Part shown: piece by piece, positions 1-64,000 of the stretch
Position numbering within the stretch: position 1 is the first letter of the stretch
Layout of the letters: each line of letters opens with the position of its first letter
Source: Candidatus Latescibacterota bacterium
Lineage (GTDB): Bacteria > Latescibacterota > UBA2968
DNA length: 64,000 bases
Direction: 5' to 3'
Assembly (NCBI GenBank): GCA_965204375.1
Contig: OZ241986.1
Location: forward strand, 5,984,001-6,048,000
The notes under the pieces: model-generated
The model's input: only the letters and a program-made list of their open reading frames with translations
Databases searched by the model: none
What the model was told of the DNA's origin: nothing
Program-made: the position numbers and the translations under genes

Positions 1-1820
1 CAATCGTGTAGCCCTATATGTGTTAGCAACCAATCAATTTTGTCGTCTGCTGTCAGGTCTTCGCGTTTGGATACCCCATGCACCGCCAACCGGCGTAGCA
101 GTGGTGCATCTGAATCCACAAGTCGGTCGCACCACTGCGCCGCAGTTTCTGCTTGATTCGAGGCCAACCATTCGAGGCAGTCGCGGGCTATATCAATCAA
201 CAGGTCAATCGGTTTAGGATAATTGTCCTGGTCGTGCGGCTCAATGGCCGAGCGTCTATGGCTCGCACGTTCATAATCGCGGTTTGCCTTTTGCCAGGCG
301 TGCGATGTGAGGTACTGTTCTTTTAGACGCCTGATAACCAGATCAAGTAAAGGTTCGGCTATTTGAGATAATTTTGGCTTCAGACCGCCCTCCCACAGTC
401 TTTCTAAGTAGAAGTGGTCTATCAGCAGCAATTCCACATCGACAGAAGAACTCTCATTATCTTCATCATCATCAGGCCAGATGAAGTCTTTCTTGATTAT
501 TAGGCGGCTGCTCGCCATTGCATCGAAAACCTGCAACAGACTGTCTAACATTCCCTGCTTAATACAATGTTCTCCCAGCCATAACAGATGATCGGTGCTT
601 ACATCATCATGAACGGTAGCAAGAAAAAGTGAAATCCAGCGGGATGAAATGTCCTTATCCAGCGGAGTTTCCTCCCTCCCAATAGTCCAACCCAGAGCAT
701 CCCAGAAATGCGGATTCAGACGCATATTGTGCTTACCAATCAGCAGGAATAACTTATCCGCCTGATCGCATGCGAAGTTCTCTGCCAACCACCGGGACAA
801 GTCTCGATCTCTATCGTTGAGAGTGCCATCCTCAAACAGCGCATTTAAAATCTCGCGCTTATCAAGCCAATCAATCCATTTCGGATCTGATGCCGCTTTT
901 GTGAAGAATCGGGTCCTTGTAGCATCCCCAAGTGCATCCTCAATGAGATCTGCGGTTTCTTCGTCAAGAGGTGGTGTTTTTTCCGCGATTGCGGTAATCT
1001 CGCGGTGCCAGCCAAGGACATCGCGTCTGACATATTCGGCCATACGGCGGACGCCCTCGTATAGTGCGCTATAATCGTGATTGTCTGATTGTGGATAGCT
1101 GATAGGTTCGATCCCGAGTACGTCCCAACGGTCTGCGTTATCGATCTTGTCACCGATTAAAGCAAAACGCCGGTCAATTTCGCCTACTGGAAGGGCACGC
1201 GCCAGATAATTCATAATGGTATCATCGTGGCTATAGCCTACAAAAAGAACTGTGAAAGAAGAGAATAAATCGCCAAGAAAACGCCGTGCCCATCCCTCAG
1301 TCAGATAGGCACGACCAAAATCTGCGTCCGTAATCACCATCTCATCAGAATGACTGACTGCGCCGTGTACGTGGACGATGCCGTTGAACTGATGCCCCAG
1401 GGGCAATGCGGGTGACCGAAATACCTCGGGCTGGCTATCGTTGAAAACACCTTCTGCCGCTTGCTCGAACAAAAGGTCGAAATTCGTAGTAACGATGCGA
1501 ACTTGCCCGGTATTGGAATAGAGCCGTAGAAGATTCCGGTGCAGATCAGTAGCTTTCAGACCTGGTGGTGATAGCTCTTTTACGGCGCGGACGTGGACAT
1601 TTACTCCATCATGTTGCAATCGTCCAAGGAAACGATCTATCTGCTCTCCGTCCTGCAAAGTTTTGTCGGTTCCTTTCGCGATTCTATTCGCTAAGTCTTC
1701 GAAATTCGGAAGGCAAGCAGGCTCACCCATCGAAACGCCAGCCCCAGCGAAAACCACCAGTTCACCGTCGCGCAAGGCATTTAACAGTGGTTTGGGAAAG
1801 TCAATATTTGCAATTTTCAT
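1..1820 (-). CDS. SIR2-domain protein with long C-terminal region (Dsr1/SIR2-DUF4020-like), partial, runs off the left edge
   Basis: Not in the ORF track because there is no stop in the window. Hand translation from ATG 1820 gives MKIANIDFPKPLLNALRDGELVVFAGAGVSMG...RIVTTNFDLLFE...IVHVHGAV...DFGRAYLTEGWARRFL...VLFVGYSHDD, which are SIR2_2 motifs. The same frame is still open at the window start (...DDKIDWLLTHIGLHD). Confidence 0.88.
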   Translation of the reverse strand, partial: MKIANIDFPKPLLNALRDGELVVFAGAGVSMGEPACLPNFEDLANRIAKGTDKTLQDGEQIDRFLGRLQHDGVNVHVRAVKELSPPGLKATDLHRNLLRLYSNTGQVRIVTTNFDLLFEQAAEGVFNDSQPEVFRSPALPLGHQFNGIVHVHGAVSHSDEMVITDADFGRAYLTEGWARRFLGDLFSSFTVLFVGYSHDDTIMNYLARALPVGEIDRRFALIGDKIDNADRWDVLGIEPISYPQSDNHDYSALYEGVRRMAEYVRRDVLGWHREITAIAEKTPPLDEETADLIEDALGDATRTRFFTKAASDPKWIDWLDKREILNALFEDGTLNDRDRDLSRWLAENFACDQADKLFLLIGKHNMRLNPHFWDALGWTIGREETPLDKDISSRWISLFLATVHDDVSTDHLLWLGEHCIKQGMLDSLLQVFDAMASSRLIIKKDFIWPDDDEDNESSSVDVELLLIDHFYLERLWEGGLKPKLSQIAEPLLDLVIRRLKEQYLTSHAWQKANRDYERASHRRSAIEPHDQDNYPKPIDLLIDIARDCLEWLASNQAETAAQWCDRLVDSDAPLLRRLAVHGVSKREDLTADDKIDWLLTHIGLHD

Positions 1821-1854
1821 GTCGGTAGTATCCGTATAAGTGTAAAAGGGCGAA

Positions 1855-1965
1855 ACGGATTAAAACCTCATTCTCCGCATACTTTCCAACCTCCTCATAA
1901 TCTCCAACCCCTAATCCGCGTAATCTGCGTAATCTACTAAATCCGCGATCCAGACAGTTTCCACC
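1855..1965. repeat. Intergenic repeat copy A (truncated), upstream of the SIR2 gene
   Basis: acggat..aacctcattctccgca..ctaatccgcg..cgtaatct..atccgcgatccagac-agtttccacc aligns with 3065-3158. Confidence 0.85.
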
Positions 1966-2038
1966 GCCGCAATTTCTGCCGCCGTCAGTCAGTACAATGC
2001 ACTTTGATCTATCTCCCCTTCCTACTCGCTGGTGTCCG

Positions 2039-3016
2039 TCACCCTTGCGTCAGCATCGCCGCGATGTCTTCTGGCAACTTCACAGCATATATCCGCTCAA
2101 ATTCCGCCACATTATTATGTAATTCACGAAATATCGAAATAATATCTACGCCCATGTATTTGGCAATGGTCAGGTCTGATCTGGCGTTATTCCAATTTCT
2201 CAAGTGTAACGAAGTTACCCCGCGAATGTTATAAATTTTGGCATTATTCGGTTCCAACTCAATCACCTTGTTATAGTCTTTAATGGCACGGTCATAATCG
2301 CCTTTTCCGTAGTAAACAATACCGCGCATTTGATATGCTTCGGCAAAATCTGGTTTCAATTCTATGGCCTTGCTGTAGTCCCTGATAGCGCGGTCAAGCT
2401 CGCCTTCTCCGTGATAAGCTCTGCCGCGATTGTAATAGGCAACGGGATAGCGCGGGTTGCGTTTAATTACATGTGAGTAGGCTTCTATCGCCTTGTCGAT
2501 TTGTCCTATCATCATCAGGAAGTTACCCTGTTGAAATATCCATTCAGGTAATGCTTCTTGATGAGCACTATCAAATGCCTGAGTTTGCATTTCGCCAACG
2601 ACTTTTCGGATACCATCCACCACATTTTGCCAGCCTTTGCTCTCAGGTTGCCATTCGTTAATGGATTTGCCTTTGTCGGGGAGAGCCTCAATGGCTCCGA
2701 GTTGATGCTTTTGCCAATCGCAATCCTCAAGGATAATGGGGATGACTTTTTTATCGACATCTAATGCTTCGCCCAATTCCTTATTGCAGTTTTCAGAGGC
2801 AAGACTCGAAGCGGAGACGAGGTAGAGCAGAATGTCCGAATCGGCAAGGTTGTTGGAAATATCCTCATACCACTTGTCACCGGGGAGGATTTCGTTATCG
2901 TGCCAAATCTTTATCATATCTTGTTTTTTCATTACATCAAGGCGCATTATTAATTCATTCTTTGCTGCTTTATCCTTATGCGAATAGGTAATGAATATCT
3001 TGAGTGGTTTGCTCAT
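2039..3016 (-). CDS. TIR domain + tetratricopeptide repeat protein
   Basis: Likely start MSKPLKIFITYSHKDK at 3016 (AAGGAG upstream). TIR_2 motifs IWHDNEILPGDKW, LVSASSLASENCNKEL and VIPIILEDCDW. About 4 TPRs follow (AYYNRGRAY..AIRDYSKAIELKPDFAEAY). Confidence 0.9.
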   Translation of the reverse strand: MSKPLKIFITYSHKDKAAKNELIMRLDVMKKQDMIKIWHDNEILPGDKWYEDISNNLADSDILLYLVSASSLASENCNKELGEALDVDKKVIPIILEDCDWQKHQLGAIEALPDKGKSINEWQPESKGWQNVVDGIRKVVGEMQTQAFDSAHQEALPEWIFQQGNFLMMIGQIDKAIEAYSHVIKRNPRYPVAYYNRGRAYHGEGELDRAIRDYSKAIELKPDFAEAYQMRGIVYYGKGDYDRAIKDYNKVIELEPNNAKIYNIRGVTSLHLRNWNNARSDLTIAKYMGVDIISIFRELHNNVAEFERIYAVKLPEDIAAMLTQG

Positions 3017-3033
3017 TCTCTTTTCTCCTTTTT

Positions 3034-3158
3034 GATCGCGGATTAGCGCGGATGAAAGGATTTCACGGATCACAACCTCATTCTCCGCACTATTTCCAAT
3101 TCCTAATCCGCGTCTTCCGCGTAATCTGCTTCATCCGCGATCCAGACCAGTTTCCACC
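3034..3158. repeat. Intergenic repeat copy B with imperfect inverted arms (cggat/atccg periodic REP-like element), upstream of TIR-TPR
   Basis: gatcgcggattagcgcggatgaaaggatttcacggat (3034-3070) pairs imperfectly with atccgcgtcttccgcgtaatctgcttcatccgcgatc (3106-3142). Direct repeat of 1855-1965. Confidence 0.8.
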
Positions 3159-3321
3159 TCACCAACATAATATACCCACATTCCGAAAGAGTAGCCTTGC
3201 CTTTTTCAAATTCCGTCTTATTTTGCATAAAGCCTTAAGTGCGGAATAAAAAAGAAACGTTTGCCATTATAAATCACTTTATCGATGCTGATATCGATAT
3301 TCATATTTCGGAGGGAAGAAG

Positions 3322-4536
3322 ATGAATCCACTTGAAGTACGTTTGAACCAATTAGAGATGCGCGTAACGCGCTACCGCAATTTCAATATCTTGTTGTGTC
3401 TACTGCTGGTGGCAAGTGTCACGGTTGCTGCAACGGATGGTATATCGCCATTTCAGGCGAAATCAGCGCTTAATCCCATCCCAATGCCCAAAGGCAACGT
3501 CGGAGTTCCCGATTTACCAAAAGAAGATATACCTGCTGCGAGGTATCCAGATGCACATAGAGCGGGCAAAGTGGCGGCACAGACGTACGATGTGATTCGT
3601 ACAAAGGAATTGCAGATTGTAAACGATGCAGGAGAGAGGGTTATTCATATGATGGGTTCCATCGCCCCTGGTATTAGTTGGGTCAGGTTCGAGGATGCTG
3701 TTATCAGGGTTGAAGGTTTAATCTCTGTCGAAGGTTCAATCTCTGTCACTGATGATTCAGTTCCATCAAAAAAATTGGTTTACATTGGCTCGTCAGCCTC
3801 AAGCGGCGATGGATTGGTATTGATCAATTCAAAAGAAGAAAAGAACCTGATTGAACTGGGATCAAATTTTGAGACTGGAGATGGTCTCATCAATATCAGA
3901 AACAGAAATGAAGAGAGTTTGATTAGTTTGAATACGAGCGAGAGGTCTGGCTGGATAAGAATAGACAAAACTGGAAAGGAAAATTTGGCGTATCTGGGTG
4001 CAAGTACTTTGGGTAATGGACTTTTGAGTTTGAGTAACAAATCGGGAAAAGATATGGTGTCTATGTTTGCAGAGGATATGTCTGGTCATCTACAACTGTG
4101 GAATAACAACGACAAGACGATTGCTTATTTGGGGACATATTCTGACTATTTGGGGACACATTCTGATGGAAGCGGGGTCTTGGAAATCTTCTCCAAAACA
4201 GGTACAGAACTTATTACTGCAGGTTCAAACACAGCCGATAATGGATTGATCAGGGTAAGTAATAGCTATGGCACTCTCGGTGTTTGGATCGTTGGCGCAA
4301 ACGAACAGGGATACGTTGGAATACAGGATAACCGGGATCGACTTATTGCAGAACTTACAGCGACAGCAGGCGGCAATGGGCTTGTTCGTACATTATCCCC
4401 AGAGGGTATCACGACCTGGTCAAGCAATTCTGTTCAAGTCAACACGGGTTCATCCTTAAGGGGTGATATGGACAATGATGGCGATATTGATGGCGACGAT
4501 TTTCTCATCTTCTCTGAAAACTTCGGCAAAAGGTAA
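3322..4536 (+). CDS. Exported/membrane-anchored beta-repeat protein with C-terminal dockerin-like EF-hand motif
   Basis: RBS GGAGG. N-terminal coiled segment then a hydrophobic helix; about 9 Gly-rich ~22-aa beta-hairpin repeats; ends GDMDNDGDIDGDDFLIFSENFG. Confidence 0.8.
   Translation: MNPLEVRLNQLEMRVTRYRNFNILLCLLLVASVTVAATDGISPFQAKSALNPIPMPKGNVGVPDLPKEDIPAARYPDAHRAGKVAAQTYDVIRTKELQIVNDAGERVIHMMGSIAPGISWVRFEDAVIRVEGLISVEGSISVTDDSVPSKKLVYIGSSASSGDGLVLINSKEEKNLIELGSNFETGDGLINIRNRNEESLISLNTSERSGWIRIDKTGKENLAYLGASTLGNGLLSLSNKSGKDMVSMFAEDMSGHLQLWNNNDKTIAYLGTYSDYLGTHSDGSGVLEIFSKTGTELITAGSNTADNGLIRVSNSYGTLGVWIVGANEQGYVGIQDNRDRLIAELTATAGGNGLVRTLSPEGITTWSSNSVQVNTGSSLRGDMDNDGDIDGDDFLIFSENFGKR
4126..4167 (+). 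repeat. 21-bp in-frame tandem duplication (YLGTYSD/YLGTHSD)
   Basis: tatttggggacatattctgac / tatttggggacacattctgat. Confidence 0.85.
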
Positions 4537-4539
4537 TGG

Positions 4540-7425
4540 GTGATGGTTTCCTTTTTGAAGCGATTAGGTGTCTCTGCGCTCGTTCTGATTTTTTATAATA
4601 CTGTGGTTTTTGGAGCACCTCCAGTTGAGTACGAAAAGGTAGATCATCCCCCGAAGTTGGAAGGCGTGCTGGCTCGGATTCAAAAGAACTGGGTGGCGCA
4701 AAAACGGGCGTTGGCCAAGGCGACGGCACGACAATATGGTGCAGCAGCTATTGAAGGCGAAAATATTATTGTAGTATTGGAGCCGCGCCCTGGGAGGCTT
4801 GCGGAAAGTATTGATTTTGGGGCGTTGTCCAGTTTGGGCGTCAGGGTTGTTGCTCAATCGCGGCATTTGGTTGAGGTGTCTGCGCCCATAGCCGCGCTTG
4901 AAAAGTTGACACAGGTGGATGGCGTACAATTTGTGCGATTGCCCATAGAGCCAAAACCGCTCGTTGTCAGCGAGGGCGTGGAGCGCATCAAAGCACAGGT
5001 TTATTCGCGCAGTGGTTTTACCGGGCGCGACGTAAAAGTCGGAGTCATTGACATCGGGTTTGTCGGAGTGCCATCCCTGCAAAATCGAGGCGAATTGCCG
5101 CCCAATCTGTCTTACCGAGATTTTACAGGAGAAGGGATTTTTCAACAAGGTCGTCTTTCTGAAAGCGCAAAGGTGCATGGGGCGGCTTGTGCTGAAATTG
5201 TTCACGACATCGCTCCGGATGCTGAAATTTATCTTTATAAAGTAAGCGGTATGGTTAGTTTGGAAAACGCTAAGGATGCGGCAATTCAGGAGGGCGTTGA
5301 CATTGTCACGGTATCTTTGGGATGGGATTTCGCCAGAGGTTTTGGCGATGGAACAGGTATTGCGTGTGAAATTGTAGATGATGCTTTTCAGAATAATGTT
5401 TTGTGGGTGAATGCAGCGGGAAACGAGGCCCAAAGCAAGATCTCTGCACTGTTAAGTGACCCGGATGATGATGGATTTCATAACTTTGATGGAGACAATG
5501 AAATCGTCAACTTAAAAAATGTCCAAGTAGGAGAAAGAGTAAGCGCAGTGTTGACCTGGAATGAATGGCCTCTCACGTCTCACGACTACGATCTTTTGCT
5601 CGTAAAAATCAGGGTAGATGGCAGTACCGAGGTTGTTGCGCGTGCAGATACCAAACAACATCAGTCACAGCCTTTCGAAGGTCTTGTTTATACGATTCAA
5701 GAATCGGGAACCTATGGTTTGGCAATTTGGAGAGCACCGGACGCCAAAGTTACTCTTTTTAAATTGTTCAGTACAACCCATGCGCTCGACGGACCTGTAT
5801 CCATTGCAGGGTCATTGACGATACCGGGGGATGCGCGTGGTGCGCTGACTGTGGGAGCATTGCATCATTGGCAATGGACGACAGGGCCTATTGCGGAGTA
5901 CAGTTCTCAAGGGCCTACGTTTGATGGGCGAATTAAACCGGATTTGGTTGCACCTGCTGGCGTTAGTACCATAAGCTATAGCCCCGAGCTATACTTTGGA
6001 ACATCAGCGGCGACGCCCCATGTCGCCGGGGCGGCAGCACTCTTAAAATCTGCGGATCCCGTTCACTATAATGCGCGAAATTTGTATGACGCGCTGGTGC
6101 AATCTGTGGTTGATATGGGGGTTGCTGGACGGGATAATGTCTATGGCTATGGGAGGTTGGAGTTGTCTCTGCTTCCAGTGGGTACGCCCATCATGAATAT
6201 TTCGCGCACTGCGCTCGATTTTGGTGCGGTCTTATTGGGGTCATCCCAAACTCTTAACCTTGGAATTGTCAACACGGGTCAGGCGTCATTGGTTATTACA
6301 AATATCCTGTTGCCGTCCAGTGATTACAGCCTTTCTCAATCTTTTCATACCGTTGCACCGGGTCGTAGCAAACAGATTTCTGTCACTTTTGCTCCCCAAA
6401 GTGTGGGCGATAAATCTGGCAACATGACCATTTTGAGCAATTTACCGCAGGCCACTGTGACATTACGAGCACAAGGCGTTCGACAACCTGTTGTTCCCGT
6501 TCCGCAAATATCGATCAATGCTTCTCAGCGCGATTTTGGTAGTGTTGAAGTCGGTAGTTCAAAGTCCATGACTGTGACTGTTACAAATTTTGGAGATGCT
6601 TCCCTGTCAATTACAGATATTACTGTTAGTGATGCACAGGTGAGTGTTACGCCCAAACAATTTGTGATTCCCGCAAAGCAAAACGGCTTTTTTACGCTTC
6701 GGTTTGAGCCTAACAGAGCTGGAGATTTATCAGCGCGTGTGACCATTTATAGTAACGATTCCAAAACGCCTGCTGTCGGTTTCCCGGTTGTTGGAAAGGG
6801 GCTTCAATCTCAAACGACTTCCTTTACATTATCTCTTGTAACAAATGCGTCTGAAAATCAGGGTGTGTATGTCACGCCTTCGGATGGTATGATTGCTGTC
6901 GAAATTCACGGACAGCAGGTTGTGGATGCAATTGGGTTTCGCGCTTTGTTTGATTTTGATGCACCATTGTTGGCTTACGAGGGTTTTGATATTGGAGATG
7001 GTATTCCAAATGGACACTCGCCAGGGCCTTATTATCCTCCCAATCCTTCTTCTGTTGAAGTGATGGCAGCGTCATTTGGTGAGAAAATTGCACAGGAGTC
7101 AGTGAGGCTTGGCACGATACGTTTTCGCGTTTCGGATACGTTTCAGACGGGGCAAATACGACTGCGATATGCACGTATTCGACGGTCTGGACAATTTGAA
7201 GCCTTTGCCAATCCTGTGGTCTTAAGGTTTTCGCAACAGGGGACACTGAGGGCAGACTTTGATGGCGATGGTACAGTAGGGATAAGTGATTTTCTCCTCT
7301 TCACATCTCATTTTGGTTACGCAGTTGGTCACGCAAACTACGATGCACGATATGATCTGGATGGTGATGGACAGATTGGTATTGGAGATTTTTTGATCTT
7401 TACCCAGGAGTTTGGGCAGTCTTAA
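4540..7425 (+). CDS. Secreted S8 (subtilisin-like) serine protease with two ASH/choice-of-anchor-D Ig domains, a cohesin-like domain and a dockerin-like C-terminus
   Basis: Signal peptide. Triad VGVIDIG / HGAACAE / GTSAATPHVAG, oxyanion NAAGN, KPDLVAP. Two LDFGxV..NxG..L.I repeats; C-terminal ADFDGDGTVGISDFLLF..YDLDGDGQIGIGDFLIF. Confidence 0.92.
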   Translation: MMVSFLKRLGVSALVLIFYNTVVFGAPPVEYEKVDHPPKLEGVLARIQKNWVAQKRALAKATARQYGAAAIEGENIIVVLEPRPGRLAESIDFGALSSLGVRVVAQSRHLVEVSAPIAALEKLTQVDGVQFVRLPIEPKPLVVSEGVERIKAQVYSRSGFTGRDVKVGVIDIGFVGVPSLQNRGELPPNLSYRDFTGEGIFQQGRLSESAKVHGAACAEIVHDIAPDAEIYLYKVSGMVSLENAKDAAIQEGVDIVTVSLGWDFARGFGDGTGIACEIVDDAFQNNVLWVNAAGNEAQSKISALLSDPDDDGFHNFDGDNEIVNLKNVQVGERVSAVLTWNEWPLTSHDYDLLLVKIRVDGSTEVVARADTKQHQSQPFEGLVYTIQESGTYGLAIWRAPDAKVTLFKLFSTTHALDGPVSIAGSLTIPGDARGALTVGALHHWQWTTGPIAEYSSQGPTFDGRIKPDLVAPAGVSTISYSPELYFGTSAATPHVAGAAALLKSADPVHYNARNLYDALVQSVVDMGVAGRDNVYGYGRLELSLLPVGTPIMNISRTALDFGAVLLGSSQTLNLGIVNTGQASLVITNILLPSSDYSLSQSFHTVAPGRSKQISVTFAPQSVGDKSGNMTILSNLPQATVTLRAQGVRQPVVPVPQISINASQRDFGSVEVGSSKSMTVTVTNFGDASLSITDITVSDAQVSVTPKQFVIPAKQNGFFTLRFEPNRAGDLSARVTIYSNDSKTPAVGFPVVGKGLQSQTTSFTLSLVTNASENQGVYVTPSDGMIAVEIHGQQVVDAIGFRALFDFDAPLLAYEGFDIGDGIPNGHSPGPYYPPNPSSVEVMAASFGEKIAQESVRLGTIRFRVSDTFQTGQIRLRYARIRRSGQFEAFANPVVLRFSQQGTLRADFDGDGTVGISDFLLFTSHFGYAVGHANYDARYDLDGDGQIGIGDFLIFTQEFGQS

Positions 7426-7431
7426 AAAAGG

Positions 7432-9402
7432 TTGAATTTGAAAAGTACGATTCTATCAAAAGTGACGCGGCGGTCGCTTGTAATCGGTCTGATCATGGCG
7501 GCGTGGGTCAATTTTTGGCCTGTGTACGCGAGTCTGGTGCTGCATTCCACGCGTGCTGATCACGCGCATTTGTCCGTGGCTCTGCTCATCCCGTATTTGT
7601 TTTTGCTGGTGGGCAATCTGTTTCTGGGGCGGCGTGGTTTGTCGCCATCTGAATTGTTGGTCGTGTGTTGTATAGGCATAGTGGCTGCGTGTATGCAAGG
7701 GGAGTGGTTGTCGAATTATTTTCTCGAAGCGCTTACTATGCCGCACTATTTTGCGTCGGCAGAGAACCGATGGGGCGAATTGTTGTTGCCGCATTTGCCG
7801 GGGTGGGCTGTGGTAAATGACCGCGAGGCTGTGACGCATTTTTACGAGGGATTGCCGCCTGGGGAGGGGTTTCCATGGCGTTTGTGGATTGCCCCACTGT
7901 TCTGGTGGGGCACTTTTTTGGGTGCTATACTGGGTGTTAATCTCTGCTTGAGCGTGATTTTGCGAAAGCAGTGGGTGGCGCACGAGCGGCTGGCATTTCC
8001 CGTGGCGCGCGCGCTTTTGGAACTGACGGGTGTGTCTGGAACGCGCGGCACACTTTCATCTCTGGTGCGGTCGCGTTTTTTTCTGGTGGGGTTTGCGATC
8101 ACCTTTCTGCTTATTTGCTGGTTTATGCTCACCTGGTTTTATGTGGCTGTGCCGCCGCCGCCCATTTTGAGTGGGAATTTTGCGTCTAAATTGTTGCCTC
8201 TTGCGCGGGGTTTTCCGCCTTTTCAGTTTCGGTTCAGTATTTTGACACTGGTGTTTGGCTATTTCACAAATCTGGAAGTGCTGTTTTCAATCTGGTTTTT
8301 TCATGTGCTGGCTATTGTGCAGGCGGGGGTGTTTAATCGCTTTGGTCTGGAAGTGGGGAGTGTGGATCCGTGGGGGTCTTTTCACGCGGCGGTGGGGTGG
8401 CAGAGTTTTGGGGGGATGATCGTTTTTGTCGGCTGGGGTCTGTGGATTGCGCGGTCGCATTTGCGGGATGTTTTTCGCAAAGCGTTCTGGGGTGATGATC
8501 GCGTGGATGATACCGGGGAGTTGATGTCGTATCGGACCTCTGTATGGATGATGCTGGGCTGCTCTGCATATCTTCTGTTGTGGTTGAAGAGCGCGGGTAT
8601 GGCCTGGGGACCCATTTTGGCATTTTATTTTGCTACGCTGGTCTTGTATTTGGGATTGGCGCGGATTATGGTGGAGAGCGGGCTTATTTTTTTGCGCGGG
8701 CCGATCACGGCGCAGGCTTTTACCTGGCATTTGTTCGGCGTTTTGGGCATGGGTCCGGGTAGTGCGGTGATTTTGACGCTGACCAATGCGTTTGCATGCG
8801 ATGCCAAGACGTTTGCGATGACGCCTATGGCGCATGTGCCGAGGTTGGGGATGGCGATAAATAGCAGGTTGCGCAAAGTGCTCGCGCCGGGCGTGATGTT
8901 GGGGGCGTTGATTGGGACTGTGACGGCGGTGGGGTTTATTTTGTATTATGGCTATTATGTGATGGGGAGTTACAATTTTGGAACTGTGAGTTTTCGGGGC
9001 ATTGGGGCGCTGAATCTGGCGGGGTTTAACCAACTCGCCGTGGGGCGCATTCAAGCCGGGACAATGGGCACGAGTTGGGATCGCATCGGTTTTTTGGGGA
9101 TTGGTGCCGCATTTACGGGATTGTTGTTTTTCTTGCGGTATCGGTTTCCGGGGTTTCCGCTTCATCCGATTGGGTTTACAATTTCGGCTTCTGCACCGCT
9201 TCGCAATACGACGCTGACGATTTTTATGGTTTGGGCTTTGAAGACGATTGTGTTGCGCCTTGGCGGCTTGGAGCGCTATCGCAGGTTGACACCGCTTTTT
9301 CTGGGGATGATGGTCGCTTATATGGCTGGTACGGCAATCGGTGTTGTTGTGGATTGGATCTGGTTCCACGGGCAGGGGCATATGATCCATGTTGCGTGGT
9401 GA
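7432..9402 (+). CDS. Polytopic membrane protein, DUF6785/DUF6784-like (putative peptide transporter)
   Basis: Many TM helices; motifs ILRKQWVAHERLAFP and LRYRFPGFPLHPIGF are typical of this family. Confidence 0.8.
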   Translation: MNLKSTILSKVTRRSLVIGLIMAAWVNFWPVYASLVLHSTRADHAHLSVALLIPYLFLLVGNLFLGRRGLSPSELLVVCCIGIVAACMQGEWLSNYFLEALTMPHYFASAENRWGELLLPHLPGWAVVNDREAVTHFYEGLPPGEGFPWRLWIAPLFWWGTFLGAILGVNLCLSVILRKQWVAHERLAFPVARALLELTGVSGTRGTLSSLVRSRFFLVGFAITFLLICWFMLTWFYVAVPPPPILSGNFASKLLPLARGFPPFQFRFSILTLVFGYFTNLEVLFSIWFFHVLAIVQAGVFNRFGLEVGSVDPWGSFHAAVGWQSFGGMIVFVGWGLWIARSHLRDVFRKAFWGDDRVDDTGELMSYRTSVWMMLGCSAYLLLWLKSAGMAWGPILAFYFATLVLYLGLARIMVESGLIFLRGPITAQAFTWHLFGVLGMGPGSAVILTLTNAFACDAKTFAMTPMAHVPRLGMAINSRLRKVLAPGVMLGALIGTVTAVGFILYYGYYVMGSYNFGTVSFRGIGALNLAGFNQLAVGRIQAGTMGTSWDRIGFLGIGAAFTGLLFFLRYRFPGFPLHPIGFTISASAPLRNTTLTIFMVWALKTIVLRLGGLERYRRLTPLFLGMMVAYMAGTAIGVVVDWIWFHGQGHMIHVAW

Positions 9403-9405
9403 GTG

Positions 9406-9478
9406 GACGAATAGACGAATAGACGAATAGACGAATAGACGGAGCGGGGTACAACTGGTTCAGGCCAGTTCATCAACG
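9406..9478. repeat. (GACGAATA)x4 plus REP-like unit cggggtacaactgg..caggccagttcatcaacg
   Basis: Read directly; the second copy is at 21771-21881. Confidence 0.85.
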
Positions 9479-10437
9479 CACGGGGTTGTGATTAACCGAT
9501 ACAGATTGGGGATTGTCTCCCGGTGGTCGCCCTGGATATAATAGCTTTCTCCGCCGTCGCGCACGGTGCGGACGAGGATGGTTTTGAAGGGGCGGTAGTA
9601 GTAGCGGGGGTCGGTTTTGGGAGCTTCGGTGTCGAGGTCGTCGCCGAGGGGGATGAGGTCGAAGACTGCTGTGGTAAATCTGGCGATGCTGCGGTCTTCC
9701 TGGCGGGCGACATTGCGGGCCATGGCGAGGGCTTTGAGATAGACTTCAGGTCCCATGATGGCCGTGCCGATGTTGAGGAGGACGCCGCCTTCGAGGTGGG
9801 AGATGGATTCTGTGAAAATTAAGAAGTCGGTGTAGGTGCTCGCGCCAATCGCTGCACCGTCGCAGTTGGGGTGTTCGTGGACGATGTCATAACCGATGCT
9901 GACGTGTGTGGTGATGGGGATATCGAGTCGGACAGCAGCGGCAAAAATACTGATGTCTTTGTGTGGGTAATTGCTTTCGAGGATGTTGCGCCCAACGGCT
10001 TCGCCCAGTCCAATGCTTTTTTGCGCCGCTGTTTGGGCAATGAGGTTGAGGTCGCCTGTTTCTGTCCACAGTCCAAATTCTCCGGTGCGGATATATTTGC
10101 CCACGCTTTCGGTGGTTGCGCCGATGCGGGCAAATTCGTAGTCGTGAATGGCACAGGCGCCATTGCCCGCAATATGGGTGATGAGGCCGCGTTCCATCAG
10201 GTCGATGAGATAGCGCGCGGCACCGGCGCGAATGACGTGTGCGCCGATCATGAATATGACCGCACAATTGTTTTGTCTGGCGCGTACTATTCGATCTGCG
10301 ACAATGGGAAGGTTGGGGTTGTCAAAGGGAGGTATTGGCGCGTTGAGGTCGGGAATTTGGTCGATAGAGAGGTCGTGTTCCCGCTGGTTGAGGGGGCGGA
10401 GTTTGAGTTTGGAGCGGTCGAAGGTTTTGTAAGGCAT
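9460..10437 (-). CDS. Deoxyhypusine-synthase-like fold protein (GSU2086-like family)
   Basis: MIGAHVIRAG..LITHIAGNGACAIHDYE..IGYDIVHEHP..GGVLLNIGTAIMGPEVYLKAL. Confidence 0.7.
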   Translation of the reverse strand: MPYKTFDRSKLKLRPLNQREHDLSIDQIPDLNAPIPPFDNPNLPIVADRIVRARQNNCAVIFMIGAHVIRAGAARYLIDLMERGLITHIAGNGACAIHDYEFARIGATTESVGKYIRTGEFGLWTETGDLNLIAQTAAQKSIGLGEAVGRNILESNYPHKDISIFAAAVRLDIPITTHVSIGYDIVHEHPNCDGAAIGASTYTDFLIFTESISHLEGGVLLNIGTAIMGPEVYLKALAMARNVARQEDRSIARFTTAVFDLIPLGDDLDTEAPKTDPRYYYRPFKTILVRTVRDGGESYYIQGDHRETIPNLYRLITTPCVDELA

Positions 10438-10447
10438 GTTCGCGGTT

Positions 10448-11170
10448 CTAAATGTATTGATATGCTTTCATGGCGGGATGTAAGAACTCAAAATCATGGA
10501 CGCCATCATCGGTTTTCCACCTGCCTACGGAATCGGAGCGTACGATTACTTTGCCCAATGGAAATCCGAGGAATTTCTCTACCCGCGCAAATGTCTCATC
10601 TTGATTTAATATCGCATCTTCAAATCGCACGGTGATGCAGTGTTTGGGCACGGGCGTGGATTTCATGATTTCATACTGATACAACCAGGAAATTGCCCGC
10701 CGTTCGCGTATGTCATCTGTGTGCGGATATTGAATATCGAAGTCGCGCAAATCATCTGTTTTGTGTCCACTCAAAATACAATCGCGCGGGTCGCGTACCC
10801 AGTGAATGTATTTTGCATCGGGAAACATGCGTACAATCCACGGATAGACCAGTGTGGTTTCGGGTAATTTCCATCCGTAGTTCTCGTACCGATTTCTGGG
10901 GGGAAGCACGTCTTGCAAATAGGTTTCGACGAGGTGGATGAATTTGGGATCAATGTCCATGGTATGCAAGGCATCAAAATCCCACGATAGGTCGCCATTC
11001 CATTTCACGTATTTTGCCATTACGCGGCACGCATCGTACAGCGCCTGGGGGGGCATTTTATCGCCCGATGCATTGATCAAGCGCCCCATGTACATACCGC
11101 TGGCATAGAGCGTGTGGGAGATCAACCGCGTGCCCGAATGCCCACGTCCGATAACTGTGACTAACGACAA
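10448..11170 (-). CDS. Sulfotransferase family protein
   Basis: PAPS loop GRGHSGT, GWKLP, HWVRDPRD, VRFED. Confidence 0.85.
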   Translation of the reverse strand: MSLVTVIGRGHSGTRLISHTLYASGMYMGRLINASGDKMPPQALYDACRVMAKYVKWNGDLSWDFDALHTMDIDPKFIHLVETYLQDVLPPRNRYENYGWKLPETTLVYPWIVRMFPDAKYIHWVRDPRDCILSGHKTDDLRDFDIQYPHTDDIRERRAISWLYQYEIMKSTPVPKHCITVRFEDAILNQDETFARVEKFLGFPLGKVIVRSDSVGRWKTDDGVHDFEFLHPAMKAYQYI

Positions 11171-11182
11171 GGTTCTTTCTCC

Positions 11183-12013
11183 TTATAGTTTTTGTTCAAA
11201 CTCGTTTTTTATGCGAATTTTGTCGGCTGCATTTCCAAAGCCCAGGCTGAACCATCCTTCGTAGCCCATGGCATTTAAGCGTTTGAAGAGTGCGCCAAAA
11301 TCGATGGTTCCTTCCCCGGGTACCAGGTGTATTTCATAATCGCCATTGTTGTCATTTACGCGTACCTGGCCGATGTTATCTACGCCAAAGGTATCGAGAA
11401 ATCCATCCCAACCCTCGGGCACGAGATGTCCGTGCGCGACGTTGAAAGCCCACTTGAAGTGATCGGATTGAATAGCATCAAAAAACCATTGCGTTTCTTC
11501 GACATTGTGCGGCAAATAGTGAATTTCGGCGTGTTTGGGTTCCAGGTTGTGATTTTCAAAATAGATCGCTACGTCGGTTTTTTCCGCCCGATGTACCAGT
11601 CGTTTCATGCGTTCTATGGCAGCATCTCGGCGCGAGGCTATATCGCCAAAGTGATAGCCCCCATGGCCGACGATCCAGCCGCATCCCAACTGGACCGCCA
11701 GATCAAAATTGGCGTTTACATAGACATCGACGGCCTCGGATAAAATTGGGACATATTCGGCATTGTTAATGGCGGAGGAGGGATGGATGCCGATTTGCAC
11801 TGCGTGTTTTTCACACAGGTCTCGAATGTGTTTTATGCGTGTATTGTCAAAAGAGGCGAGATTATTTGGGGGCATATCGGCCTGAAAGTCGATATAGCGA
11901 AATCCATTTTCCGCACCCCATACAATGCCTTCTTCAAGGGGTGTATTTTTGTCCATGTTGTAGCCAAATCGTCCGCTCACTATTGCCTCCATTATCAAAA
12001 AATCATTATCCAA
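11183..12013 (-). CDS. Sugar phosphate isomerase/epimerase (xylose isomerase-like TIM barrel); start uncertain
   Basis: IYFENH, FNVAHGH, HLVPGEGTIDF, GYEGWFSL. Confidence 0.8.
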   Translation of the reverse strand: MDNDFLIMEAIVSGRFGYNMDKNTPLEEGIVWGAENGFRYIDFQADMPPNNLASFDNTRIKHIRDLCEKHAVQIGIHPSSAINNAEYVPILSEAVDVYVNANFDLAVQLGCGWIVGHGGYHFGDIASRRDAAIERMKRLVHRAEKTDVAIYFENHNLEPKHAEIHYLPHNVEETQWFFDAIQSDHFKWAFNVAHGHLVPEGWDGFLDTFGVDNIGQVRVNDNNGDYEIHLVPGEGTIDFGALFKRLNAMGYEGWFSLGFGNAADKIRIKNEFEQKL

Positions 12014-13205
12014 TCAGTGCCTGGTACACCAGTGTCTTAAATTCAGCGCGAATGCGGTAGTAATTTGCGGGCATAAATTGCGTGAGCAATAGCCCGACGA
12101 GTTCTTCTTCATAATCGATCCAGAACGCAGTTGTTGCCGCGCCACCCCAGCGAAATGTTCCCACACTGCCGGGACCGCCAGCGGCTGCATCGAGCAAAAT
12201 TGCGCCTCCCAATCCAAAACCTTCACCCGATAAATTTGCCAGTCCCAAAGAAATGGGCATCAATTCGTCGGGCAAGTGGTTCATTGTCATCAATTCGACG
12301 GTTTTGCGCCCCAGCAACCGCACGCCTTGAAACGCGCCCCCATTGAGCATCATGTGGCAGAAGCGGATGTAATCAGAGGCTGTGGAGACCAATCCGCCCC
12401 CCCCAGAATAGAATTTTTGCGGACTGGAAAATTTGCTGGTCGTCGGGTCATCAATTACTCGAATCCCACCTTCTTGTGCCGGGCCGTAATTTGTTGCAAA
12501 CCGATGTCCCTGTCCCTCGCGTACCCAAAATTCCGTGTCTTCCATGCCCAGGGGATCTAAAATTCGCTCTCTGAAAAACGCATCGAGAGACATGCCGGAG
12601 ATAACTTCGACAAAGTGCCCGAGTACATCGGTCGATACGCTGTAGCGCCAGGCTGTACCCGGTTGATTCGCCAGGGGTAGCGTTGCCAGTGTTTGTACCA
12701 TTTCTTTTGTCGAATGGTCTGGCCGATTAATTTTTGCCTGATTATACATTTGTTCGACGGGCGAATTGCCCATAAAGCCATAAGTCAGCCCCGATGTGTG
12801 GGTCATCAAATGGCGAATCGTGATTTCTCGCTCCAGGTCCTCTGGCGGAGCGTCTGTACCGGCGAAGACTTGTACATCTTTTAATTCTGGAATAAAATCC
12901 GATACGGGGTCATCCAGTTGAAAAAGCCCCTCTTCAAAGAGCATCATGGCCGCGACAGTTGTGATGGGTTTGGTCATTGAATAAATCCGAAAGATCGTAT
13001 CGCGCGTTGTGGGTACTTTTTTGTCTTGCGTGCCAAAACATGAAAAATGCGCGATTTTGCCCTGCCGACAAACCATCGTTATAATGCTGACGAGTTTGTC
13101 TTCGTCGATATAGCGTTGCATCACGCGATTGATGCGGTGCAAGCGCGTAGCTGATAGTCCCACATCTTCTGGTGCAACAATGGGAAGTCCTGGATCACTG
13201 TTCAA
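12006..13205 (-). CDS. Serine hydrolase, beta-lactamase class C-like family
   Basis: FRIYSMTK (SxxK), LMTHTSGL, WRYS, SGGGGL, WGGAA. Confidence 0.9.
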   Translation of the reverse strand: MNSDPGLPIVAPEDVGLSATRLHRINRVMQRYIDEDKLVSIITMVCRQGKIAHFSCFGTQDKKVPTTRDTIFRIYSMTKPITTVAAMMLFEEGLFQLDDPVSDFIPELKDVQVFAGTDAPPEDLEREITIRHLMTHTSGLTYGFMGNSPVEQMYNQAKINRPDHSTKEMVQTLATLPLANQPGTAWRYSVSTDVLGHFVEVISGMSLDAFFRERILDPLGMEDTEFWVREGQGHRFATNYGPAQEGGIRVIDDPTTSKFSSPQKFYSGGGGLVSTASDYIRFCHMMLNGGAFQGVRLLGRKTVELMTMNHLPDELMPISLGLANLSGEGFGLGGAILLDAAAGGPGSVGTFRWGGAATTAFWIDYEEELVGLLLTQFMPANYYRIRAEFKTLVYQALIG

Positions 13206-13233
13206 AATTCGCTCCTTTCGGCAGAAGTATTTT

Positions 13234-14394
13234 TTAAGACGCTGTTCCGTTTAGTCCGGTCACGAGATCCGGCGGTATGGACGCTACGTGAATCTGGGGC
13301 TGTCCGCTCAGGTCGGAGGTGAATACCAGCCACCGCATATCCGGAGAGGCATAGGCGTGCGGATGCGCTTTTTTGACGAGAATTGAGGTGCGGGCGTCGC
13401 ATACGACCGCATTTTTTCCCGTCTGGATGGATCCCAGTATGAGCTTGCCGGATCCCTGCCAGTCATCGGCAAAAAAATACCGGCCGCACGGAGATGTCCC
13501 CAGGTGATTAAAACGGTACCCGCGCGAGACGACCCGGGGCGGTCCTCCGGCTTTTACTCCCAGCAGATTGCCCTTTTCGGGGGTGTAGTCGCCTTCTGCA
13601 AAATACCATTCTTCGGGGCTGTGTAGCCCCCGGGCGTTTGGGGCACGGACCGTGAGCAATATCTCGTTGGTTCCTGCAATCCACGCCTCGTGTCCCACGA
13701 TGCTGGGCGTATAAGGTTCCCCCACCTGCAACCGCGTCACCTTTCCGCTCGGGATATCCAGGAGAAATTCTGTGGCACCCTGCTCCCCGAAAATTATCGC
13801 CCTGGTACCGTCGGGCAACACCTTGCACCCCCGGTTGTGCTGTACCATAATTTGCTTGCCCCAGGTAGGCTCGAACTGAGTGTGTGGGTTACAAATATCC
13901 GGATCGGTGTGGATGAGATCCCGCGTGCCGGTCTTCAAATCCAGCAGTTCGATCCCGAACATCTGGGGTTCCAGGCTGAGGGTTACGCCGTAGGCATAGT
14001 AGCGCTCGTCGGGAGATACTGTGTCCATCCCCCGGTGCTGAAAATCTTCGGGAAATTCGAAGATCACCTCCCGTTCGCCCGTGGCCAGATCCACCCGCCG
14101 CAGTTCCAGGCATTTTCCCTCCTGTACGTGGCGGTAGTAAAAGATCCCGGTGTGGCTCATTCCCGGCGCTCGCAGCCCCTGTCCTATAACCTCACTCTTC
14201 CAGGTCCCGAATTCACAGGTCACATATTCATTATAATTCGGGCCGGGTTTCGGATTTTGCCGTTCGTACACAAAAACCCGGGAGTCCGCCGAACAATAGG
14301 GCTGTTCGCAGTAAATATTGGATTTTTCGAGTGGGTCGTCGGTGATCTGATAGACGACAGCGCCGTTTGCCTCTTCTTCAAGTGTTTTAGCCAT
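13234..14394 (-). CDS. Oligogalacturonate lyase-like beta-propeller protein
   Basis: CNPHTQFEP, VGHEAW, FNH, AHPHAYASPDMRWLVFTSDLSGQPQI. Confidence 0.7.
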   Translation of the reverse strand: MAKTLEEEANGAVVYQITDDPLEKSNIYCEQPYCSADSRVFVYERQNPKPGPNYNEYVTCEFGTWKSEVIGQGLRAPGMSHTGIFYYRHVQEGKCLELRRVDLATGEREVIFEFPEDFQHRGMDTVSPDERYYAYGVTLSLEPQMFGIELLDLKTGTRDLIHTDPDICNPHTQFEPTWGKQIMVQHNRGCKVLPDGTRAIIFGEQGATEFLLDIPSGKVTRLQVGEPYTPSIVGHEAWIAGTNEILLTVRAPNARGLHSPEEWYFAEGDYTPEKGNLLGVKAGGPPRVVSRGYRFNHLGTSPCGRYFFADDWQGSGKLILGSIQTGKNAVVCDARTSILVKKAHPHAYASPDMRWLVFTSDLSGQPQIHVASIPPDLVTGLNGTAS

Positions 14395-14444
14395 AGCTGG
14401 TCTCCTTTTCTATTGCCCTTCTGGTCCTGGCGGCCAACGTCCTG

Positions 14445-15596
14445 TTATGGCTCAATCAGATTGTCGTTAATATAGTCCCAGTTGAAATCAAATCCCAGAC
14501 CTGGTAGCTGGGGTAGGATGACATTGCCGTCATCATCCAGGGGATCTACAATGGAATTCAAATAGGGGGGTGGGGTTTCGTAGTCGAAGTCGGGGCGCAA
14601 GAGGCCGCGTTCGTAGTATTCACAGGTTGCTTCTGTTGTTGCGCCCAGGATTTGGCAGTTTGCCCATCCGCCATAGTGCATTTCGCACTGAATGCCGAAG
14701 GCCTGTGCCACATTCACCATTTTGTAGGATCCCGTGATGCCGCCATAGTTGTGATCGATGCGCAGCATGTCAGATGCGCCCTGGAGTACCCATTCGGCGC
14801 GTGTGAAGACGCCGCCGGGAATGTGTTCTGGCGAGAGAATGGCGATGTCCAGTTCGCGGGTCAATCGTCGGTATGCTTCTGTTCGCGTTTCTACCATGGG
14901 GTGTTCGAGCCAGTAGTAGTTCAGTTTTTCCAGTTGGCGGCCGACCCACAAAGATTGCTCCAGGGTATATACGCCGAAGGGATCAAGCATTAAGACCATG
15001 TCGTCGCCAACCGCTTCGCGCACGGCTTTGCATACTTCTATGTCTTCTTTGGGGAATCCGGGTACCTGTGGGGCAGGTTCCCAGGTGTGTGGGTTCCAGC
15101 AGATGTACGCGTGAACTTTGTAGGCTTTGTATCCCTGTTTTTTGCACTCAAGAGCATGTTCGGCATAATCTTCTGGTTTGCCGATGTTTGGATACGTGCT
15201 GGCATAAGCTTTTACTTTGTCGCGGGCACCGCCGAGGATTTTGTGAACGGGCAGGTCAACCATTCTGCCGAGCAGATCCCAAAGGGCGCAATCGACTGCG
15301 CCCATAACATGTTCGGGCAATGAATGACCGAAGGTGACGAGTTGGTCCATCCAGTTCCAGATGGTTTCACGGGATAGGGGATCTTCGCCGATTAACATGC
15401 GCTTGATCGGGCCTTCGAGGTATCGCCGGTCGCCACCGACCATATATCCTTCGAGGCCTTCATCTGTTACGATTTTGAAGATTGAGCTTGCCGACTCTTT
15501 TTGCTTTTCTCCCCAGACGCCGTAGCCCCACTTACTCGGTCGAGACCTGCCGCCTGGCGTGCGGAATGTAATCACTTCGATGTCTGTAATTTTCAT
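14445..15596 (-). CDS. Mandelate racemase/muconate lactonizing (enolase superfamily) enzyme
   Basis: AVDCALWDLLG, AYKVH, LMLDP, WLEHP, SPE, GGITG, PGLGFD. Confidence 0.9.
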   Translation of the reverse strand: MKITDIEVITFRTPGGRSRPSKWGYGVWGEKQKESASSIFKIVTDEGLEGYMVGGDRRYLEGPIKRMLIGEDPLSRETIWNWMDQLVTFGHSLPEHVMGAVDCALWDLLGRMVDLPVHKILGGARDKVKAYASTYPNIGKPEDYAEHALECKKQGYKAYKVHAYICWNPHTWEPAPQVPGFPKEDIEVCKAVREAVGDDMVLMLDPFGVYTLEQSLWVGRQLEKLNYYWLEHPMVETRTEAYRRLTRELDIAILSPEHIPGGVFTRAEWVLQGASDMLRIDHNYGGITGSYKMVNVAQAFGIQCEMHYGGWANCQILGATTEATCEYYERGLLRPDFDYETPPPYLNSIVDPLDDDGNVILPQLPGLGFDFNWDYINDNLIEP

Positions 15597-15747
15597 GGGG
15601 TCCTCAATTCAAAAGACGGAAAGGAATACAGATTACTCACGATGTTTCAAATTAGCTTCTTATACTGAAAAATCAAGGGTAGATTAACCCGTTTTAGATG
15701 TTGTTACGATTAATTGACACCGTCATAGGTAGCAACCACTTTGAAGC

Positions 15748-15776
15748 TTGACAATGTTTTTTTTTCAAGTCATACT
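15748..15776 (+). promoter_or_regulatory. Sigma70-type promoter with T9 tract in the spacer
   Basis: TTGACA (15748-53), 17-nt spacer atgtttttttttcaagt, CATACT (15771-76); points into the 16.0-20.8 kb operon. Confidence 0.6.
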
Positions 15777-16059
15777 TGGAATTAAGTTTATGCTTATTAT
15801 GAAGTTATTCAGACACTCAACAACATTCTGATACCCACTGGAAAAAGCGGTGCAGTGCTTATTCAGGCATCAGGTTGTAGAGATCAATGGTAAGAAAACT
15901 ACAGGCAAGCAAGACTTCTTTAGAGTCTTTATGAAAAGAAATGAGCAGTTTCTAAATGATAGAGGTAATAACAGGGGGTCTTGTACCTGCCGCCTTTCAC
16001 GCCAATGAAGGAGCTACAGGTGCGCGGAAAGTTTATCTTGAACAGATGGGCCTTAGACA

Positions 16060-16554
16060 TTGTTATTCATTATCAGAGACCCGTTCAGTGCTCATATTGA
16101 ACTGTATTGGGGAATCATTGGGCTGGTTGCCCAGTACCTTGATAAATCTGTAGAGGCATTGACGGCAGTAGTCCACGCCCACGAACTCGGACATGCGTAT
16201 ACGCATTTGGGTGCAGATATTGATGGACATCGGTGGGCTTCCCTTGATTTCTACAACAGTGATCATCCTCTAAAGGAAGGGCTTTCACAATATTACACGG
16301 ACTTGATTTGTCGCAGCCATAGCGAGAAGGTTCCCCAAGTTTACGAGACGTATGAAGCCCTTCTGGAACGTCAGCCGGAAGCTTATCGGACACACGTTCC
16401 CTGGACTGAGAAGTGTTCTCCTGAGGAAGTTCGATTTGCGCTGATCGAAATTCGGCGACACGGCCCCGGACATCTAAACACATTTGAGGAAGCCCTTGAT
16501 GAAGCCCATCACCGACTTCAGCAACGGACAGGAGTGGGCATTACTGCAAGTTAG
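16060..16554 (+). CDS. HExxH zinc-metallopeptidase-like protein (gluzincin-type), possibly 5'-truncated
   Basis: VHAHELGHAYTH plus downstream LKEGLSQYYT. TTG start with no RBS, and an in-frame TAG at 16054. Confidence 0.6.
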   Translation: MLFIIRDPFSAHIELYWGIIGLVAQYLDKSVEALTAVVHAHELGHAYTHLGADIDGHRWASLDFYNSDHPLKEGLSQYYTDLICRSHSEKVPQVYETYEALLERQPEAYRTHVPWTEKCSPEEVRFALIEIRRHGPGHLNTFEEALDEAHHRLQQRTGVGITAS

Positions 16555-16566
16555 GAAATCTGAATT

Positions 16567-18111
16567 ATGGATATATTCTGGAATTCTGGAGAAAGAGAGA
16601 AAGTCCAGGGATTGGACTTCCTGAATGTCCGAAGCATTGACCAGGCGATGGAAAAACAGTGGGTTGCTGGCATCACGACGATTTCACCCCGAACTCGATA
16701 TCTTTCCTTGCTACCCTGGGCGTTATCATTATACTATGAAAGAGAATTAAAAGCCCAAACGAGTGTTCAGTACGACTATCAGCATTTGCGTCATTTTTTG
16801 AGCCGCTTAGAAGTCATCATCCTCGCGGCTTCTTCTCTTACAAAACCTGGTGAAAGTATTCCCAAAACCACGAGTATCTTAGGTCGAGACACACACAAAA
16901 ACTTACTCTTGCAGTTACAAGATTCGGGATATGTAGAATTGGAACCGAATGGCGGTGGGGCGATTGCTCGGACATATGTCAGGCCCTGTCAGGGGTTTGA
17001 TATCTTGGAGAGCGGTGCCCCTATCAAATTGCTTGAGCGAGGACGAAAGCTATATGATGCAAAGCAGCGATTGCTGGTAGGATGTCCTTTTATTGACAAT
17101 CTCTTCACCGGAGGGAAAGTCACAGCCGAAGATATTCTCACTTGGCGAGATCATTTTTCTATCACGGGATTGCTATCGGCTGCTGGGACCGAAGAAAAGA
17201 ATTTGCTCGTATCGTTTTTTTTAACCTCCCAGAATCCACAAAATGAGCCTCATTACCAACGGTTCCGTGGCACATTAAAATGGATCCTGATGCGGGCTAG
17301 AGAGAACCCTTCATCTCCTGGGGATCTGATTGCTGAGGAATATAGTCAGTGTCTTGGAAATGGCTCAAATGCGAATTTAGAAGCAGTTCGGGTTGCTTGG
17401 GTGAATTACGAACTGCGTCGCCGAGGGCATTGGGGGCTTGAATTACTTCTCTCAGCCTTCAGTAACACACTCAAAACGCTTGTCACTGCCAATCTGGATG
17501 AGATTATCAGTGAGTGGATAGATGAAGATGAAATCCCGGAATATCTGCGTAGTGCCATAGCAATCCATAATACACCTTGGGAATTGTCTTGGAAGGAATT
17601 TCTTGCATCAATTCCTGAAAATCTGTTGCTACATAAAACGCCATCAACTGGTGAGTCCAGGAACTCCCGCCCACATATACAAGCCTTTTTAGGATTCTTG
17701 CTGGTTGTGTCTTGCTGGTGCCATTCACAACCTTGGCGTGAGAATAAATTGCTTCGGACTTTCGAGAAAGGACCTCTGGATTTCGCATTTGAAATTCTGG
17801 ATCAGGCTGGGGGGAAGTCTATTGTTGAGGTTCTGTCTCAGCTTGTAGGTGATTGCGCCGTTACACCTCATCTGCAAACGACATGGCGTAAGATGGGCAA
17901 TGGGCAGAAATGCTCACTCAGATTTTTTTGGGACGGAGAAGCCTTCAGATCAACGGGAACCATCACCATGCCTGGATTTAGCGGCGAAAGATTAGGCAAT
18001 GTAATGCGTATGCTGGCAGACTTAGGTCTGCTCACTTCCCCGCAGAAAGGGAAGTATACCACTACAGAAGCAGGCCAAGCTGTGCTTGCTGAATTGGAAA
18101 AGATAGGATGA
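16567..18111 (+). CDS. Hypothetical protein (GLDxL...GITTISPRxRY N-terminal motif), candidate defence component
   Basis: 514-aa ORF. C-terminal GFSGERLGNVMRMLADLGLL..YTTTEAG looks winged-helix-like. ATGA overlap with the next gene. Confidence 0.8.
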   Translation: MDIFWNSGEREKVQGLDFLNVRSIDQAMEKQWVAGITTISPRTRYLSLLPWALSLYYERELKAQTSVQYDYQHLRHFLSRLEVIILAASSLTKPGESIPKTTSILGRDTHKNLLLQLQDSGYVELEPNGGGAIARTYVRPCQGFDILESGAPIKLLERGRKLYDAKQRLLVGCPFIDNLFTGGKVTAEDILTWRDHFSITGLLSAAGTEEKNLLVSFFLTSQNPQNEPHYQRFRGTLKWILMRARENPSSPGDLIAEEYSQCLGNGSNANLEAVRVAWVNYELRRRGHWGLELLLSAFSNTLKTLVTANLDEIISEWIDEDEIPEYLRSAIAIHNTPWELSWKEFLASIPENLLLHKTPSTGESRNSRPHIQAFLGFLLVVSCWCHSQPWRENKLLRTFEKGPLDFAFEILDQAGGKSIVEVLSQLVGDCAVTPHLQTTWRKMGNGQKCSLRFFWDGEAFRSTGTITMPGFSGERLGNVMRMLADLGLLTSPQKGKYTTTEAGQAVLAELEKIG

Positions 18112-20789
18112 GAACGGATTTAATTGGCAAAATGCGACACTTGAAGGATTTGGAGAATGCGATTGTGCTCACTCACAACATCGATTGCGTCTTCCTGGAG
18201 TCTATCCTTCTGCCAACGTTGAGGCGGGCTGGTAACCCCATGCTTACCGTATTTGCTGAGAGCACCTGTGCGATCGATACGTTTCAACGTCAGAGTCTCT
18301 ATCTTTCCGGACTGGGACGCAGGTATCGTATGGTCTCCGTCAACCTTCCCCATCCCTTTCGATTTCATCCCAAAGCTGTGTTACTTGCCGCACGGCAACG
18401 TGCCCACCTGTTTATTGGAAGCGGAAACATAGGTTTTGGGGGATGGCGAGAGAATGGAGAGATTTGGGTAGAATATGTGCTGGATGAAAAAGATCAACAA
18501 GCAGCACCCGCTTTTGCCTTCTTTCGGGATTACTTGAAACAGATATTGAGGATTGTCCCCTTTACAGAGACCATAGAGCATGAAATTGCAGATGCCTTTT
18601 CGCAGGAGCGAAAGCAGTGGGTCTCTTATTTGGCAGAAAGTGGTGGGCTGATTGGTCGAGCAGGAAGTGGCCCGAGCCTGATAGACTGTTTGGACGATGT
18701 AATTTCGAGTGAACCTGTTGATCGACTCTGGATCTGTGCTCCTTATTATGATATTCGGGCAGAAGCCCTGAACGCTTTAAAAGAAAAGTTCGAGGCAAAA
18801 GAGACTCGGGTACTCTTGCAGGAGAAAGAAACCAATTTTACTTCCGAAGCTGCGGAAGCACAGACAAAGGATGTTCGGCTTAAATCCGTGAACTACAATG
18901 GAAATGATGGTAAAACCAGATTCTTGCATGCCAAATTCTATGGTCTTGAAAGAAAAAGGCGAGTTACGGTTCTTCTTGGAAGCGCCAACTGTTCGAATGC
19001 GGCTTGGATGATTCCTGGCAATCGGGGAAACGCGGAACTGGTGGCGATTAAGGAGATGAGCAAGAAAGAGTTCGAGCAACATATTCTGCAGGAACTCCAT
19101 ATAGCAGACGAACCACCAGAGCTTCAATCTCACCAAGAGCGGGATGATGTGTCTGAACCGGAAACGTATGCGTTGCGAGCCTTGGCCGCGAGTTTTGACA
19201 GATTTGAAGGTATCAATGTGCGGTTTCAGAAAGATGTAAATATTGAAATTTCTAGATGTTTGATCGACAACCAACCCGTTGAATTCAAGATCGAGAACGA
19301 AAGTGAACTCACAGCGAATCCTCTTCCTCAGACCATACCTGGTAAGGGCAACCGGGTTTTGCAGTTGGAAGGAGAGGGCTCACTAGGGAAGATCTGCTCG
19401 AATCCCATCTGGATAGATCAGGAATTTGAACTGTGCACGACCTCTAAAGAACGCACACTGGTTGAGACCATACAACAGAATGTAAAGCAGGATACCTGGG
19501 GTCTGCCGGCTTTCAATGAAATCTTAAGATTGCTACAAGATCACCTGGACTATTTAACAACACATAAGACATCGAGGGGTGGACAGAACGGGCGTAGCGG
19601 TTCTGAGAGAGTCATTCGATTCACACGCGAGGATGTATTTGCCGATGGTTTCGGACTCCTCTCGCAAACGTCAACTGTTTCTGATATTGCTATTCAGAAT
19701 CAAGTAGAAGGATTGAAGGACTTGCTACTCAGATATTTTGGTGTCGAATGGATTCAAGAAGAAGATCCATCGGAAGAGGAAACGATGGATCCTCAAGAAG
19801 CGGAAGATGATTCAATCAGTCCAGACGAACTGGAATCACGAAAGCTGGAGCGATCCCTTGCTGGACCATCTCCAAAAGACTCTCATCCTGATAATGACCC
19901 GGTGAAGCAAAAGAAAAACCGTCAAAGAACCCTCCAGTTTTTTGAGTCGATCATCAATACCATTTCTGATGAGAATTATTTGCTGCAAAGATCACCAGAT
20001 CTGATTGCTAAAGATTTAGCGATCATAGCTATACTAATGACTTCTGCAATAAATGAAGAAGCACCGGGTTTGGGAATAAACTGGCTCACTGAAGATGAAT
20101 ACTTCGAATTCACTCGCCGGGTTTGGAATGTATTTTTTTTCAAGATTATACAGTCTGAAACGGATTCTTCAGGACAATACCACGGTTATCTTGACAGACG
20201 TTATCAGGAATCCGAAGATCCACACGCTTTCAGCCGGTCTTTTGCCTCTACCGATTTTGCCGCTGCCATTGCTGTGTGGGTGTTGGCAAATTTGAAAGAC
20301 AAGCCTTCTCCGCGAGAAGCACAATTAGCTCTGATACAAATTTCTGCAGTTGCTCATTTTCCCTGGCTGTGGCGCGCAGATGCTTTTTCTGATCTAGCCC
20401 CTATAATTAAACGTCTTTTAGTCCATACCAAAGTTCTGCCATTAGAAAAACAGGAAGATTTCGGACGCTATCTCACAAAATGGCGTGAATTTATCCAGGT
20501 TGGAAATGCAATCGGTGTCTTTCAGGAAATATTCGAGGATTTTGAACCCGAAAATGTAAAGGACATACTTGAGCGGAGTGAAATACAGAAGGGAGAGCTT
20601 CTTTGGCAGGGAGGATCAGGTCTTTGTGTTGCCCAGAAAGATTGCCTAAGGTTACCTAAAAAAAAGATTGATGTTCTGAGTTTACAGAGTCATGGTAGCA
20701 GTCCGAAGAAGACTTTCTATGCTGACTACCTGATTCCAGTCGGAGCACTTTGGGTCTTTTTAAGTTGCCAACTCTTAATGAGTTTCTGA
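18108..20789 (+). CDS. Tandem phospholipase D-superfamily (HxK..GSxN) nuclease-like protein with long C-terminal extension
   Basis: FHPKAVLL..LFIGSGNI and FLHAKFYG..LLGSANCS..GNAEL, followed by an acidic linker and a helical C-terminus. Confidence 0.85.
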   Translation: MRTDLIGKMRHLKDLENAIVLTHNIDCVFLESILLPTLRRAGNPMLTVFAESTCAIDTFQRQSLYLSGLGRRYRMVSVNLPHPFRFHPKAVLLAARQRAHLFIGSGNIGFGGWRENGEIWVEYVLDEKDQQAAPAFAFFRDYLKQILRIVPFTETIEHEIADAFSQERKQWVSYLAESGGLIGRAGSGPSLIDCLDDVISSEPVDRLWICAPYYDIRAEALNALKEKFEAKETRVLLQEKETNFTSEAAEAQTKDVRLKSVNYNGNDGKTRFLHAKFYGLERKRRVTVLLGSANCSNAAWMIPGNRGNAELVAIKEMSKKEFEQHILQELHIADEPPELQSHQERDDVSEPETYALRALAASFDRFEGINVRFQKDVNIEISRCLIDNQPVEFKIENESELTANPLPQTIPGKGNRVLQLEGEGSLGKICSNPIWIDQEFELCTTSKERTLVETIQQNVKQDTWGLPAFNEILRLLQDHLDYLTTHKTSRGGQNGRSGSERVIRFTREDVFADGFGLLSQTSTVSDIAIQNQVEGLKDLLLRYFGVEWIQEEDPSEEETMDPQEAEDDSISPDELESRKLERSLAGPSPKDSHPDNDPVKQKKNRQRTLQFFESIINTISDENYLLQRSPDLIAKDLAIIAILMTSAINEEAPGLGINWLTEDEYFEFTRRVWNVFFFKIIQSETDSSGQYHGYLDRRYQESEDPHAFSRSFASTDFAAAIAVWVLANLKDKPSPREAQLALIQISAVAHFPWLWRADAFSDLAPIIKRLLVHTKVLPLEKQEDFGRYLTKWREFIQVGNAIGVFQEIFEDFEPENVKDILERSEIQKGELLWQGGSGLCVAQKDCLRLPKKKIDVLSLQSHGSSPKKTFYADYLIPVGALWVFLSCQLLMSF

Positions 20790-20839
20790 AGATATTTCAC
20801 CTTCTCCTCTGGCAATCCTACTACGTTGAGCATTTTCAT
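20726..20839 (-). pseudogene. Short ORF or gene fragment (MKMLNVVGLPEEKVKYLQKLIKSWQ...) overlapping the PLD gene end
   Basis: RBS GGAGGT before ATG 20839; upstream TTGACA-16-TAAATT at 20949-20922. Only 37 aa. Confidence 0.4.
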
Positions 20840-20975
20840 ATTGACCTCCCAACTTCCAGTAAATGACCATCTCTGGGTTAGCCATATCTCAAGTGGTATG
20901 GTGGTGTTAGACAACTAACTGAATTTACGGTAATTCAATCCGTTGTCAATTTGTAATATGTTGGAGAGAAGCGAA

Positions 20976-21017
20976 ACAAAAAGGGGCTACGCATCAATTT
21001 ACGTAACCCCTTTTTGT
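20976..21017 (-). terminator. Rho-independent terminator downstream of tRNA-Val
   Basis: acaaaaaggggctacg / cgtaacccctttttgt inverted repeat with T tracts. Confidence 0.75.
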
Positions 21018-21023
21018 GTTTGA

Positions 21024-21100
21024 TGGTGGGCGATACTGGATTCGAACCAGTGACCTCCTGCTTGTAAGGCAGGCGCTCTAACCAGCTGAGCTAACCGCCC
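21024..21100 (-). tRNA. tRNA-Val (anticodon TAC)
   Basis: Reverse complement GGGCGGTTAGCTCAGCTGGTTAGAGCGCCTGCCTTACAAGCAGGAGGTCACTGGTTCGAATCCAGTATCGCCCACCA; cloverleaf, TTCGA, encoded CCA. Confidence 0.97.
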
Positions 21101-21114
21101 GGATAATGTTAAAT

Positions 21115-21369
21115 CTATCTCACATCGGTTGATGGCTCATCTTCTTTTTTGTAGCTGAGCAGGGCTATTGGGATCAATACGCAATAACCGAGTACGAGTA
21201 GCAGCGGGGCAAGCGTGAGCGACATAAAGCCATCGACTGGCGGTAGGGAGAGAAAAACATAGCCCAGTGCAATGGCGATAAGCCCAAGCCCAAAAAGCCA
21301 CATATTTCGTTCTGAATAGGGCAACTTTGGCCGGGGTTTGGGACGTTGTCGCGCTCGGCGAGGAGGCAT
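21115..21369 (-). CDS. Small two-TM membrane protein (DUF3098-like)
   Basis: Start MPPRRARQ just after rplS; LP..NM..FGLGL..LGYVFL..SLTLAPLLLVLGY..IPIAL. Confidence 0.7.
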   Translation of the reverse strand: MPPRRARQRPKPRPKLPYSERNMWLFGLGLIAIALGYVFLSLPPVDGFMSLTLAPLLLVLGYCVLIPIALLSYKKEDEPSTDVR

Positions 21370-21379
21370 AATAGAATTC

Positions 21380-21727
21380 CTATCGACGTTCTGTAATGCG
21401 GGCAGCACGACCGCGTAGATCGCGCAGGTAATAAATTTTTGATCGCCGCACTTTACCGCGACGCAGTACTTCAATTTTGGCTATGCGAGGCGTGTGCAGT
21501 GGAAAGATGCGCTCTACCCCAACGCCACCCGTGCTAATTTTGCGAACTGTAAATGTCGCGTGAATACCCGGTCCTCGGCGCTGGATGACCACACCCTCAA
21601 AGAGCTGGATGCGTTCTTTTTCTCCTTCTACCACGCGGACATGCACGCGCACGGTATCGCCAGCTTCAAACTCGGGCACATCATCGCGCAGTTGTGCTTC
21701 AGAAACAGATTTCAAAATGGCATCCAT
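21380..21727 (-). CDS. rplS: 50S ribosomal protein L19
   Basis: [54 protein letters not shown]. Confidence 0.98.
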
Positions 21728-21770
21728 GATTTACATACTCCTGAAAAAAATTAAAGTTCAATGCGAATCA

Positions 21771-21881
21771 ACGGAACGGGGTACAACTGGCCGCCTCTCA
21801 GGCCAGTTCATCAACGAATCGAAGCTCGTAGTGATTTTGGGTAGTGAGGCGGGGTTCGTCTATTCGTCTATTCGTCTATTC
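21771..21881. repeat. Second copy of the REP-like unit (21771-21816) plus (TATTCGTC)n at 21855-21881
   Basis: cggggtacaactggccgcctctcaggccagttcatcaacg. The octamer is the reverse complement of the one at 9406. Confidence 0.85.
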
Positions 21882-22544
21882 CAACAGGTCGGGGCGTCGC
21901 TCAAGCGTGCGTTGTCGCGCGTTGTCTCGCCGCCATTGGGCGACTTTTTTGTGATCTCCACTGAGCAATGCCTCCGGCACGGTCAAGCCTTCAAATTCTC
22001 GGGGTCGCGTGTACCACGCACAATCCAACAGGCCATTTTGAAACGAATCTTCAAGTGCTGACTCGGCATTGCCAATGGCACCGGGAATCAACCGGATCAA
22101 CGCATCGATCAAAATGAGGGCGGGCAATTCGCCGCCGCTGAGGACATAATCACCAATCGAGATTTCATCATCGACATAGTTTTCGCGGACGCGCTCATCA
22201 ATGCCGCGATAGTGTCCGCACAACAGTACCAGATGATCCGATAAAGACAATTCATTGGCCACAGATTGCGTGAATTGCCTTCCTTGAGGCGTGAGAAAAA
22301 TCACGCGGCCACCTGTGGGGAGTGCTTCTATCGCGCGTGCAATGGGTTCGGGTTTGAAGATCATCCCCGCGCCGCCGCCGTAAGGCGTATCGTCGATTGT
22401 TTTGTGCTTGTCGTCTGCGTGGTCTCGAAGGTCGTGCGCCAAAACGTCGATCAATCCCGCATCAATGGCGCGTCGCGGGATACTGTATTTCAGCGCATCC
22501 CGAATCAAATCGGGAAAAATTGTGATCACGTCTATTCGCATCAC
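21876..22544 (-). CDS. trmD: tRNA (guanine-N1)-methyltransferase
   Basis: IDDTPYGGGAGM, LLCGHYRGIDER, EISIGDYVLSGGE, YTRP. Confidence 0.97.
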   Translation of the reverse strand: MMRIDVITIFPDLIRDALKYSIPRRAIDAGLIDVLAHDLRDHADDKHKTIDDTPYGGGAGMIFKPEPIARAIEALPTGGRVIFLTPQGRQFTQSVANELSLSDHLVLLCGHYRGIDERVRENYVDDEISIGDYVLSGGELPALILIDALIRLIPGAIGNAESALEDSFQNGLLDCAWYTRPREFEGLTVPEALLSGDHKKVAQWRRDNARQRTLERRPDLLE

Positions 22545-22555
22545 AGATGATCGTC

Positions 22556-23062
22556 CTACAAAAGCCCTTCGATTTCCTGCACGATAATTTTGCCGGCTTT
22601 TTGATCCACGTGGACAATCTCGCGCACGGCCGGGATCAATACGTCTTCGCCGTTGCGATCCACCACATACACGTCGTTGGCCGGATACGACAGGACTTCT
22701 ACGACATGTCCCACCATGGTGCCCGATGCTGTTTCAACTGGCAATCCCTCGAGTTCAAAAACGTAAAACGAATTGTCGGGCAAGGGATGCACGGCATCGC
22801 GAGCCACCAGAATAAAGTGCTCGCGCAATCGCCCCACATGTTCAGGGGTGTCAATGTCTTGAAATTTGATTGCCAGGCGAGAACCATAAGCGCGTACATA
22901 AGCCACGTTTAATGCAGAGTATGTGCCATCGGGTGCTTCAACGCGCACAGAATCCAAATCGTCAAATCGTTGTGGAAAATCGGTCAGCGGTAGCAAAAAA
23001 GCTTCACCCCGAATGCCTCGGGGTTTCATAATTTTGCCAACCGCGACAAAATCCGACTCCAA
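22556..23062 (-). CDS. rimM: 16S rRNA processing protein RimM
   Basis: VGKIMKPRGIRGE, FYVFELEG, ANDVYVV, LIPAV; synteny. Confidence 0.95.
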   Translation of the reverse strand: MESDFVAVGKIMKPRGIRGEAFLLPLTDFPQRFDDLDSVRVEAPDGTYSALNVAYVRAYGSRLAIKFQDIDTPEHVGRLREHFILVARDAVHPLPDNSFYVFELEGLPVETASGTMVGHVVEVLSYPANDVYVVDRNGEDVLIPAVREIVHVDQKAGKIIVQEIEGLL

Positions 23063-23065
23063 GAC

Positions 23066-23368
23066 TCATTCCTCAGATGGGGCGTCTGACTCTGCATCCT
23101 CAGGTTGTGCGTCCTGATCCTGAGTCTCTGCGAGCAGACCCTTTTGGCGAAATAAGCTACGCACTGTATCGGAGGGCTGTGCGCCCACGCCCAACCAATA
23201 CCTTATGCGGTCTTCTTTCAATTCGATGATCTGGGGATCTTTTGTCGGATTATAATGCCCCAAGACCTCGATGAACCGACCGTCGCGAGGTGAGGAGGCA
23301 TCGGCTGCTACTACGCGGTAGAACGGCGCTTTTTTGGCGCCCATACGACGTAAGCGAAGTCGAACCAA
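23066..23368 (-). CDS. rpsP: 30S ribosomal protein S16
   Basis: [37 protein letters not shown]. Confidence 0.98.
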
Positions 23369-23384
23369 ATCAAACTCCTTTGTG

Positions 23385-24710
23385 TTATCCGAACATCGGA
23401 ATTGCCATTTTGCCCTGTTTTTCCATACGGGACATGCGTTTCATCATTTTTTGCATCATGTTGAATTGCTTGAGCAATTTGTTGACATCTTGAATACTGC
23501 GCCCGCTGCCATTTGCAATGCGTTTGCGCCTGCTGCCATTAATAATATGCGGTTTGTCGCGTTCTGCTGGGGTCATTGAATAGATGATTGCCTCAATATG
23601 CGTGAAGGTCTTTTCATCCACCTGCAAGTCCGGCATGGACTTGCTTACACCGGGGATCATTTTCATCAGTTGATCTAAGGGTCCCATCTGCCTGATTTGC
23701 GCCATTTGCTCGAGAAAGTCGTCAAATGTGAACGATGCCGAGCGAAGTTTTTGCTCGACTTTTTTGGCCTGTTCAGCGTCAATGGTCTCCTGTGCTTTTT
23801 CCACCAGTGTAACCACATCGCCCATGCCCAAAATGCGAGAGGCCATTCGGTCGGGATGAAATACTTCCAGACCATCGACTTTTTCGCTGACGCCGATGTA
23901 TTTAATCGGGACGCCCGCAACCTCGCGGATGGATAAAGCTGCGCCGCCGCGGGTGTCGCTGTCCATGCGCGTGAGTACTACACCTGAGAATTTGAGTTTT
24001 TCGTAAAAGGCAGAAGCCGACGATACGGCATCTTGCCCGGTCATGGCGTCGCACACAAACAGAATTTCTGAGGGCGATACGGCTTCGCGGATGCGAAATA
24101 CTTCATCCATGCGCTCGTCATCAACGTGTAGCCGACCCGCTGTATCGAGTATCACGACATCGCGATTTTCATTTTTCGCCCGATCCATCGCTTGCGTGCA
24201 AATATCGACCGGATCGGTGCCTTCTGGCGCCCGGTGTACGGGCACGCCCACTTGCTCGGCGAGCACGCAAAGTTGATCAATTGCTGCGGGACGATAAATA
24301 TCAGCCGCCACGAGCAAGGGTTTTTTGTTTTCCGATGCCAATAATCGGGCCAATTTTGCTGAGGCTGTCGTTTTACCCGATCCTTGAAGCCCGACCATCA
24401 TGATTGCTGAGGGCGGCGATTCCGCAAATTGCAATGCGGCATTTTGATTGCCCATCAACGCGATCAATTCGTCGTGGACAACTTTTACAACTTGCTGCCC
24501 GGGTGTGATGCTTTTGAGCACTTCCTGCCCTATGGCGCGTTCTTTGACCCGCGCAATAAACGAGCGGGCAACTTTGTAGTTGACATCTGCCTCGAGCAAT
24601 GCCCGGCGCACCTCTCGCATGGCGTCGTCGATGTTCGATTCGCTCAATCGACCGCGGCTGCGAAGTTGCTTAAATACGCCATTGAGGCGCTCTGTCAACA
24701 TTTCAAACAT
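23385..24710 (-). CDS. ffh: Signal recognition particle protein
   Basis: [24 protein letters not shown] domain [11 protein letters not shown]. Confidence 0.98.
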
Positions 24711-24796
24711 GAAAAACCCTTAAAAATAGCGGAGCAAGACGGAGAAATATAGAAGATTCGCCGATTTTATGCAAGAAATAAGCTGTCGAAAAATCC

Positions 24797-25453
24797 CTAT
24801 CCCAGTGCCGCCTGGCGAATGGCCTGTACGTTTTTTGCAATGGCCCCGTCGCGAAATACCGCCGAACCCGCTACGAGCACTTGCACGCCTGCTTCGACTA
24901 CCTGACGCGCGTTTTCCACGCCAATGCCACCGTCAATTTCTATTTCGATGTCCAATTCCTGCCGCACAATTTCGGCTTTTAATGCCCGCACCCGATCGAG
25001 AGACGCCAGCATAAAGGACTGGCCACCAAAGCCCGGTTCGACCGACATAATGAGTGCGAGGTCCAATTTGGGTAATAGTGGAAATAATGTCTCGATCTCC
25101 GTGCCAGGGCGCAGGGTAGCACCGGCTTTCATGTTGGCTTTTCGGATGCGATCCAACAGTGCGGGCACATCTTCTTCGATTTCGACATGGACGGTCAAAA
25201 TGTCTGTGCCTGCATCGGCAAAATCTTGCAGATATTTACCGGGTTCAGAGATCATGAGATGCACGTCCAGCACCAGATCTGTTGTTTTGCGAATGGCTTC
25301 AACGACCAGCGCACCAAATGTGATATTAGGCACAAAATGCCCGTCCATAATGTCCAGATGGATATATTCTGCACCGGACTCTTCGACCAGGCGCACCTGA
25401 TTTTCGAGTGTGCGGAAATCGGCAGAGAGAAATGATGGGGCGATTTTTACCAT
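24797..25453 (-). CDS. rpe: Ribulose-phosphate 3-epimerase
   Basis: IAPSFLSADF, HLDIMDGHFVPN, DVHLM, MSVEPGFGGQ, IDGG. Confidence 0.97.
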   Translation of the reverse strand: MVKIAPSFLSADFRTLENQVRLVEESGAEYIHLDIMDGHFVPNITFGALVVEAIRKTTDLVLDVHLMISEPGKYLQDFADAGTDILTVHVEIEEDVPALLDRIRKANMKAGATLRPGTEIETLFPLLPKLDLALIMSVEPGFGGQSFMLASLDRVRALKAEIVRQELDIEIEIDGGIGVENARQVVEAGVQVLVAGSAVFRDGAIAKNVQAIRQAALG

Positions 25454-25475
25454 TTTAACCTCAAATAAGACTTTT

Positions 25476-26216
25476 TCACAGTTTGCTCACAATCAATAGG
25501 ACAGGAGACCCGCGTTTTATTGGCGTGCCCGATTCTGGCTCCTGGCGGATTACGATGTCGGGTTCATAAGCGGTGCTAAATTCGTATCGGATATTATTGG
25601 GCTGCAGACCGAGCGACGATAATAGACGCCGGGCTTCGTCCAATTTTAGCTCGGTAACCCGGGGCATATTGACAAAGGCGCGAGGAGGACCCGTGCTTAC
25701 AATCAGTTCGACCTGTGTCCCCTGGGCGACTTTCTCGCCAGCTTTGGGTTTGTGGTCGATAATAGTGCCCTCTTTTATTTCTGACGATGATATTTCGGTG
25801 ACTTTACCGACGGTCAAGTCCGCCTGTGCAATCCACAACTGAGCCTGTCGCAAAGGGCGGTTGCGAAGATCGGGTACGGCGTGGAGACGCTGTCCCAAAC
25901 TCAGCGCAATATAGACCGTGCGGTTGGGTTTTACGTGCGAGAGGGCAGACGGATTTTGCCATACGATTTGTCCTGCAGGCACAGAAGTATCCCATCGCGG
26001 TTCTCGCTCTTTCATGCGCAGGCCCTTGTCTTGTAATTGCGCCTGCGCCTGTGCAGGGGTAAGTCCGATGAGATCGGGGACAGTGACTTCTACGCCTTGC
26101 CGCACATAGATCGGCATTGCAAGTTGATCGATTACAATCAATCCGATTATTGCCGTAAATATGGCACACGCACCAAAAAGAGCGATTTCGCGCAAAATTT
26201 TCAAGGCCAAATTCAT
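25476..26216 (-). CDS. PASTA domain-containing membrane protein (3 PASTA)
   Basis: N-terminal TM; VPDLIG.., VPDLRN.. and MPRVTE.. repeats, each ending QxP..G..V.L.VS. Confidence 0.9.
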   Translation of the reverse strand: MNLALKILREIALFGACAIFTAIIGLIVIDQLAMPIYVRQGVEVTVPDLIGLTPAQAQAQLQDKGLRMKEREPRWDTSVPAGQIVWQNPSALSHVKPNRTVYIALSLGQRLHAVPDLRNRPLRQAQLWIAQADLTVGKVTEISSSEIKEGTIIDHKPKAGEKVAQGTQVELIVSTGPPRAFVNMPRVTELKLDEARRLLSSLGLQPNNIRYEFSTAYEPDIVIRQEPESGTPIKRGSPVLLIVSKL

Positions 26217-26275
26217 GATCTCAAAATAGCCGAAGGCCCAAATCCTGTCAAGCGCGGATGCCTTATTACAAGGGG

Positions 26276-27115
26276 TTAATACTCATAGGTCACTGAAGCG
26301 CGATGCGTGATTCCCAGTACTGTATGCCATACTCCGGCATAGTCAATCGCAAAGTCACTTTTTTTAAGGCCAAATCCCGCGCTCAGTCTTTCCGGTCGGC
26401 CGCCTGCTCCTGTGCGTAGTACCAGTTGGGGATGGATATGATACATGATCCCAATGCCCGCACCTGTAGGAAAATTCGCTTCTTTCTGTATATCTGCTAC
26501 CAATACGACTTGAGGCATGATAGCAATACCCATTCCCACGGTGCCACTCTGTCCCAAAAGCGAGGTGTGTCTGCCACCTGCATTCCAGATTGCTGCGCCC
26601 AGAAAGACGCCTTCGCGTATCTGCAATTTTATGCCCGCATCGAATACCAACCAGTGTTGTGTGGGGATTCCCGCTGTGCTGAGTTGTAAGGCGCGTATGC
26701 CGAGTCCCAGGCTCAGTTTTTGGAAGACGCGCAGTCCATAAACGAGACCAAATACCTGCTCTTTGTATAGCGCAAATCCAAATCCCGTATATCTCGCGCC
26801 CAGGCCATGACGTCCAATCCGCAGGCCAGCACTGAACGCATGGGTTGCCAGTTCGGCTATTCCAAAGGGTCGGTCATACATGCCAAATAAGCTCATTCGC
26901 TTGCCCCATGTCAGTGCTGCGGGATTCCAAAATGCGCCTGAGGCACCGGCTGCCAGTGCCACGCCTGCATCGCCAGTACCTGCGGTATGGGCGCCAATGG
27001 GATGAAATTCAAAGGCTGCGTGAGTAGATGAAGGGAGGAGTGCGAAAAGTGTAAATACAATCCACTTTGCTTGCGGAATGCGGAAAAGCGAGCTGAGACG
27101 CAATTGATCTGGCAT
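26276..27115 (-). CDS. Outer-membrane beta-barrel protein (PorV-like); start uncertain
   Basis: Signal-like segment, AFEFHPIGAH..G.A, FWNPAAL, alternating beta strands, ends HTVLGITHRASVTYEY. Confidence 0.65.
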   Translation of the reverse strand: MPDQLRLSSLFRIPQAKWIVFTLFALLPSSTHAAFEFHPIGAHTAGTGDAGVALAAGASGAFWNPAALTWGKRMSLFGMYDRPFGIAELATHAFSAGLRIGRHGLGARYTGFGFALYKEQVFGLVYGLRVFQKLSLGLGIRALQLSTAGIPTQHWLVFDAGIKLQIREGVFLGAAIWNAGGRHTSLLGQSGTVGMGIAIMPQVVLVADIQKEANFPTGAGIGIMYHIHPQLVLRTGAGGRPERLSAGFGLKKSDFAIDYAGVWHTVLGITHRASVTYEY

Positions 27116-27415
27116 AGGAGACCACGTATGGGATGGGTTAGGGATGTGTGTTTTGACAGTCTTTCTGCAAATGGCATACCAGATACTCACCTTCTTTTTA
27201 ACCTGTTGATATTACACGCCGAAATCTGTTTATTGTCGGTTAGAATAGACGGGTAAATGTCGGCTACTATGCGACAGAGTATTTTAATCGGTCGCTCGTT
27301 ATTAGACAAAAAACGCTCTCAATGGGGTGAGATAATCGCGGTTGCTTTATGAGAAAAAAGAACCGATATTTTAACCGTTCGATTTCTACAAATCTTCACC
27401 TGGAGAGAGAAGGTT

Positions 27416-28153
27416 ATGGCTTATTTTACCGACGAAGAGAAATTGCATTTCAAAGAACAGGGGTATGTTGTCAAACGCGATGTCGTGCCGATGCATTTGA
27501 TCGATAAGGCGGTGGATGTGGTATGGGAGGAGATTGAGGCAGATCGCGATGATCCCAAAACGTGGATCAATGCAGGACCGAAGGGAAATTTGAAATGCAG
27601 CAATCATCCCGATGTGCGGGCGACGTTGACGGAGACGCCGATTCAGGATATGTGCGAGGAGATGGTGGGTAAAGGGACCCTGGCTGTGTCGAATTACACG
27701 TTTGCCAAGATGATTTATCCCGAAGGGCACGACAATTGGACGCCGGCCAGGCATATGCATCTGGATGGCTATACGTGTGAAGGCGTGGTGGATACCTTTG
27801 CGATCGCGGTGACGGTGAATATCAATCACGTTAAGCCGCGCTCGGGTGGGTTTTCGATATGGCCCGGCGCGCACAAGCGGGCTTATGAATATTTTAAGAC
27901 GCACAGTTTGGTGAATGGGTTAGATGCGTTTCGCAATGCGCAGGGGGAGTATTACGGCCTTCCCACGCCGGTTGATGTTACGGGGCCGCCGGGCACGGTG
28001 ACGTTCTGGCATCATCTGATGTTGCACAGCCCGGGGGTAAATTGCGGGCGGGATATTCGCATGGCGTTTGTGAGTCGTTTTCGGCGGAGGGATAATAACG
28101 ATATGCGCTTTGAGACGCCGGATGATATGTGGGCGTATTGGGATGGACTGTAG
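27416..28153 (+). CDS. Phytanoyl-CoA dioxygenase family (2OG-Fe(II)) protein
   Basis: FKEQGYVV, HLDG, WPGAH, GTVTFWHHLMLH..N..R. Confidence 0.85.
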   Translation: MAYFTDEEKLHFKEQGYVVKRDVVPMHLIDKAVDVVWEEIEADRDDPKTWINAGPKGNLKCSNHPDVRATLTETPIQDMCEEMVGKGTLAVSNYTFAKMIYPEGHDNWTPARHMHLDGYTCEGVVDTFAIAVTVNINHVKPRSGGFSIWPGAHKRAYEYFKTHSLVNGLDAFRNAQGEYYGLPTPVDVTGPPGTVTFWHHLMLHSPGVNCGRDIRMAFVSRFRRRDNNDMRFETPDDMWAYWDGL

Positions 28154-28185
28154 GCGGATTCCGCGTTGGAATACAAAAGGATAGG

Positions 28186-31100
28186 ATGGCGAGTAAAAAC
28201 CAACAAATAAAAAAACGCGGACCGCGCAGAAAGCGGCCAAGTCTGATGTCAGCAGTGTGGTCGCTGCTGCCCGCGTGTATGCTCAAAGACGGCATGGAGA
28301 TTGCGCGGCAGTTGCGGCAAATACAGCGGCAAAAGCGGCGCGATACGGTGCGGTTGAAGAATCTGAAGGTGCAGGCAGAGCGGTCGGCTGCGTTGCGTAA
28401 AGACCGGGGAGATAATCCGCTGTACTTGACGTATCCAGAAGCGTTGCCGATTGTGGCGCGGAAGGATGAGATTGTTCGGGCGATTCGAGAACATCCCGTG
28501 GTGATTGTGGCGGGTGAGACGGGTTCGGGGAAGACGACGCAGTTGCCCAAGATGTGTTTGGAGGCCGGTCGCGGTGTGGCGGCGAAAATTGCGTGTACCC
28601 AACCCCGGCGCGTGGCGGCGCTATCGGTGTCGCGGCGTATTGCAGAGGAGTTAAATGTCGCGTGGGGTGCCGAGGTGGGGTGCAAAATTCGGTTTAAGGA
28701 TGAGACTGCGCCCGAGACGCGGATCAAGATGATGACGGATGGGATGTTGCTCGCGGAGATTCAGGGCGATCCGAATTTGTATGAGTACGATACGGTTATT
28801 ATTGATGAGGCGCACGAGCGCAGTTTGAATATCGATTTTTTGCTGGGGTATTTGCGTCTGTTGCAAAAGCGACGCCCCGAGTTGCGGATTGTGATTACAT
28901 CGGCGACGATTGATACGGAGGCGTTTTCAAAGGCGTTTGACGATGCGCCGATTATTGAGGTGTCCGGGCGGATGTATCCTGTGGATGTGCAATACTTGCC
29001 TATAGAAGATCTCGCTGGGGAGACGTATATCGATGCGGCGGTGACCGCAGTGGATATGGTGGTTGATGCGGGACGAGGCGATATTCTGGTTTTTATGCCT
29101 ACGGAGAAGGATATCCACGAGACGCGCAGGCGTTTGGAGGGGCGACAACTTCGCTTTACAGAGGTTTTGCCGCTGTTTGGGCGGTTGACAGCGGGCGATC
29201 AGCAGAAGGTGTTTTACAAGCAGAGGTATCGGCGCATTGTGGTGGCGACGAATATTGCGGAGACGTCGATTACGATTCCGGGTATTCGATATGTGATCGA
29301 TACGGGGCTGGCGCGAATCAGCCGGCACAATCCGCGCAATCAGACGCATCGGCTACCGGTGGAGGAGATTTCTCAAAGCAGTGCCAGGCAGCGGGCAGGG
29401 CGGTGTGGGCGCGTGCAAAATGGGGTGTGTATTCGTCTGTACGATGAGAAGAGTTTTCTCGCGCGACCAGAGTACACGCAGCCCGAGATTCAGCGGTCGG
29501 ATTTGGCTGAGGTCATTTTGCGGATGATTGCGCTGCGGCTGGGCGATGTCGAGACGTTTCCATTTATTGATCCCCCCCGTTCTCAGGCGATTCAGGGGGG
29601 ATTTAATGTGTTGAGGGCGCTGGACGCGATTGATGATCACAAGCGTCTGACACCGTTGGGGCGCGATATGGCGCGTTTGCCACTCGCGCCGACGGTATCG
29701 CGGATGATTTTGCAAGCTCGGAAAGAACGCGCTTTGCGCGAGGTGCTGGTTATTGCGTCGGCAATCAGCATTCAAGATCCGCGCGTTCGGCCGCTCGAGC
29801 AAGAGAAGGCGGCAGACCAGGAGCACAAGCGATTTGTAGATGGAGAATCGGATTTTGTAGCGTTGCTGAATATCTGGAAGACGTATCACGATACGTTTGA
29901 GAAATTGAGAACTCAGAGCCAGATGCGGAGATTTTGCAAGCAGCATTTTTTATCTTTTAATCGCATGCGCGAATGGCGCGATATTTATATGCAGATTCGA
30001 CATACTCTGCGTGAGATGGGCAGTTTTCGGATGAACCGGGACGATGCGGGATACCACGCGATTCATCGGTCGGTGGTGAGTGGGTTGTTGGGCAATGTGG
30101 CACAGAAGAAGGAAGACAATATGTATCGCGCAGCGCGTGGGCGCGATGTGATGTTGTTCCCGGGGTCTGGCCTGTTTCAACGGAGAGAGGGCAGAGAGGA
30201 AGATAAAAAGAGTACGCCCGGTTGGGTGGTGGCTGCGGAGGTGGTGGAGACGTCGCGTTTGTTTGCGCGCACTGTGGCTCGCATACAGCCGTCGTGGCTG
30301 GTGGAGTTGGGCGGACATCTGTGCCGGGCATCTTATAAGGAGCCGTTTTACAGCAGGCGGTCGGGGCGGGTGCTGGCGACCGAGACATTGACGCTGCACG
30401 GTTTGCAGGTGGGGCAAAAGCGCGTGGGGTATGGCGGTATAGATGCCAGTGCTGCGACGGAGATTTTTATCCGCGAGGCTCTGGTGAATGATGAGGTGGC
30501 GTTGCCTTATGAATTTGTGGCTCAGAATCGGGATTTGCGCGCGCGCGTGGAAACATGGCAGATGCAACAGCGTTTGATGCAATTTCTGGATCTGGACGAG
30601 GCTGCGTATCGGTTTTATGCCGAGCGATTGGAGAATATATCTTCCACGCACGATTTGAATCGCCTGATTAAGAGAAAGGGTGCGGATTTTTTGCTGATGT
30701 CCGAGAAGCATCTGGCGGGTGAGCAGGTGGATTTTGATCGGGATGCGTTTCCCAATTTTTTGGAGGTGGATGGCGAAGAGGTGCCGCTTTCTTATGCGTA
30801 TCGGCCCGGACAGGATCGGGATGGCGTGACGTTGCAATTGCCGTACAAGCTGGTGCATTTTGTACAGCCGGAGGTGCTGGACTGGCTGGTGCCGGGATTG
30901 TTGGAAGAAAAGATCACATATATGTTGCGCGGGCTTCCAAAAAGTATTCGCAAGCGGTTTGTGCCCGTGCCGGACAAGGCGCGAGAGATTGCCGCGGCGT
31001 TGCAGCCAACGCACGGTGCGTTTTTGGATTCGCTATCTGCCCATATTCTGGGTACATACGGTATTGAGATTTCTCAAAGCGATTGGAATGTGCGCGATTT

Positions 31101-32079
31101 GCCCGAGCATTTGCAGATGCGCGTGGAAGTTCGGGATGAGAAAGAAAAGGCGGTTGTGGCAGCGCGGGATTTGCGCGTGTTGCGCGAGCAGTTAGATGCG
31201 CGCGAAGAAGATGTGCAGTCCGATGCATGGTTGCGGGCGCAGAAGCAGGTGGCGTGCCGGGATGTGACGGGGCAGACGCTGGGTGAATTGCCCGAGCGCG
31301 TAGAGGTGATGCAAGCCGGTGGGATGCCGGTGTTTGGCTATGTGGGGTTGAAGCGCGAGGGGGATCGCGTGGATGTGTGTTTGTTTAAGCGCGCGGATAA
31401 GGCGGAACGCGAGACCCGGGCGGGTTGGATGCGGTTGTGCGAGCGCGAAATGCGGGATGAGATGCGGGCGTTGAAGCGGTCTTTGGGCGATTTGGCACAA
31501 TTTGAGGGGGGGCGCGAGGCTTTGCGCGAGGGCGCGTACGCAAATTTAATGGCGCATCTGTTCACGCGGGATGCGGCGTTTCCCATAACGCGCCAGCGCT
31601 TTGAAGCGCGTGTTCAACAGGCGCGGTTGTATTTGCAGCATCTGGCACCGCAATTGATTCAGGCGATGGAATCGCTGTTTGAAACGCATCGAGAAATTCG
31701 CCTGTTGCGCGGTGGATATCCCGAGGTGGAGGCCGATCTCGCGCGTTTGATGCCGCCGGATTTTTTGCGACAAACGCCGTATGATCAGGTGTTGCATTTG
31801 AGTCGGTTTTTGAAGGCGATTGTGATACGGGCCGAACGCGCGATGCTCGATCCGATGAAGGACCGACAAAAGGCCGAGCAGGTTCAACCCTTTCAAGATG
31901 CGGTGGATGAATTGATGGATTCGGAATTGACGGGTGCAAAGCGCGCTGCCGTGCAGGCGCTGCGGTGGATGGTCGAGGAGTTTCGGGTGTCGGTTTTTGC
32001 ACAGGAACTCGGCACGGCGCAAAAGGTGTCGCCAAAGCGGTTGTACGATAAATTGGAGCAGGTGAGAGGGATGGCGTAG
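28186..32079 (+). CDS. hrpA: ATP-dependent RNA helicase HrpA
   Basis: GETGSGKTTQLPK, TQPRRVAA, DEAHERS, TSAT, ATNIAETS, QRAGRCGR; C-terminal RWMVEEFRVSVFAQELGT. Confidence 0.95.
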   Translation: MASKNQQIKKRGPRRKRPSLMSAVWSLLPACMLKDGMEIARQLRQIQRQKRRDTVRLKNLKVQAERSAALRKDRGDNPLYLTYPEALPIVARKDEIVRAIREHPVVIVAGETGSGKTTQLPKMCLEAGRGVAAKIACTQPRRVAALSVSRRIAEELNVAWGAEVGCKIRFKDETAPETRIKMMTDGMLLAEIQGDPNLYEYDTVIIDEAHERSLNIDFLLGYLRLLQKRRPELRIVITSATIDTEAFSKAFDDAPIIEVSGRMYPVDVQYLPIEDLAGETYIDAAVTAVDMVVDAGRGDILVFMPTEKDIHETRRRLEGRQLRFTEVLPLFGRLTAGDQQKVFYKQRYRRIVVATNIAETSITIPGIRYVIDTGLARISRHNPRNQTHRLPVEEISQSSARQRAGRCGRVQNGVCIRLYDEKSFLARPEYTQPEIQRSDLAEVILRMIALRLGDVETFPFIDPPRSQAIQGGFNVLRALDAIDDHKRLTPLGRDMARLPLAPTVSRMILQARKERALREVLVIASAISIQDPRVRPLEQEKAADQEHKRFVDGESDFVALLNIWKTYHDTFEKLRTQSQMRRFCKQHFLSFNRMREWRDIYMQIRHTLREMGSFRMNRDDAGYHAIHRSVVSGLLGNVAQKKEDNMYRAARGRDVMLFPGSGLFQRREGREEDKKSTPGWVVAAEVVETSRLFARTVARIQPSWLVELGGHLCRASYKEPFYSRRSGRVLATETLTLHGLQVGQKRVGYGGIDASAATEIFIREALVNDEVALPYEFVAQNRDLRARVETWQMQQRLMQFLDLDEAAYRFYAERLENISSTHDLNRLIKRKGADFLLMSEKHLAGEQVDFDRDAFPNFLEVDGEEVPLSYAYRPGQDRDGVTLQLPYKLVHFVQPEVLDWLVPGLLEEKITYMLRGLPKSIRKRFVPVPDKAREIAAALQPTHGAFLDSLSAHILGTYGIEISQSDWNVRDLPEHLQMRVEVRDEKEKAVVAARDLRVLREQLDAREEDVQSDAWLRAQKQVACRDVTGQTLGELPERVEVMQAGGMPVFGYVGLKREGDRVDVCLFKRADKAERETRAGWMRLCEREMRDEMRALKRSLGDLAQFEGGREALREGAYANLMAHLFTRDAAFPITRQRFEARVQQARLYLQHLAPQLIQAMESLFETHREIRLLRGGYPEVEADLARLMPPDFLRQTPYDQVLHLSRFLKAIVIRAERAMLDPMKDRQKAEQVQPFQDAVDELMDSELTGAKRAAVQALRWMVEEFRVSVFAQELGTAQKVSPKRLYDKLEQVRGMA

Positions 32080-32082
32080 TTT

Positions 32083-33861
32083 ATGAGTCTCAATTTTTTT
32101 AAGCCCTTTGCGGAGTATGTATATCCCCATCGATGGAAGATTTTTTGGGGATTGGTGCTGTTGCTGGGTACGCAAGGGGTTCAGGCGCTCGTTCCGTTGT
32201 TGATGAAATGGGCGATTGATACGGCCAAAGCGGGGCTGGATGCCGGGGATCTTACTGGCGATGTGGTCGATACAATCACGGGTAGCCCGATGGGCGATTT
32301 GCAGATGTACGGGGCAATCATGGTTGCACTTGGCATTGCCCAATGGGGCATGTCATTTGGGATGCGCTGGTTTATTGCCAGTGCTTCTCGCTTTATAGAG
32401 CGCGATATTCGCACGATTTATGTGCGACATATTGTGCGGCTACCGCTGAGTTTTTTCCAGGCGCAACGCGTGGGCGATTTAATGGCGCGGGCGACCAATG
32501 ATGTGGAAGCGATTCAGCGGTTTTTTTATTTTGCGTATCGCCTGTCGCTACAGGCGGTTTTGAGTTTTGTGCTCAGTCTCATTTTGATGTGCATTATTGA
32601 CTGGCAGTTGGCTCTTTTGGCGCTGGCTCCTATGCCCGTGATGGCTTTTTGTGCGCGGTGGGTCGGGCAAAAGGTGCGCGTGGGCTACCGACGGGTTCAG
32701 GAACAGTTTGCCGCCGTTAGTTCAAAAATTCAGGAAAATTTGACGGGTATGCGAATGGTCAAAGCCTTTGCTATGCGCCCGCTTGAGATTGTGGATTTTG
32801 GAATTCTCAATGAAGAATACGTCACGCGCAACCGCCATTTGATTAAAATCCGCAGTCTGTATTATCCGTTCACGTTTTTGTTGAGCGGTGTTTCTATGAT
32901 TGTGATTTTGTGGCTGGGTGGTCTGCGGGTGATTGAGGGGAGTTTGAGCCTGGGGGCATTTGTGGCGTTCAATGCGTATTTGCTGCGGATGAGTCGCCCG
33001 ATGTCGATGTTGGGGCGAATTGTCGATGAGTATCAACGCGCCGTGGCTTCGCTGAGGCGTATTGAAGAGGTTTTGAAAGTATCGCCGCAACCCGATGTGG
33101 TGGGTGGCACAATGGGGGATATCAGAGGGGAGATCGAATTTCGCAATACGAGTTTTTCTTATAATGGTCAGCGCGTACTCAAAGATATCAATCTTCGGAT
33201 TCCAGCGGGAAGTACGCTTGCCGTGGTGGGGCGCGTGGGGTCGGGAAAATCCACGCTGGCGCGGTTGATTCCCCGGTTGATCCAGGCGAATGAAGGGCGG
33301 GTTTTTATCGATGGCAAGCCGGTGGAAGATATACCGCTTGAGACCATTCGAGACGCGACCGGGTATGTGCCGCAGGACGCATTTTTGTTTTCGGATACGA
33401 TTCGGGAAAATGTGGCTTTGGGTACGCGGGCAGAGGGCGATGTTGTGCGCGCGACCGAGATTTCGCAATTGGCTCCCGATTTGCACCTTTTTCCCGAGCA
33501 ATTGGAGACGATTGTAGGAGAGCGCGGGGTCACGCTTTCGGGGGGACAAAAACAGCGCACCGCTATTGCGCGCGCGGTGATTCGAGAGCCGCGGATTCTG
33601 ATTATGGACGATGCATTGGCCAGCGTGGATACGCGGACAGAGGAAGAGATTCTCAAATATTTGCGCGAGATTATGGCTTCGCGTACGACGATTTTAATTG
33701 CCCATCGCATTTCGACTGTGAAAGATGCCGATCATATTATTGTGCTGGATGAGGGGCGCATTGTAGAGCAGGGGTCACACGATGAATTGGTTGAGTACGA
33801 TGGGATTTATGCGGATATGTTTCGACGCCAGCACCTGGCTCAAGAATTGGAAATATTGTAA
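32083..33861 (+). CDS. ABC exporter permease/ATPase, subunit 1 (MdlA/YheI-like)
   Basis: GDLMARATND, GRVGSGKST, LSGGQKQR, MDDALASVD (degenerate Walker B). Confidence 0.93.
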   Translation: MSLNFFKPFAEYVYPHRWKIFWGLVLLLGTQGVQALVPLLMKWAIDTAKAGLDAGDLTGDVVDTITGSPMGDLQMYGAIMVALGIAQWGMSFGMRWFIASASRFIERDIRTIYVRHIVRLPLSFFQAQRVGDLMARATNDVEAIQRFFYFAYRLSLQAVLSFVLSLILMCIIDWQLALLALAPMPVMAFCARWVGQKVRVGYRRVQEQFAAVSSKIQENLTGMRMVKAFAMRPLEIVDFGILNEEYVTRNRHLIKIRSLYYPFTFLLSGVSMIVILWLGGLRVIEGSLSLGAFVAFNAYLLRMSRPMSMLGRIVDEYQRAVASLRRIEEVLKVSPQPDVVGGTMGDIRGEIEFRNTSFSYNGQRVLKDINLRIPAGSTLAVVGRVGSGKSTLARLIPRLIQANEGRVFIDGKPVEDIPLETIRDATGYVPQDAFLFSDTIRENVALGTRAEGDVVRATEISQLAPDLHLFPEQLETIVGERGVTLSGGQKQRTAIARAVIREPRILIMDDALASVDTRTEEEILKYLREIMASRTTILIAHRISTVKDADHIIVLDEGRIVEQGSHDELVEYDGIYADMFRRQHLAQELEIL

Positions 33862-35615
33862 TGGAAGAAGAGGAAATTGGTCATAAGGGTTTTGATCTGC
33901 GTTTGATGGCGCGCCTGTTGAACTTTCTCAGGCCCTACGCGCGGTGGGTTGTCCTCACGTTTGTGCTCATTATTGTCGCGGCGATTGTGCGGCAGGCCGG
34001 GCCTTATTTGACCAAGATTGCAGTGGATGATTATATCGTGCCGGGAGATGTGGATGGGTTGACCTATCTGGTCATGCTCTATGTCGGTCTGCTTGTCGCG
34101 CAATTTGGCGTGGGATATTGCCAGAGTTGGACGACCAATATGATCGGTCAATGGGCTATGCACGATGTGCGGTTGCAGATTTTTATGCATTTGCAGCGGT
34201 TGCCCATGCGATATTTCGACCGCACGCCTGTGGGGCGCTTGATGGCGCGCAATACAAATGATGTGGATGCCCTCAACGAGTTGTTTACCGATGGCATTGT
34301 GTCGATGATCAGCGATATTTTTACGATTGTCACGATTCTCGCATACATTTTTTATATGGATGTCACGCTCGGTTTGATGATCTGTCTCGCATTGCCCGTG
34401 GCTTTTGTCGCAACCGTATGGCTGCAGAATAAGACCTTTTTTGCGTATCGCGTTGCGCGCACGCTGTTCGCGCGATTTAGTTCTTCGCTACAGGAGACCG
34501 TGTCCGGGATGGAGGTGGTGCAGTTATTTGGTTGCGAAGATCGCTGTGTGAAGCGGTTTGAAGATCCGAATAAAGAGTATCTGGATGCGCGATTAAAGAG
34601 TACGTTTTACCATGCGATTTATTTTCCGATCATGGAGTTGGGCGGTGTTTTGTTGTCTGCATTGGTGTTGTGGTATGGCGGCGTGCGGGTGCTGGATGGG
34701 GAAATTCAGTGGGGCGTGCTCGTGGCAATGTTGCAGTATGTTCCGCGGTTTTTTATGCCTCTCCGCGATATTGCCGATCGTTTTACCGTGCTTCAGGTTG
34801 CGATGGCGTCTTCAGAGCGCATTTTTGAGTTGTTGGATACAAAGCCAGAATCACTTGGTGGTTCTGTGAAGGCCGATCACTTGAAGGGCGAGATTGAGTT
34901 TCAAAATGTCTGGTTTGCGTACAACGAAGGCGAATGGGTGCTGCGCGATGTGTCTTTTCGCGTTGCGCCGGGGCAGAGTTTGGCACTGGTCGGGGCGACG
35001 GGCGCGGGCAAGAGTACGGTGATTGGTCTGGTGTGTCGGTTCTACGATATTCAGCGGGGTGCGATTCTGGTGGATGGTGTCGATATTCGCGAGTGGGATG
35101 TCGAGGAGCTTCGCAGACGCATTGGGGTCGTGCAACAGGATGTTTTTCTCTTTGCCGGCGATATTGAGGCCAATATCAGTTTGGGACATCCGCGCATTAG
35201 CCGCCAGGAGGTCGAGCAAGCCGCGCGCGATGTCAATGCAGACCGGTTTATCGACAGGTTGCCCGATACCTATGCGCACGAGGTCCTGGAGCGGGGTAGT
35301 TCTCTTTCGGTCGGGCAGCGTCAGTTGATATCTTTTGCGCGTACGCTGGCTTCTGGTCCAGATATTCTCATTCTGGATGAGGCAACGGCGAATGTGGATA
35401 CGGAGACCGAGATGTGGATTCAGGATGCGGTGGCAAAATTGATGCGGTCGCGGACTTCGATTGCGATTGCACACCGCCTTTCGACCATTCGAAATGCGGA
35501 TAATATTCTGGTGATGCACCGCGGGCAAATCCGCGAGGAAGGCGACCACGATACGCTGCTCAAGCAGAATGGGATCTATGCCCGGCTCTACCAGTTGCAA
35601 TATGAAGGTACTTGA
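33861..35615 (+). CDS. ABC exporter permease/ATPase, subunit 2 (MdlB/YheH-like)
   Basis: GATGAGKST, LSVGQRQL, LDEATANVD, IAHRLST. Confidence 0.93.
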   Translation: MEEEEIGHKGFDLRLMARLLNFLRPYARWVVLTFVLIIVAAIVRQAGPYLTKIAVDDYIVPGDVDGLTYLVMLYVGLLVAQFGVGYCQSWTTNMIGQWAMHDVRLQIFMHLQRLPMRYFDRTPVGRLMARNTNDVDALNELFTDGIVSMISDIFTIVTILAYIFYMDVTLGLMICLALPVAFVATVWLQNKTFFAYRVARTLFARFSSSLQETVSGMEVVQLFGCEDRCVKRFEDPNKEYLDARLKSTFYHAIYFPIMELGGVLLSALVLWYGGVRVLDGEIQWGVLVAMLQYVPRFFMPLRDIADRFTVLQVAMASSERIFELLDTKPESLGGSVKADHLKGEIEFQNVWFAYNEGEWVLRDVSFRVAPGQSLALVGATGAGKSTVIGLVCRFYDIQRGAILVDGVDIREWDVEELRRRIGVVQQDVFLFAGDIEANISLGHPRISRQEVEQAARDVNADRFIDRLPDTYAHEVLERGSSLSVGQRQLISFARTLASGPDILILDEATANVDTETEMWIQDAVAKLMRSRTSIAIAHRLSTIRNADNILVMHRGQIREEGDHDTLLKQNGIYARLYQLQYEGT

Positions 35616-35648
35616 TGGTATTTTGCCCATTTTTCAAGGAGGTGTAAC

Positions 35649-36530
35649 ATGTTGTTCGGAGAAGGCGATTATCGGTACGAGGAAGTCGAGGGATGGGCGA
35701 AGTTGCCCGAGGGATGGGTGTTTACGCAGGTTTCGGATGCTGCGGTGGATTCACAGGGCCGCATTTACGCATTTACGCGCGGGATTCATCCCGTGGTTGT
35801 GTTTGATAAGGCTGGCAATTTTATTACGTCGTGGGGTTATGGCGATTTTGGCATTTCGCCGAATTTGATCAGTCAGTCACACGGTATTTTTATCGATCCG
35901 GACGATAAGGTGTTTTTGACGGATTCGTATCAGCATATTGTCAGGCGTTATACCCGTTTGGGCGAGTTGGAACGCGAATGGGGTACCCGCGGGGTTCCCG
36001 GTCCGACGTTTCATCGCAGGGAATACAATATGCCAACGGGTGTTGCTTATGCGCCAGATGGAAATTCGTTTTACGTGTCGGATGGGTATGGCAGCCGGTG
36101 TGTTCACAAGTATTCGCGCGAGGGCGAGCATCTCGCGGTGTGGGGCGAAGGGGGGAGTGGACCGGGGCAGTTTGCATTGGTTCACAATATCGGGTGCGAT
36201 AAGACCGGGCGGGTTCTGGTGTGCGACCGGGAGAATAGCCGCATTCAGATTTTCGATCCAGACGGCGAGTTTATGGAGATGTGGACCGATGTGATGATGC
36301 CGGGGGATGTGTGGATTACGGATGACAATACGATTTATGTGGCGGAGCAAGGGGGCGGGGGACGCATTAGCGTGTGGTCTGCGGATGGGGAGTTGATTTG
36401 CCGCTTTGAAGATAAGAGCGCCGTGCAGTCGCCGCATGGGCTTTGCGTGGATGACGAGGGTAGTATTTATGTGGCTGAGATCGGTATGGGTGGACAGGGA
36501 CAGCGGTTGCAAAAATTTGCGAGGGTTTAG
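35649..36530 (+). CDS. NHL-repeat protein (peptidylamidoglycolate lyase-like)
   Basis: HGIFID, PTGVA, YVSDGY, GPGQFALVHNI, CDRENSRIQIF, PHGL. Confidence 0.88.
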   Translation: MLFGEGDYRYEEVEGWAKLPEGWVFTQVSDAAVDSQGRIYAFTRGIHPVVVFDKAGNFITSWGYGDFGISPNLISQSHGIFIDPDDKVFLTDSYQHIVRRYTRLGELEREWGTRGVPGPTFHRREYNMPTGVAYAPDGNSFYVSDGYGSRCVHKYSREGEHLAVWGEGGSGPGQFALVHNIGCDKTGRVLVCDRENSRIQIFDPDGEFMEMWTDVMMPGDVWITDDNTIYVAEQGGGGRISVWSADGELICRFEDKSAVQSPHGLCVDDEGSIYVAEIGMGGQGQRLQKFARV

Positions 36531-36564
36531 GGTTTTCAGGTAACTACAACATAGCGGGGTTTTT

Positions 36565-37308
36565 ATGGCTACACCAAATCGCATTCTCGAGCGTTATCGC
36601 AATGGCGAAAAAGCCGTTGGCGTGCAGATGAGTTTTGTTTCAGAAATTGTGATCGAAGTGGCGGCTAAGATGGGGATGGATTTTATTTCGCTGGATGGGC
36701 AGCACGGCGCATTGACGCTGCCGACTATTGAGACGGTCTGTCGCCTTTGCGATGCTTATGGTATGACGCCAACCATGCGGGTTGTGGATCAGTCCGAGGC
36801 GGCTATTTTGACGGCTCTGGACCGGGGCATGCAGATGATTACGGTGCCCAATTTGCAGACTGCTGAGGAAGCCGAGCAGATTGTCCAGTTTGGTTTTTAC
36901 GGGCCTTTGGGACGGCGGAGCGCGATGAGCCAGCGCGTGGCGTATAGTTTGAATGATACCAGCGATAGTCGAGAAATTTTTGAGTTTACAAATGACAATA
37001 CCATTATTGTGCCGCAGCTCGAGAGCAAGACGGCTTTTGACAATTTGGATGAGATTCTTCAGGTTGATGGGCTTATGTTTTTTGCGGGTGGTCCTCAAGA
37101 TATTGCGCAGTCTATGGGGTATCCCGGGGAGCCGAATCATCCAGAGTGCATAGCGGCTTATGAGGCGGCGTGTGATAAGGTACGTGCGGCGGGAAAGCAC
37201 ATGAGTGGCGATGTGATGGTTAGTTTGGATGCTTTTGGGGCGATTTACGATGCGGGGAAGGCGTTGCTCGAAGCACATGGCCGCGAGTGCGGTATGAAGA
37301 TTGGTTGA
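36565..37308 (+). CDS. HpcH/HpaI aldolase family protein
   Basis: DFISLDGQHG, ALDRG, YGPLGRR, PQLES, GPQDIAQSMG. Confidence 0.85.
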   Translation: MATPNRILERYRNGEKAVGVQMSFVSEIVIEVAAKMGMDFISLDGQHGALTLPTIETVCRLCDAYGMTPTMRVVDQSEAAILTALDRGMQMITVPNLQTAEEAEQIVQFGFYGPLGRRSAMSQRVAYSLNDTSDSREIFEFTNDNTIIVPQLESKTAFDNLDEILQVDGLMFFAGGPQDIAQSMGYPGEPNHPECIAAYEAACDKVRAAGKHMSGDVMVSLDAFGAIYDAGKALLEAHGRECGMKIG

Positions 37309-38732
37309 ATTGCGAGGTACATTTGTCTAAGGCACAGGTTGAATCCGGGGAGGCAGAACCGCTGTCTCCTCGGGCGGCTCGGCGCGTGTTGATTAGCCTG
37401 ATGTTTTCGTCTATGCTGATGCCTATGGTGTCTGGCATGTCGCGGGTTGCACTGCCGGTTATTCGGGATGATTTTGGGATTCCCGCAGATTTGACGGCGT
37501 GGGTTCTGGCAGCTTTTATGCTGCCTTTTGTCGTTTTGATGCCGATTTATGGGCGTTTGAGCGATGGCGTTGACCGGCGGTTGTTGATTTTGGCGGGGAC
37601 TGTGATTTTCGGCGTTGGTTCCACGATGACATTTCTGGCGCCGAATATGCGCTGGTTGATGGCTGGCAGGGCGATTCAGGGGATTGGCGTGGGGGGGATG
37701 ACGCCGATGGGTATGGCGCTGCTTGTGTCGATTTTTAGTGAGGGAGAACGCGGGCGCGTCCTGGGGACGTGGAGTGCGGTGGGTCCGGCGATGAGTTTTT
37801 CGTCGTCGTTTGTCGCGGGTCTTCTCATTGCTCTTTGGGGTTGGCGCGCCGCTTTTGTGCCGGGTCTTTTGCTCAGTGTGGTGACTTTTGTCGCGATTTA
37901 CAGGGGGGTACCTTCTCAGGTGGTTGGGGAGGCTTCCAGGTTTTTGCGGCAGTTTGATTGGGGTGGGGTCGGGTTGTTGTCGGGTGGGATTGTGTTTCTG
38001 ATGTTTTATCTGTCCAGTCGGTCTGTGACGGGGGTTGCCCCGTTTGAGGATTGGCGGTTGCTTTCGGGCGCGGGGTTGTTTTTTGCGGGTTTCTGGTGGT
38101 GGGAAAGAGGGCGGAGAGATCCTTTTCTTCCGCTCAATTTTTTTGGCAATCGCATGTTTTGCCGGGTGACGTTTTGCGCTTCGATGCGGATGTTTGTGCA
38201 GGGTGGTATTGGGGTGTTGATGCCGCTGTATCTGGTCGATGTTCACCGCATGGGTCCGGCACTGTTGGGCGTGTTTTTGATTATTAGCTCTGCGGCGATG
38301 ACGCTGATTGTTCGGTTTGGTGGGCAGATGTCCGATCGTTTTCAGAGTCGGTGGCTGGTGATGATTGGGATGTTTGTGCAGTTGACGGTGATGTTGGCTT
38401 TTGCCCATTTGTCCGATGCGATTTCGATATGGGTTATTGCTGGTCTGCTGACGTATTATGGGCTTGGGGCGGGGTTGATGCTGGCTGCACTGCACAGTAC
38501 GGTTATGGGGACTGTCGATTCAGACCAGATGGGGGCCGCTGCGGGTCTTTATAGCATGTTGCGGTTTATGGGTATGGCGATCAGTACGGCTTTGATCGGG
38601 GTGGTGTTGCAGTTTTTCTTCGATGCAAATCTGGCTACCCTCGATGCGTACCAGAAGGTGTTTATGGTGCTTGCGATATTTCCCGTTCTGGGGATGGTGG
38701 TGGGATTTGGGTTGCGGGAAAAGAGGGTGTGA
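37287..38732 (+). CDS. MFS transporter (DHA2-like); start uncertain
   Basis: About 14 TM helices; YGRLSDGVDRR, GRAIQGIG, GQMSDRF. Confidence 0.9.
   Translation: MRYEDWLNCEVHLSKAQVESGEAEPLSPRAARRVLISLMFSSMLMPMVSGMSRVALPVIRDDFGIPADLTAWVLAAFMLPFVVLMPIYGRLSDGVDRRLLILAGTVIFGVGSTMTFLAPNMRWLMAGRAIQGIGVGGMTPMGMALLVSIFSEGERGRVLGTWSAVGPAMSFSSSFVAGLLIALWGWRAAFVPGLLLSVVTFVAIYRGVPSQVVGEASRFLRQFDWGGVGLLSGGIVFLMFYLSSRSVTGVAPFEDWRLLSGAGLFFAGFWWWERGRRDPFLPLNFFGNRMFCRVTFCASMRMFVQGGIGVLMPLYLVDVHRMGPALLGVFLIISSAAMTLIVRFGGQMSDRFQSRWLVMIGMFVQLTVMLAFAHLSDAISIWVIAGLLTYYGLGAGLMLAALHSTVMGTVDSDQMGAAAGLYSMLRFMGMAISTALIGVVLQFFFDANLATLDAYQKVFMVLAIFPVLGMVVGFGLREKRV
38605..38732 (+). repeat. Direct repeat copy 1 (3' end of the MFS gene)
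   Basis: Aligns to 40435-40563 with 11 substitutions and 1 indel by hand count. Confidence 0.92.
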
Positions 38733-38962
38733 AAAAGTTTACAAGAGTGGAAGGTTTTGGGTGTCTTGCGGGGTCAAGTCCACTCTTCATAGGTGTCCAT
38801 CAGTTGCGATGCCATCGACGAGCGTATCGCCTGGTTCTTCAAAATAGCGATCAAAGTTTCAATCCTTTTAGACTTGGTATTAATGCGGTCCAGAAGGTAT
38901 CTCGGACGTTATTGCCCAGGACATTGATGATATTTGGGCTCTCTGATCAGAGCATATTAAGA

Positions 38963-40000
38963 TCAGCCAATTAAATAACGATTTACACAAGCATCTAAAA
39001 GGCTGTCATAAATTTCTTCTCTCTTTTTTACATTGATATATTGCCTAATTTCAGGCCGGTAGATTTGCGCGGCGGTAGAACACATAATAGATAAATGCAT
39101 AGCAATGCAGACTTTTGCGAGCCTCGAGTAATCTATGCTCCTGACTGATTCATACCCACGAAAGAGAGGTTTCTTTCGAGTTTCTTCAGGCGAAACAACC
39201 TCCAGAGGTTCTTCTAGTTTCCAAATCGGCGTCGGCTCACAAAGAAAGTTGGTTAAGTCTAAATATGGGTCACCAAAATCCATTGCTTCTACATCGATAA
39301 TAGCAGATACATCCCAATTTTGCCTATGGTCCTTAGAAAATAAAATCTCAGCATCTGCTTTGTACAAGGAATGCTTTGTGAGTTTTAGCCAAGGTGCTTT
39401 TTGGATCAGATCTTTCGCTTCAGAAATAGCACTTAGACTCACCTGATATTGCCCATCCTCTACGCATCTCTCGAGGTTTTCTATTGACCGTAGCAGAGTC
39501 TGTATAAAGCTTTGATTGTCTTGAGAGGATTTTTCCAATCCATGAATCTGAGCGCACAAAGCACCTACTTGCTCTTGAATCTTCATTTTTTCTATAGAAT
39601 TAGTGCGGGGATTGTCCGAATGAGCAAGAAATTGCCAATGCTCTCCTGAAACATACTCCATTATGATGTAGTTAGTAGAAACGAGCTGTCTGGTGTGATC
39701 AGTATATAATATTTTCGGTACAGGCAAACTCAGTTCTTGGCTTAGAAGCCTATAAATACCTTCTTCATGGATATAGCGGTCCTCTCTATTTGGAAGATCC
39801 CGGAAAAAGCGAAACACATAGCTCTTAGTTGAATTATGGCAACATACATGGTAGCAAATATGTTGGGTACAACCATCTATTCTGGGTATTCCCTGCTCAG
39901 AAATAGGGGTAATTTTAGATACTGAACTTACTCTATGATTTGTACCAAATACCTGCTTACAAATCGAAACGATCACTTCTCTTCGAATCGTATCTATCAT
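38963..40000 (-). CDS. Aminoglycoside phosphotransferase/choline kinase-fold protein
   Basis: Likely start MIDTIRRE (40000); YVFRF, LPVPKIL, YIIMEYVSGE, AIIDVEAMDFGDPYLDL. Confidence 0.8.
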   Translation of the reverse strand: MIDTIRREVIVSICKQVFGTNHRVSSVSKITPISEQGIPRIDGCTQHICYHVCCHNSTKSYVFRFFRDLPNREDRYIHEEGIYRLLSQELSLPVPKILYTDHTRQLVSTNYIIMEYVSGEHWQFLAHSDNPRTNSIEKMKIQEQVGALCAQIHGLEKSSQDNQSFIQTLLRSIENLERCVEDGQYQVSLSAISEAKDLIQKAPWLKLTKHSLYKADAEILFSKDHRQNWDVSAIIDVEAMDFGDPYLDLTNFLCEPTPIWKLEEPLEVVSPEETRKKPLFRGYESVRSIDYSRLAKVCIAMHLSIMCSTAAQIYRPEIRQYINVKKREEIYDSLLDACVNRYLIG

Positions 40001-40074
40001 TTTGTTTAGTGCCCCTAAAAGAGTGCAATTGCTTAGGCAGAAAACCATTGGCAAAAATAAAAGGAGGGAGTAAA

Positions 40075-40254
40075 ATGGCAACCCATTCTGAAAAGCTAAC
40101 GGTACACGTAACATCTGGAGGTGGCCAGTATGTCGAAGCAAAAGAGCTACTCGCTAACCCCAAAGTTCAGGAAAAAATAAGAAAAATGGAAGGTCTATTT
40201 AAAAATAAACCGTCAAATGATACGCCATCGGAAGGCGGTGAATCGAGTGGGTAG
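40075..40254 (+). CDS. Small hypothetical protein (59 aa)
   Basis: Strong RBS AAGGAGG; MATHSEKLTVHVTSGGGQYVEAKELLANPKVQEKIRKM. Confidence 0.55.
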   Translation: MATHSEKLTVHVTSGGGQYVEAKELLANPKVQEKIRKMEGLFKNKPSNDTPSEGGESSG

Positions 40255-40283
40255 TCTTGGGTTGTGGAGGTTACCCTGTTTTA

Positions 40284-40392
40284 GATGCTGTTGCCGAATT
40301 CTGAATTCTGTTTAGACAGAGCTTGTATTCAAGTCACAAACAGCCGTTTTTACAACTGCTGACCACCTCTTGACCAATTCGGCAACAGCATC
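40284..40392. mobile_element. MITE: 109 bp, perfect 17-bp terminal inverted repeats, 6-bp flanking direct repeat GTTTTA
   Basis: gatgctgttgccgaatt (40284-40300) / aattcggcaacagcatc (40376-40392); gtttta at 40278-83 and 40393-98. Confidence 0.85.
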
Positions 40393-40434
40393 GTTTTAGT
40401 GGAGTATTTAGGGCTTGTGTATCAAGCCTGTGAT

Positions 40435-40563
40435 TGTTGCAGTTTTTCTTTGATGCGAATTTGGCTAACCCTCGACGCGTACCAGAAGGTGTTTATGGTG
40501 CTTGCGATATTCCCTGTTCTGGGGATGGTGGTGGGATTTGGAGTGCGGAAAAAGAAGGAGTGA
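40435..40563 (+). pseudogene. Displaced second copy of the MFS gene 3' end (frameshifted fragment)
   Basis: Encodes LQFFFDANLA/TLDAYQKVFMVLAIFPVLGMVVGFGVRKKKE* with a 1-nt insertion. Confidence 0.88.
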
Positions 40564-40565
40564 AG

Positions 40566-43500
40566 CTAACCCTCAACGATTTTTAATGTGCTGTTGCCGG
40601 CTGTTAGTTTTTCGACTCTGATCTGGGTTGTGATACGCTGCTTTAGAAGTTCGACATGCGAGATTACACCTACACTTTTGCTGTCCTGATGCAATCCTTC
40701 AAGAGCTCCAATGGCGAGGTCGAGAACCTCTGAATCCAGACTGCCAAAACCCTCATCAATAAAGAGCGATTCAATACGGACATTTCTTCCTGCCAATTCA
40801 GAAAGACCGAGTGCAAGTGCCAGGCTTGCAAGAAAACTTTCGCCGCCAGAAAGGCTGGCCATAGGTCGTGTGACGCTTGCCTGGTGCAAATCTTCGATTT
40901 CGATCTGGAGTTCTTCCTCTGTACGCCTCTGAATTCGGTACCGATCACTCAATCGGGTTAGATGTTGGTTGGCGTGGCGAATGAGTATATTCAGAGAAAT
41001 ACTTTGTGCATATCTGCGAAATTTTGCGCCATCGTGAGAGCCAATCAACAAACGCAAACGGTTCCAGATGGCGAAGTCTTTTTCTGCTTCTTCCAATAAT
41101 TTCTGCTGATCGACGAGTTTTTTACGGTTTTTGTCGTCATCTTCAATCTGTCTTTGCCGAGTTATAAGGTTTTCGATGAGTGTATCCCGATCATCTTGTA
41201 ATTTCTGATGTTCTAATTTGAACTGTTCTGCCTCATCTCCTTCTGGAATTTGGGCTTCTCGAAGAGGTTTGATAGTCTCTTTAGCAATTTGTAATCGAGT
41301 GGTTAGATCCGTGCCTCTGTTATTGAGATCTATTTCGATTTTTTCTATACGGTCGGCTTCTGCCTGATCCAATTTGGCAGCACGCAGGTCATCCAAATCT
41401 TGAAAATCGGATCCTTCCAAAGCCGATATAAGGCGTCCTCGAATTTTTTTCAGTGATTCTTGCGCGGCTTTTGTGTCTATTACTCTGGCATTGAGTTCAG
41501 ATTCTTGAATTTCTAATTTGGTCCTTTTATTTGTCCAATCCTTTTCTGCTTCCTCCACGCCAAGGCACTCAGGAACCTCATCCTCTCCATCAATATCTTC
41601 TGGTTCAATATCCTTGAGTTGTTCAAAAGCAGGGATATATTTCTCAAGCAAGACCTGTGCATTGTTTTCACCTTCTTGCGCTTTTTCGACCACTTCCTCT
41701 GCGTTATCACAATTATCCCTATGTGTTTGATACGCCTTTTCACGATTTTGAAGAGATTTTCGCGCCTTTTCCTCTTTGCCTGTCTCTGGTAATGTAACTC
41801 CAAACATGCTAAGGCTGTCGAGAAGCTCCGTTTCGCATTCTGTCCGATCTTGACATGCTTTTATAGTGACAGGTTGTTGAGAGATTAGTTTCTCGCGAGC
41901 CTCATAGAGCTTTAAAACCCGCTCGTTTTTGGCGTTACGCGTTTCCTCTGCTTTGGTGACTTCCGCCTCGAGTTCCTCAAATGGAAAACTCGGTTCCTGC
42001 CCTTCTGCATAAGGATGCTCAGTTGCACCACAAAGCGGACATGGTTCGCCTTTTACAAGGGAAGCGCGATGTGTATCGTGATCCGCAATTAATTGAGCTT
42101 TATGTAAATGATCCCTGCAACGTTTGAGATTTTTCTCAGCAGAAGTTCGCTCATCTTTAGCATTTTCAATTTCTTCTGCAAATTTTTCTACAATTGTATC
42201 GAGGATTGTTTTTAACTCGTCTTCTTTTGCCTTTTCAAGTAGCCACGGTTCTATCGCGTCAGATGTCAATACCGATGTTATGTCAGATACTTGTTCCCAT
42301 TTAATTTTTTTAATAACTATACCACTATATTTGCGTATCTCTGTCAATACAGATGTTGTATCACATACTTGTTCCCATTCTCGCTTGAGCGTTTCACGTC
42401 TGGATTTCAATTTTGCCAGATTAGCAGCAAGATCTGCGATGTGGCCTGAAAGATCGGCATCTATCTGGTGGGCTTCCAGCCACCCTTTTTCTGTTTTCAG
42501 TGTTTCATTAGCTTCACACGCACGGGTTTTGGCATCTTGGATTGTCGATTTTTGTTCGGCGATTTCATTTTGCAGGATTCTGTAATAATTTAATTTTGTC
42601 TGCTGAAGTTGTTCATATACTTCGTCGCGTTTATCTTGTGCTGCTTGTTTTCTTGCTTCATTAGTTTGTAGCGTATTTTCTGCATTTTGGAGGTGAATGA
42701 GATCATCCCGAAAGGGCGTTGTCTTTTGGTGTCTTTTGAGGAGTTGTAATTCGGATTTGGCGTCTTGGCGTTCTGTTTCCAAAACTTCTAAACCATTTGT
42801 TATTTTTTTATGTTTTGTTACTGCCGATTCGAGTTCATCAATTTTTCCAACAATTTTTGATTTTTTAGCGAGATCTTTTTCCAGCACACATTTTTTTTCT
42901 TTTAACTTGGTGATACGATCTTCGACTTCTTCGCGCTCTTCATCTTGAAGAATCTCAATTTGTTCGAGTACTTGCTGTTTGAGCTTTAGATCATTCTCAC
43001 GGCGCGTCGCTTCCTGGTGAGCACGGATACTAAGGTCTGAATAGATAGCTGTTCCCGTAAGGCACTCGAGAAGTGCTGCACGTTCATTTGCGTTGGATTT
43101 TAAGAACCGCGCAAACTCACCCTGCGCGAGCATGACGCTTCTTAAGAAACGGTCGTAATCAAGTCCTATCAGTTCCTCAATCTTCTCGTCGCACTCACGC
43201 ACTTTCTGTGTGAGCGTAGTGCCATCTATATCGTATATATAACGTTGTGGAGACTGGATTCTGCCATCTGCTTTACCGCGTGCGCGTCTTAGTTGCCAAA
43301 CGGCCGTGTACTTGCCTTCGGGGACTTCAAACTCAACTGCAGCAGAGCACTCCCCACAGCGGCGGCTCATCATGTTTTCAGGACTGGGCTGATTGCCATA
43401 ACGAGCAGCACGACCATAAAGAGCAAGGGTAATGGCATCGAGCAATGTTGACTTGCCAGAACCTGTTTGTCCAGTAATTGCAAACAGGCCTGCATTTGAC

Positions 43501-43580
43501 AAGGGTTCAACGGTCAGATCAATGGTGTGTTCACCGCGTAAAGAGTTCAGATTCTTGAGAATGATGCGTTGGATTTTCAT
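40566..43580 (-). CDS. sbcC: SMC-family exonuclease subunit SbcC
   Basis: ILKNLNSL, GQTGSGKS, MLAQGEF, zinc hook CPLCG, LSGGE, FIDEGFGSLD, GVISHV. Confidence 0.95.
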   Translation of the reverse strand: MKIQRIILKNLNSLRGEHTIDLTVEPLSNAGLFAITGQTGSGKSTLLDAITLALYGRAARYGNQPSPENMMSRRCGECSAAVEFEVPEGKYTAVWQLRRARGKADGRIQSPQRYIYDIDGTTLTQKVRECDEKIEELIGLDYDRFLRSVMLAQGEFARFLKSNANERAALLECLTGTAIYSDLSIRAHQEATRRENDLKLKQQVLEQIEILQDEEREEVEDRITKLKEKKCVLEKDLAKKSKIVGKIDELESAVTKHKKITNGLEVLETERQDAKSELQLLKRHQKTTPFRDDLIHLQNAENTLQTNEARKQAAQDKRDEVYEQLQQTKLNYYRILQNEIAEQKSTIQDAKTRACEANETLKTEKGWLEAHQIDADLSGHIADLAANLAKLKSRRETLKREWEQVCDTTSVLTEIRKYSGIVIKKIKWEQVSDITSVLTSDAIEPWLLEKAKEDELKTILDTIVEKFAEEIENAKDERTSAEKNLKRCRDHLHKAQLIADHDTHRASLVKGEPCPLCGATEHPYAEGQEPSFPFEELEAEVTKAEETRNAKNERVLKLYEAREKLISQQPVTIKACQDRTECETELLDSLSMFGVTLPETGKEEKARKSLQNREKAYQTHRDNCDNAEEVVEKAQEGENNAQVLLEKYIPAFEQLKDIEPEDIDGEDEVPECLGVEEAEKDWTNKRTKLEIQESELNARVIDTKAAQESLKKIRGRLISALEGSDFQDLDDLRAAKLDQAEADRIEKIEIDLNNRGTDLTTRLQIAKETIKPLREAQIPEGDEAEQFKLEHQKLQDDRDTLIENLITRQRQIEDDDKNRKKLVDQQKLLEEAEKDFAIWNRLRLLIGSHDGAKFRRYAQSISLNILIRHANQHLTRLSDRYRIQRRTEEELQIEIEDLHQASVTRPMASLSGGESFLASLALALGLSELAGRNVRIESLFIDEGFGSLDSEVLDLAIGALEGLHQDSKSVGVISHVELLKQRITTQIRVEKLTAGNSTLKIVEG

Positions 43581-44824
43581 GCGTTTGTGCCTTCTGTTTC
43601 ATAGAGGTCAAGTAGTTGAGCAAAAGCAATTTTAAGTTCCTGTTTATGTTCTTTATCCATATTGGGTTCTTGTTCCAGTCGATGCTCGAATACCTTTGTG
43701 GGATCATCGAGAAGTGTTTCGATGTCTTCGTTACCTACGGGGGGCTCTGGCAGAGTCGCACCTTCTCGCAATACTTTTAACACTTTAAATTCCCGCTTTG
43801 CTACCAAACTCTGTACGGCTTCGTTGATATCCTCGCCAAAGCCTGCATCTTTGACAACAACCTCGACCCAGGTTTCCAATTCGCCAGTGTCAGGATTAAA
43901 ATTGCTGATGGCTTCTGATAGGTCATCCCACGATGTGCGAGTCTGGGTCAATCTGCGGAATACAGGCACCGGAATGGGTGTTTGCGTTTTTAAGGTGCCG
44001 TCTGCAAAATCGAGTATTTGAACCTCTTTGGTATCATTTGCTTCGCTAAAGCTCAATGCGATGGGAGAGCCGGAATAACATACGTGGTTATCTGGTGTTT
44101 GTGGACGGTGCAGATGTCCCAGGGCGACATAAGAAAAGATATCGGGAAATACGTCTGTGCTAACGGCACCAAGACCACCGATATGGATTTCTCTTTCGCT
44201 ATCCGTTTTTGAGGTACCCATGACAGTGAGATGGCCTGTTGCCAATATCGGTACACCCTTTTTAGACCATTTAGCTGTTGCTTCGGCGGTCTCCTCATAA
44301 CGCTTTTTAATGCCATCCGTGAGTGCCTGTTGAATATCGCTTTCATCCTGACCGGCATAGCCTTTTCTCAGGTCCTTGTCTCGTAAAAAGGGAATAGCTG
44401 CAATGACAAGGCGTGGATTGTCAGGTGAAGGCAAGACAATAAGGCGAGAGGCAGGATCTTCGGGCAAGAAACCCACGACATGGGCACCGAGTGCATGCAG
44501 TACCTGGCGCGGTGCTTCTAATTGTAATGGTGAATCATGGTTGCCTGCAGTGACGATGAGTGAACAGTTGGTGTTTTTGTAAAGTTGAGAAACAAAATCG
44601 TAATATCGAGTCTGTGCCAATTGAGGAGGGTTTGCGGAGTCGAATACATCGCCTGCAATGACCAGTACATCGACAGCACATTCGTCAATAATTTTGAGTA
44701 ACCAGTTGAGAAATAGCTCATGTTCTTCATCCCGTGGTTGATCATTTAATGTTTTTCCCAAATGCCAATCGGCTGTATGCAAGACGCGAAAAGTAGCATC
44801 GGATTTGTTGGTCAAATCGGTCAT
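43577..44824 (-). CDS. sbcD: Exonuclease subunit SbcD (Mre11-like)
   Basis: LHTADWHLG, AGDVFD, AGNHDS, GHL, ALGHLH, YSGSP. Confidence 0.95.
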   Translation of the reverse strand: MTDLTNKSDATFRVLHTADWHLGKTLNDQPRDEEHELFLNWLLKIIDECAVDVLVIAGDVFDSANPPQLAQTRYYDFVSQLYKNTNCSLIVTAGNHDSPLQLEAPRQVLHALGAHVVGFLPEDPASRLIVLPSPDNPRLVIAAIPFLRDKDLRKGYAGQDESDIQQALTDGIKKRYEETAEATAKWSKKGVPILATGHLTVMGTSKTDSEREIHIGGLGAVSTDVFPDIFSYVALGHLHRPQTPDNHVCYSGSPIALSFSEANDTKEVQILDFADGTLKTQTPIPVPVFRRLTQTRTSWDDLSEAISNFNPDTGELETWVEVVVKDAGFGEDINEAVQSLVAKREFKVLKVLREGATLPEPPVGNEDIETLLDDPTKVFEHRLEQEPNMDKEHKQELKIAFAQLLDLYETEGTNA

Positions 44825-45020
44825 AGTGTTATTTTCATTGAATCAGCAACTTAGGTTAGCGCGTTGCTGAATTTTGTGTAGTGGATGGTGGAGTTCCCAT
44901 AGCGTCGGGAAGACTGCCTATATGAGCCATTTCATACATCAAGGCGGTCTGGGATTGAATTATGCACACCCCTCACATAATTCCATTTTTGGATTAGGTC
45001 TAAGACCTTAAGCGGATATA

Positions 45021-45230
45021 TCACCCACGTTTATCCGGTATTCTTCGCGATTCCATCGCTGCGCCACTTATTTCAGCGACATTTCTATCGGGCCAGAGGT
45101 TTTGCTGCCATTTCGTATAATCGAATGGCTCTCGCAAGATCAAGCTGATAAATTTCTCAGCTTCAACGATACCCAAAACATCTACCAGTGCGCGTAGTCC
45201 CTGTACTCGTATTTCAGTATCGGTTCTCAT
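45021..45230 (-). CDS. Small putative antitoxin-like protein
   Basis: MRTDTEIRVQGLRALVDVLGIVEAEKFISLILREPFDYTKWQ resembles small proteins usually paired with PIN toxins (from recall). Confidence 0.6.
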   Translation of the reverse strand: MRTDTEIRVQGLRALVDVLGIVEAEKFISLILREPFDYTKWQQNLWPDRNVAEISGAAMESRRIPDKRG

Positions 45231-45293
45231 ATCTGATCTTTTTAGATAAGTCAATCCAGCATGGATATACACCCCATAACTTATTTGACACCA

Positions 45294-45806
45294 TTATATC
45301 GACGGCGCATGCCCACCAGCATCTTCGATTTTATCTGAAATATCGCAGGGGAAGGTGGCAAAAATTTTCGAGCTATCTATTGCAGAGATATGATTATAAA
45401 AATGAATCTGTCCTGACTCGTCACATATCCACACTTCACGGGCACCCCGGGCGAAGTACAGTTCTTTTTTTTCTTCTAACTCTGCCATAGAATTTGAAGG
45501 CGATCTGATTTCAATACAGATTTCTGGCGCGCTCTGATAAGGTGTTTCCAGGCCATTATTCTGAAAGAATTGTCTCGAAGCCCAGATTACATCGGCAACT
45601 TTTACACCTTTTGATGTCTGTACAGAACACTCGACAAAGGCGATGCCACTCTCACTGTGCTGGCCTAACATCATGGATAAGAGTGTCTGAATAAAGCCGT
45701 GTTTGTTTGATGCTGGACTCATGACGATATTTCCCCATTGATCCTGTTCAATTTTGTAAGGGAGGTCCTCAAGAGTTTTGTCTTCAAGGATTTCTGACCA
45801 TTTCAT
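45294..45806 (-). CDS. Uma2 (DUF820) family PD-(D/E)xK endonuclease
   Basis: MSPA..HG, VKVADV, APEICIEIRSPSN, KKELYFARGAREVW. Confidence 0.9.
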   Translation of the reverse strand: MKWSEILEDKTLEDLPYKIEQDQWGNIVMSPASNKHGFIQTLLSMMLGQHSESGIAFVECSVQTSKGVKVADVIWASRQFFQNNGLETPYQSAPEICIEIRSPSNSMAELEEKKELYFARGAREVWICDESGQIHFYNHISAIDSSKIFATFPCDISDKIEDAGGHAPSI

Positions 45807-45831
45807 GGTGGCTTACCTCCTCGCAGTAAAT

Positions 45832-46692
45832 TCAATCATCACCTAATAACTTCTGTGCGTTTTGATATGTGATTTTGTCAAATGCTTCTTTAGGTAAGTT
45901 CAGGCGCTGGAGATAGTCCATTAAGCGCGTGTCGAAATAATCCCTTCCAAATAACAGGCTGTCTTGAAATTCGATCAGGAATTGCCTGCCAAATGTTTCG
46001 TCTCTGCTGATTGCCGTCAGTCCCGATCCCGCGGAGAGGTCGGCGTATAGATTGTCGTATTGCCTGAGCATCTCGGGCACTTTGCCGCCCGGTTCAACCG
46101 GACCGTTGGGATAGGCTTCTTTGTCGAATTTGCCGTCGCCGGAAATGTGCGCCCAGAATCCAGGCGCATGGCCGATGAAATTGGTTTCGGGACATGCGAT
46201 AATCGCCCGTTCAAATGCTTCGATGCTACCGCCATACCACCAGTTTGGTCGCGGGTAATCCCCTCGCCCGTGATCGATGGGGTAGTCGAGATGGATGGTG
46301 ATCGGCAGGCCCAGTTCGCCGCAGACGTGGTACAGTCTGATGGCGTCTGGATCGTCGAATACGACTCGTACCTTTAGTTCGCTGGCAACCCGAATCCCGT
46401 GAATTTCTACGGCTGCTTTTAAGCGGTCAATCGCATCGGGCCGCTTTGGGTGTGGCATATATCCCAGTACAAATCGGTCAGGGGCTGTGCGTCCTACCTG
46501 TATCACGTCTTCGAGGGGGATGCACACGCCTGTTGGGGGCAATACTTTGTGATAACTGGGGCTGTATTCGTCTTCTGGCGCTTCCCAGGAAAAGAGCCAC
46601 ATCTGGTCGATGTTTTGCTCGTCCATGTTTTTCAATATTTTTTCGGCGTTGAATCCGTGCCAGTTCGGGTGATTGTGCGCGTCGATTAACAT
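45832..46692 (-). CDS. Amidohydrolase family 2 protein
   Basis: IDAHNH, ASELK, PITIH, FIGH, YADLSAGSG, LLFGRD. Confidence 0.88.
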   Translation of the reverse strand: MLIDAHNHPNWHGFNAEKILKNMDEQNIDQMWLFSWEAPEDEYSPSYHKVLPPTGVCIPLEDVIQVGRTAPDRFVLGYMPHPKRPDAIDRLKAAVEIHGIRVASELKVRVVFDDPDAIRLYHVCGELGLPITIHLDYPIDHGRGDYPRPNWWYGGSIEAFERAIIACPETNFIGHAPGFWAHISGDGKFDKEAYPNGPVEPGGKVPEMLRQYDNLYADLSAGSGLTAISRDETFGRQFLIEFQDSLLFGRDYFDTRLMDYLQRLNLPKEAFDKITYQNAQKLLGDD

Positions 46693-46704
46693 GTGAATCT
46701 CCTT

Positions 46705-47778
46705 TTAAACCAGATATGCGCCATCCCGGATGATTTGGCGTGTCTTCCCGTCTGCTGAAATCAACAGGAGTGACGCCACTTGTATCGGGCTGTCTTTGGC
46801 ATAGACGATGTCTTCGTGAACAATGTGCGCGGGGGACTTGAAATGTTCTGGTCCTATTGTGCCGCCGAGATGTTCGCTGCGTCCATAAGCCCAGTGAAAG
46901 CCCGCTTTTTCATCTTCTAAGACATTACCCCAGACAACGGCTTTTGGATTACATCCCAGGGCGAGTTCGGCGATGTTGCCGCGTATCGGGTCTTCCTCGA
47001 AATAGGTTTTGAAGCTCGCTGCCTGTGTTGTTTCTCCCGCGACATCTACTATCCGATTGTTCTCGACCCGAAATACGATGACGTCGCCATTATCACTGAC
47101 GGGTATTTCGCCTTCCGTGCGGCTCGGTTCACCCTTTTTTTCTCCTTCGTATGGTACCTGGAAGCTTTCGCCACTCGGCAAGTTGATGATGGGAAATGCC
47201 GAGTTTGCTTTTTCTCGGGGCAGTTGCCCGTCGTCTTTGTGGGCTTCTCGGTAGCGCAGGTCAACGGTCCATTTGTGTCCGGTGGAAAAAATAACCCGCG
47301 CGTATTCCGCTTCGGAGAGTGCGTCCATTAATATCTGGCAGCGTCGCGCCACTTCGGTATAATCTGCAGAGAGCGCGGTTTCTTCCATACGTCGGGCAAC
47401 GCCTGGCAATGATGCGGCGCGAAAATCATTGTGTGAACGCGCCCACATAGATAGCGGTGCTGTGGCGGAGAATTGCGTGAGTGCATTTACGATTGTCGCT
47501 CGTGTCAGGCCGTCCCGCAAGGGGATGGGGTCGCCTTTGTCGAGGGGCAAATTGCCATTGTGTGTACCGGTCGCGGGAAAGGTGATGAGGGGCAGGACGT
47601 CAAAGCCAATTTGTTCGCCGAGCGATCCCCAGGCCGCACGCCATTCGGCGGCCATTTCTCTGCGCTCGCGCCAGGTTTCGCTATCGCGCAGTTCACCGTG
47701 CGGGACATCGGCAATGACTGCTATTGTTTCGTCGGGTTCGGGATGAAATACATCTGTGAATAATTTGTGTAAGTCCAT
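46705..47778 (-). CDS. Aminopeptidase-like protein (M29/crocagin-type fold)
   Basis: INLPSGE, NIAELALGCN, LEDEK, HWAYGRSEH, VHEDIV. Confidence 0.75.
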   Translation of the reverse strand: MDLHKLFTDVFHPEPDETIAVIADVPHGELRDSETWRERREMAAEWRAAWGSLGEQIGFDVLPLITFPATGTHNGNLPLDKGDPIPLRDGLTRATIVNALTQFSATAPLSMWARSHNDFRAASLPGVARRMEETALSADYTEVARRCQILMDALSEAEYARVIFSTGHKWTVDLRYREAHKDDGQLPREKANSAFPIINLPSGESFQVPYEGEKKGEPSRTEGEIPVSDNGDVIVFRVENNRIVDVAGETTQAASFKTYFEEDPIRGNIAELALGCNPKAVVWGNVLEDEKAGFHWAYGRSEHLGGTIGPEHFKSPAHIVHEDIVYAKDSPIQVASLLLISADGKTRQIIRDGAYLV

Positions 47779-47779
47779 T

Positions 47780-48592
47780 TTACAAGTTGTCCAGTACAGC
47801 GCGCAGTTGCCGCACGCCTTTTAGCATTAGCTCTGGGGAGCCCCAGTGTTCGATGCTCACGTTGCCCGTATAGCCGTCTGATAAGACCATTTTGAGCAGG
47901 TCTTCGTATTTTATATTGCTTTCGCGAATGGGGTCCAGTTCTTTGTCGGGGTTGGGTTTGACGTGCAGATGGGTGATCCGCCCTTTGATCTGTTCGTATC
48001 CCTCGGGGATGGCTTGTTCGCCACATCCGATGCCGTTGTTCACGTCCCAGCAGAAGCTGAATCCCGATGTGTCGCCGAGGGCGTCGGCGACCATTCTCGC
48101 TTCCGCACAGGTGCCGGCAATGGTTGCGCCTTCGTTTTCCAGCGATAGGGTGACGCCTTCGCGTTCGGCTGTTTTGGCTATGGGGTCGAGAAATGGCACG
48201 ATGACGTCGAGATAATTCTCAACGCCGGGTCGATTTTCCCGGTCTCCTTTTCGCCGATTGGGATTCCACAGGGAAAATCCGCGGATGACGGTTGTATCAA
48301 ATGCTTTTGCGAGTTCGATCATGCGGTCAAACATGCGCTGGTGTTCGGATTTTTCTTCGTCGCTGTCGTGCGCGCATTTGCCCACGGGCGAGCCGACGGA
48401 CATGACGGTTACATTGTATTTTGCCAGTACGTCCTGGACGCGCTGCAGTTCGTCATTGTCGATTTCCTGTACGCGTTTGCCCCAGATGCCGCCGCGCAGT
48501 TCAATGCCCGTTGCACCTGCTTCTACGCCCAGGCGCACAGATTTATCAAAATCAGCTTTGTCGATTTCATCTGCAAAATAACACAGTTCCAT
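47780..48592 (-). CDS. Sugar phosphate isomerase/epimerase family protein
   Basis: Start MELCYFADEI after GGAGG; LSLENE, WDVNN, HLHVK, SIEH. Confidence 0.85.
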   Translation of the reverse strand: MELCYFADEIDKADFDKSVRLGVEAGATGIELRGGIWGKRVQEIDNDELQRVQDVLAKYNVTVMSVGSPVGKCAHDSDEEKSEHQRMFDRMIELAKAFDTTVIRGFSLWNPNRRKGDRENRPGVENYLDVIVPFLDPIAKTAEREGVTLSLENEGATIAGTCAEARMVADALGDTSGFSFCWDVNNGIGCGEQAIPEGYEQIKGRITHLHVKPNPDKELDPIRESNIKYEDLLKMVLSDGYTGNVSIEHWGSPELMLKGVRQLRAVLDNL

Positions 48593-48726
48593 TCGTTCCT
48601 CCTGTAAATGGTCAAAATGACTTGGTGTCATATCATATAACATCTTTTTGAACAGTCAAAGAAAAACGCGACCCACGCGAGTTTATTTTTCGTTTTTCAT
48701 TTTTCATTTTTCATTATCATGGTCTT

Positions 48727-49047
48727 ATGAATGAACAGACGCGAAAGAAAATTCTGCAATCCACGCCGCACCCAAAGGGGATTCGCAAGGTGGATAGAAA
48801 ACGCCTGCTGGCGCAGTTGTCCCAGGCTGACCCGCCGCCCGATTACGACCGGTATATTCGGTCTAAGTCATGGCAGATTAAGAGGCAGAAGTTTCTCGCC
48901 CATTATAATTGTCAGTGCGTTTTGTGTGGGAGCAAAGAGCATTTGCACGTGCATCATTTGCACTACAAGACGCTGGGGAATGAGGGGGTGGAGGATGTGA
49001 TTGTCTGTTGCAGGCGTTGTCATTTTATCGAGCACTTTAAGAAGTGA
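48727..49047 (+). CDS. Small HNH endonuclease
   Basis: YIRSKSW..KR, CVLCG, LHVHHLHY, CCRRCH..EH. Confidence 0.8.
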   Translation: MNEQTRKKILQSTPHPKGIRKVDRKRLLAQLSQADPPPDYDRYIRSKSWQIKRQKFLAHYNCQCVLCGSKEHLHVHHLHYKTLGNEGVEDVIVCCRRCHFIEHFKK

Positions 49048-49068
49048 GAAATATTTCCGGAGATTTTT

Positions 49069-50349
49069 ATGCCGAATATTATCATTATTACCACGCACGA
49101 TACAGGTCGGCATTTTGGGTGTTATGGTGTCGATACGGTACATACACCCGCGATTGACGCGATTGCCGACGATGGGTTTAAGTTTACCAATTATTTTACG
49201 ACGAGTCCGGTGTGTAGCCCCAGCCGGGGGGCTATGCTTACGGGGCGCTATCCGCAGAGCAATGGTTTGATTGGGTTGACGCATTCGCCGTGGGATTGGT
49301 GTTTTAATGAGGGGGAGCGACACCTTTCGCATATTTTGCGGGATGCGGGCTATTATACGGCTCTTTTTGGTTTGCAACACGAGGCGTCTAATACGGATGA
49401 TCTGGGTTTTGAAGCGACTTTTGCACAGCGCGATGAAACGGGTCGCCGTGCAAACGCGCTTGTCGTTGCCCAGGCTCTGGCGGATTTTCTCAAGGCAGGC
49501 GCGGGTTATAAGACGCCGTTCTACGCGCAAGTCGGTTTTTTTGAGACCCATCGTCCGCACGATTTTGGCGATGTGGGGCCTGATGATAGTAAGGGTGTTG
49601 ATGTGCCGCCTTATCTAATTGATGACGAGACGTCGCGCCGGGAACTGGCTCTGCAACAAGGTGCGATCCGCCGCGTTGATGAGGCGGTTCAGATTATTAC
49701 CGATGCATTGAGGGAGAGTGGCTTGGAAGACGATACGCTGCTGGTTTTTACGGTTGATCACGGTATTGAATTTCCGAGGGCGAAGTGGTTTTGCTATGAC
49801 GCGGGTATTGGCGTTGCATTGCTGATGCGCTGGCCCGGTGGGGATGTTCGGGGTGGACAGTCCTGTGATCATTTGCTCAGCAATGTCGATTTTTTGCCCA
49901 CGCTTATGGATCTCATACAGCATCCCATTCCGGATAATGTGGAGGGTTTGAGTTTTGCCAGTATGTTCAAATATCCCGATGCGGAACCCACGCGCGATGC
50001 GGCTTTTTCCATTTTTCAGGGTAGCGATAGTCGCAGTGTTCGCACCGATCGCTACAAGTTTATTCGCAATTTTAGTCCGCGGCGATTGATAGATGGGCCA
50101 GTTGATATGACCGATCCCCCAAGACCGCGTATCAAACAACCGGTGGCACAGCTCTACGATCTGGAAAAAGATCCCAATGAGTTTGAGGATGTCGCCCATA
50201 AACCCGAATATCGGGATGTGTATCATGCGTTGAGCCAGCGCCTGTGGCAATGGATGGAAGATGTAAATGATCCGTCGCTCAAGAGTCCGATTCCCACGCC
50301 GTATTATTGGGAGGCGATGGCGGAATACAACACGAGAAAGGAAGCGTAA
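49069..50349 (+). CDS. Sulfatase (formylglycine-dependent; sulfamidase-like)
   Basis: NIIIITTHD, CSPSRGAMLTGRYP, FFETHRP, DHG, AKW, QLYDLEKDPNE. Confidence 0.92.
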   Translation: MPNIIIITTHDTGRHFGCYGVDTVHTPAIDAIADDGFKFTNYFTTSPVCSPSRGAMLTGRYPQSNGLIGLTHSPWDWCFNEGERHLSHILRDAGYYTALFGLQHEASNTDDLGFEATFAQRDETGRRANALVVAQALADFLKAGAGYKTPFYAQVGFFETHRPHDFGDVGPDDSKGVDVPPYLIDDETSRRELALQQGAIRRVDEAVQIITDALRESGLEDDTLLVFTVDHGIEFPRAKWFCYDAGIGVALLMRWPGGDVRGGQSCDHLLSNVDFLPTLMDLIQHPIPDNVEGLSFASMFKYPDAEPTRDAAFSIFQGSDSRSVRTDRYKFIRNFSPRRLIDGPVDMTDPPRPRIKQPVAQLYDLEKDPNEFEDVAHKPEYRDVYHALSQRLWQWMEDVNDPSLKSPIPTPYYWEAMAEYNTRKEA

Positions 50350-51554
50350 TGTCCAGAGGAAAAATTGTAAATCTCGCGCTCGTTGGCTGTGGCGGTATTG
50401 CCGGTGGGCATCTTCGGCGGTATGGAGACCTTATCGATAAGGGCGAAGACCGTTTTCGCATTGTGGCTACGGTTGATAGCGATATCAGCCGCGCGCAGGC
50501 ATTTGCCGATCAGATTAATGGCAAGACCGGATGGGAGGTTAAAAGCTATCCTTCGGTTGAAGATCTGCTCAATTCAGAGTCCAATCTCGATGGGGCCGAT
50601 ATATGCAGTCCCCACGGTTTGCATCATGTGCTCGCCTGCGAGTTGCTCGAAGGCGGTGTGAATATCTTGTGCGAAAAGCCCATTGGCATAACTGTTAAAG
50701 CCACGCAAAAAATTATCGATACAGCCAAACGCTGCAATAAGATCGCCGCGAATGCCGAACAGTGTCGTCGGAGTGTTGGACAGCGCACGATTCACTGGGC
50801 GTTTAACGGTGGGCCGCTCGGCGAACCCAGATTGTGGTACGCTATCAGGTCGGGATGGCAGGATCCCGCGAATTATCCCGATTGGCACTGGCGCGTGGAT
50901 CGCAAACTCGGCGGTTGCGGGATGGTTATGGATAGCGGTGCACACTGGGTTGATACCATGCGTTACTGGTTTGGGGAAGTGGAGAGTGTTTATGCGCGTG
51001 TGGAGCAAATGGAACAGCGTCCCCACAAAAAAGGCGATGATCTGGTCGATGACAGTCGCGAGGATTTTTGGACCAGTATTTTCAATTTCGAAAGTGGCGT
51101 GATCGGTACGTGGTCGTGGACGGTTAGCGCGCCGGGAAAGGGTTTTACGCAGCTCAATCTCACCGGGAGCAAGGGCACGATTGTCGAGAGCGATATCTTC
51201 CATCCGGCGGCGTCGCAGGCGCGTGGCGAATGCAATTTTATAGATGGTACGGCTTATGGTGTGTCCCAACTTCAAGATATGTTTCTCGGTTCACTGGGGC
51301 AGAGTGAAAAGGACCGCCTCTTTCCCTATGGGCTAACCGATGGCATGGCGATTGAGTTGTGGGATTTTATCGATGCGCTGAGTATTGGGCGCGATGTGGA
51401 AATCGACGCCGAAGAGGGGCTGAAGAGCAAGGCCGTGAGCGAGGCGATTTACGAGTCTGGAAAAAGTGGAGAGGTCGTCAAGGTGAGCGATGTGATATCC
51501 GGCGAGGTTTGTGCGTATCAGGAGGATATTGATCAGATGTGGGGTTTGGTGTGA
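50349..51554 (+). CDS. Gfo/Idh/MocA family oxidoreductase
   Basis: LVGCGGIA, CSPHGLH, LCEKP, MDSGAHWVD. Confidence 0.9.
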   Translation: MSRGKIVNLALVGCGGIAGGHLRRYGDLIDKGEDRFRIVATVDSDISRAQAFADQINGKTGWEVKSYPSVEDLLNSESNLDGADICSPHGLHHVLACELLEGGVNILCEKPIGITVKATQKIIDTAKRCNKIAANAEQCRRSVGQRTIHWAFNGGPLGEPRLWYAIRSGWQDPANYPDWHWRVDRKLGGCGMVMDSGAHWVDTMRYWFGEVESVYARVEQMEQRPHKKGDDLVDDSREDFWTSIFNFESGVIGTWSWTVSAPGKGFTQLNLTGSKGTIVESDIFHPAASQARGECNFIDGTAYGVSQLQDMFLGSLGQSEKDRLFPYGLTDGMAIELWDFIDALSIGRDVEIDAEEGLKSKAVSEAIYESGKSGEVVKVSDVISGEVCAYQEDIDQMWGLV

Positions 51555-51572
51555 GGGGATGGAGAGCTGAGT

Positions 51573-51615
51573 AAAAATGGGTCGCTATCCTTCGAGATAG
51601 CGACCCATTTTTTTT
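51573..51615. terminator. Bidirectional rho-independent terminator
   Basis: aaaaatgggtcgctatc-cttcga-gatagcgacccattttttt between convergent genes. Confidence 0.85.
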
Positions 51616-52006
51616 ACGTATTTCCCGGACGACCGATTTCGATGAGGTTGCCATCCGGGTCGTGTACGAAAACATAGCGCGTGCCGTCGTGTGGGCGCAC
51701 GCCGGGACCGGAGGCAACGCGCACGCGTTCGCGGTCGAGCGAGGTGATGACGCGATCGAAGTCGGCGACTTCAAAGGCGATGTGGCGGCGCGAGGGACGG
51801 GGGTATTCTTCTGCGAGGATCAGGTGGATTTCGACATCGCCACAGCGATACCAGGCACCTGCAAAGTCGTAATCTGGCCGGGGAATGGGTTGCAGCCCCA
51901 GGAGCTTTTCGTAAAATGCCGATGCGCGCTCGAGGTTACCTGTAACCAATGTGATATGGCTGACGCGCGTGATGCCCAGGCCAGCCGATTCCGTGCGATT
52001 GGCCAC
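51614..52006 (-). CDS. VOC/glyoxalase family protein
   Basis: SHITL, FYEKLLG, EIHL, HIAFEV, DPDGNLIE. Confidence 0.88.
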   Translation of the reverse strand: MANRTESAGLGITRVSHITLVTGNLERASAFYEKLLGLQPIPRPDYDFAGAWYRCGDVEIHLILAEEYPRPSRRHIAFEVADFDRVITSLDRERVRVASGPGVRPHDGTRYVFVHDPDGNLIEIGRPGNT

Positions 52007-52010
52007 CGGA

Positions 52011-52892
52011 TCAATTCTCCATCAATAAGGTTCTCATTTTTCGCATGCGAGAGGGATGTTTGAGTGCTGTTAGGGCTTTGTCGCGTATTTGGCGCACGCG
52101 CTCTTTGGTCAGATTGAGGATGTTGCCGATTTGCTCCAGCGTCATTGTTTCACCGCTGTTAATGCCAAAATAGAGACGCAACACGCGGGCGTCGCGCGGA
52201 GCCAATGTGTTGAGCGCGGTGCGTATTTCCTCTGCCATGGAGCTTTCGAGCATGGCTTCTTCAGGGGTTTCCTGATCGTTGTCTGACAACATTTCCAGCA
52301 AGCTGGTGTCAGGGCCGTCTTCAAGGGGCATGTCGTATGAAATATGCCACCGCGAAGCACTGAGGAGGTCTTGCACTTGCTTGGGGTGCAGTTCGGCCTG
52401 TGCAGCGATTTCTTCAATGCGCGGTTCGCGCCCCAGCGATTGTTTGAGTTCTGAGGATATGCGTTCCAATTTGCTCAGGTGTTTGATTTTGTTGACGGGC
52501 AGTCGCACCATGCGGGCTTTTTCTGCCAATGCCGATAAGATGCCCTGACGAATCCACCAGACTGCATACGTTGTGAATTTGACGCCTACGGTTTCGTCGT
52601 AGCGGGTGGCTGCGCGGACAAGACCCATGTTGCCTTCGGCAATGAGGTCTTCTAGGAGCAGGCCACGTCCCTGATATTCTTTGGCTATGGTAATGACGAA
52701 TCGCAAATTGGATTCGATCATTTTATTGAGACTTTTGCGGTCTCCTTTGCGAATGCGCTTGGCCAGGTCAATTTCTTCTTGTGGCGTGAGCAATTCGCTA
52801 TAGGCGATGTCTTTGAAATAGAGTTCCAGTGCAGAACTACTGCCTCCATTTGTTCCGTTTGAGGTCCTGTAACTCATAAGTGCGGCAGACAT
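52011..52892 (-). CDS. RNA polymerase sigma-70 factor, RpoD/SigA-like (no region 1.1)
   Basis: SNLRFVITIAKEY, DLIAEGNMGL, KFTTYAVWWIRQ, RMVRLP, TLEQIG..LTKERVRQI. Confidence 0.92.
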   Translation of the reverse strand: MSAALMSYRTSNGTNGGSSSALELYFKDIAYSELLTPQEEIDLAKRIRKGDRKSLNKMIESNLRFVITIAKEYQGRGLLLEDLIAEGNMGLVRAATRYDETVGVKFTTYAVWWIRQGILSALAEKARMVRLPVNKIKHLSKLERISSELKQSLGREPRIEEIAAQAELHPKQVQDLLSASRWHISYDMPLEDGPDTSLLEMLSDNDQETPEEAMLESSMAEEIRTALNTLAPRDARVLRLYFGINSGETMTLEQIGNILNLTKERVRQIRDKALTALKHPSRMRKMRTLLMEN

Positions 52893-53379
52893 GTATTTCC
52901 CCCGTGACTGAGAAATCGACTCTCTTGATCGAGTGTCTTGTGTTTCAACTCGTCAAAGGTTCACAATAAGTACTGTGATACCTTCCGACTCTTGTATGGG
53001 AGAGAATCGGTTGTTGTCAGAATATATGGCACATCGATCATGGGGATACCAATGGCCTGATTATGTGACAACCTGGTTTAGGGGAGTGTTACTTTGGGGA
53101 GTTGATCTGGATGGGGAAACGACCACGGGCCGCAGGGGAGCGGTGTGCTCGACCAAATCATAGTGTGTGTGGCAAGTATTGAGGGGAAAAATAATACTTG
53201 GGCAGACAAGATAGTGGATTCAATTCTGTAATGCAACTCTTTTTCTATGCTATTCTCCTGATATTTTGCAACGCAAAGCCATATTTTTAGATGAAATACT
53301 TATTGGCATATTGAGGGAAAATAATAAATAGAGTTTCATTTGTCAATAAATAACTCTTGTTTAACGAGTTACAGGCTTG

Positions 53380-53898
53380 CTACTGGTCCTCGGCAGTGTC
53401 TGTGCCGTTGAGTTGCCGCTGGGCGAGGTCGCGGTCGAGCAAAAACAAGCCGTTGCCCTCTATGCCGACCAGCTTGATCGTGTCGATCAATTCCCTGACA
53501 ACGGCTTCTTCTTCGACTTGTTCGGCGATAAACCACTGGAGAAAGGTATGGGTGGCGTGGTCGCGTTCGGACAGGGCGAGATCGGCGATGTTGTAGATGC
53601 TTTGAGAGACCCTTTGCTCTTGGGCAAGGCTATCTTCGAATACTTCTAATGGGCTGTCCCAACTTTGTTTGGGGGTTTCAATGGCGCTAAAGCGTATATC
53701 GGCCTCCCGGTCGTCGAGAAAATCGTATATCTTCATGCCATGGGTGAGTTCTTCCTGGGCTTGAACGCGCATCCAATGGGCAAAGCCATTGAGATTTTGC
53801 GTGAGAAAATACGCGGACATTGCCAGATAACTATACGCAGAGTAGTATTCCATATTGAGTTGCTCATTGAGCGCGGCGTTTATGTTTGTGTTAATCAT
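53380..53898 (-). CDS. Ferritin (non-heme, FtnA-type)
   Basis: LNEQLNME..YLAM, QAQEELTH, QEQ, WFIAEQVEEE. Confidence 0.93.
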   Translation of the reverse strand: MINTNINAALNEQLNMEYYSAYSYLAMSAYFLTQNLNGFAHWMRVQAQEELTHGMKIYDFLDDREADIRFSAIETPKQSWDSPLEVFEDSLAQEQRVSQSIYNIADLALSERDHATHTFLQWFIAEQVEEEAVVRELIDTIKLVGIEGNGLFLLDRDLAQRQLNGTDTAEDQ

Positions 53899-53950
53899 GG
53901 TGTCCTCCTGTTGCGATAGGGAGAAAAACAGTATCCAAAAAGGGGGGATA

Positions 53951-53978
53951 AGTATAAGAAAAATATGGGTTTTGTCAA
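53951..53978 (-). promoter_or_regulatory. Sigma70-type promoter for the left ferritin
   Basis: TTGACA-16-TATACT on the minus strand. Confidence 0.55.
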
Positions 53979-54157
53979 CCTATTAAAATAATTGATTGAT
54001 TATACTTTAGTTATAGAAGAAATCCCCAATGGTGTAGCGAATTTTTCTATTGATTCTTTTTGCGAAATTGCGTAAAACTTTATAGTATCTAAACGCGGAG
54101 CATTTGACTACCCCAGTGTGGCCCCTGAGTCACCCAACAGGAGGTTTGTTTTTTGTT

Positions 54158-54640
54158 ATGATTCCCAAAAAGGTCCTCATGGCTTTGAACGAGCAACTCA
54201 ATTTTGAGTTCCATTCGGCGTTTCACTATCTCGCCATGGAGACGTATTTTCACGAGGTAAATCTGCACGGGTTTGCCCATTATATGCGCGAGCAATACAA
54301 AGAAGAACGTCAGCACGCGCTCAAGATCGTGGATTATATCAATGCGCGAAACTGTCGAGTTCTGCTCAAGCAGATCGCCGAACCACCTTCTGAATGGGCA
54401 TCCCCTCTGGAGGTTTTTGAAGATGCGCATCAGCAAGAGCAAAAATCCAGCGGGATGATCAATGATCTGGTCGATCTCTCACTGAATGAGCGCGACCATG
54501 CAACGGAGATTTTCTTGAAGTGGTTTATCGAGAAACAGGTAGAAGAGGAGGCGCAAATCAGCAGTATTGTGCAAAAGTTGAAGCTGGTAGGCGATGACGC
54601 TTATGGTCTGTTTTTGTTGGATCGGGATATGGGGGGATAG
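54158..54640 (+). CDS. Second ferritin (FtnA-type)
   Basis: Start MIPKKVL after GGAGG; LNEQLNFE..YLAM, EERQH, WFIEKQVEEE. Confidence 0.92.
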   Translation: MIPKKVLMALNEQLNFEFHSAFHYLAMETYFHEVNLHGFAHYMREQYKEERQHALKIVDYINARNCRVLLKQIAEPPSEWASPLEVFEDAHQQEQKSSGMINDLVDLSLNERDHATEIFLKWFIEKQVEEEAQISSIVQKLKLVGDDAYGLFLLDRDMGG

Positions 54641-54672
54641 ATAGCTCGTGTCCGCAGGCAGACTGAAGACAG

Positions 54673-54705
54673 AAGCACCCTCAGATACACCGAGGGTGCT
54701 TTTTT
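54673..54705. terminator. Rho-independent terminator
   Basis: aagcaccctc..gagggtgctttttt. Confidence 0.8.
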
Positions 54706-55483
54706 ATATGGGTACAATGAGAGGAAATTTTTTGACGGGATGGATAATTTGCTGTACGCGAATATCAAATGCATCTGAAACCACGTCTGGCGTCAATACC
54801 TGATCGGGAACACCACTGGCCACTTGTTCGCCATTTTTTAATACATGTACCTCGTCGGCATATTGGGCAGCTAAGTTGAGGTCGTGCAATACGCAGAGCA
54901 CACCTGTTTCATTGCTGGCCCATTTCCGCGCCAGTTGCAACACCTGATGCTGATGCGACAAATCCAGGCTTGTTGTTGGTTCGTCCAGTAGCAGATATCG
55001 CCCTGCGGTGAGATGCTTGTCCCAAATTTGGGCCAGTGCGCGCGCAAATTGTACCCGCTGTTGCTCGCCTCCCGATAGCGTTGGATAAACGCGTTGCTCC
55101 AGGTGCGATACGCCTACCCATTTCAAAGCCTTCTGTGCAATCGCATAATCCCGCGCGCTTTCGATACCTTTTATGTGTGGGAAGCGCCCCATGAGCACCA
55201 CGTCTAAAACGCGGAAGGGGAAAGTTAAAAAAGACTGCTGAGGCAAAACCGCGCGCTGTTGCGCACATTCAACGGGTGTCAAATCGGCAATCGAACACCC
55301 ATCTATCCGGACCGTTCCTTCAGAGGGGATACACTCGCCACACATCACTTTTACCAATGTGGATTTGCCCGCGCCATTTGGTCCAAGTATAGCTACAACT
55401 TTGCCCGGCGCGATCTGGATCGAGACGCGCTTGAGCAGATGGTGTCCATCTATCAGAACAGAGACCCCGCGCGCTTCAAACAT
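54704..55483 (-). CDS. hmuV: Heme ABC transporter ATP-binding protein
   Basis: Start MFEARG overlaps the hmuU stop; GPNGAGKST, YPTLSGGEQQRVQFARALAQ, LLDEPT, LHDLNLAAQY. Confidence 0.9.
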   Translation of the reverse strand: MFEARGVSVLIDGHHLLKRVSIQIAPGKVVAILGPNGAGKSTLVKVMCGECIPSEGTVRIDGCSIADLTPVECAQQRAVLPQQSFLTFPFRVLDVVLMGRFPHIKGIESARDYAIAQKALKWVGVSHLEQRVYPTLSGGEQQRVQFARALAQIWDKHLTAGRYLLLDEPTTSLDLSHQHQVLQLARKWASNETGVLCVLHDLNLAAQYADEVHVLKNGEQVASGVPDQVLTPDVVSDAFDIRVQQIIHPVKKFPLIVPI

Positions 55484-56583
55484 CAAAACACCTGTCGGTT
55501 GCGGTTTTGTAGTAATAAAAAGAGGAAAAAGGGCACGCCGATGACTGCTGTTACAATGCCGATGGGCAATTCGGCAGGTGCGACAAGCGTGCGTGCTACC
55601 AGGTCTGCACCCATTAACAGAGAAGCCCCCAGGAGTGCTGCTCCCGGAATTAAGTAGCGATGATCTGGCCCAATTGATAACCGCAGAAGATGTGGCACTA
55701 CCAGGCCGACAAATCCGATTATGCCCACCACAGAAACCGATGCGCCCACAGCCAGTGCAGCCAGTGCCACTACTTCGCGCTTCATGCGTTCGACAGATAC
55801 GCCCAGATGTCTGGCTTCGGCTTCGCCCAATAAAAAGATATTGAGCGCGCGTCCATAGCGACCGAGCAAACACAGCGAGATAACAATAAAAGGCGTTACT
55901 GCGCCCACTGAATCCCAGGTCGCGCCGCCCATGTTGCCCATGCTCCAAAATGTGATATTTCGCAACTGTGCATCTGTTGCCACAAATGTCAATAAACCCG
56001 TTAATGCACCGCTCAACGCATTGATGGCTATGCCGGCCAACAACATTGTTGCAACAGCTACGCGTCCGCTTGTCGCGGACAATTGATAGACCAATAGTGT
56101 TGCAGCGACCCCACCGATAAATGCGGCAATGGGCAGTGTATAGATGTCCAAAATTTCCGACAGGCCCTTCAATACAGTCGCGCCCAGGACAATCACTGAT
56201 ACCGCAGCCAATGCGGCGCCACTTGACACGCCAATCAAACCGGGATCGGCCAATGGATTGCGGAAAAGCCCCTGCATGGCAGCGCCAGATACAGCCAATC
56301 CCGCTCCGACGAGCACGTTTAACAGAACTCTCGGCAGCCGAATGGCGACGACAACGGCTTCCTGATGCGATTGAAATGTTTGACTAAAAGAAAACCCCAT
56401 TCGTTTTGCAAAAATCGACAAAATCTGCATGGGTGTAACGGATACTGCGCCAATGCCCACTGAGGCCACTATCAACACGCATAGCAAGACGCACAGTGCC
56501 AGTAATATCAGAGAAGTTCGTTTTATTTGTAGGCGAGAAATGCGAATACCATCCCGTTTTAAAACCGTTGGTGCCGCGCTCAT
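55483..56583 (-). CDS. hmuU: Heme/FecCD-family ABC permease
   Basis: IRLPRV, QGLFRNPLADPGLIGVSSGA, GEAEARHLG, GFVGLVVPH, ELPIG. Confidence 0.9.
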   Translation of the reverse strand: MSAAPTVLKRDGIRISRLQIKRTSLILLALCVLLCVLIVASVGIGAVSVTPMQILSIFAKRMGFSFSQTFQSHQEAVVVAIRLPRVLLNVLVGAGLAVSGAAMQGLFRNPLADPGLIGVSSGAALAAVSVIVLGATVLKGLSEILDIYTLPIAAFIGGVAATLLVYQLSATSGRVAVATMLLAGIAINALSGALTGLLTFVATDAQLRNITFWSMGNMGGATWDSVGAVTPFIVISLCLLGRYGRALNIFLLGEAEARHLGVSVERMKREVVALAALAVGASVSVVGIIGFVGLVVPHLLRLSIGPDHRYLIPGAALLGASLLMGADLVARTLVAPAELPIGIVTAVIGVPFFLFLLLQNRNRQVF

Positions 56584-57437
56584 GACCCATCTTTCAATTG
56601 TGGGTGTAATAGATGAGACAGGTCGCGCACGGCATCGGCCAACCGGGGACCGAATCCCAACAGATAAAGGCCATTCATCGTCACAATGCGCCGTTCCTGT
56701 CCCGCCGGTGTCAAAGCCACACCGGGGACTTCGAGCAGATCATCCACATCACCCAGGCTTTCCAGCCCACTGTCGAGCATCAAAATGACATCGGGTGCAG
56801 CAGCGACCACTGCCTCAGATGTTAAAGGTTTATATCCGTCGTATTCGGTCACGGCGTTTACGCCACCTGACAGATTGATCATGGCATCGGCAGATGTATT
56901 TTTGCCCGATACTAACATTGTGCCCTGTCCCCGTGCATAGATAAATAATACGCGGGGACGCGGAGATACTTTCGCAAGCAATTGGCGCGTTTGCTGCATA
57001 TCGTCAGATAATTTTTGTGCGAGAGTCTCTCCTTTTTCTGTCTTTTTCAGCGCGCTGGCAATTGCACGGATTTTTTTTATAGCCACATCTACGCTATGTG
57101 AGTCGGGCAGTACCACTACCCGCACATCGGCCTGGCGAATTTGTTCCAGGGCCGTGGGCGGACCAGCATCTGCGCTGGCCAATACCAGGGTTGGATTTAG
57201 AGACAATACGCCTTCGGCTGAGATCCGACGCTGGTATCCCACTTTGGGCAGGGAGGTCGCGGCTTCGGGATATTGGCTGGATGTATCTACACCTACCAGA
57301 AGTGAATTGGCGGCGAGTGCGTACACAATCTCTGTGACGTCACCACCTACCGATACGACGCGCTGTGCGTGTTCATCGGCTTGGCTTTGTGCGAATAACC
57401 CACAACACAGGATTAGAAGAATGATTACGCGACGCAT
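56580..57437 (-). CDS. hmuT: Heme ABC periplasmic binding protein
   Basis: VVSVGGDVTEIVYAL, VDTSS, VGYQR (Tyr heme ligand), LLGFGPR. Confidence 0.9.
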   Translation of the reverse strand: MRRVIILLILCCGLFAQSQADEHAQRVVSVGGDVTEIVYALAANSLLVGVDTSSQYPEAATSLPKVGYQRRISAEGVLSLNPTLVLASADAGPPTALEQIRQADVRVVVLPDSHSVDVAIKKIRAIASALKKTEKGETLAQKLSDDMQQTRQLLAKVSPRPRVLFIYARGQGTMLVSGKNTSADAMINLSGGVNAVTEYDGYKPLTSEAVVAAAPDVILMLDSGLESLGDVDDLLEVPGVALTPAGQERRIVTMNGLYLLGFGPRLADAVRDLSHLLHPQLKDGS

Positions 57438-57760
57438 TAGACTGTCTCCTTGCGGTCAGAGTCCAGAAAAACCTCGTGAATTTCCAATTGGTTTGAACCT
57501 GTAAACGCCTCTTTGGGCAACGATCCCGATCTGGCGTGGCCTTTTTGAAATGCCTCGGAATTGACCCAGTTTTTGAAATGCTCGTGTGATTCCCAAAAGG
57601 TGAGCACGATATAGGGATGATCCTTTTTTTTGGGTCTTAATACTTTGTTGGAGATAAAACCCGGCATGCCATCTACCAGGTGTGCGCGATTGCGAAAACG
57701 CTCTTCAAATTGCTCGGCGTATTCCGGATTTACAAAAATGCGATTGGCTACAGCTACCAT
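57437..57760 (-). CDS. Antibiotic biosynthesis monooxygenase family, IsdG-like heme-degrading oxygenase
   Basis: Start MVAVANRI after GGAGG; Asn/Trp/His triad ANRI, TFWES, FQKGH; lies in a heme operon. Confidence 0.8.
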   Translation of the reverse strand: MVAVANRIFVNPEYAEQFEERFRNRAHLVDGMPGFISNKVLRPKKKDHPYIVLTFWESHEHFKNWVNSEAFQKGHARSGSLPKEAFTGSNQLEIHEVFLDSDRKETV

Positions 57761-57786
57761 AACAGACCTCCTGTCTCGTGTTTCAA

Positions 57787-59073
57787 TCACCGAAGCGAGC
57801 GCGTCCCGTCGGGTTGAAACGTGTAAGTGAAATTGTAAAAACGCGATTGCGAATCAGCGGATGGTACTGCTCCACCGCCTTTGTAATAGCTCGTAAATTT
57901 GAGCTTGGCATAGCGTCCATCGGCGGTGCGGATAACGAGTACGACCCCCGGGTTCATCAAGATGGCATGGGGTGGAAAACCTTCAGATCCGGTGTATGTG
58001 TACCAGGCTCTGCCAATAGCGGGTAGGCCCGGCTGGTCCTGTACATATCCGGATTCGGGTGCTGTGGAAAGGGTATCGTAATCTGTGGCTGCGAGTGCGA
58101 TTGCACCGCCTTGACCCGGACCACTGCTGCCGCTGTTGGTTAAGACGGTCGTGGATTTAAACGCGAGGTCCCATTTTGTGGAATTGGAATCTGCTGGCGA
58201 TACAATGGCGCTGTCTCGAAGGCTGTAATACGTGAAAATGTCCTGCCGATTCGGGTCGGCGGGTATATCGCGTGCGTTCACTTCTGTTAGTGTTGTGATT
58301 TCGGTGGTTGGAGACGGTTCGGCAAATAAACGCGATCCGTCGGGTTGAAATGTGTAGGTGAAATTGTAAAAACGCGATTGTGCGCTGGCAGATGGTGTTG
58401 CTTCACCGCCTTTGTAATAGCTCGTAAACACGAGCTTGGCATAGCGTCCATCTGCAGTGCGGATGACCAGTACGATCCCCGGGTTCATCAGGATATGATG
58501 GTTTGGTGGACCTGTATATGTGTACCAGGCTCTGCCGATAGCGGGTAGGCCCGGCTGATCCTGTGCGTATTCCGATTCGGGTGCTGTGGAAAGGGTATCG
58601 TAATCTGTTGCTGTGAGTACGATTGCACCGCCCTGGCCTGGACCACTGCTGCCGCCATTGATCAGGATAGTTGTGGCTTTAAATGCGAGGTCCCATTTTG
58701 TGGAATTGGAATCTGCTGGCGATACAATGGCGCTGTCTCGAAGGCTGTAATACGTGAAGACGTCCTGCCGATTTGGGTCGGCGGGAATGTCCTGAACGAC
58801 CACTTCTGTCAGCGTTGTAATCGGCTCAGGGGCTGGCGCGACTTCGCTGCCGAATACCTGGACGAAGAGTAAGAAGTCAGAAAAATCGACCGTTCCATTA
58901 TTATCGAGGTCATATACGGCCTCTGTTGTGTTAAAAGCCTGGGCAAATTGGAGAAAGTCGGAGAAATCGACTGTGCCACTGCCGTCAAAATCGGCATTGG
59001 ACGGTGTTTGTGCCAGGGCTGGTGCTGTTGCTAAAACAAAAATAAAAAAGAATAACAGGTTTAGAGTTTTCAC
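57787..59073 (-). CDS. Secreted protein: dockerin-like EF-hand pair + two tandem HmuY heme-binding domains
   Basis: Signal peptide; ADFDGSGTVDFSDF..YDLDNNGTVDFSDF; twice FTYYSL..WDLAF..NxGSSGPGQGG..WYTY..VIRTADGRYAKL.F.SYY. Confidence 0.88.
   Translation of the reverse strand: MKTLNLLFFFIFVLATAPALAQTPSNADFDGSGTVDFSDFLQFAQAFNTTEAVYDLDNNGTVDFSDFLLFVQVFGSEVAPAPEPITTLTEVVVQDIPADPNRQDVFTYYSLRDSAIVSPADSNSTKWDLAFKATTILINGGSSGPGQGGAIVLTATDYDTLSTAPESEYAQDQPGLPAIGRAWYTYTGPPNHHILMNPGIVLVIRTADGRYAKLVFTSYYKGGEATPSASAQSRFYNFTYTFQPDGSRLFAEPSPTTEITTLTEVNARDIPADPNRQDIFTYYSLRDSAIVSPADSNSTKWDLAFKSTTVLTNSGSSGPGQGGAIALAATDYDTLSTAPESGYVQDQPGLPAIGRAWYTYTGSEGFPPHAILMNPGVVLVIRTADGRYAKLKFTSYYKGGGAVPSADSQSRFYNFTYTFQPDGTRSLR
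57806..58821. repeat. Intragenic ~490-bp direct duplication (57806-58299 / 58337-58821)
   Basis: Near-identical DNA; the offset changes from 531 to 522 because of a 9-nt indel. Confidence 0.9.
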
Positions 59074-59103
59074 GACGGTATCCTCCCTGAAAATGTGAAG
59101 TGA

Positions 59104-61434
59104 TTAGAAGCTCTTTGTCAATCCCGCATAGAGTGTTCGCCCGGGTAGTGAAGGGGTGTAGTCCAATCGTTTTTCATCGAATATGTTGTCGATACCCAAT
59201 TGGACTGTCGCGACTTTGCGTATGTGTTGAGATAAGGAGATGTGCCAGAGGTCATAACCCGGTGCATATTCTTCTGGTGCGTCTAAGATGGTATTTAAGT
59301 TGCGGTCACGATAACCGTATTGTCCCCGATAAATACCGCGCAAACTTCCACTAAAACCGAGTTTTTCATTGTGAAAAAAGAATCGCATAGTAGCCATGTG
59401 TTTTGAGCGGTTGTACAAACCGCCGTATTCGGATATTTCAACGTGGCGCAGCTTGTTGGTTTCAGTGTCAATTTTTACAATTTGATCGGCTTCGATTTTG
59501 TCCAGGACTTCTCGATCCCCGGTTTCCAAATACTGATAGCCCGCGGATAAGGTCACGCCTGAGAATGGGTTTAGTGTGAGTTCGCTTTCTATGCCTTTGG
59601 TAAAGACGCGATTGAGGTTGAAATAGGTATAGACACTCTGCCCGCTCATTTTACGCGCGATGGGTGAGGCTTCGATAAGGTCCTGTACGTTATTGTGGAA
59701 GAAATTGATTTTGGCAGATATACTGCGTAGGGGGGTGATTTCAATGCCTCCGTTATACGAAACCGCACTTTCGGCGCGAATCTGTTCCAGTGATTCAACA
59801 TCTTGCAAGACGGCGGCAATACGGCCTTCGCGTTGTAGTAATGCCAGTCCTTCGCGCATGTATGTTGATCCCAGAACAGAATAACCCACGGAGGGATTTG
59901 TAAAATCCAGATACAATTGCTGAAAGGTGGGTGCTTTGAAACCACTGCCGATAGAGGCGCGAAGACGCAGAGAGGGTATCGGTTTGATGAGGAGTGCTGC
60001 TTTGGGACTCAGACGGGTTGCGTAATCGCTGTGTGCATCAATGCGTCCGCTGAGGACGATGTTGAGATAGGTGGTGGGCAACCATTCTTCTTGCAAAAAA
60101 GCAAAGGTATTTTGCGAGGTTTGCCGCCCACCTGTGATGCGGTCTGCTTTGACCGATTCCCAAATGCTTCCTGTGCCTATTGTGAGCAGATTTGTTTTGC
60201 CCAGGAGTTTTTGGGCCTGTACTTCGGCTTTGTGATAGTTTTGGACAAAAGTTGAGGCAGAGTAGGTCTCGCCGCTGTTGCGATAGGTGAGTGCGCTTTT
60301 GGTGCGGTACCTGGTGGTATAAAATTTTCCCGTTATCTGGAAACCGGGGGTCCATTGGAAGACGATTTTGGGATTGATATTCCAATCCGTCAGTCGCGCA
60401 TCGCTGTGGATGGCTTCTATCGCGTTGTTTGCGTAGATCTCATCCAGGCTGTATTGGTCTTCTACAAATACCCGCGCTGCAAGCGATAGCGTGGTTCGTT
60501 GATTGGGGCGGTAAACGATTTTGGGATTTAACGTGTAGGTGACGTATTCAGGCGCGGTTGGAGAAATCGTTTCAGGGGTGTGGTCATATCCGTCACTTTG
60601 GCTTCTGTCGATAAAGAATGAGATTCCAATATCGCGTTGGCGGGTTTCTAATTCGCCAGTGAAATTTAAGGAGCCAAAGCTGCCATAGCGCGGACGCACA
60701 GATATGGAGAATGGTTTTTCAGGCATTCGCGTGATGAGGTTAATCACACCGGCGAGTGCCTCACTGCCATAGAGCGATGATGTTGGCCCTTTGACGATTT
60801 CTACTTGTTCGAGATTGTTTACCAAAAAGCGGTCCAGGTCGAGTGTTCCCGCTGTGCGTCCGATGATGGGTTCGCCATCGAGGAGAATAAGCGTATAATC
60901 GGGGTCAAATCCCTGCATCTGAACGCCCATGCCGTGATCGGATATGACGGCCAACCCGGTTTGTTCGGCCAGCAAGCCTCTCAGATTTATTACGCCAGAT
61001 GCATCGATTTCTCGTTTGGTAATGACCTGCGTTTGGATGGGCGCATTTTCGACTTTGCGAGACGATTTGGTGCCTGTGACAACAATCGGCGGCAATGCAA
61101 TATTCTCGGGTGTCAACATGATGGTCATTCGAGCGGTGATGTTTGTCGAGATTTTTATCTCTTTTTGTATGGGATGATATCCTACCAGACGCGCTATAAG
61201 GACGTATTCACCAGCTGGCACATTGTTGAGAGAAAACCGTCCTGTCGATGAACTTACAGTTCCCAGTGATGTATTTGCAATGGTTATATTCACATTGGGC
61301 AGCGGCGTTCTTTCAGATGTTTGCACCACCCCTTGAATCCGGCCCGTTTCGTGTTTTGCAGCGACGGCATTGCATTGCCAGATCAGGAAGAGGAGCAGTC
61401 CAAGCCATTTCATTCCATTCATTACGTATCTCAT
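59104..61434 (-). CDS. TonB-dependent receptor (HmuR-like) with N-terminal carboxypeptidase-regulatory-like domain
   Basis: IVVTGTK, LILLDG, VEIVKGPTSSLYGSEALAGVINLIT, GFKAP, GIDNIFD..PGRT, terminal F. Confidence 0.93.
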   Translation of the reverse strand: MRYVMNGMKWLGLLLFLIWQCNAVAAKHETGRIQGVVQTSERTPLPNVNITIANTSLGTVSSSTGRFSLNNVPAGEYVLIARLVGYHPIQKEIKISTNITARMTIMLTPENIALPPIVVTGTKSSRKVENAPIQTQVITKREIDASGVINLRGLLAEQTGLAVISDHGMGVQMQGFDPDYTLILLDGEPIIGRTAGTLDLDRFLVNNLEQVEIVKGPTSSLYGSEALAGVINLITRMPEKPFSISVRPRYGSFGSLNFTGELETRQRDIGISFFIDRSQSDGYDHTPETISPTAPEYVTYTLNPKIVYRPNQRTTLSLAARVFVEDQYSLDEIYANNAIEAIHSDARLTDWNINPKIVFQWTPGFQITGKFYTTRYRTKSALTYRNSGETYSASTFVQNYHKAEVQAQKLLGKTNLLTIGTGSIWESVKADRITGGRQTSQNTFAFLQEEWLPTTYLNIVLSGRIDAHSDYATRLSPKAALLIKPIPSLRLRASIGSGFKAPTFQQLYLDFTNPSVGYSVLGSTYMREGLALLQREGRIAAVLQDVESLEQIRAESAVSYNGGIEITPLRSISAKINFFHNNVQDLIEASPIARKMSGQSVYTYFNLNRVFTKGIESELTLNPFSGVTLSAGYQYLETGDREVLDKIEADQIVKIDTETNKLRHVEISEYGGLYNRSKHMATMRFFFHNEKLGFSGSLRGIYRGQYGYRDRNLNTILDAPEEYAPGYDLWHISLSQHIRKVATVQLGIDNIFDEKRLDYTPSLPGRTLYAGLTKSF

Positions 61435-61477
61435 AAGAGCCTCTTTTCCAGGTATTGCTGCTGGAAATAGTATTGGT

Positions 61478-61918
61478 TTAGTTGAGATGAATGTGTTGTG
61501 GGTTGTGATGTGTTTGAGGCAAGGGTGGTAGTATCATACCTGAGAAGTCGTCGCATTCTTTTGGGAAGTCGTCGCATTCTTTTCGCGTGGGCAAAATGCC
61601 TGCGATCTCGCAGTCTTCGATAAATTCCAGGCGTTCCTGGGCGCTGGCGAGGCTGTCGCTCATAAGGCAAAAGTCATCTGCTGGAAGCACCAGTGTTGTC
61701 GATCCATAATTGACCGTGATATGTGAAGCCTCAACCGTGCCCTGTTCGATCTGGCTGCGTATTGCAAAAATTGATTGGCACAATTTTGCAAAGCAAGTCA
61801 GGCACATGCAGATATTGACATAGCCGTAAAAGAGGCAGACGTGGTCCTCTTTGTAGCGATAAACACAGATTGGGTGTGTGCCTTCGGTGTTGTTCGCCAG
61901 GATTTGTGAATTGTCCAT
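61478..61918 (-). CDS. Cys/His-rich hypothetical protein in the iron-uptake operon
   Basis: ATG 61918 with GGAGGA RBS; HPICVY..HVCLFYG..ICMCLTCF..LC. The frame is also open upstream to TTG 62107. Confidence 0.6.
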   Translation of the reverse strand: MDNSQILANNTEGTHPICVYRYKEDHVCLFYGYVNICMCLTCFAKLCQSIFAIRSQIEQGTVEASHITVNYGSTTLVLPADDFCLMSDSLASAQERLEFIEDCEIAGILPTRKECDDFPKECDDFSGMILPPLPQTHHNPQHIHLN

Positions 61919-62103
61919 GGTATGTTCCTCCAAATAGTTAGTGATTTGGTTGCAGTTGGATGGGGTGGGCGATCTTTTTTTATATTCGCTACCCAAATTG
62001 TGCGCCAGAATGAGTGCCATTAAGAGTGTCCAGATGAAAACGCCAGAGGGGATGCACAGCAACAAGGATGCCCCACTACTCACGAAAATGAGCGTTTTGG
62101 TTG

Positions 62104-63765
62104 TCAAGTCACAGGCTCCTCTTTGACTCTGGACGAAGGCCACATTGCACTGCGCCACAACAAATAGAACCAACCGATGATGGCCCCGAGAGTGAGGGCC
62201 GCGAAAATTGCGATAGTAGCCCAGACGCCCGTTGGCGTATCGGGCAGAGAAGATGCAACTGGTGGGCCGGGTATCGCGCCTGGCCCCTCAAATACGGTTT
62301 TGTAAGTGGTATTGTCCCACATTGCGATTTGCAATTGAAGCGGGGTATTGGGTTTTGTGGTGAGGGTGGCCGTTGGTGCAGATGCCATTCCTTTCAAATT
62401 GACGGATTCGCCCTCCAATTCGCTTATAGAGACCTCTTTGTAATTTGGAAAACCCTCGCCCAAAAATTTTGCGGTGAGTCGCATGCCTTCTGGTGGATTG
62501 CAAGGAACTGCACAGGTCATTTTTATTTGATAGGGGCCAACGGGTTGCTCCGTGATGACAAATGGCGGGGCGGTTTGTGCGCCGTAATTGTAAATGCCTT
62601 CAATTGTGGAGAATACCGCGACAATAAAATATGCCAGCGTGAGAATGAAGGACACGGTTGCACCGCGCAGCCACGGAAATGTTTGTGCAGGAATAGATTT
62701 TTTGCGCACTACCCATAAGTACGTACCTGCTAAAATTGAAAACGACAGCATCAATCCAAAGATGCACCAGATGATTTTGGTTGCGAGACCGCCGAAATAG
62801 CCAAAGTGAAGGGGATCTACCAGATCTGTAATGAAAGGTATGGCTGTGAGGTCTGCGCTGTGTTGGATGGCAATAACTTCGCCGCTAAATGGATGCAGCA
62901 GTACTTTGTTGGCGCGATCTCTGACGAGTGGATTGCCCGCTTGTCCGTCTAAATAGACCGGTGCGCCAATGCGGGTTGGCAGGCGCAGAGATCGGATTGT
63001 TAGGCCGGGAAACGCCGCCTGAGCGCGTTTTGCGTATTCGTTGGGCGCATGCAGCGTGGGCTGTGGACCGTAATTGTCGAGTGATGTTTTATCGACCTGA
63101 GGAAGAGGCGGTGGCAGCAATGTTTTGTAGTTGTTTGCGGCTTGAAAACACACTTCAACAAAGTAGAACACGCCTGTGGCCGCACTCAGGAAGACGAATA
63201 GAAGTATCCATATTCCCGTGGTTTTGTGCAGGTCTGACCAGAGCCTGCGCGGTCCTCTATCTGCGCGTAGTGAGAACAATTGTTTGAGCCAGCCTTTGTA
63301 AAAAAAGAATCCAGACAGACTTGATATGAGCAATGCAAATGCGGTGAGCGTGACGAGGACGATGCCCCGCGTGCCGTCAAAAAAACGCCGGTGAAAAGTG
63401 CGAAAAAAACGCTGCACATTAAAAAAACTGGTATGGCCTTTTAGTACGCCGGTATATGGGTCGAGATAGACTTTTCGCGTTTGTCCGTTTAGGGATACAT
63501 ACGCCAGGGCAGCAAAACCATTGCCTTCGGGTGCATAAATGCCCGACGCGATTCCGTCGGGAAACTCATCGCCCAATGTTTTGTACATTGCACTCCAGTC
63601 ATAAGGCGCGTTGCGGGTTTCGACGCGCATTGCGGGATTGAACAACCAGTCTATTTCATGGGATAGAGTGGCAAATGATCCGGAAAAGCAGACCACAAAA
63701 AGCAGCAAGCCAGTGTTTAGCCCCAACCAGCCGTGCAGGCGAAAAAGTATCTTGCGCCAATTCAT
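62104..63765 (-). CDS. PepSY-associated TM helix domain protein
   Basis: LHGWLGL..SGS, YLDPYTG, FHRR, DLHKTTG, LHFGYFGG. Confidence 0.9.
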   Translation of the reverse strand: MNWRKILFRLHGWLGLNTGLLLFVVCFSGSFATLSHEIDWLFNPAMRVETRNAPYDWSAMYKTLGDEFPDGIASGIYAPEGNGFAALAYVSLNGQTRKVYLDPYTGVLKGHTSFFNVQRFFRTFHRRFFDGTRGIVLVTLTAFALLISSLSGFFFYKGWLKQLFSLRADRGPRRLWSDLHKTTGIWILLFVFLSAATGVFYFVEVCFQAANNYKTLLPPPLPQVDKTSLDNYGPQPTLHAPNEYAKRAQAAFPGLTIRSLRLPTRIGAPVYLDGQAGNPLVRDRANKVLLHPFSGEVIAIQHSADLTAIPFITDLVDPLHFGYFGGLATKIIWCIFGLMLSFSILAGTYLWVVRKKSIPAQTFPWLRGATVSFILTLAYFIVAVFSTIEGIYNYGAQTAPPFVITEQPVGPYQIKMTCAVPCNPPEGMRLTAKFLGEGFPNYKEVSISELEGESVNLKGMASAPTATLTTKPNTPLQLQIAMWDNTTYKTVFEGPGAIPGPPVASSLPDTPTGVWATIAIFAALTLGAIIGWFYLLWRSAMWPSSRVKEEPVT

Positions 63766-63813
63766 TTTGCCGTTCTATCCCGTTAGATGCCGTGTTGTTC
63801 AGGCCTTTTTTAA

Positions 63814-64000
63814 TCAGAATTGATAGCGGACGGTCGTGTCAAAGCTTCTGGGCGTGCCTCTAAACCCACCGATGCGACCGCCATAACCGCCTGGGAAATA
63901 TTCTTTGCCTGTGAGGTTGTGCAAATTGACGGCGATTTTGAATCGGTCGTAGCGGATGAATATGCCACCGTTGACGACAAAGTAAGAAGGCAGGTTGTCG
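63814..64000 (-). CDS. TonB-dependent (siderophore-type) receptor, C-terminal fragment at the window edge
   Basis: Hand translation: DNLPSYFVVNGGIFIRYDRFKIAVNLHNLTGKEYF..GTPRSFDTTVRYQF*. Confidence 0.85.
   Translation of the reverse strand, partial: DNLPSYFVVNGGIFIRYDRFKIAVNLHNLTGKEYFPGGYGGRIGGFRGTPRSFDTTVRYQF

Follow-up and report, generated by a model that had tools for sequence, protein, structure and literature searches.

Enzymes of the PLD superfamily act through a covalent phosphohistidine intermediate and need neither ATP nor a divalent metal; among them, Tdp1 carries HxK..N rather than HxK..D motifs. The Azaca system combines a PLD nuclease, ZacB (PADLOC PDLC03829), with ZacA (DUF6361; PF19888, PDLC03828) and the SF2 helicase ZacC. 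The ZacABC complex, with ZacB as PLD subunit, is reported to cleave DNA and to favour that of phage T4, and the authors consider that glucosyl-hmC modification may serve as the cue; cleavage depends on the helicase, ZacC, and on the Walker A motif of that protein (10.1101/2025.07.10.664194). A modular sensor-plus-PLD logic has been described for END nucleases; BfiI, NgoAVII, SauUSI and END have one PLD half per chain, which dimerises, and a sensor fused in the same chain, and a cognate methylase goes with BfiI and NgoAVII (PMC12191111). FokI, BpuJI, BrxA and SspB share structurally homologous DNA-binding modules, a DNA-scanning class in defence systems (PMC12839542).

The locus compared here with these systems lies in a window of 64,000 nucleotides from a Candidatus Latescibacterota bacterium (contig OZ241986.1, positions 5,984,001 to 6,048,000), in which the gene for a 514-aa protein (P514) precedes that for a PLD-superfamily protein. 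With moderate confidence, and judging from sequence and predicted structure, we read the P514-PLD pair as a putative helicase-free, distant Azaca-like anti-phage defence module, of which this locus would be one copy.

The island beside tRNA-Val and the state of this copy

The locus consists of three co-oriented ORFs, separated by a 12-nt gap and then a 4-nt overlap (Table 1), in a segment with a G+C content of 0.42-0.47 (15500-21000) vs 0.50-0.55 in the flanks; it adjoins a tRNA-Val gene, and no helicase, ATPase or methylase ORF was found in 15597-21023. The original prediction had described this layout, composition and gene content correctly; its three-gene operon and its view of the copy as an intact candidate were not borne out, the first ORF being a 5'-truncated fragment and the PLD gene having lost its 3' end. 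Only the empty sites in three genomes of the same genus (G002, G008 and G012) define the island (~5.3 kb); in these genomes the flanks (the window to 15677/15681 and from 20996/21009) lie ~60-70 bp apart. Assignment to the tRNA-targeted integrative islands, with an integrase and, at both borders, the tRNA 3' end repeated in direct orientation, was rejected, since neither an integrase ORF nor an att-like repeat was found at the island.

Table 1. Features of the locus, in positions of the window.
Feature	Position	Strand	Remarks
Enolase-superfamily gene	14445-15596	-	left neighbour of the island
Variable island	15678..21008	.	between enolase-superfamily gene and tRNA-Val; lower G+C than flanks; missing from three same-genus genomes
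HExxH(xxxH) gene fragment (HAHELGHAYTH)	16060..16554	+	5'-truncated; relatives 244-282 aa
P514, 514 aa	16567..18111	+	conserved PLD partner; predicted multi-HTH/winged-helix DNA-recognition subunit; AF2 pLDDT 88.8
P514 residues 16-151, ZacA/DUF6361-like N-terminal region	16612..17019	+	hhalign match over 106 columns (see text)
P514 residues 475-513, winged-helix-like C-terminal unit	17989..18105	+	HTH_45 E 0.003, Mrr_N E 0.009, both under Pfam cut-off
PLD-superfamily protein	18108..20789	+	893 aa here, ~880-920 aa in relatives; 3' end truncated
PLD residues 1-345, tandem (pseudo-dimeric) catalytic core	18108..19142	+	PLDc_2, Tdp1 structural matches, invariant residues
Catalytic codons	H87 18366, K89 18372, N107 18426, H274 18927, K276 18933, N294 18987	+	
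PLD residues 352-440, Ig/IPT-like beta-sandwich	19161..19427	+	modest structural similarity to IPT/TIG and Fn3-like domains (Z 7-8)
PLD residues 483-592, low-confidence acidic linker	19554..19883	+	pLDDT <50 at 483-506, 513-528, 547-592; highest omega 0.52
PLD residues 596-881, family-specific helical and small beta C-terminal domain	19893..20750	+	barely covered by fold searches
N-terminal remnant of 109-aa vapB-like antitoxin gene	20726..20914	-	partner PIN-domain gene deleted here
Deletion junction	20742..20754	.	imperfect ~12-nt microhomology; PLD gene (codon ~881) joined to inside of vapB-like gene
tRNA-Val (anticodon TAC)	21024..21100	-	right boundary of the island; 3' end toward the genes

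The first ORF contains the predicted HELGH motif; its 164 residues begin at a mechanical TTG and represent only the C-terminal ~160 residues of the family. The relative P0241 aligns from residue 101, its residues 99-258 are encoded here, and the missing N-terminal part was found in no frame upstream. No Pfam, PADLOC or NCBIfam family was found for the protein, and among 53 genomes searched within the order the fragment occurs in this one (G000) only; the ORF is probably a pseudogene.

At the 3' end of the PLD gene, 878 bp that are present in G004 are missing at the junction, and RNA-library contigs of relatives diverge in sequence past 20751 and before 20742. The ~40-residue C-terminal tail of the PLD relatives is absent from the 893-aa ORF, which instead runs on into unrelated DNA for its final 12 residues; the PIN-domain partner of the vapB-like gene is present in G004 and G014 (161 aa, PIN E 3.9e-17). 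As judged from these alignments, the 878-bp deletion took the PLD tail together with the neighbouring vapBC pair.

The cassette is present in two of 21 genomes of the genus, and 3' remnants persist in two more (G004 and G018), as stubs of 275 bp of the PLD 3' end. It is 95% identical to the copy in G010, which sits elsewhere on the chromosome; dS between the two copies is 0.087-0.093, vs 0.33 for the flanking enolase-like gene. The module would have reached a variable site on the side of tRNA-Val by horizontal transfer, to be clipped afterwards; the locus is also a record of how such modules are gained and lost.

The strongest rival reading, to which we give a little less than an even chance, holds that the locus is a decaying, non-functional remnant, comparable to the stubs of the PLD 3' end left at this hotspot in the two sister genomes. 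All 31 aligned relatives have the PLD tail that is missing here, microhomology marks the deletion junction, the HExxH gene is reduced to a fragment, and omega for this copy (0.52 and 0.31) is high in comparison to that of the neighbouring core gene (0.054). However, omega does not reach 1, the reading frames stay open over ~1,400 codons without loss of any catalytic or invariant residue, and the PLD tail, short in some relatives (for example P0042), shows the lowest conservation in the alignment. Given the lost PLD tail, the HExxH fragment and the deletion, this copy may be impaired; decay would be a statement on the copy and not on the family, and is compatible with the defence-module reading.

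The P514-PLD pair and its relatives

The 514-aa family is unnamed and has no Pfam entry, yet in many phyla it goes together with a single PLD partner. It comprises 928 representative clusters (E<=1e-3), and a same-strand PLD gene follows P514 in 51 of 57 loci, including 46 full-length pairs; the other six are contig ends (L013, L020, L023, L033) and truncated P514 remnants (L043, L055). The 4-nt overlap recurs in 23 of 43 ORF-called pairs. No helicase family and no methyltransferase is conserved beside the pair across the 57 loci, nor is any third gene, with no other gene family in more than seven of them. By record titles, carriers belong to at least a dozen phyla. Genes for RM, Abi, TA, STAND, E2/ThiF, SMODS, recombinase or transposase functions lie within 4 kb at 34 of 54 loci, while 8 are ambiguous and 12 lack a defence or mobile neighbour, in a hand count without matched control. 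A search of 72,556 plasmids and 50,697 phage records found no homologue, and only two were found among IMG/VR contigs.

The helicase-free two-gene unit of the original prediction is recovered as a conserved pair, mostly in defence or mobile islands, and neither protein matches a named system over its full length. As to whether the pair or the trio is the conserved neighbourhood, the pair stood and the trio did not: tblastn found an HExxH relative at none of the 57 loci, and the HExxH ORF lies outside the conserved module.

The PLD protein belongs to the PLD superfamily: it matches Pfam PLDc_2 above the cut-off (E 1.2e-10), its fold is pseudo-dimeric, and the two predicted HxK..GSxN half-sites are present as HPK..GSGN (H87, K89, N107) and HAK..GSAN (H274, K276, N294), with all six residues invariant in 32 sequences. 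Alignment with structures of the PLD family gives Z 12-19.6. For residues 1-345 the top structural match is the likewise tandem PLD core of Tdp1 (yeast Tdp1, VIA Z 19.6, 323 residues aligned; Foldseek E 1e-8), although other PLD folds also reach Z 15-19. The likeness to Tdp1, a eukaryotic repair enzyme without such a partner or C-terminal domains, does not extend to the Pfam sequence criterion, since Tyr-DNA_phospho (E 0.004) scores 16.5 bits vs a 22-bit cut-off. In PADLOC, ZacB ranks first (5.2e-19; 66.5 bits, profile positions 258-384 of 586), followed by PDC-M27B (2.7e-6) and DrmC (6e-4). The latter two are weak, partial matches to the PLD domain, and no DrmA, DrmB, methylase, PDC-M27A or PDC-M27C partner is present; DISARM, which consists of the helicase DrmA, DrmB (DUF1998) and the PLD protein DrmC and usually includes a methylase, was rejected on this basis. 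SauUSI (Z 10.6), BfiI (Z 9.2) and NgoAVII (Z 6.9) align with the second PLD half, and these enzymes and END would share with the pair the combination of a PLD nuclease that needs no metal and a distinct module for sensing DNA. However, both PLD halves lie in one chain here, the putative sensor is a separate protein, no methyltransferase is conserved, and no RE_NgoFVII match was found; the BfiI/NgoFVII type (a single dimerising N-terminal PLD half, a fused B3-like DNA-binding domain and a cognate methyltransferase) was therefore rejected.

P514 has no Pfam or PADLOC match at E<=1. Its predicted start, GLD..GITTISPRTRY, is part of an invariant N-terminal motif, GLD..R..DQ..GITTIS.R.RY..L.W; the predicted winged-helix-like end is present as a weak match, modelled as a helix (476-485), two strands (489-493 and 496-499) and a helix (501-513). 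The top structural rows are N.BspD6I (Z 7.5), FokI (7.4), BpuJI (5.8) and BrxA (4.7), with SspB at 3.9; they span ~160-200 aligned residues, and with Z below 8 may reflect a common arrangement. BrxA/DUF4007-like HTH-triad DNA binders have two or three HTH/wHTH modules that superpose on BrxA, on the D1-D3 domains of FokI or on SspB. P514 has roughly double the length of BrxA, and the hhalign comparison with DUF4007, a negative control, gave 0.2%; Foldseek found nothing with the P514 model.

A resemblance to Azaca, raised in the original prediction, is real in kind and remote in degree. A small alpha-helical protein precedes a PLD protein in both, among PADLOC families the PLD protein comes closest to ZacB, both systems are found in defence islands, and the N-terminal ~135 residues of P514 are profile-homologous to ZacA (hhalign against DUF6361/ZacA, 90.4%, E 1.4e-6; an ESM Atlas lead pointing to DUF6361 has a score of 0.82). 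In contrast to Azaca, in which DNA cleavage depends on ZacC (10.1101/2025.07.10.664194), the pair has no helicase. P514 exceeds ZacA by ~100 aa (514 vs ~400-430 aa) and fails the ZacA and DUF6361 models, with no PF19888 match in this genome at 1e-10. The PLD protein exceeds ZacB by ~280 aa (~890 vs ~615 aa), and its Ig-like domain, acidic linker and helical C-terminal domain are unmatched by the ZacB profile. True ZacA proteins score 7e-98 and 5e-124, and true ZacB proteins 499.8 and 595.9 bits over positions 1-581/583. Identification of P514 as ZacA and of the PLD protein as ZacB was accordingly rejected, as was a ZacC in the island, where no SF2 helicase ORF was found.

Candidate functions of the pair

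As a defence module, the pair could work as follows. P514, with several predicted HTH/winged-helix units and its ZacA-like N-terminus, would be the DNA-recognition subunit and would pick out foreign DNA, in all likelihood DNA that is modified or non-self in some other way, because no methyltransferase accompanies the pair. It would then recruit or license the PLD partner, presumably by forming a complex, and the Tdp1-like tandem core with its two intact HxK..N half-sites would cut phosphodiester bonds via a covalent phosphohistidine intermediate, without ATP or divalent metal. Since Azaca cleavage requires ZacC and its Walker A motif (10.1101/2025.07.10.664194), a helicase-free relative may work differently or need a host factor. 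If the pair defends cells, an Azaca-type nuclease would work without the helicase published as essential. This would make a compact sensor-plus-nuclease system, independent of ATP, available for dissection and would assign a function to the ZacA/DUF6361-like fold.

The resemblance of the catalytic core to yeast and human Tdp1, its best structural matches, could also be taken to indicate a DNA-repair or processing module that removes 3' adducts or protein-DNA crosslinks in the service of the cell or a mobile element, and not of immunity. The weak Tyr-DNA_phospho match, the HxK..N motifs without the HKD aspartate, and the integrases, serine recombinases, RecT or ParB/RepB at several loci are consistent with such a role; yet the Pfam match stays under its cut-off, the distribution within the genus is patchy and the transfer recent, and the loci are rich in defence genes. 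The nearest family in sequence, ZacB, is itself part of a DNA-cleaving complex (10.1101/2025.07.10.664194), and the one ZacB compared for motif spacing (L083) also departs from the canonical HKD pattern. On balance we regard a repair function as improbable.

A bolder variant, which we consider less probable still, keeps the immune role and changes the target from plain DNA to covalent protein-DNA linkages. Here P514 would detect a nucleoprotein or the end of an incoming DNA, and the HxK..N core, with its likeness to Tdp1, would hydrolyse the tyrosyl- or seryl-phosphodiester linkage by which DNA is bound to a relaxase, a rolling-circle Rep or a phage terminal protein. If true, conjugative plasmids or protein-primed phages would be disarmed without helicase, ATP or self-marking methylase. 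A milder form of this variant sees the pair as a minimal core, independent of ATP, to which a helicase would have been added to give Azaca.

The remote ZacA and ZacB links, the deletions that this locus has undergone, and a genuine Azaca at the same hotspot in G013 could suggest a true Azaca that lost zacC here. This very unlikely reading is contradicted by the 46 full-length pairs elsewhere, which also have no conserved adjacent helicase, by the lengths of both proteins, and by their scores, as ZacA, ZacB and ZacC of the same phylum are matched at 7e-98 to 0 over their full length, vs no match for P514 and a partial one for the PLD protein.

The least probable proposal, a system of three genes with the HExxH protein as the protease regulator of the original prediction, can appeal to the 12-nt gap to P514, to one RNA-library contig spanning that junction, and to the terminal ~40 nt of the HExxH gene that still precede P514 in G010 and make the linkage older than the split of the two copies, yet for the family as a whole it is contradicted by the missing HExxH relatives at all 57 loci, the 5'-truncation here, the near loss of the gene in G010 next to a still intact pair, and the lack of a Pfam, PADLOC or NCBIfam family.

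Contents of the tRNA-Val hotspot

Within one genus, the contents of the hotspot beside tRNA-Val vary from nothing to a vapBC pair, the P514-PLD pair (whole or as stubs), and, in G013 of the same genus, a full Azaca system together with IetAS. At the same position, G015 and G010 carry a ~10.7-kb TonB-dependent receptor/heparinase-like gene cluster.

Conservation and context of the P514–PLD pair

The protein P514 and the tandem-PLD nuclease-like protein encoded directly after it (PLD protein) each have hundreds of full-length relatives that are labelled hypothetical; the P514 profile matches 928 representative clusters at E ≤ 1e-3 and 209 at E ≤ 1e-30, and the longest of its best 150 matches does not exceed 537 aa, so that no fusions are seen among these 150. 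By record title, the carriers belong to the Latescibacterota, Acidobacteriota, Gemmatimonadota, Chloroflexi, Myxococcota, Planctomycetes, Alpha- and Gammaproteobacteria, Desulfuromonadales, Campylobacterota (Sulfurimonas), Bacillota, and others; cultured carriers include Sorangium cellulosum So0157-2 (locus L037) and Geomonas propionica (locus L040). The quoted motifs, the ORF layout, the tRNA-Val gene, and the reduced G+C content (0.42–0.47 across window positions 15500–21000 vs. 0.50–0.55 on either side) are all present, and the first description of this region is therefore accurate as far as it goes; its interpretation as a three-gene unit has to be revised.

Collections with one genome per species supplied 57 loci. 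In 51 of these the PLD gene lies directly after P514 (46 of them full length), and the remaining six are contig ends or carry broken P514 genes; the 4-nt overlap of the two genes recurs in 23 of the 43 pairs for which ORFs were called. The upstream HExxH gene is found at none of the 57 loci (tblastn with four full-length relatives as queries), and it is fragmentary in the window; neighbourhood conservation thus extends to the pair but not to the trio of the original prediction. When all neighbours at the 57 loci were clustered, the next commonest family occurred in 7 loci only. Helicases lie near some pairs (family f3 in six loci, f15 and f18 in two each); an SNF2 helicase was rejected as a third component, as its place and strand vary and its own methylase genes adjoin it.

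The pair is frequently found near defence and mobility genes. A comparison with Pfam of all 306 neighbouring proteins of ≥120 aa that are encoded no more than 4 kb from the pair (54 loci) gave clear defence or mobile hallmarks at 34 of the 54 loci, ambiguous ones at 8, and none at 12, in a hand count without matched control. These hallmarks include Type I and Type ISP restriction-modification, McrBC, Mrr, Eco57I-type methylases, AbiE, AbiJ, DUF4238, STAND NTPases, E2/ThiF/JAB, SMODS, reverse transcriptase, and PIN-TPR proteins, together with integrases, serine recombinases, and transposases. The pair matched nothing in PLSDB plasmids or GenBank phages (tblastn); two loci in IMG/VR match.

Genes in the window, predicted domains of the PLD protein, and contents of the corresponding site in genomes of the same genus
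Feature	Location	Strand	Remarks
HExxH ORF	window 16060–16554	co-oriented with P514 and PLD	164 aa, TTG start
P514	window 16567–18111	co-oriented	514 aa; 12-nt gap after HExxH ORF
PLD protein	window 18108–20789	co-oriented	893 aa; 4-nt overlap with P514
Antitoxin-like gene remnant	window 20726–20914	minus	first part only; rest of gene missing
tRNA-Val(TAC)	window 21024–21100	minus	
Tandem PLD core	PLD residues 1–345		AF2 model
Ig/IPT-like sandwich	PLD residues 352–440		AF2 model
Disordered acidic linker	PLD residues 483–592		AF2 model
Helical domain	PLD residues 596–830		AF2 model
Small beta unit	PLD residues 831–875		AF2 model
G014, vapBC alone	L068 3340–4154		
G004, PLD stub + vapBC	L071 11356–12170		coordinates of PIN/antitoxin genes
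G013, complete Azaca	L083 (G013:C431) 5318–11745	minus	
G013, IetA/IetS (IetAS)	L083 1293–4730		
G015, TonB-receptor/heparinase-like cluster	L070 2946–13430		~10.7 kb
G010, TonB-receptor/heparinase-like cluster	L074 2970–13237		~10.7 kb

Protein architecture and relation to Azaca

In Pfam searches the PLD protein matched PLDc_2 (E 1.2e-10) and, below threshold, Tyr-DNA_phospho; its AF2 model (pLDDT 81.5) places the tandem PLD core at the N-terminus. The core was structurally most similar to yeast and human Tdp1 (Z 19.6 and 19.1), followed by vaccinia F13, bacterial PLD, and PLD4, and its second half resembles SauUSI, BfiI, and NgoAVII as well. Residues H87, K89, N107, H274, K276, and N294 are invariant in the PLD alignment. 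Its nearest PADLOC family is ZacB, the PLD nuclease of the anti-phage system Azaca (5.2e-19), within profile positions 258–384 only.

P514 belongs to no Pfam family, with sub-threshold winged-helix matches at residues 475–513 as the only signal, and none of the three ORF products, including the HExxH ORF, matches NCBIfam. PDB sequence searches with the two family profiles had no meaningful match (best E 0.033 and 0.05), and the well-scored P514 model (pLDDT 88.8, pTM 0.87) had no Foldseek match in the PDB at E ≤ 0.001. Exhaustive structural alignment ranked DNA recognition domains first (N.BspD6I, Z 7.5; FokI, 7.4; BpuJI, 5.8), followed by BrxA (4.7) and by PaqCI and SspB (both 3.9), every score being modest; FokI, BpuJI, BrxA, and SspB are placed in one group of structurally homologous DNA-binding modules (PMC12839542). 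The ESM Atlas gave a weak pointer from P514 to DUF6361 (0.82), the family of the Azaca protein ZacA, and in profile–profile comparison with a DUF6361 profile built from six proteins of the same phylum, P514 residues 16–151 align with ZacA residues 30–146 (90.4% probability, E 1.4e-6). DUF4007 (eight proteins) served as the negative control in the same test and reached 0.2%; its kinship to P514 and to DUF6361 is rejected at the profile level.

Azaca consists of ZacA, the PLD nuclease ZacB, and the SF2 helicase ZacC; its preprint describes DNA cleavage in vitro that needs all three proteins, loss of activity in a ZacC Walker A mutant, and a preference of the complex for phage T4 DNA (10.1101/2025.07.10.664194). 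The resemblance to Azaca suggested in the original prediction holds as a remote link between P514 and ZacA and a partial one between the PLD protein and ZacB, but fails in every test of Azaca membership: true Azaca loci of the same phylum match each of the three PADLOC models over the full length (7e-98 to 0), whereas the window proteins have no full-length score on any of them, and across the 57 loci no helicase is a constant companion of the pair, which lacks a ZacC-type helicase. The pair is thus kin to the first two Azaca genes, yet not Azaca itself. As a system it is absent from NCBIfam and PADLOC v2, and P514 is absent from Pfam; no helicase-less pair of a ZacA-like and a PLD protein was found described in the portions of the Azaca, DUF6361, PLD anti-phage, and Tdp1-defence literature that were searched, which include passages of the Azaca preprint. 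We rate the pair as a putative Azaca-like sensor-plus-PLD module without helicase, and as new to the searched literature.

Cleavage through a phosphohistidine intermediate, without ATP or metal, is established chemistry of the PLD superfamily. In the proposed mechanism, P514 would act as the DNA-recognition subunit and the PLD protein as the effector, which would cleave independently of ATP and metal via such an intermediate. Translational coupling of the two genes and the precedent of Azaca lead us to infer that the two proteins form a complex. Since no self-marking methylase is conserved with the pair, the target may be DNA whose modification or structure marks it as foreign.

The HExxH fragment and the clipped PLD gene

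Comparison with its relatives indicates that the HExxH ORF is a gene fragment. These relatives have 244–282 aa, vs. 164 aa in the window; the alignment with the nearest of them (P0241, 95% identical) begins at P0241 residue 101, and the missing N-terminal part is encoded in no frame upstream of the window ORF. Within the order (53 genomes searched), the C-terminal part was found in the genome of the window only. A short multicopy element dispersed across genomes of the genus matches P0241 over its first ~33 residues, with 10 places in G016, 6 in G014 (several at contig ends), and two in the genome of the window (C1:880564–880665 and 4447429–4447515); the N-terminus of the P0241 ORF is probably read from this IS- or MITE-like repeat and not from the HExxH gene.

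The PLD gene of the window has also lost sequence, at its 3′ end. Its closest relative, P0001 (921 aa), matches at 95% over residues 1–881 and continues for 40 residues that are absent from the window; all 31 aligned PLD relatives carry a C-terminal tail at this place. At the same site, the sister genome G004 encodes a 138-aa C-terminal PLD stub with the full tail, followed by a PIN-domain gene and then by a 109-aa antitoxin-like gene. The two blocks of homology to G004 overlap at window positions 20742–20754, an imperfect ~12-nt repeat in G004, and a deletion of 878 bp between these microhomologies therefore accounts for the PLD truncation; contigs from other samples carry the undeleted sequence beyond 20751 and ahead of 20742. 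Given the lost tail and the raised omega of the window cassette (0.31–0.52), impairment of the window copy is a real possibility.

Mobility of the cassette and the variable island beside tRNA-Val

The P514–PLD cassette (window 16515–20754) has a 95% identical counterpart in G010, which occupies another chromosomal position with unrelated flanks. Synonymous divergence between the two copies is 0.087–0.093, vs. 0.33 for the neighbouring core gene in the same two genomes, and suggests that the cassette was transferred recently between members of the genus. It is present in only two of the 21 genomes of the genus; a 275-bp stub of its 3′ end occurs in two others, G004 and G018. Directly upstream of the G010 cassette (L001 5158–8641) lie genes for an AbiJ_NTD4/DUF7014 protein, a DUF4238 protein, and an N6/N4 DNA methylase; DUF4238 also adjoins the pair in locus L012.

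In the same-genus genomes G002, G008, and G012, ~60–70 bp separate the enolase-superfamily gene from the tRNA-Val region; these three empty sites identify window 15678–21008 as an insertion or variable segment. Neither an integrase within this island nor att-type repeats at its borders were found. A 16-nt inverted repeat (94% complementary, 10-nt loop; window 20976–21017) touches the 3′ end of tRNA-Val; it spans the right end of the island (from 20996/21009 by the empty sites), so that homology with the empty-site genomes includes only part of it.

Other members of the genus carry other cargo at this site (see table). In the sister genomes G004 and G014, a 161-aa PIN-domain, VapC-like protein is partnered with the 109-aa antitoxin-like protein; neither matches PADLOC. 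The Azaca system of G013 comprises ZacA, ZacB, and ZacC of 421, 615, and 1114 aa (PADLOC 7e-98 to 1e-289) and adjoins the IetA/IetS pair. The ~10.7-kb cluster encodes a TonB-dependent receptor-like protein, a heparinase II/III-like protein, DUF6785/DUF6784, and a FadL-like porin; its presence in two genomes indicates that the cargo varies metabolically as well as in defence.

Four runs labelled as metatranscriptomes, from two studies (X17–X20), contain contigs that match parts of the cassette and its flanks at 90–99% identity (window 15000–21500), and in which the PLD tail and the vapB sequence of related strains are preserved without the deletion; being contigs only, from relatives and from libraries that may hold DNA, they are not counted as proof of transcription. 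A promoter and terminator scan yielded no more sites than shuffled sequences. Elsewhere in the window, unusually strong G-over-C skew (0.23–0.32) coincides with strongly negative AT skew at 8000–10500 and 27000–30000, stretches with ORFs of 656 aa (7432–9402) and of 957 aa, open (28129–30999).
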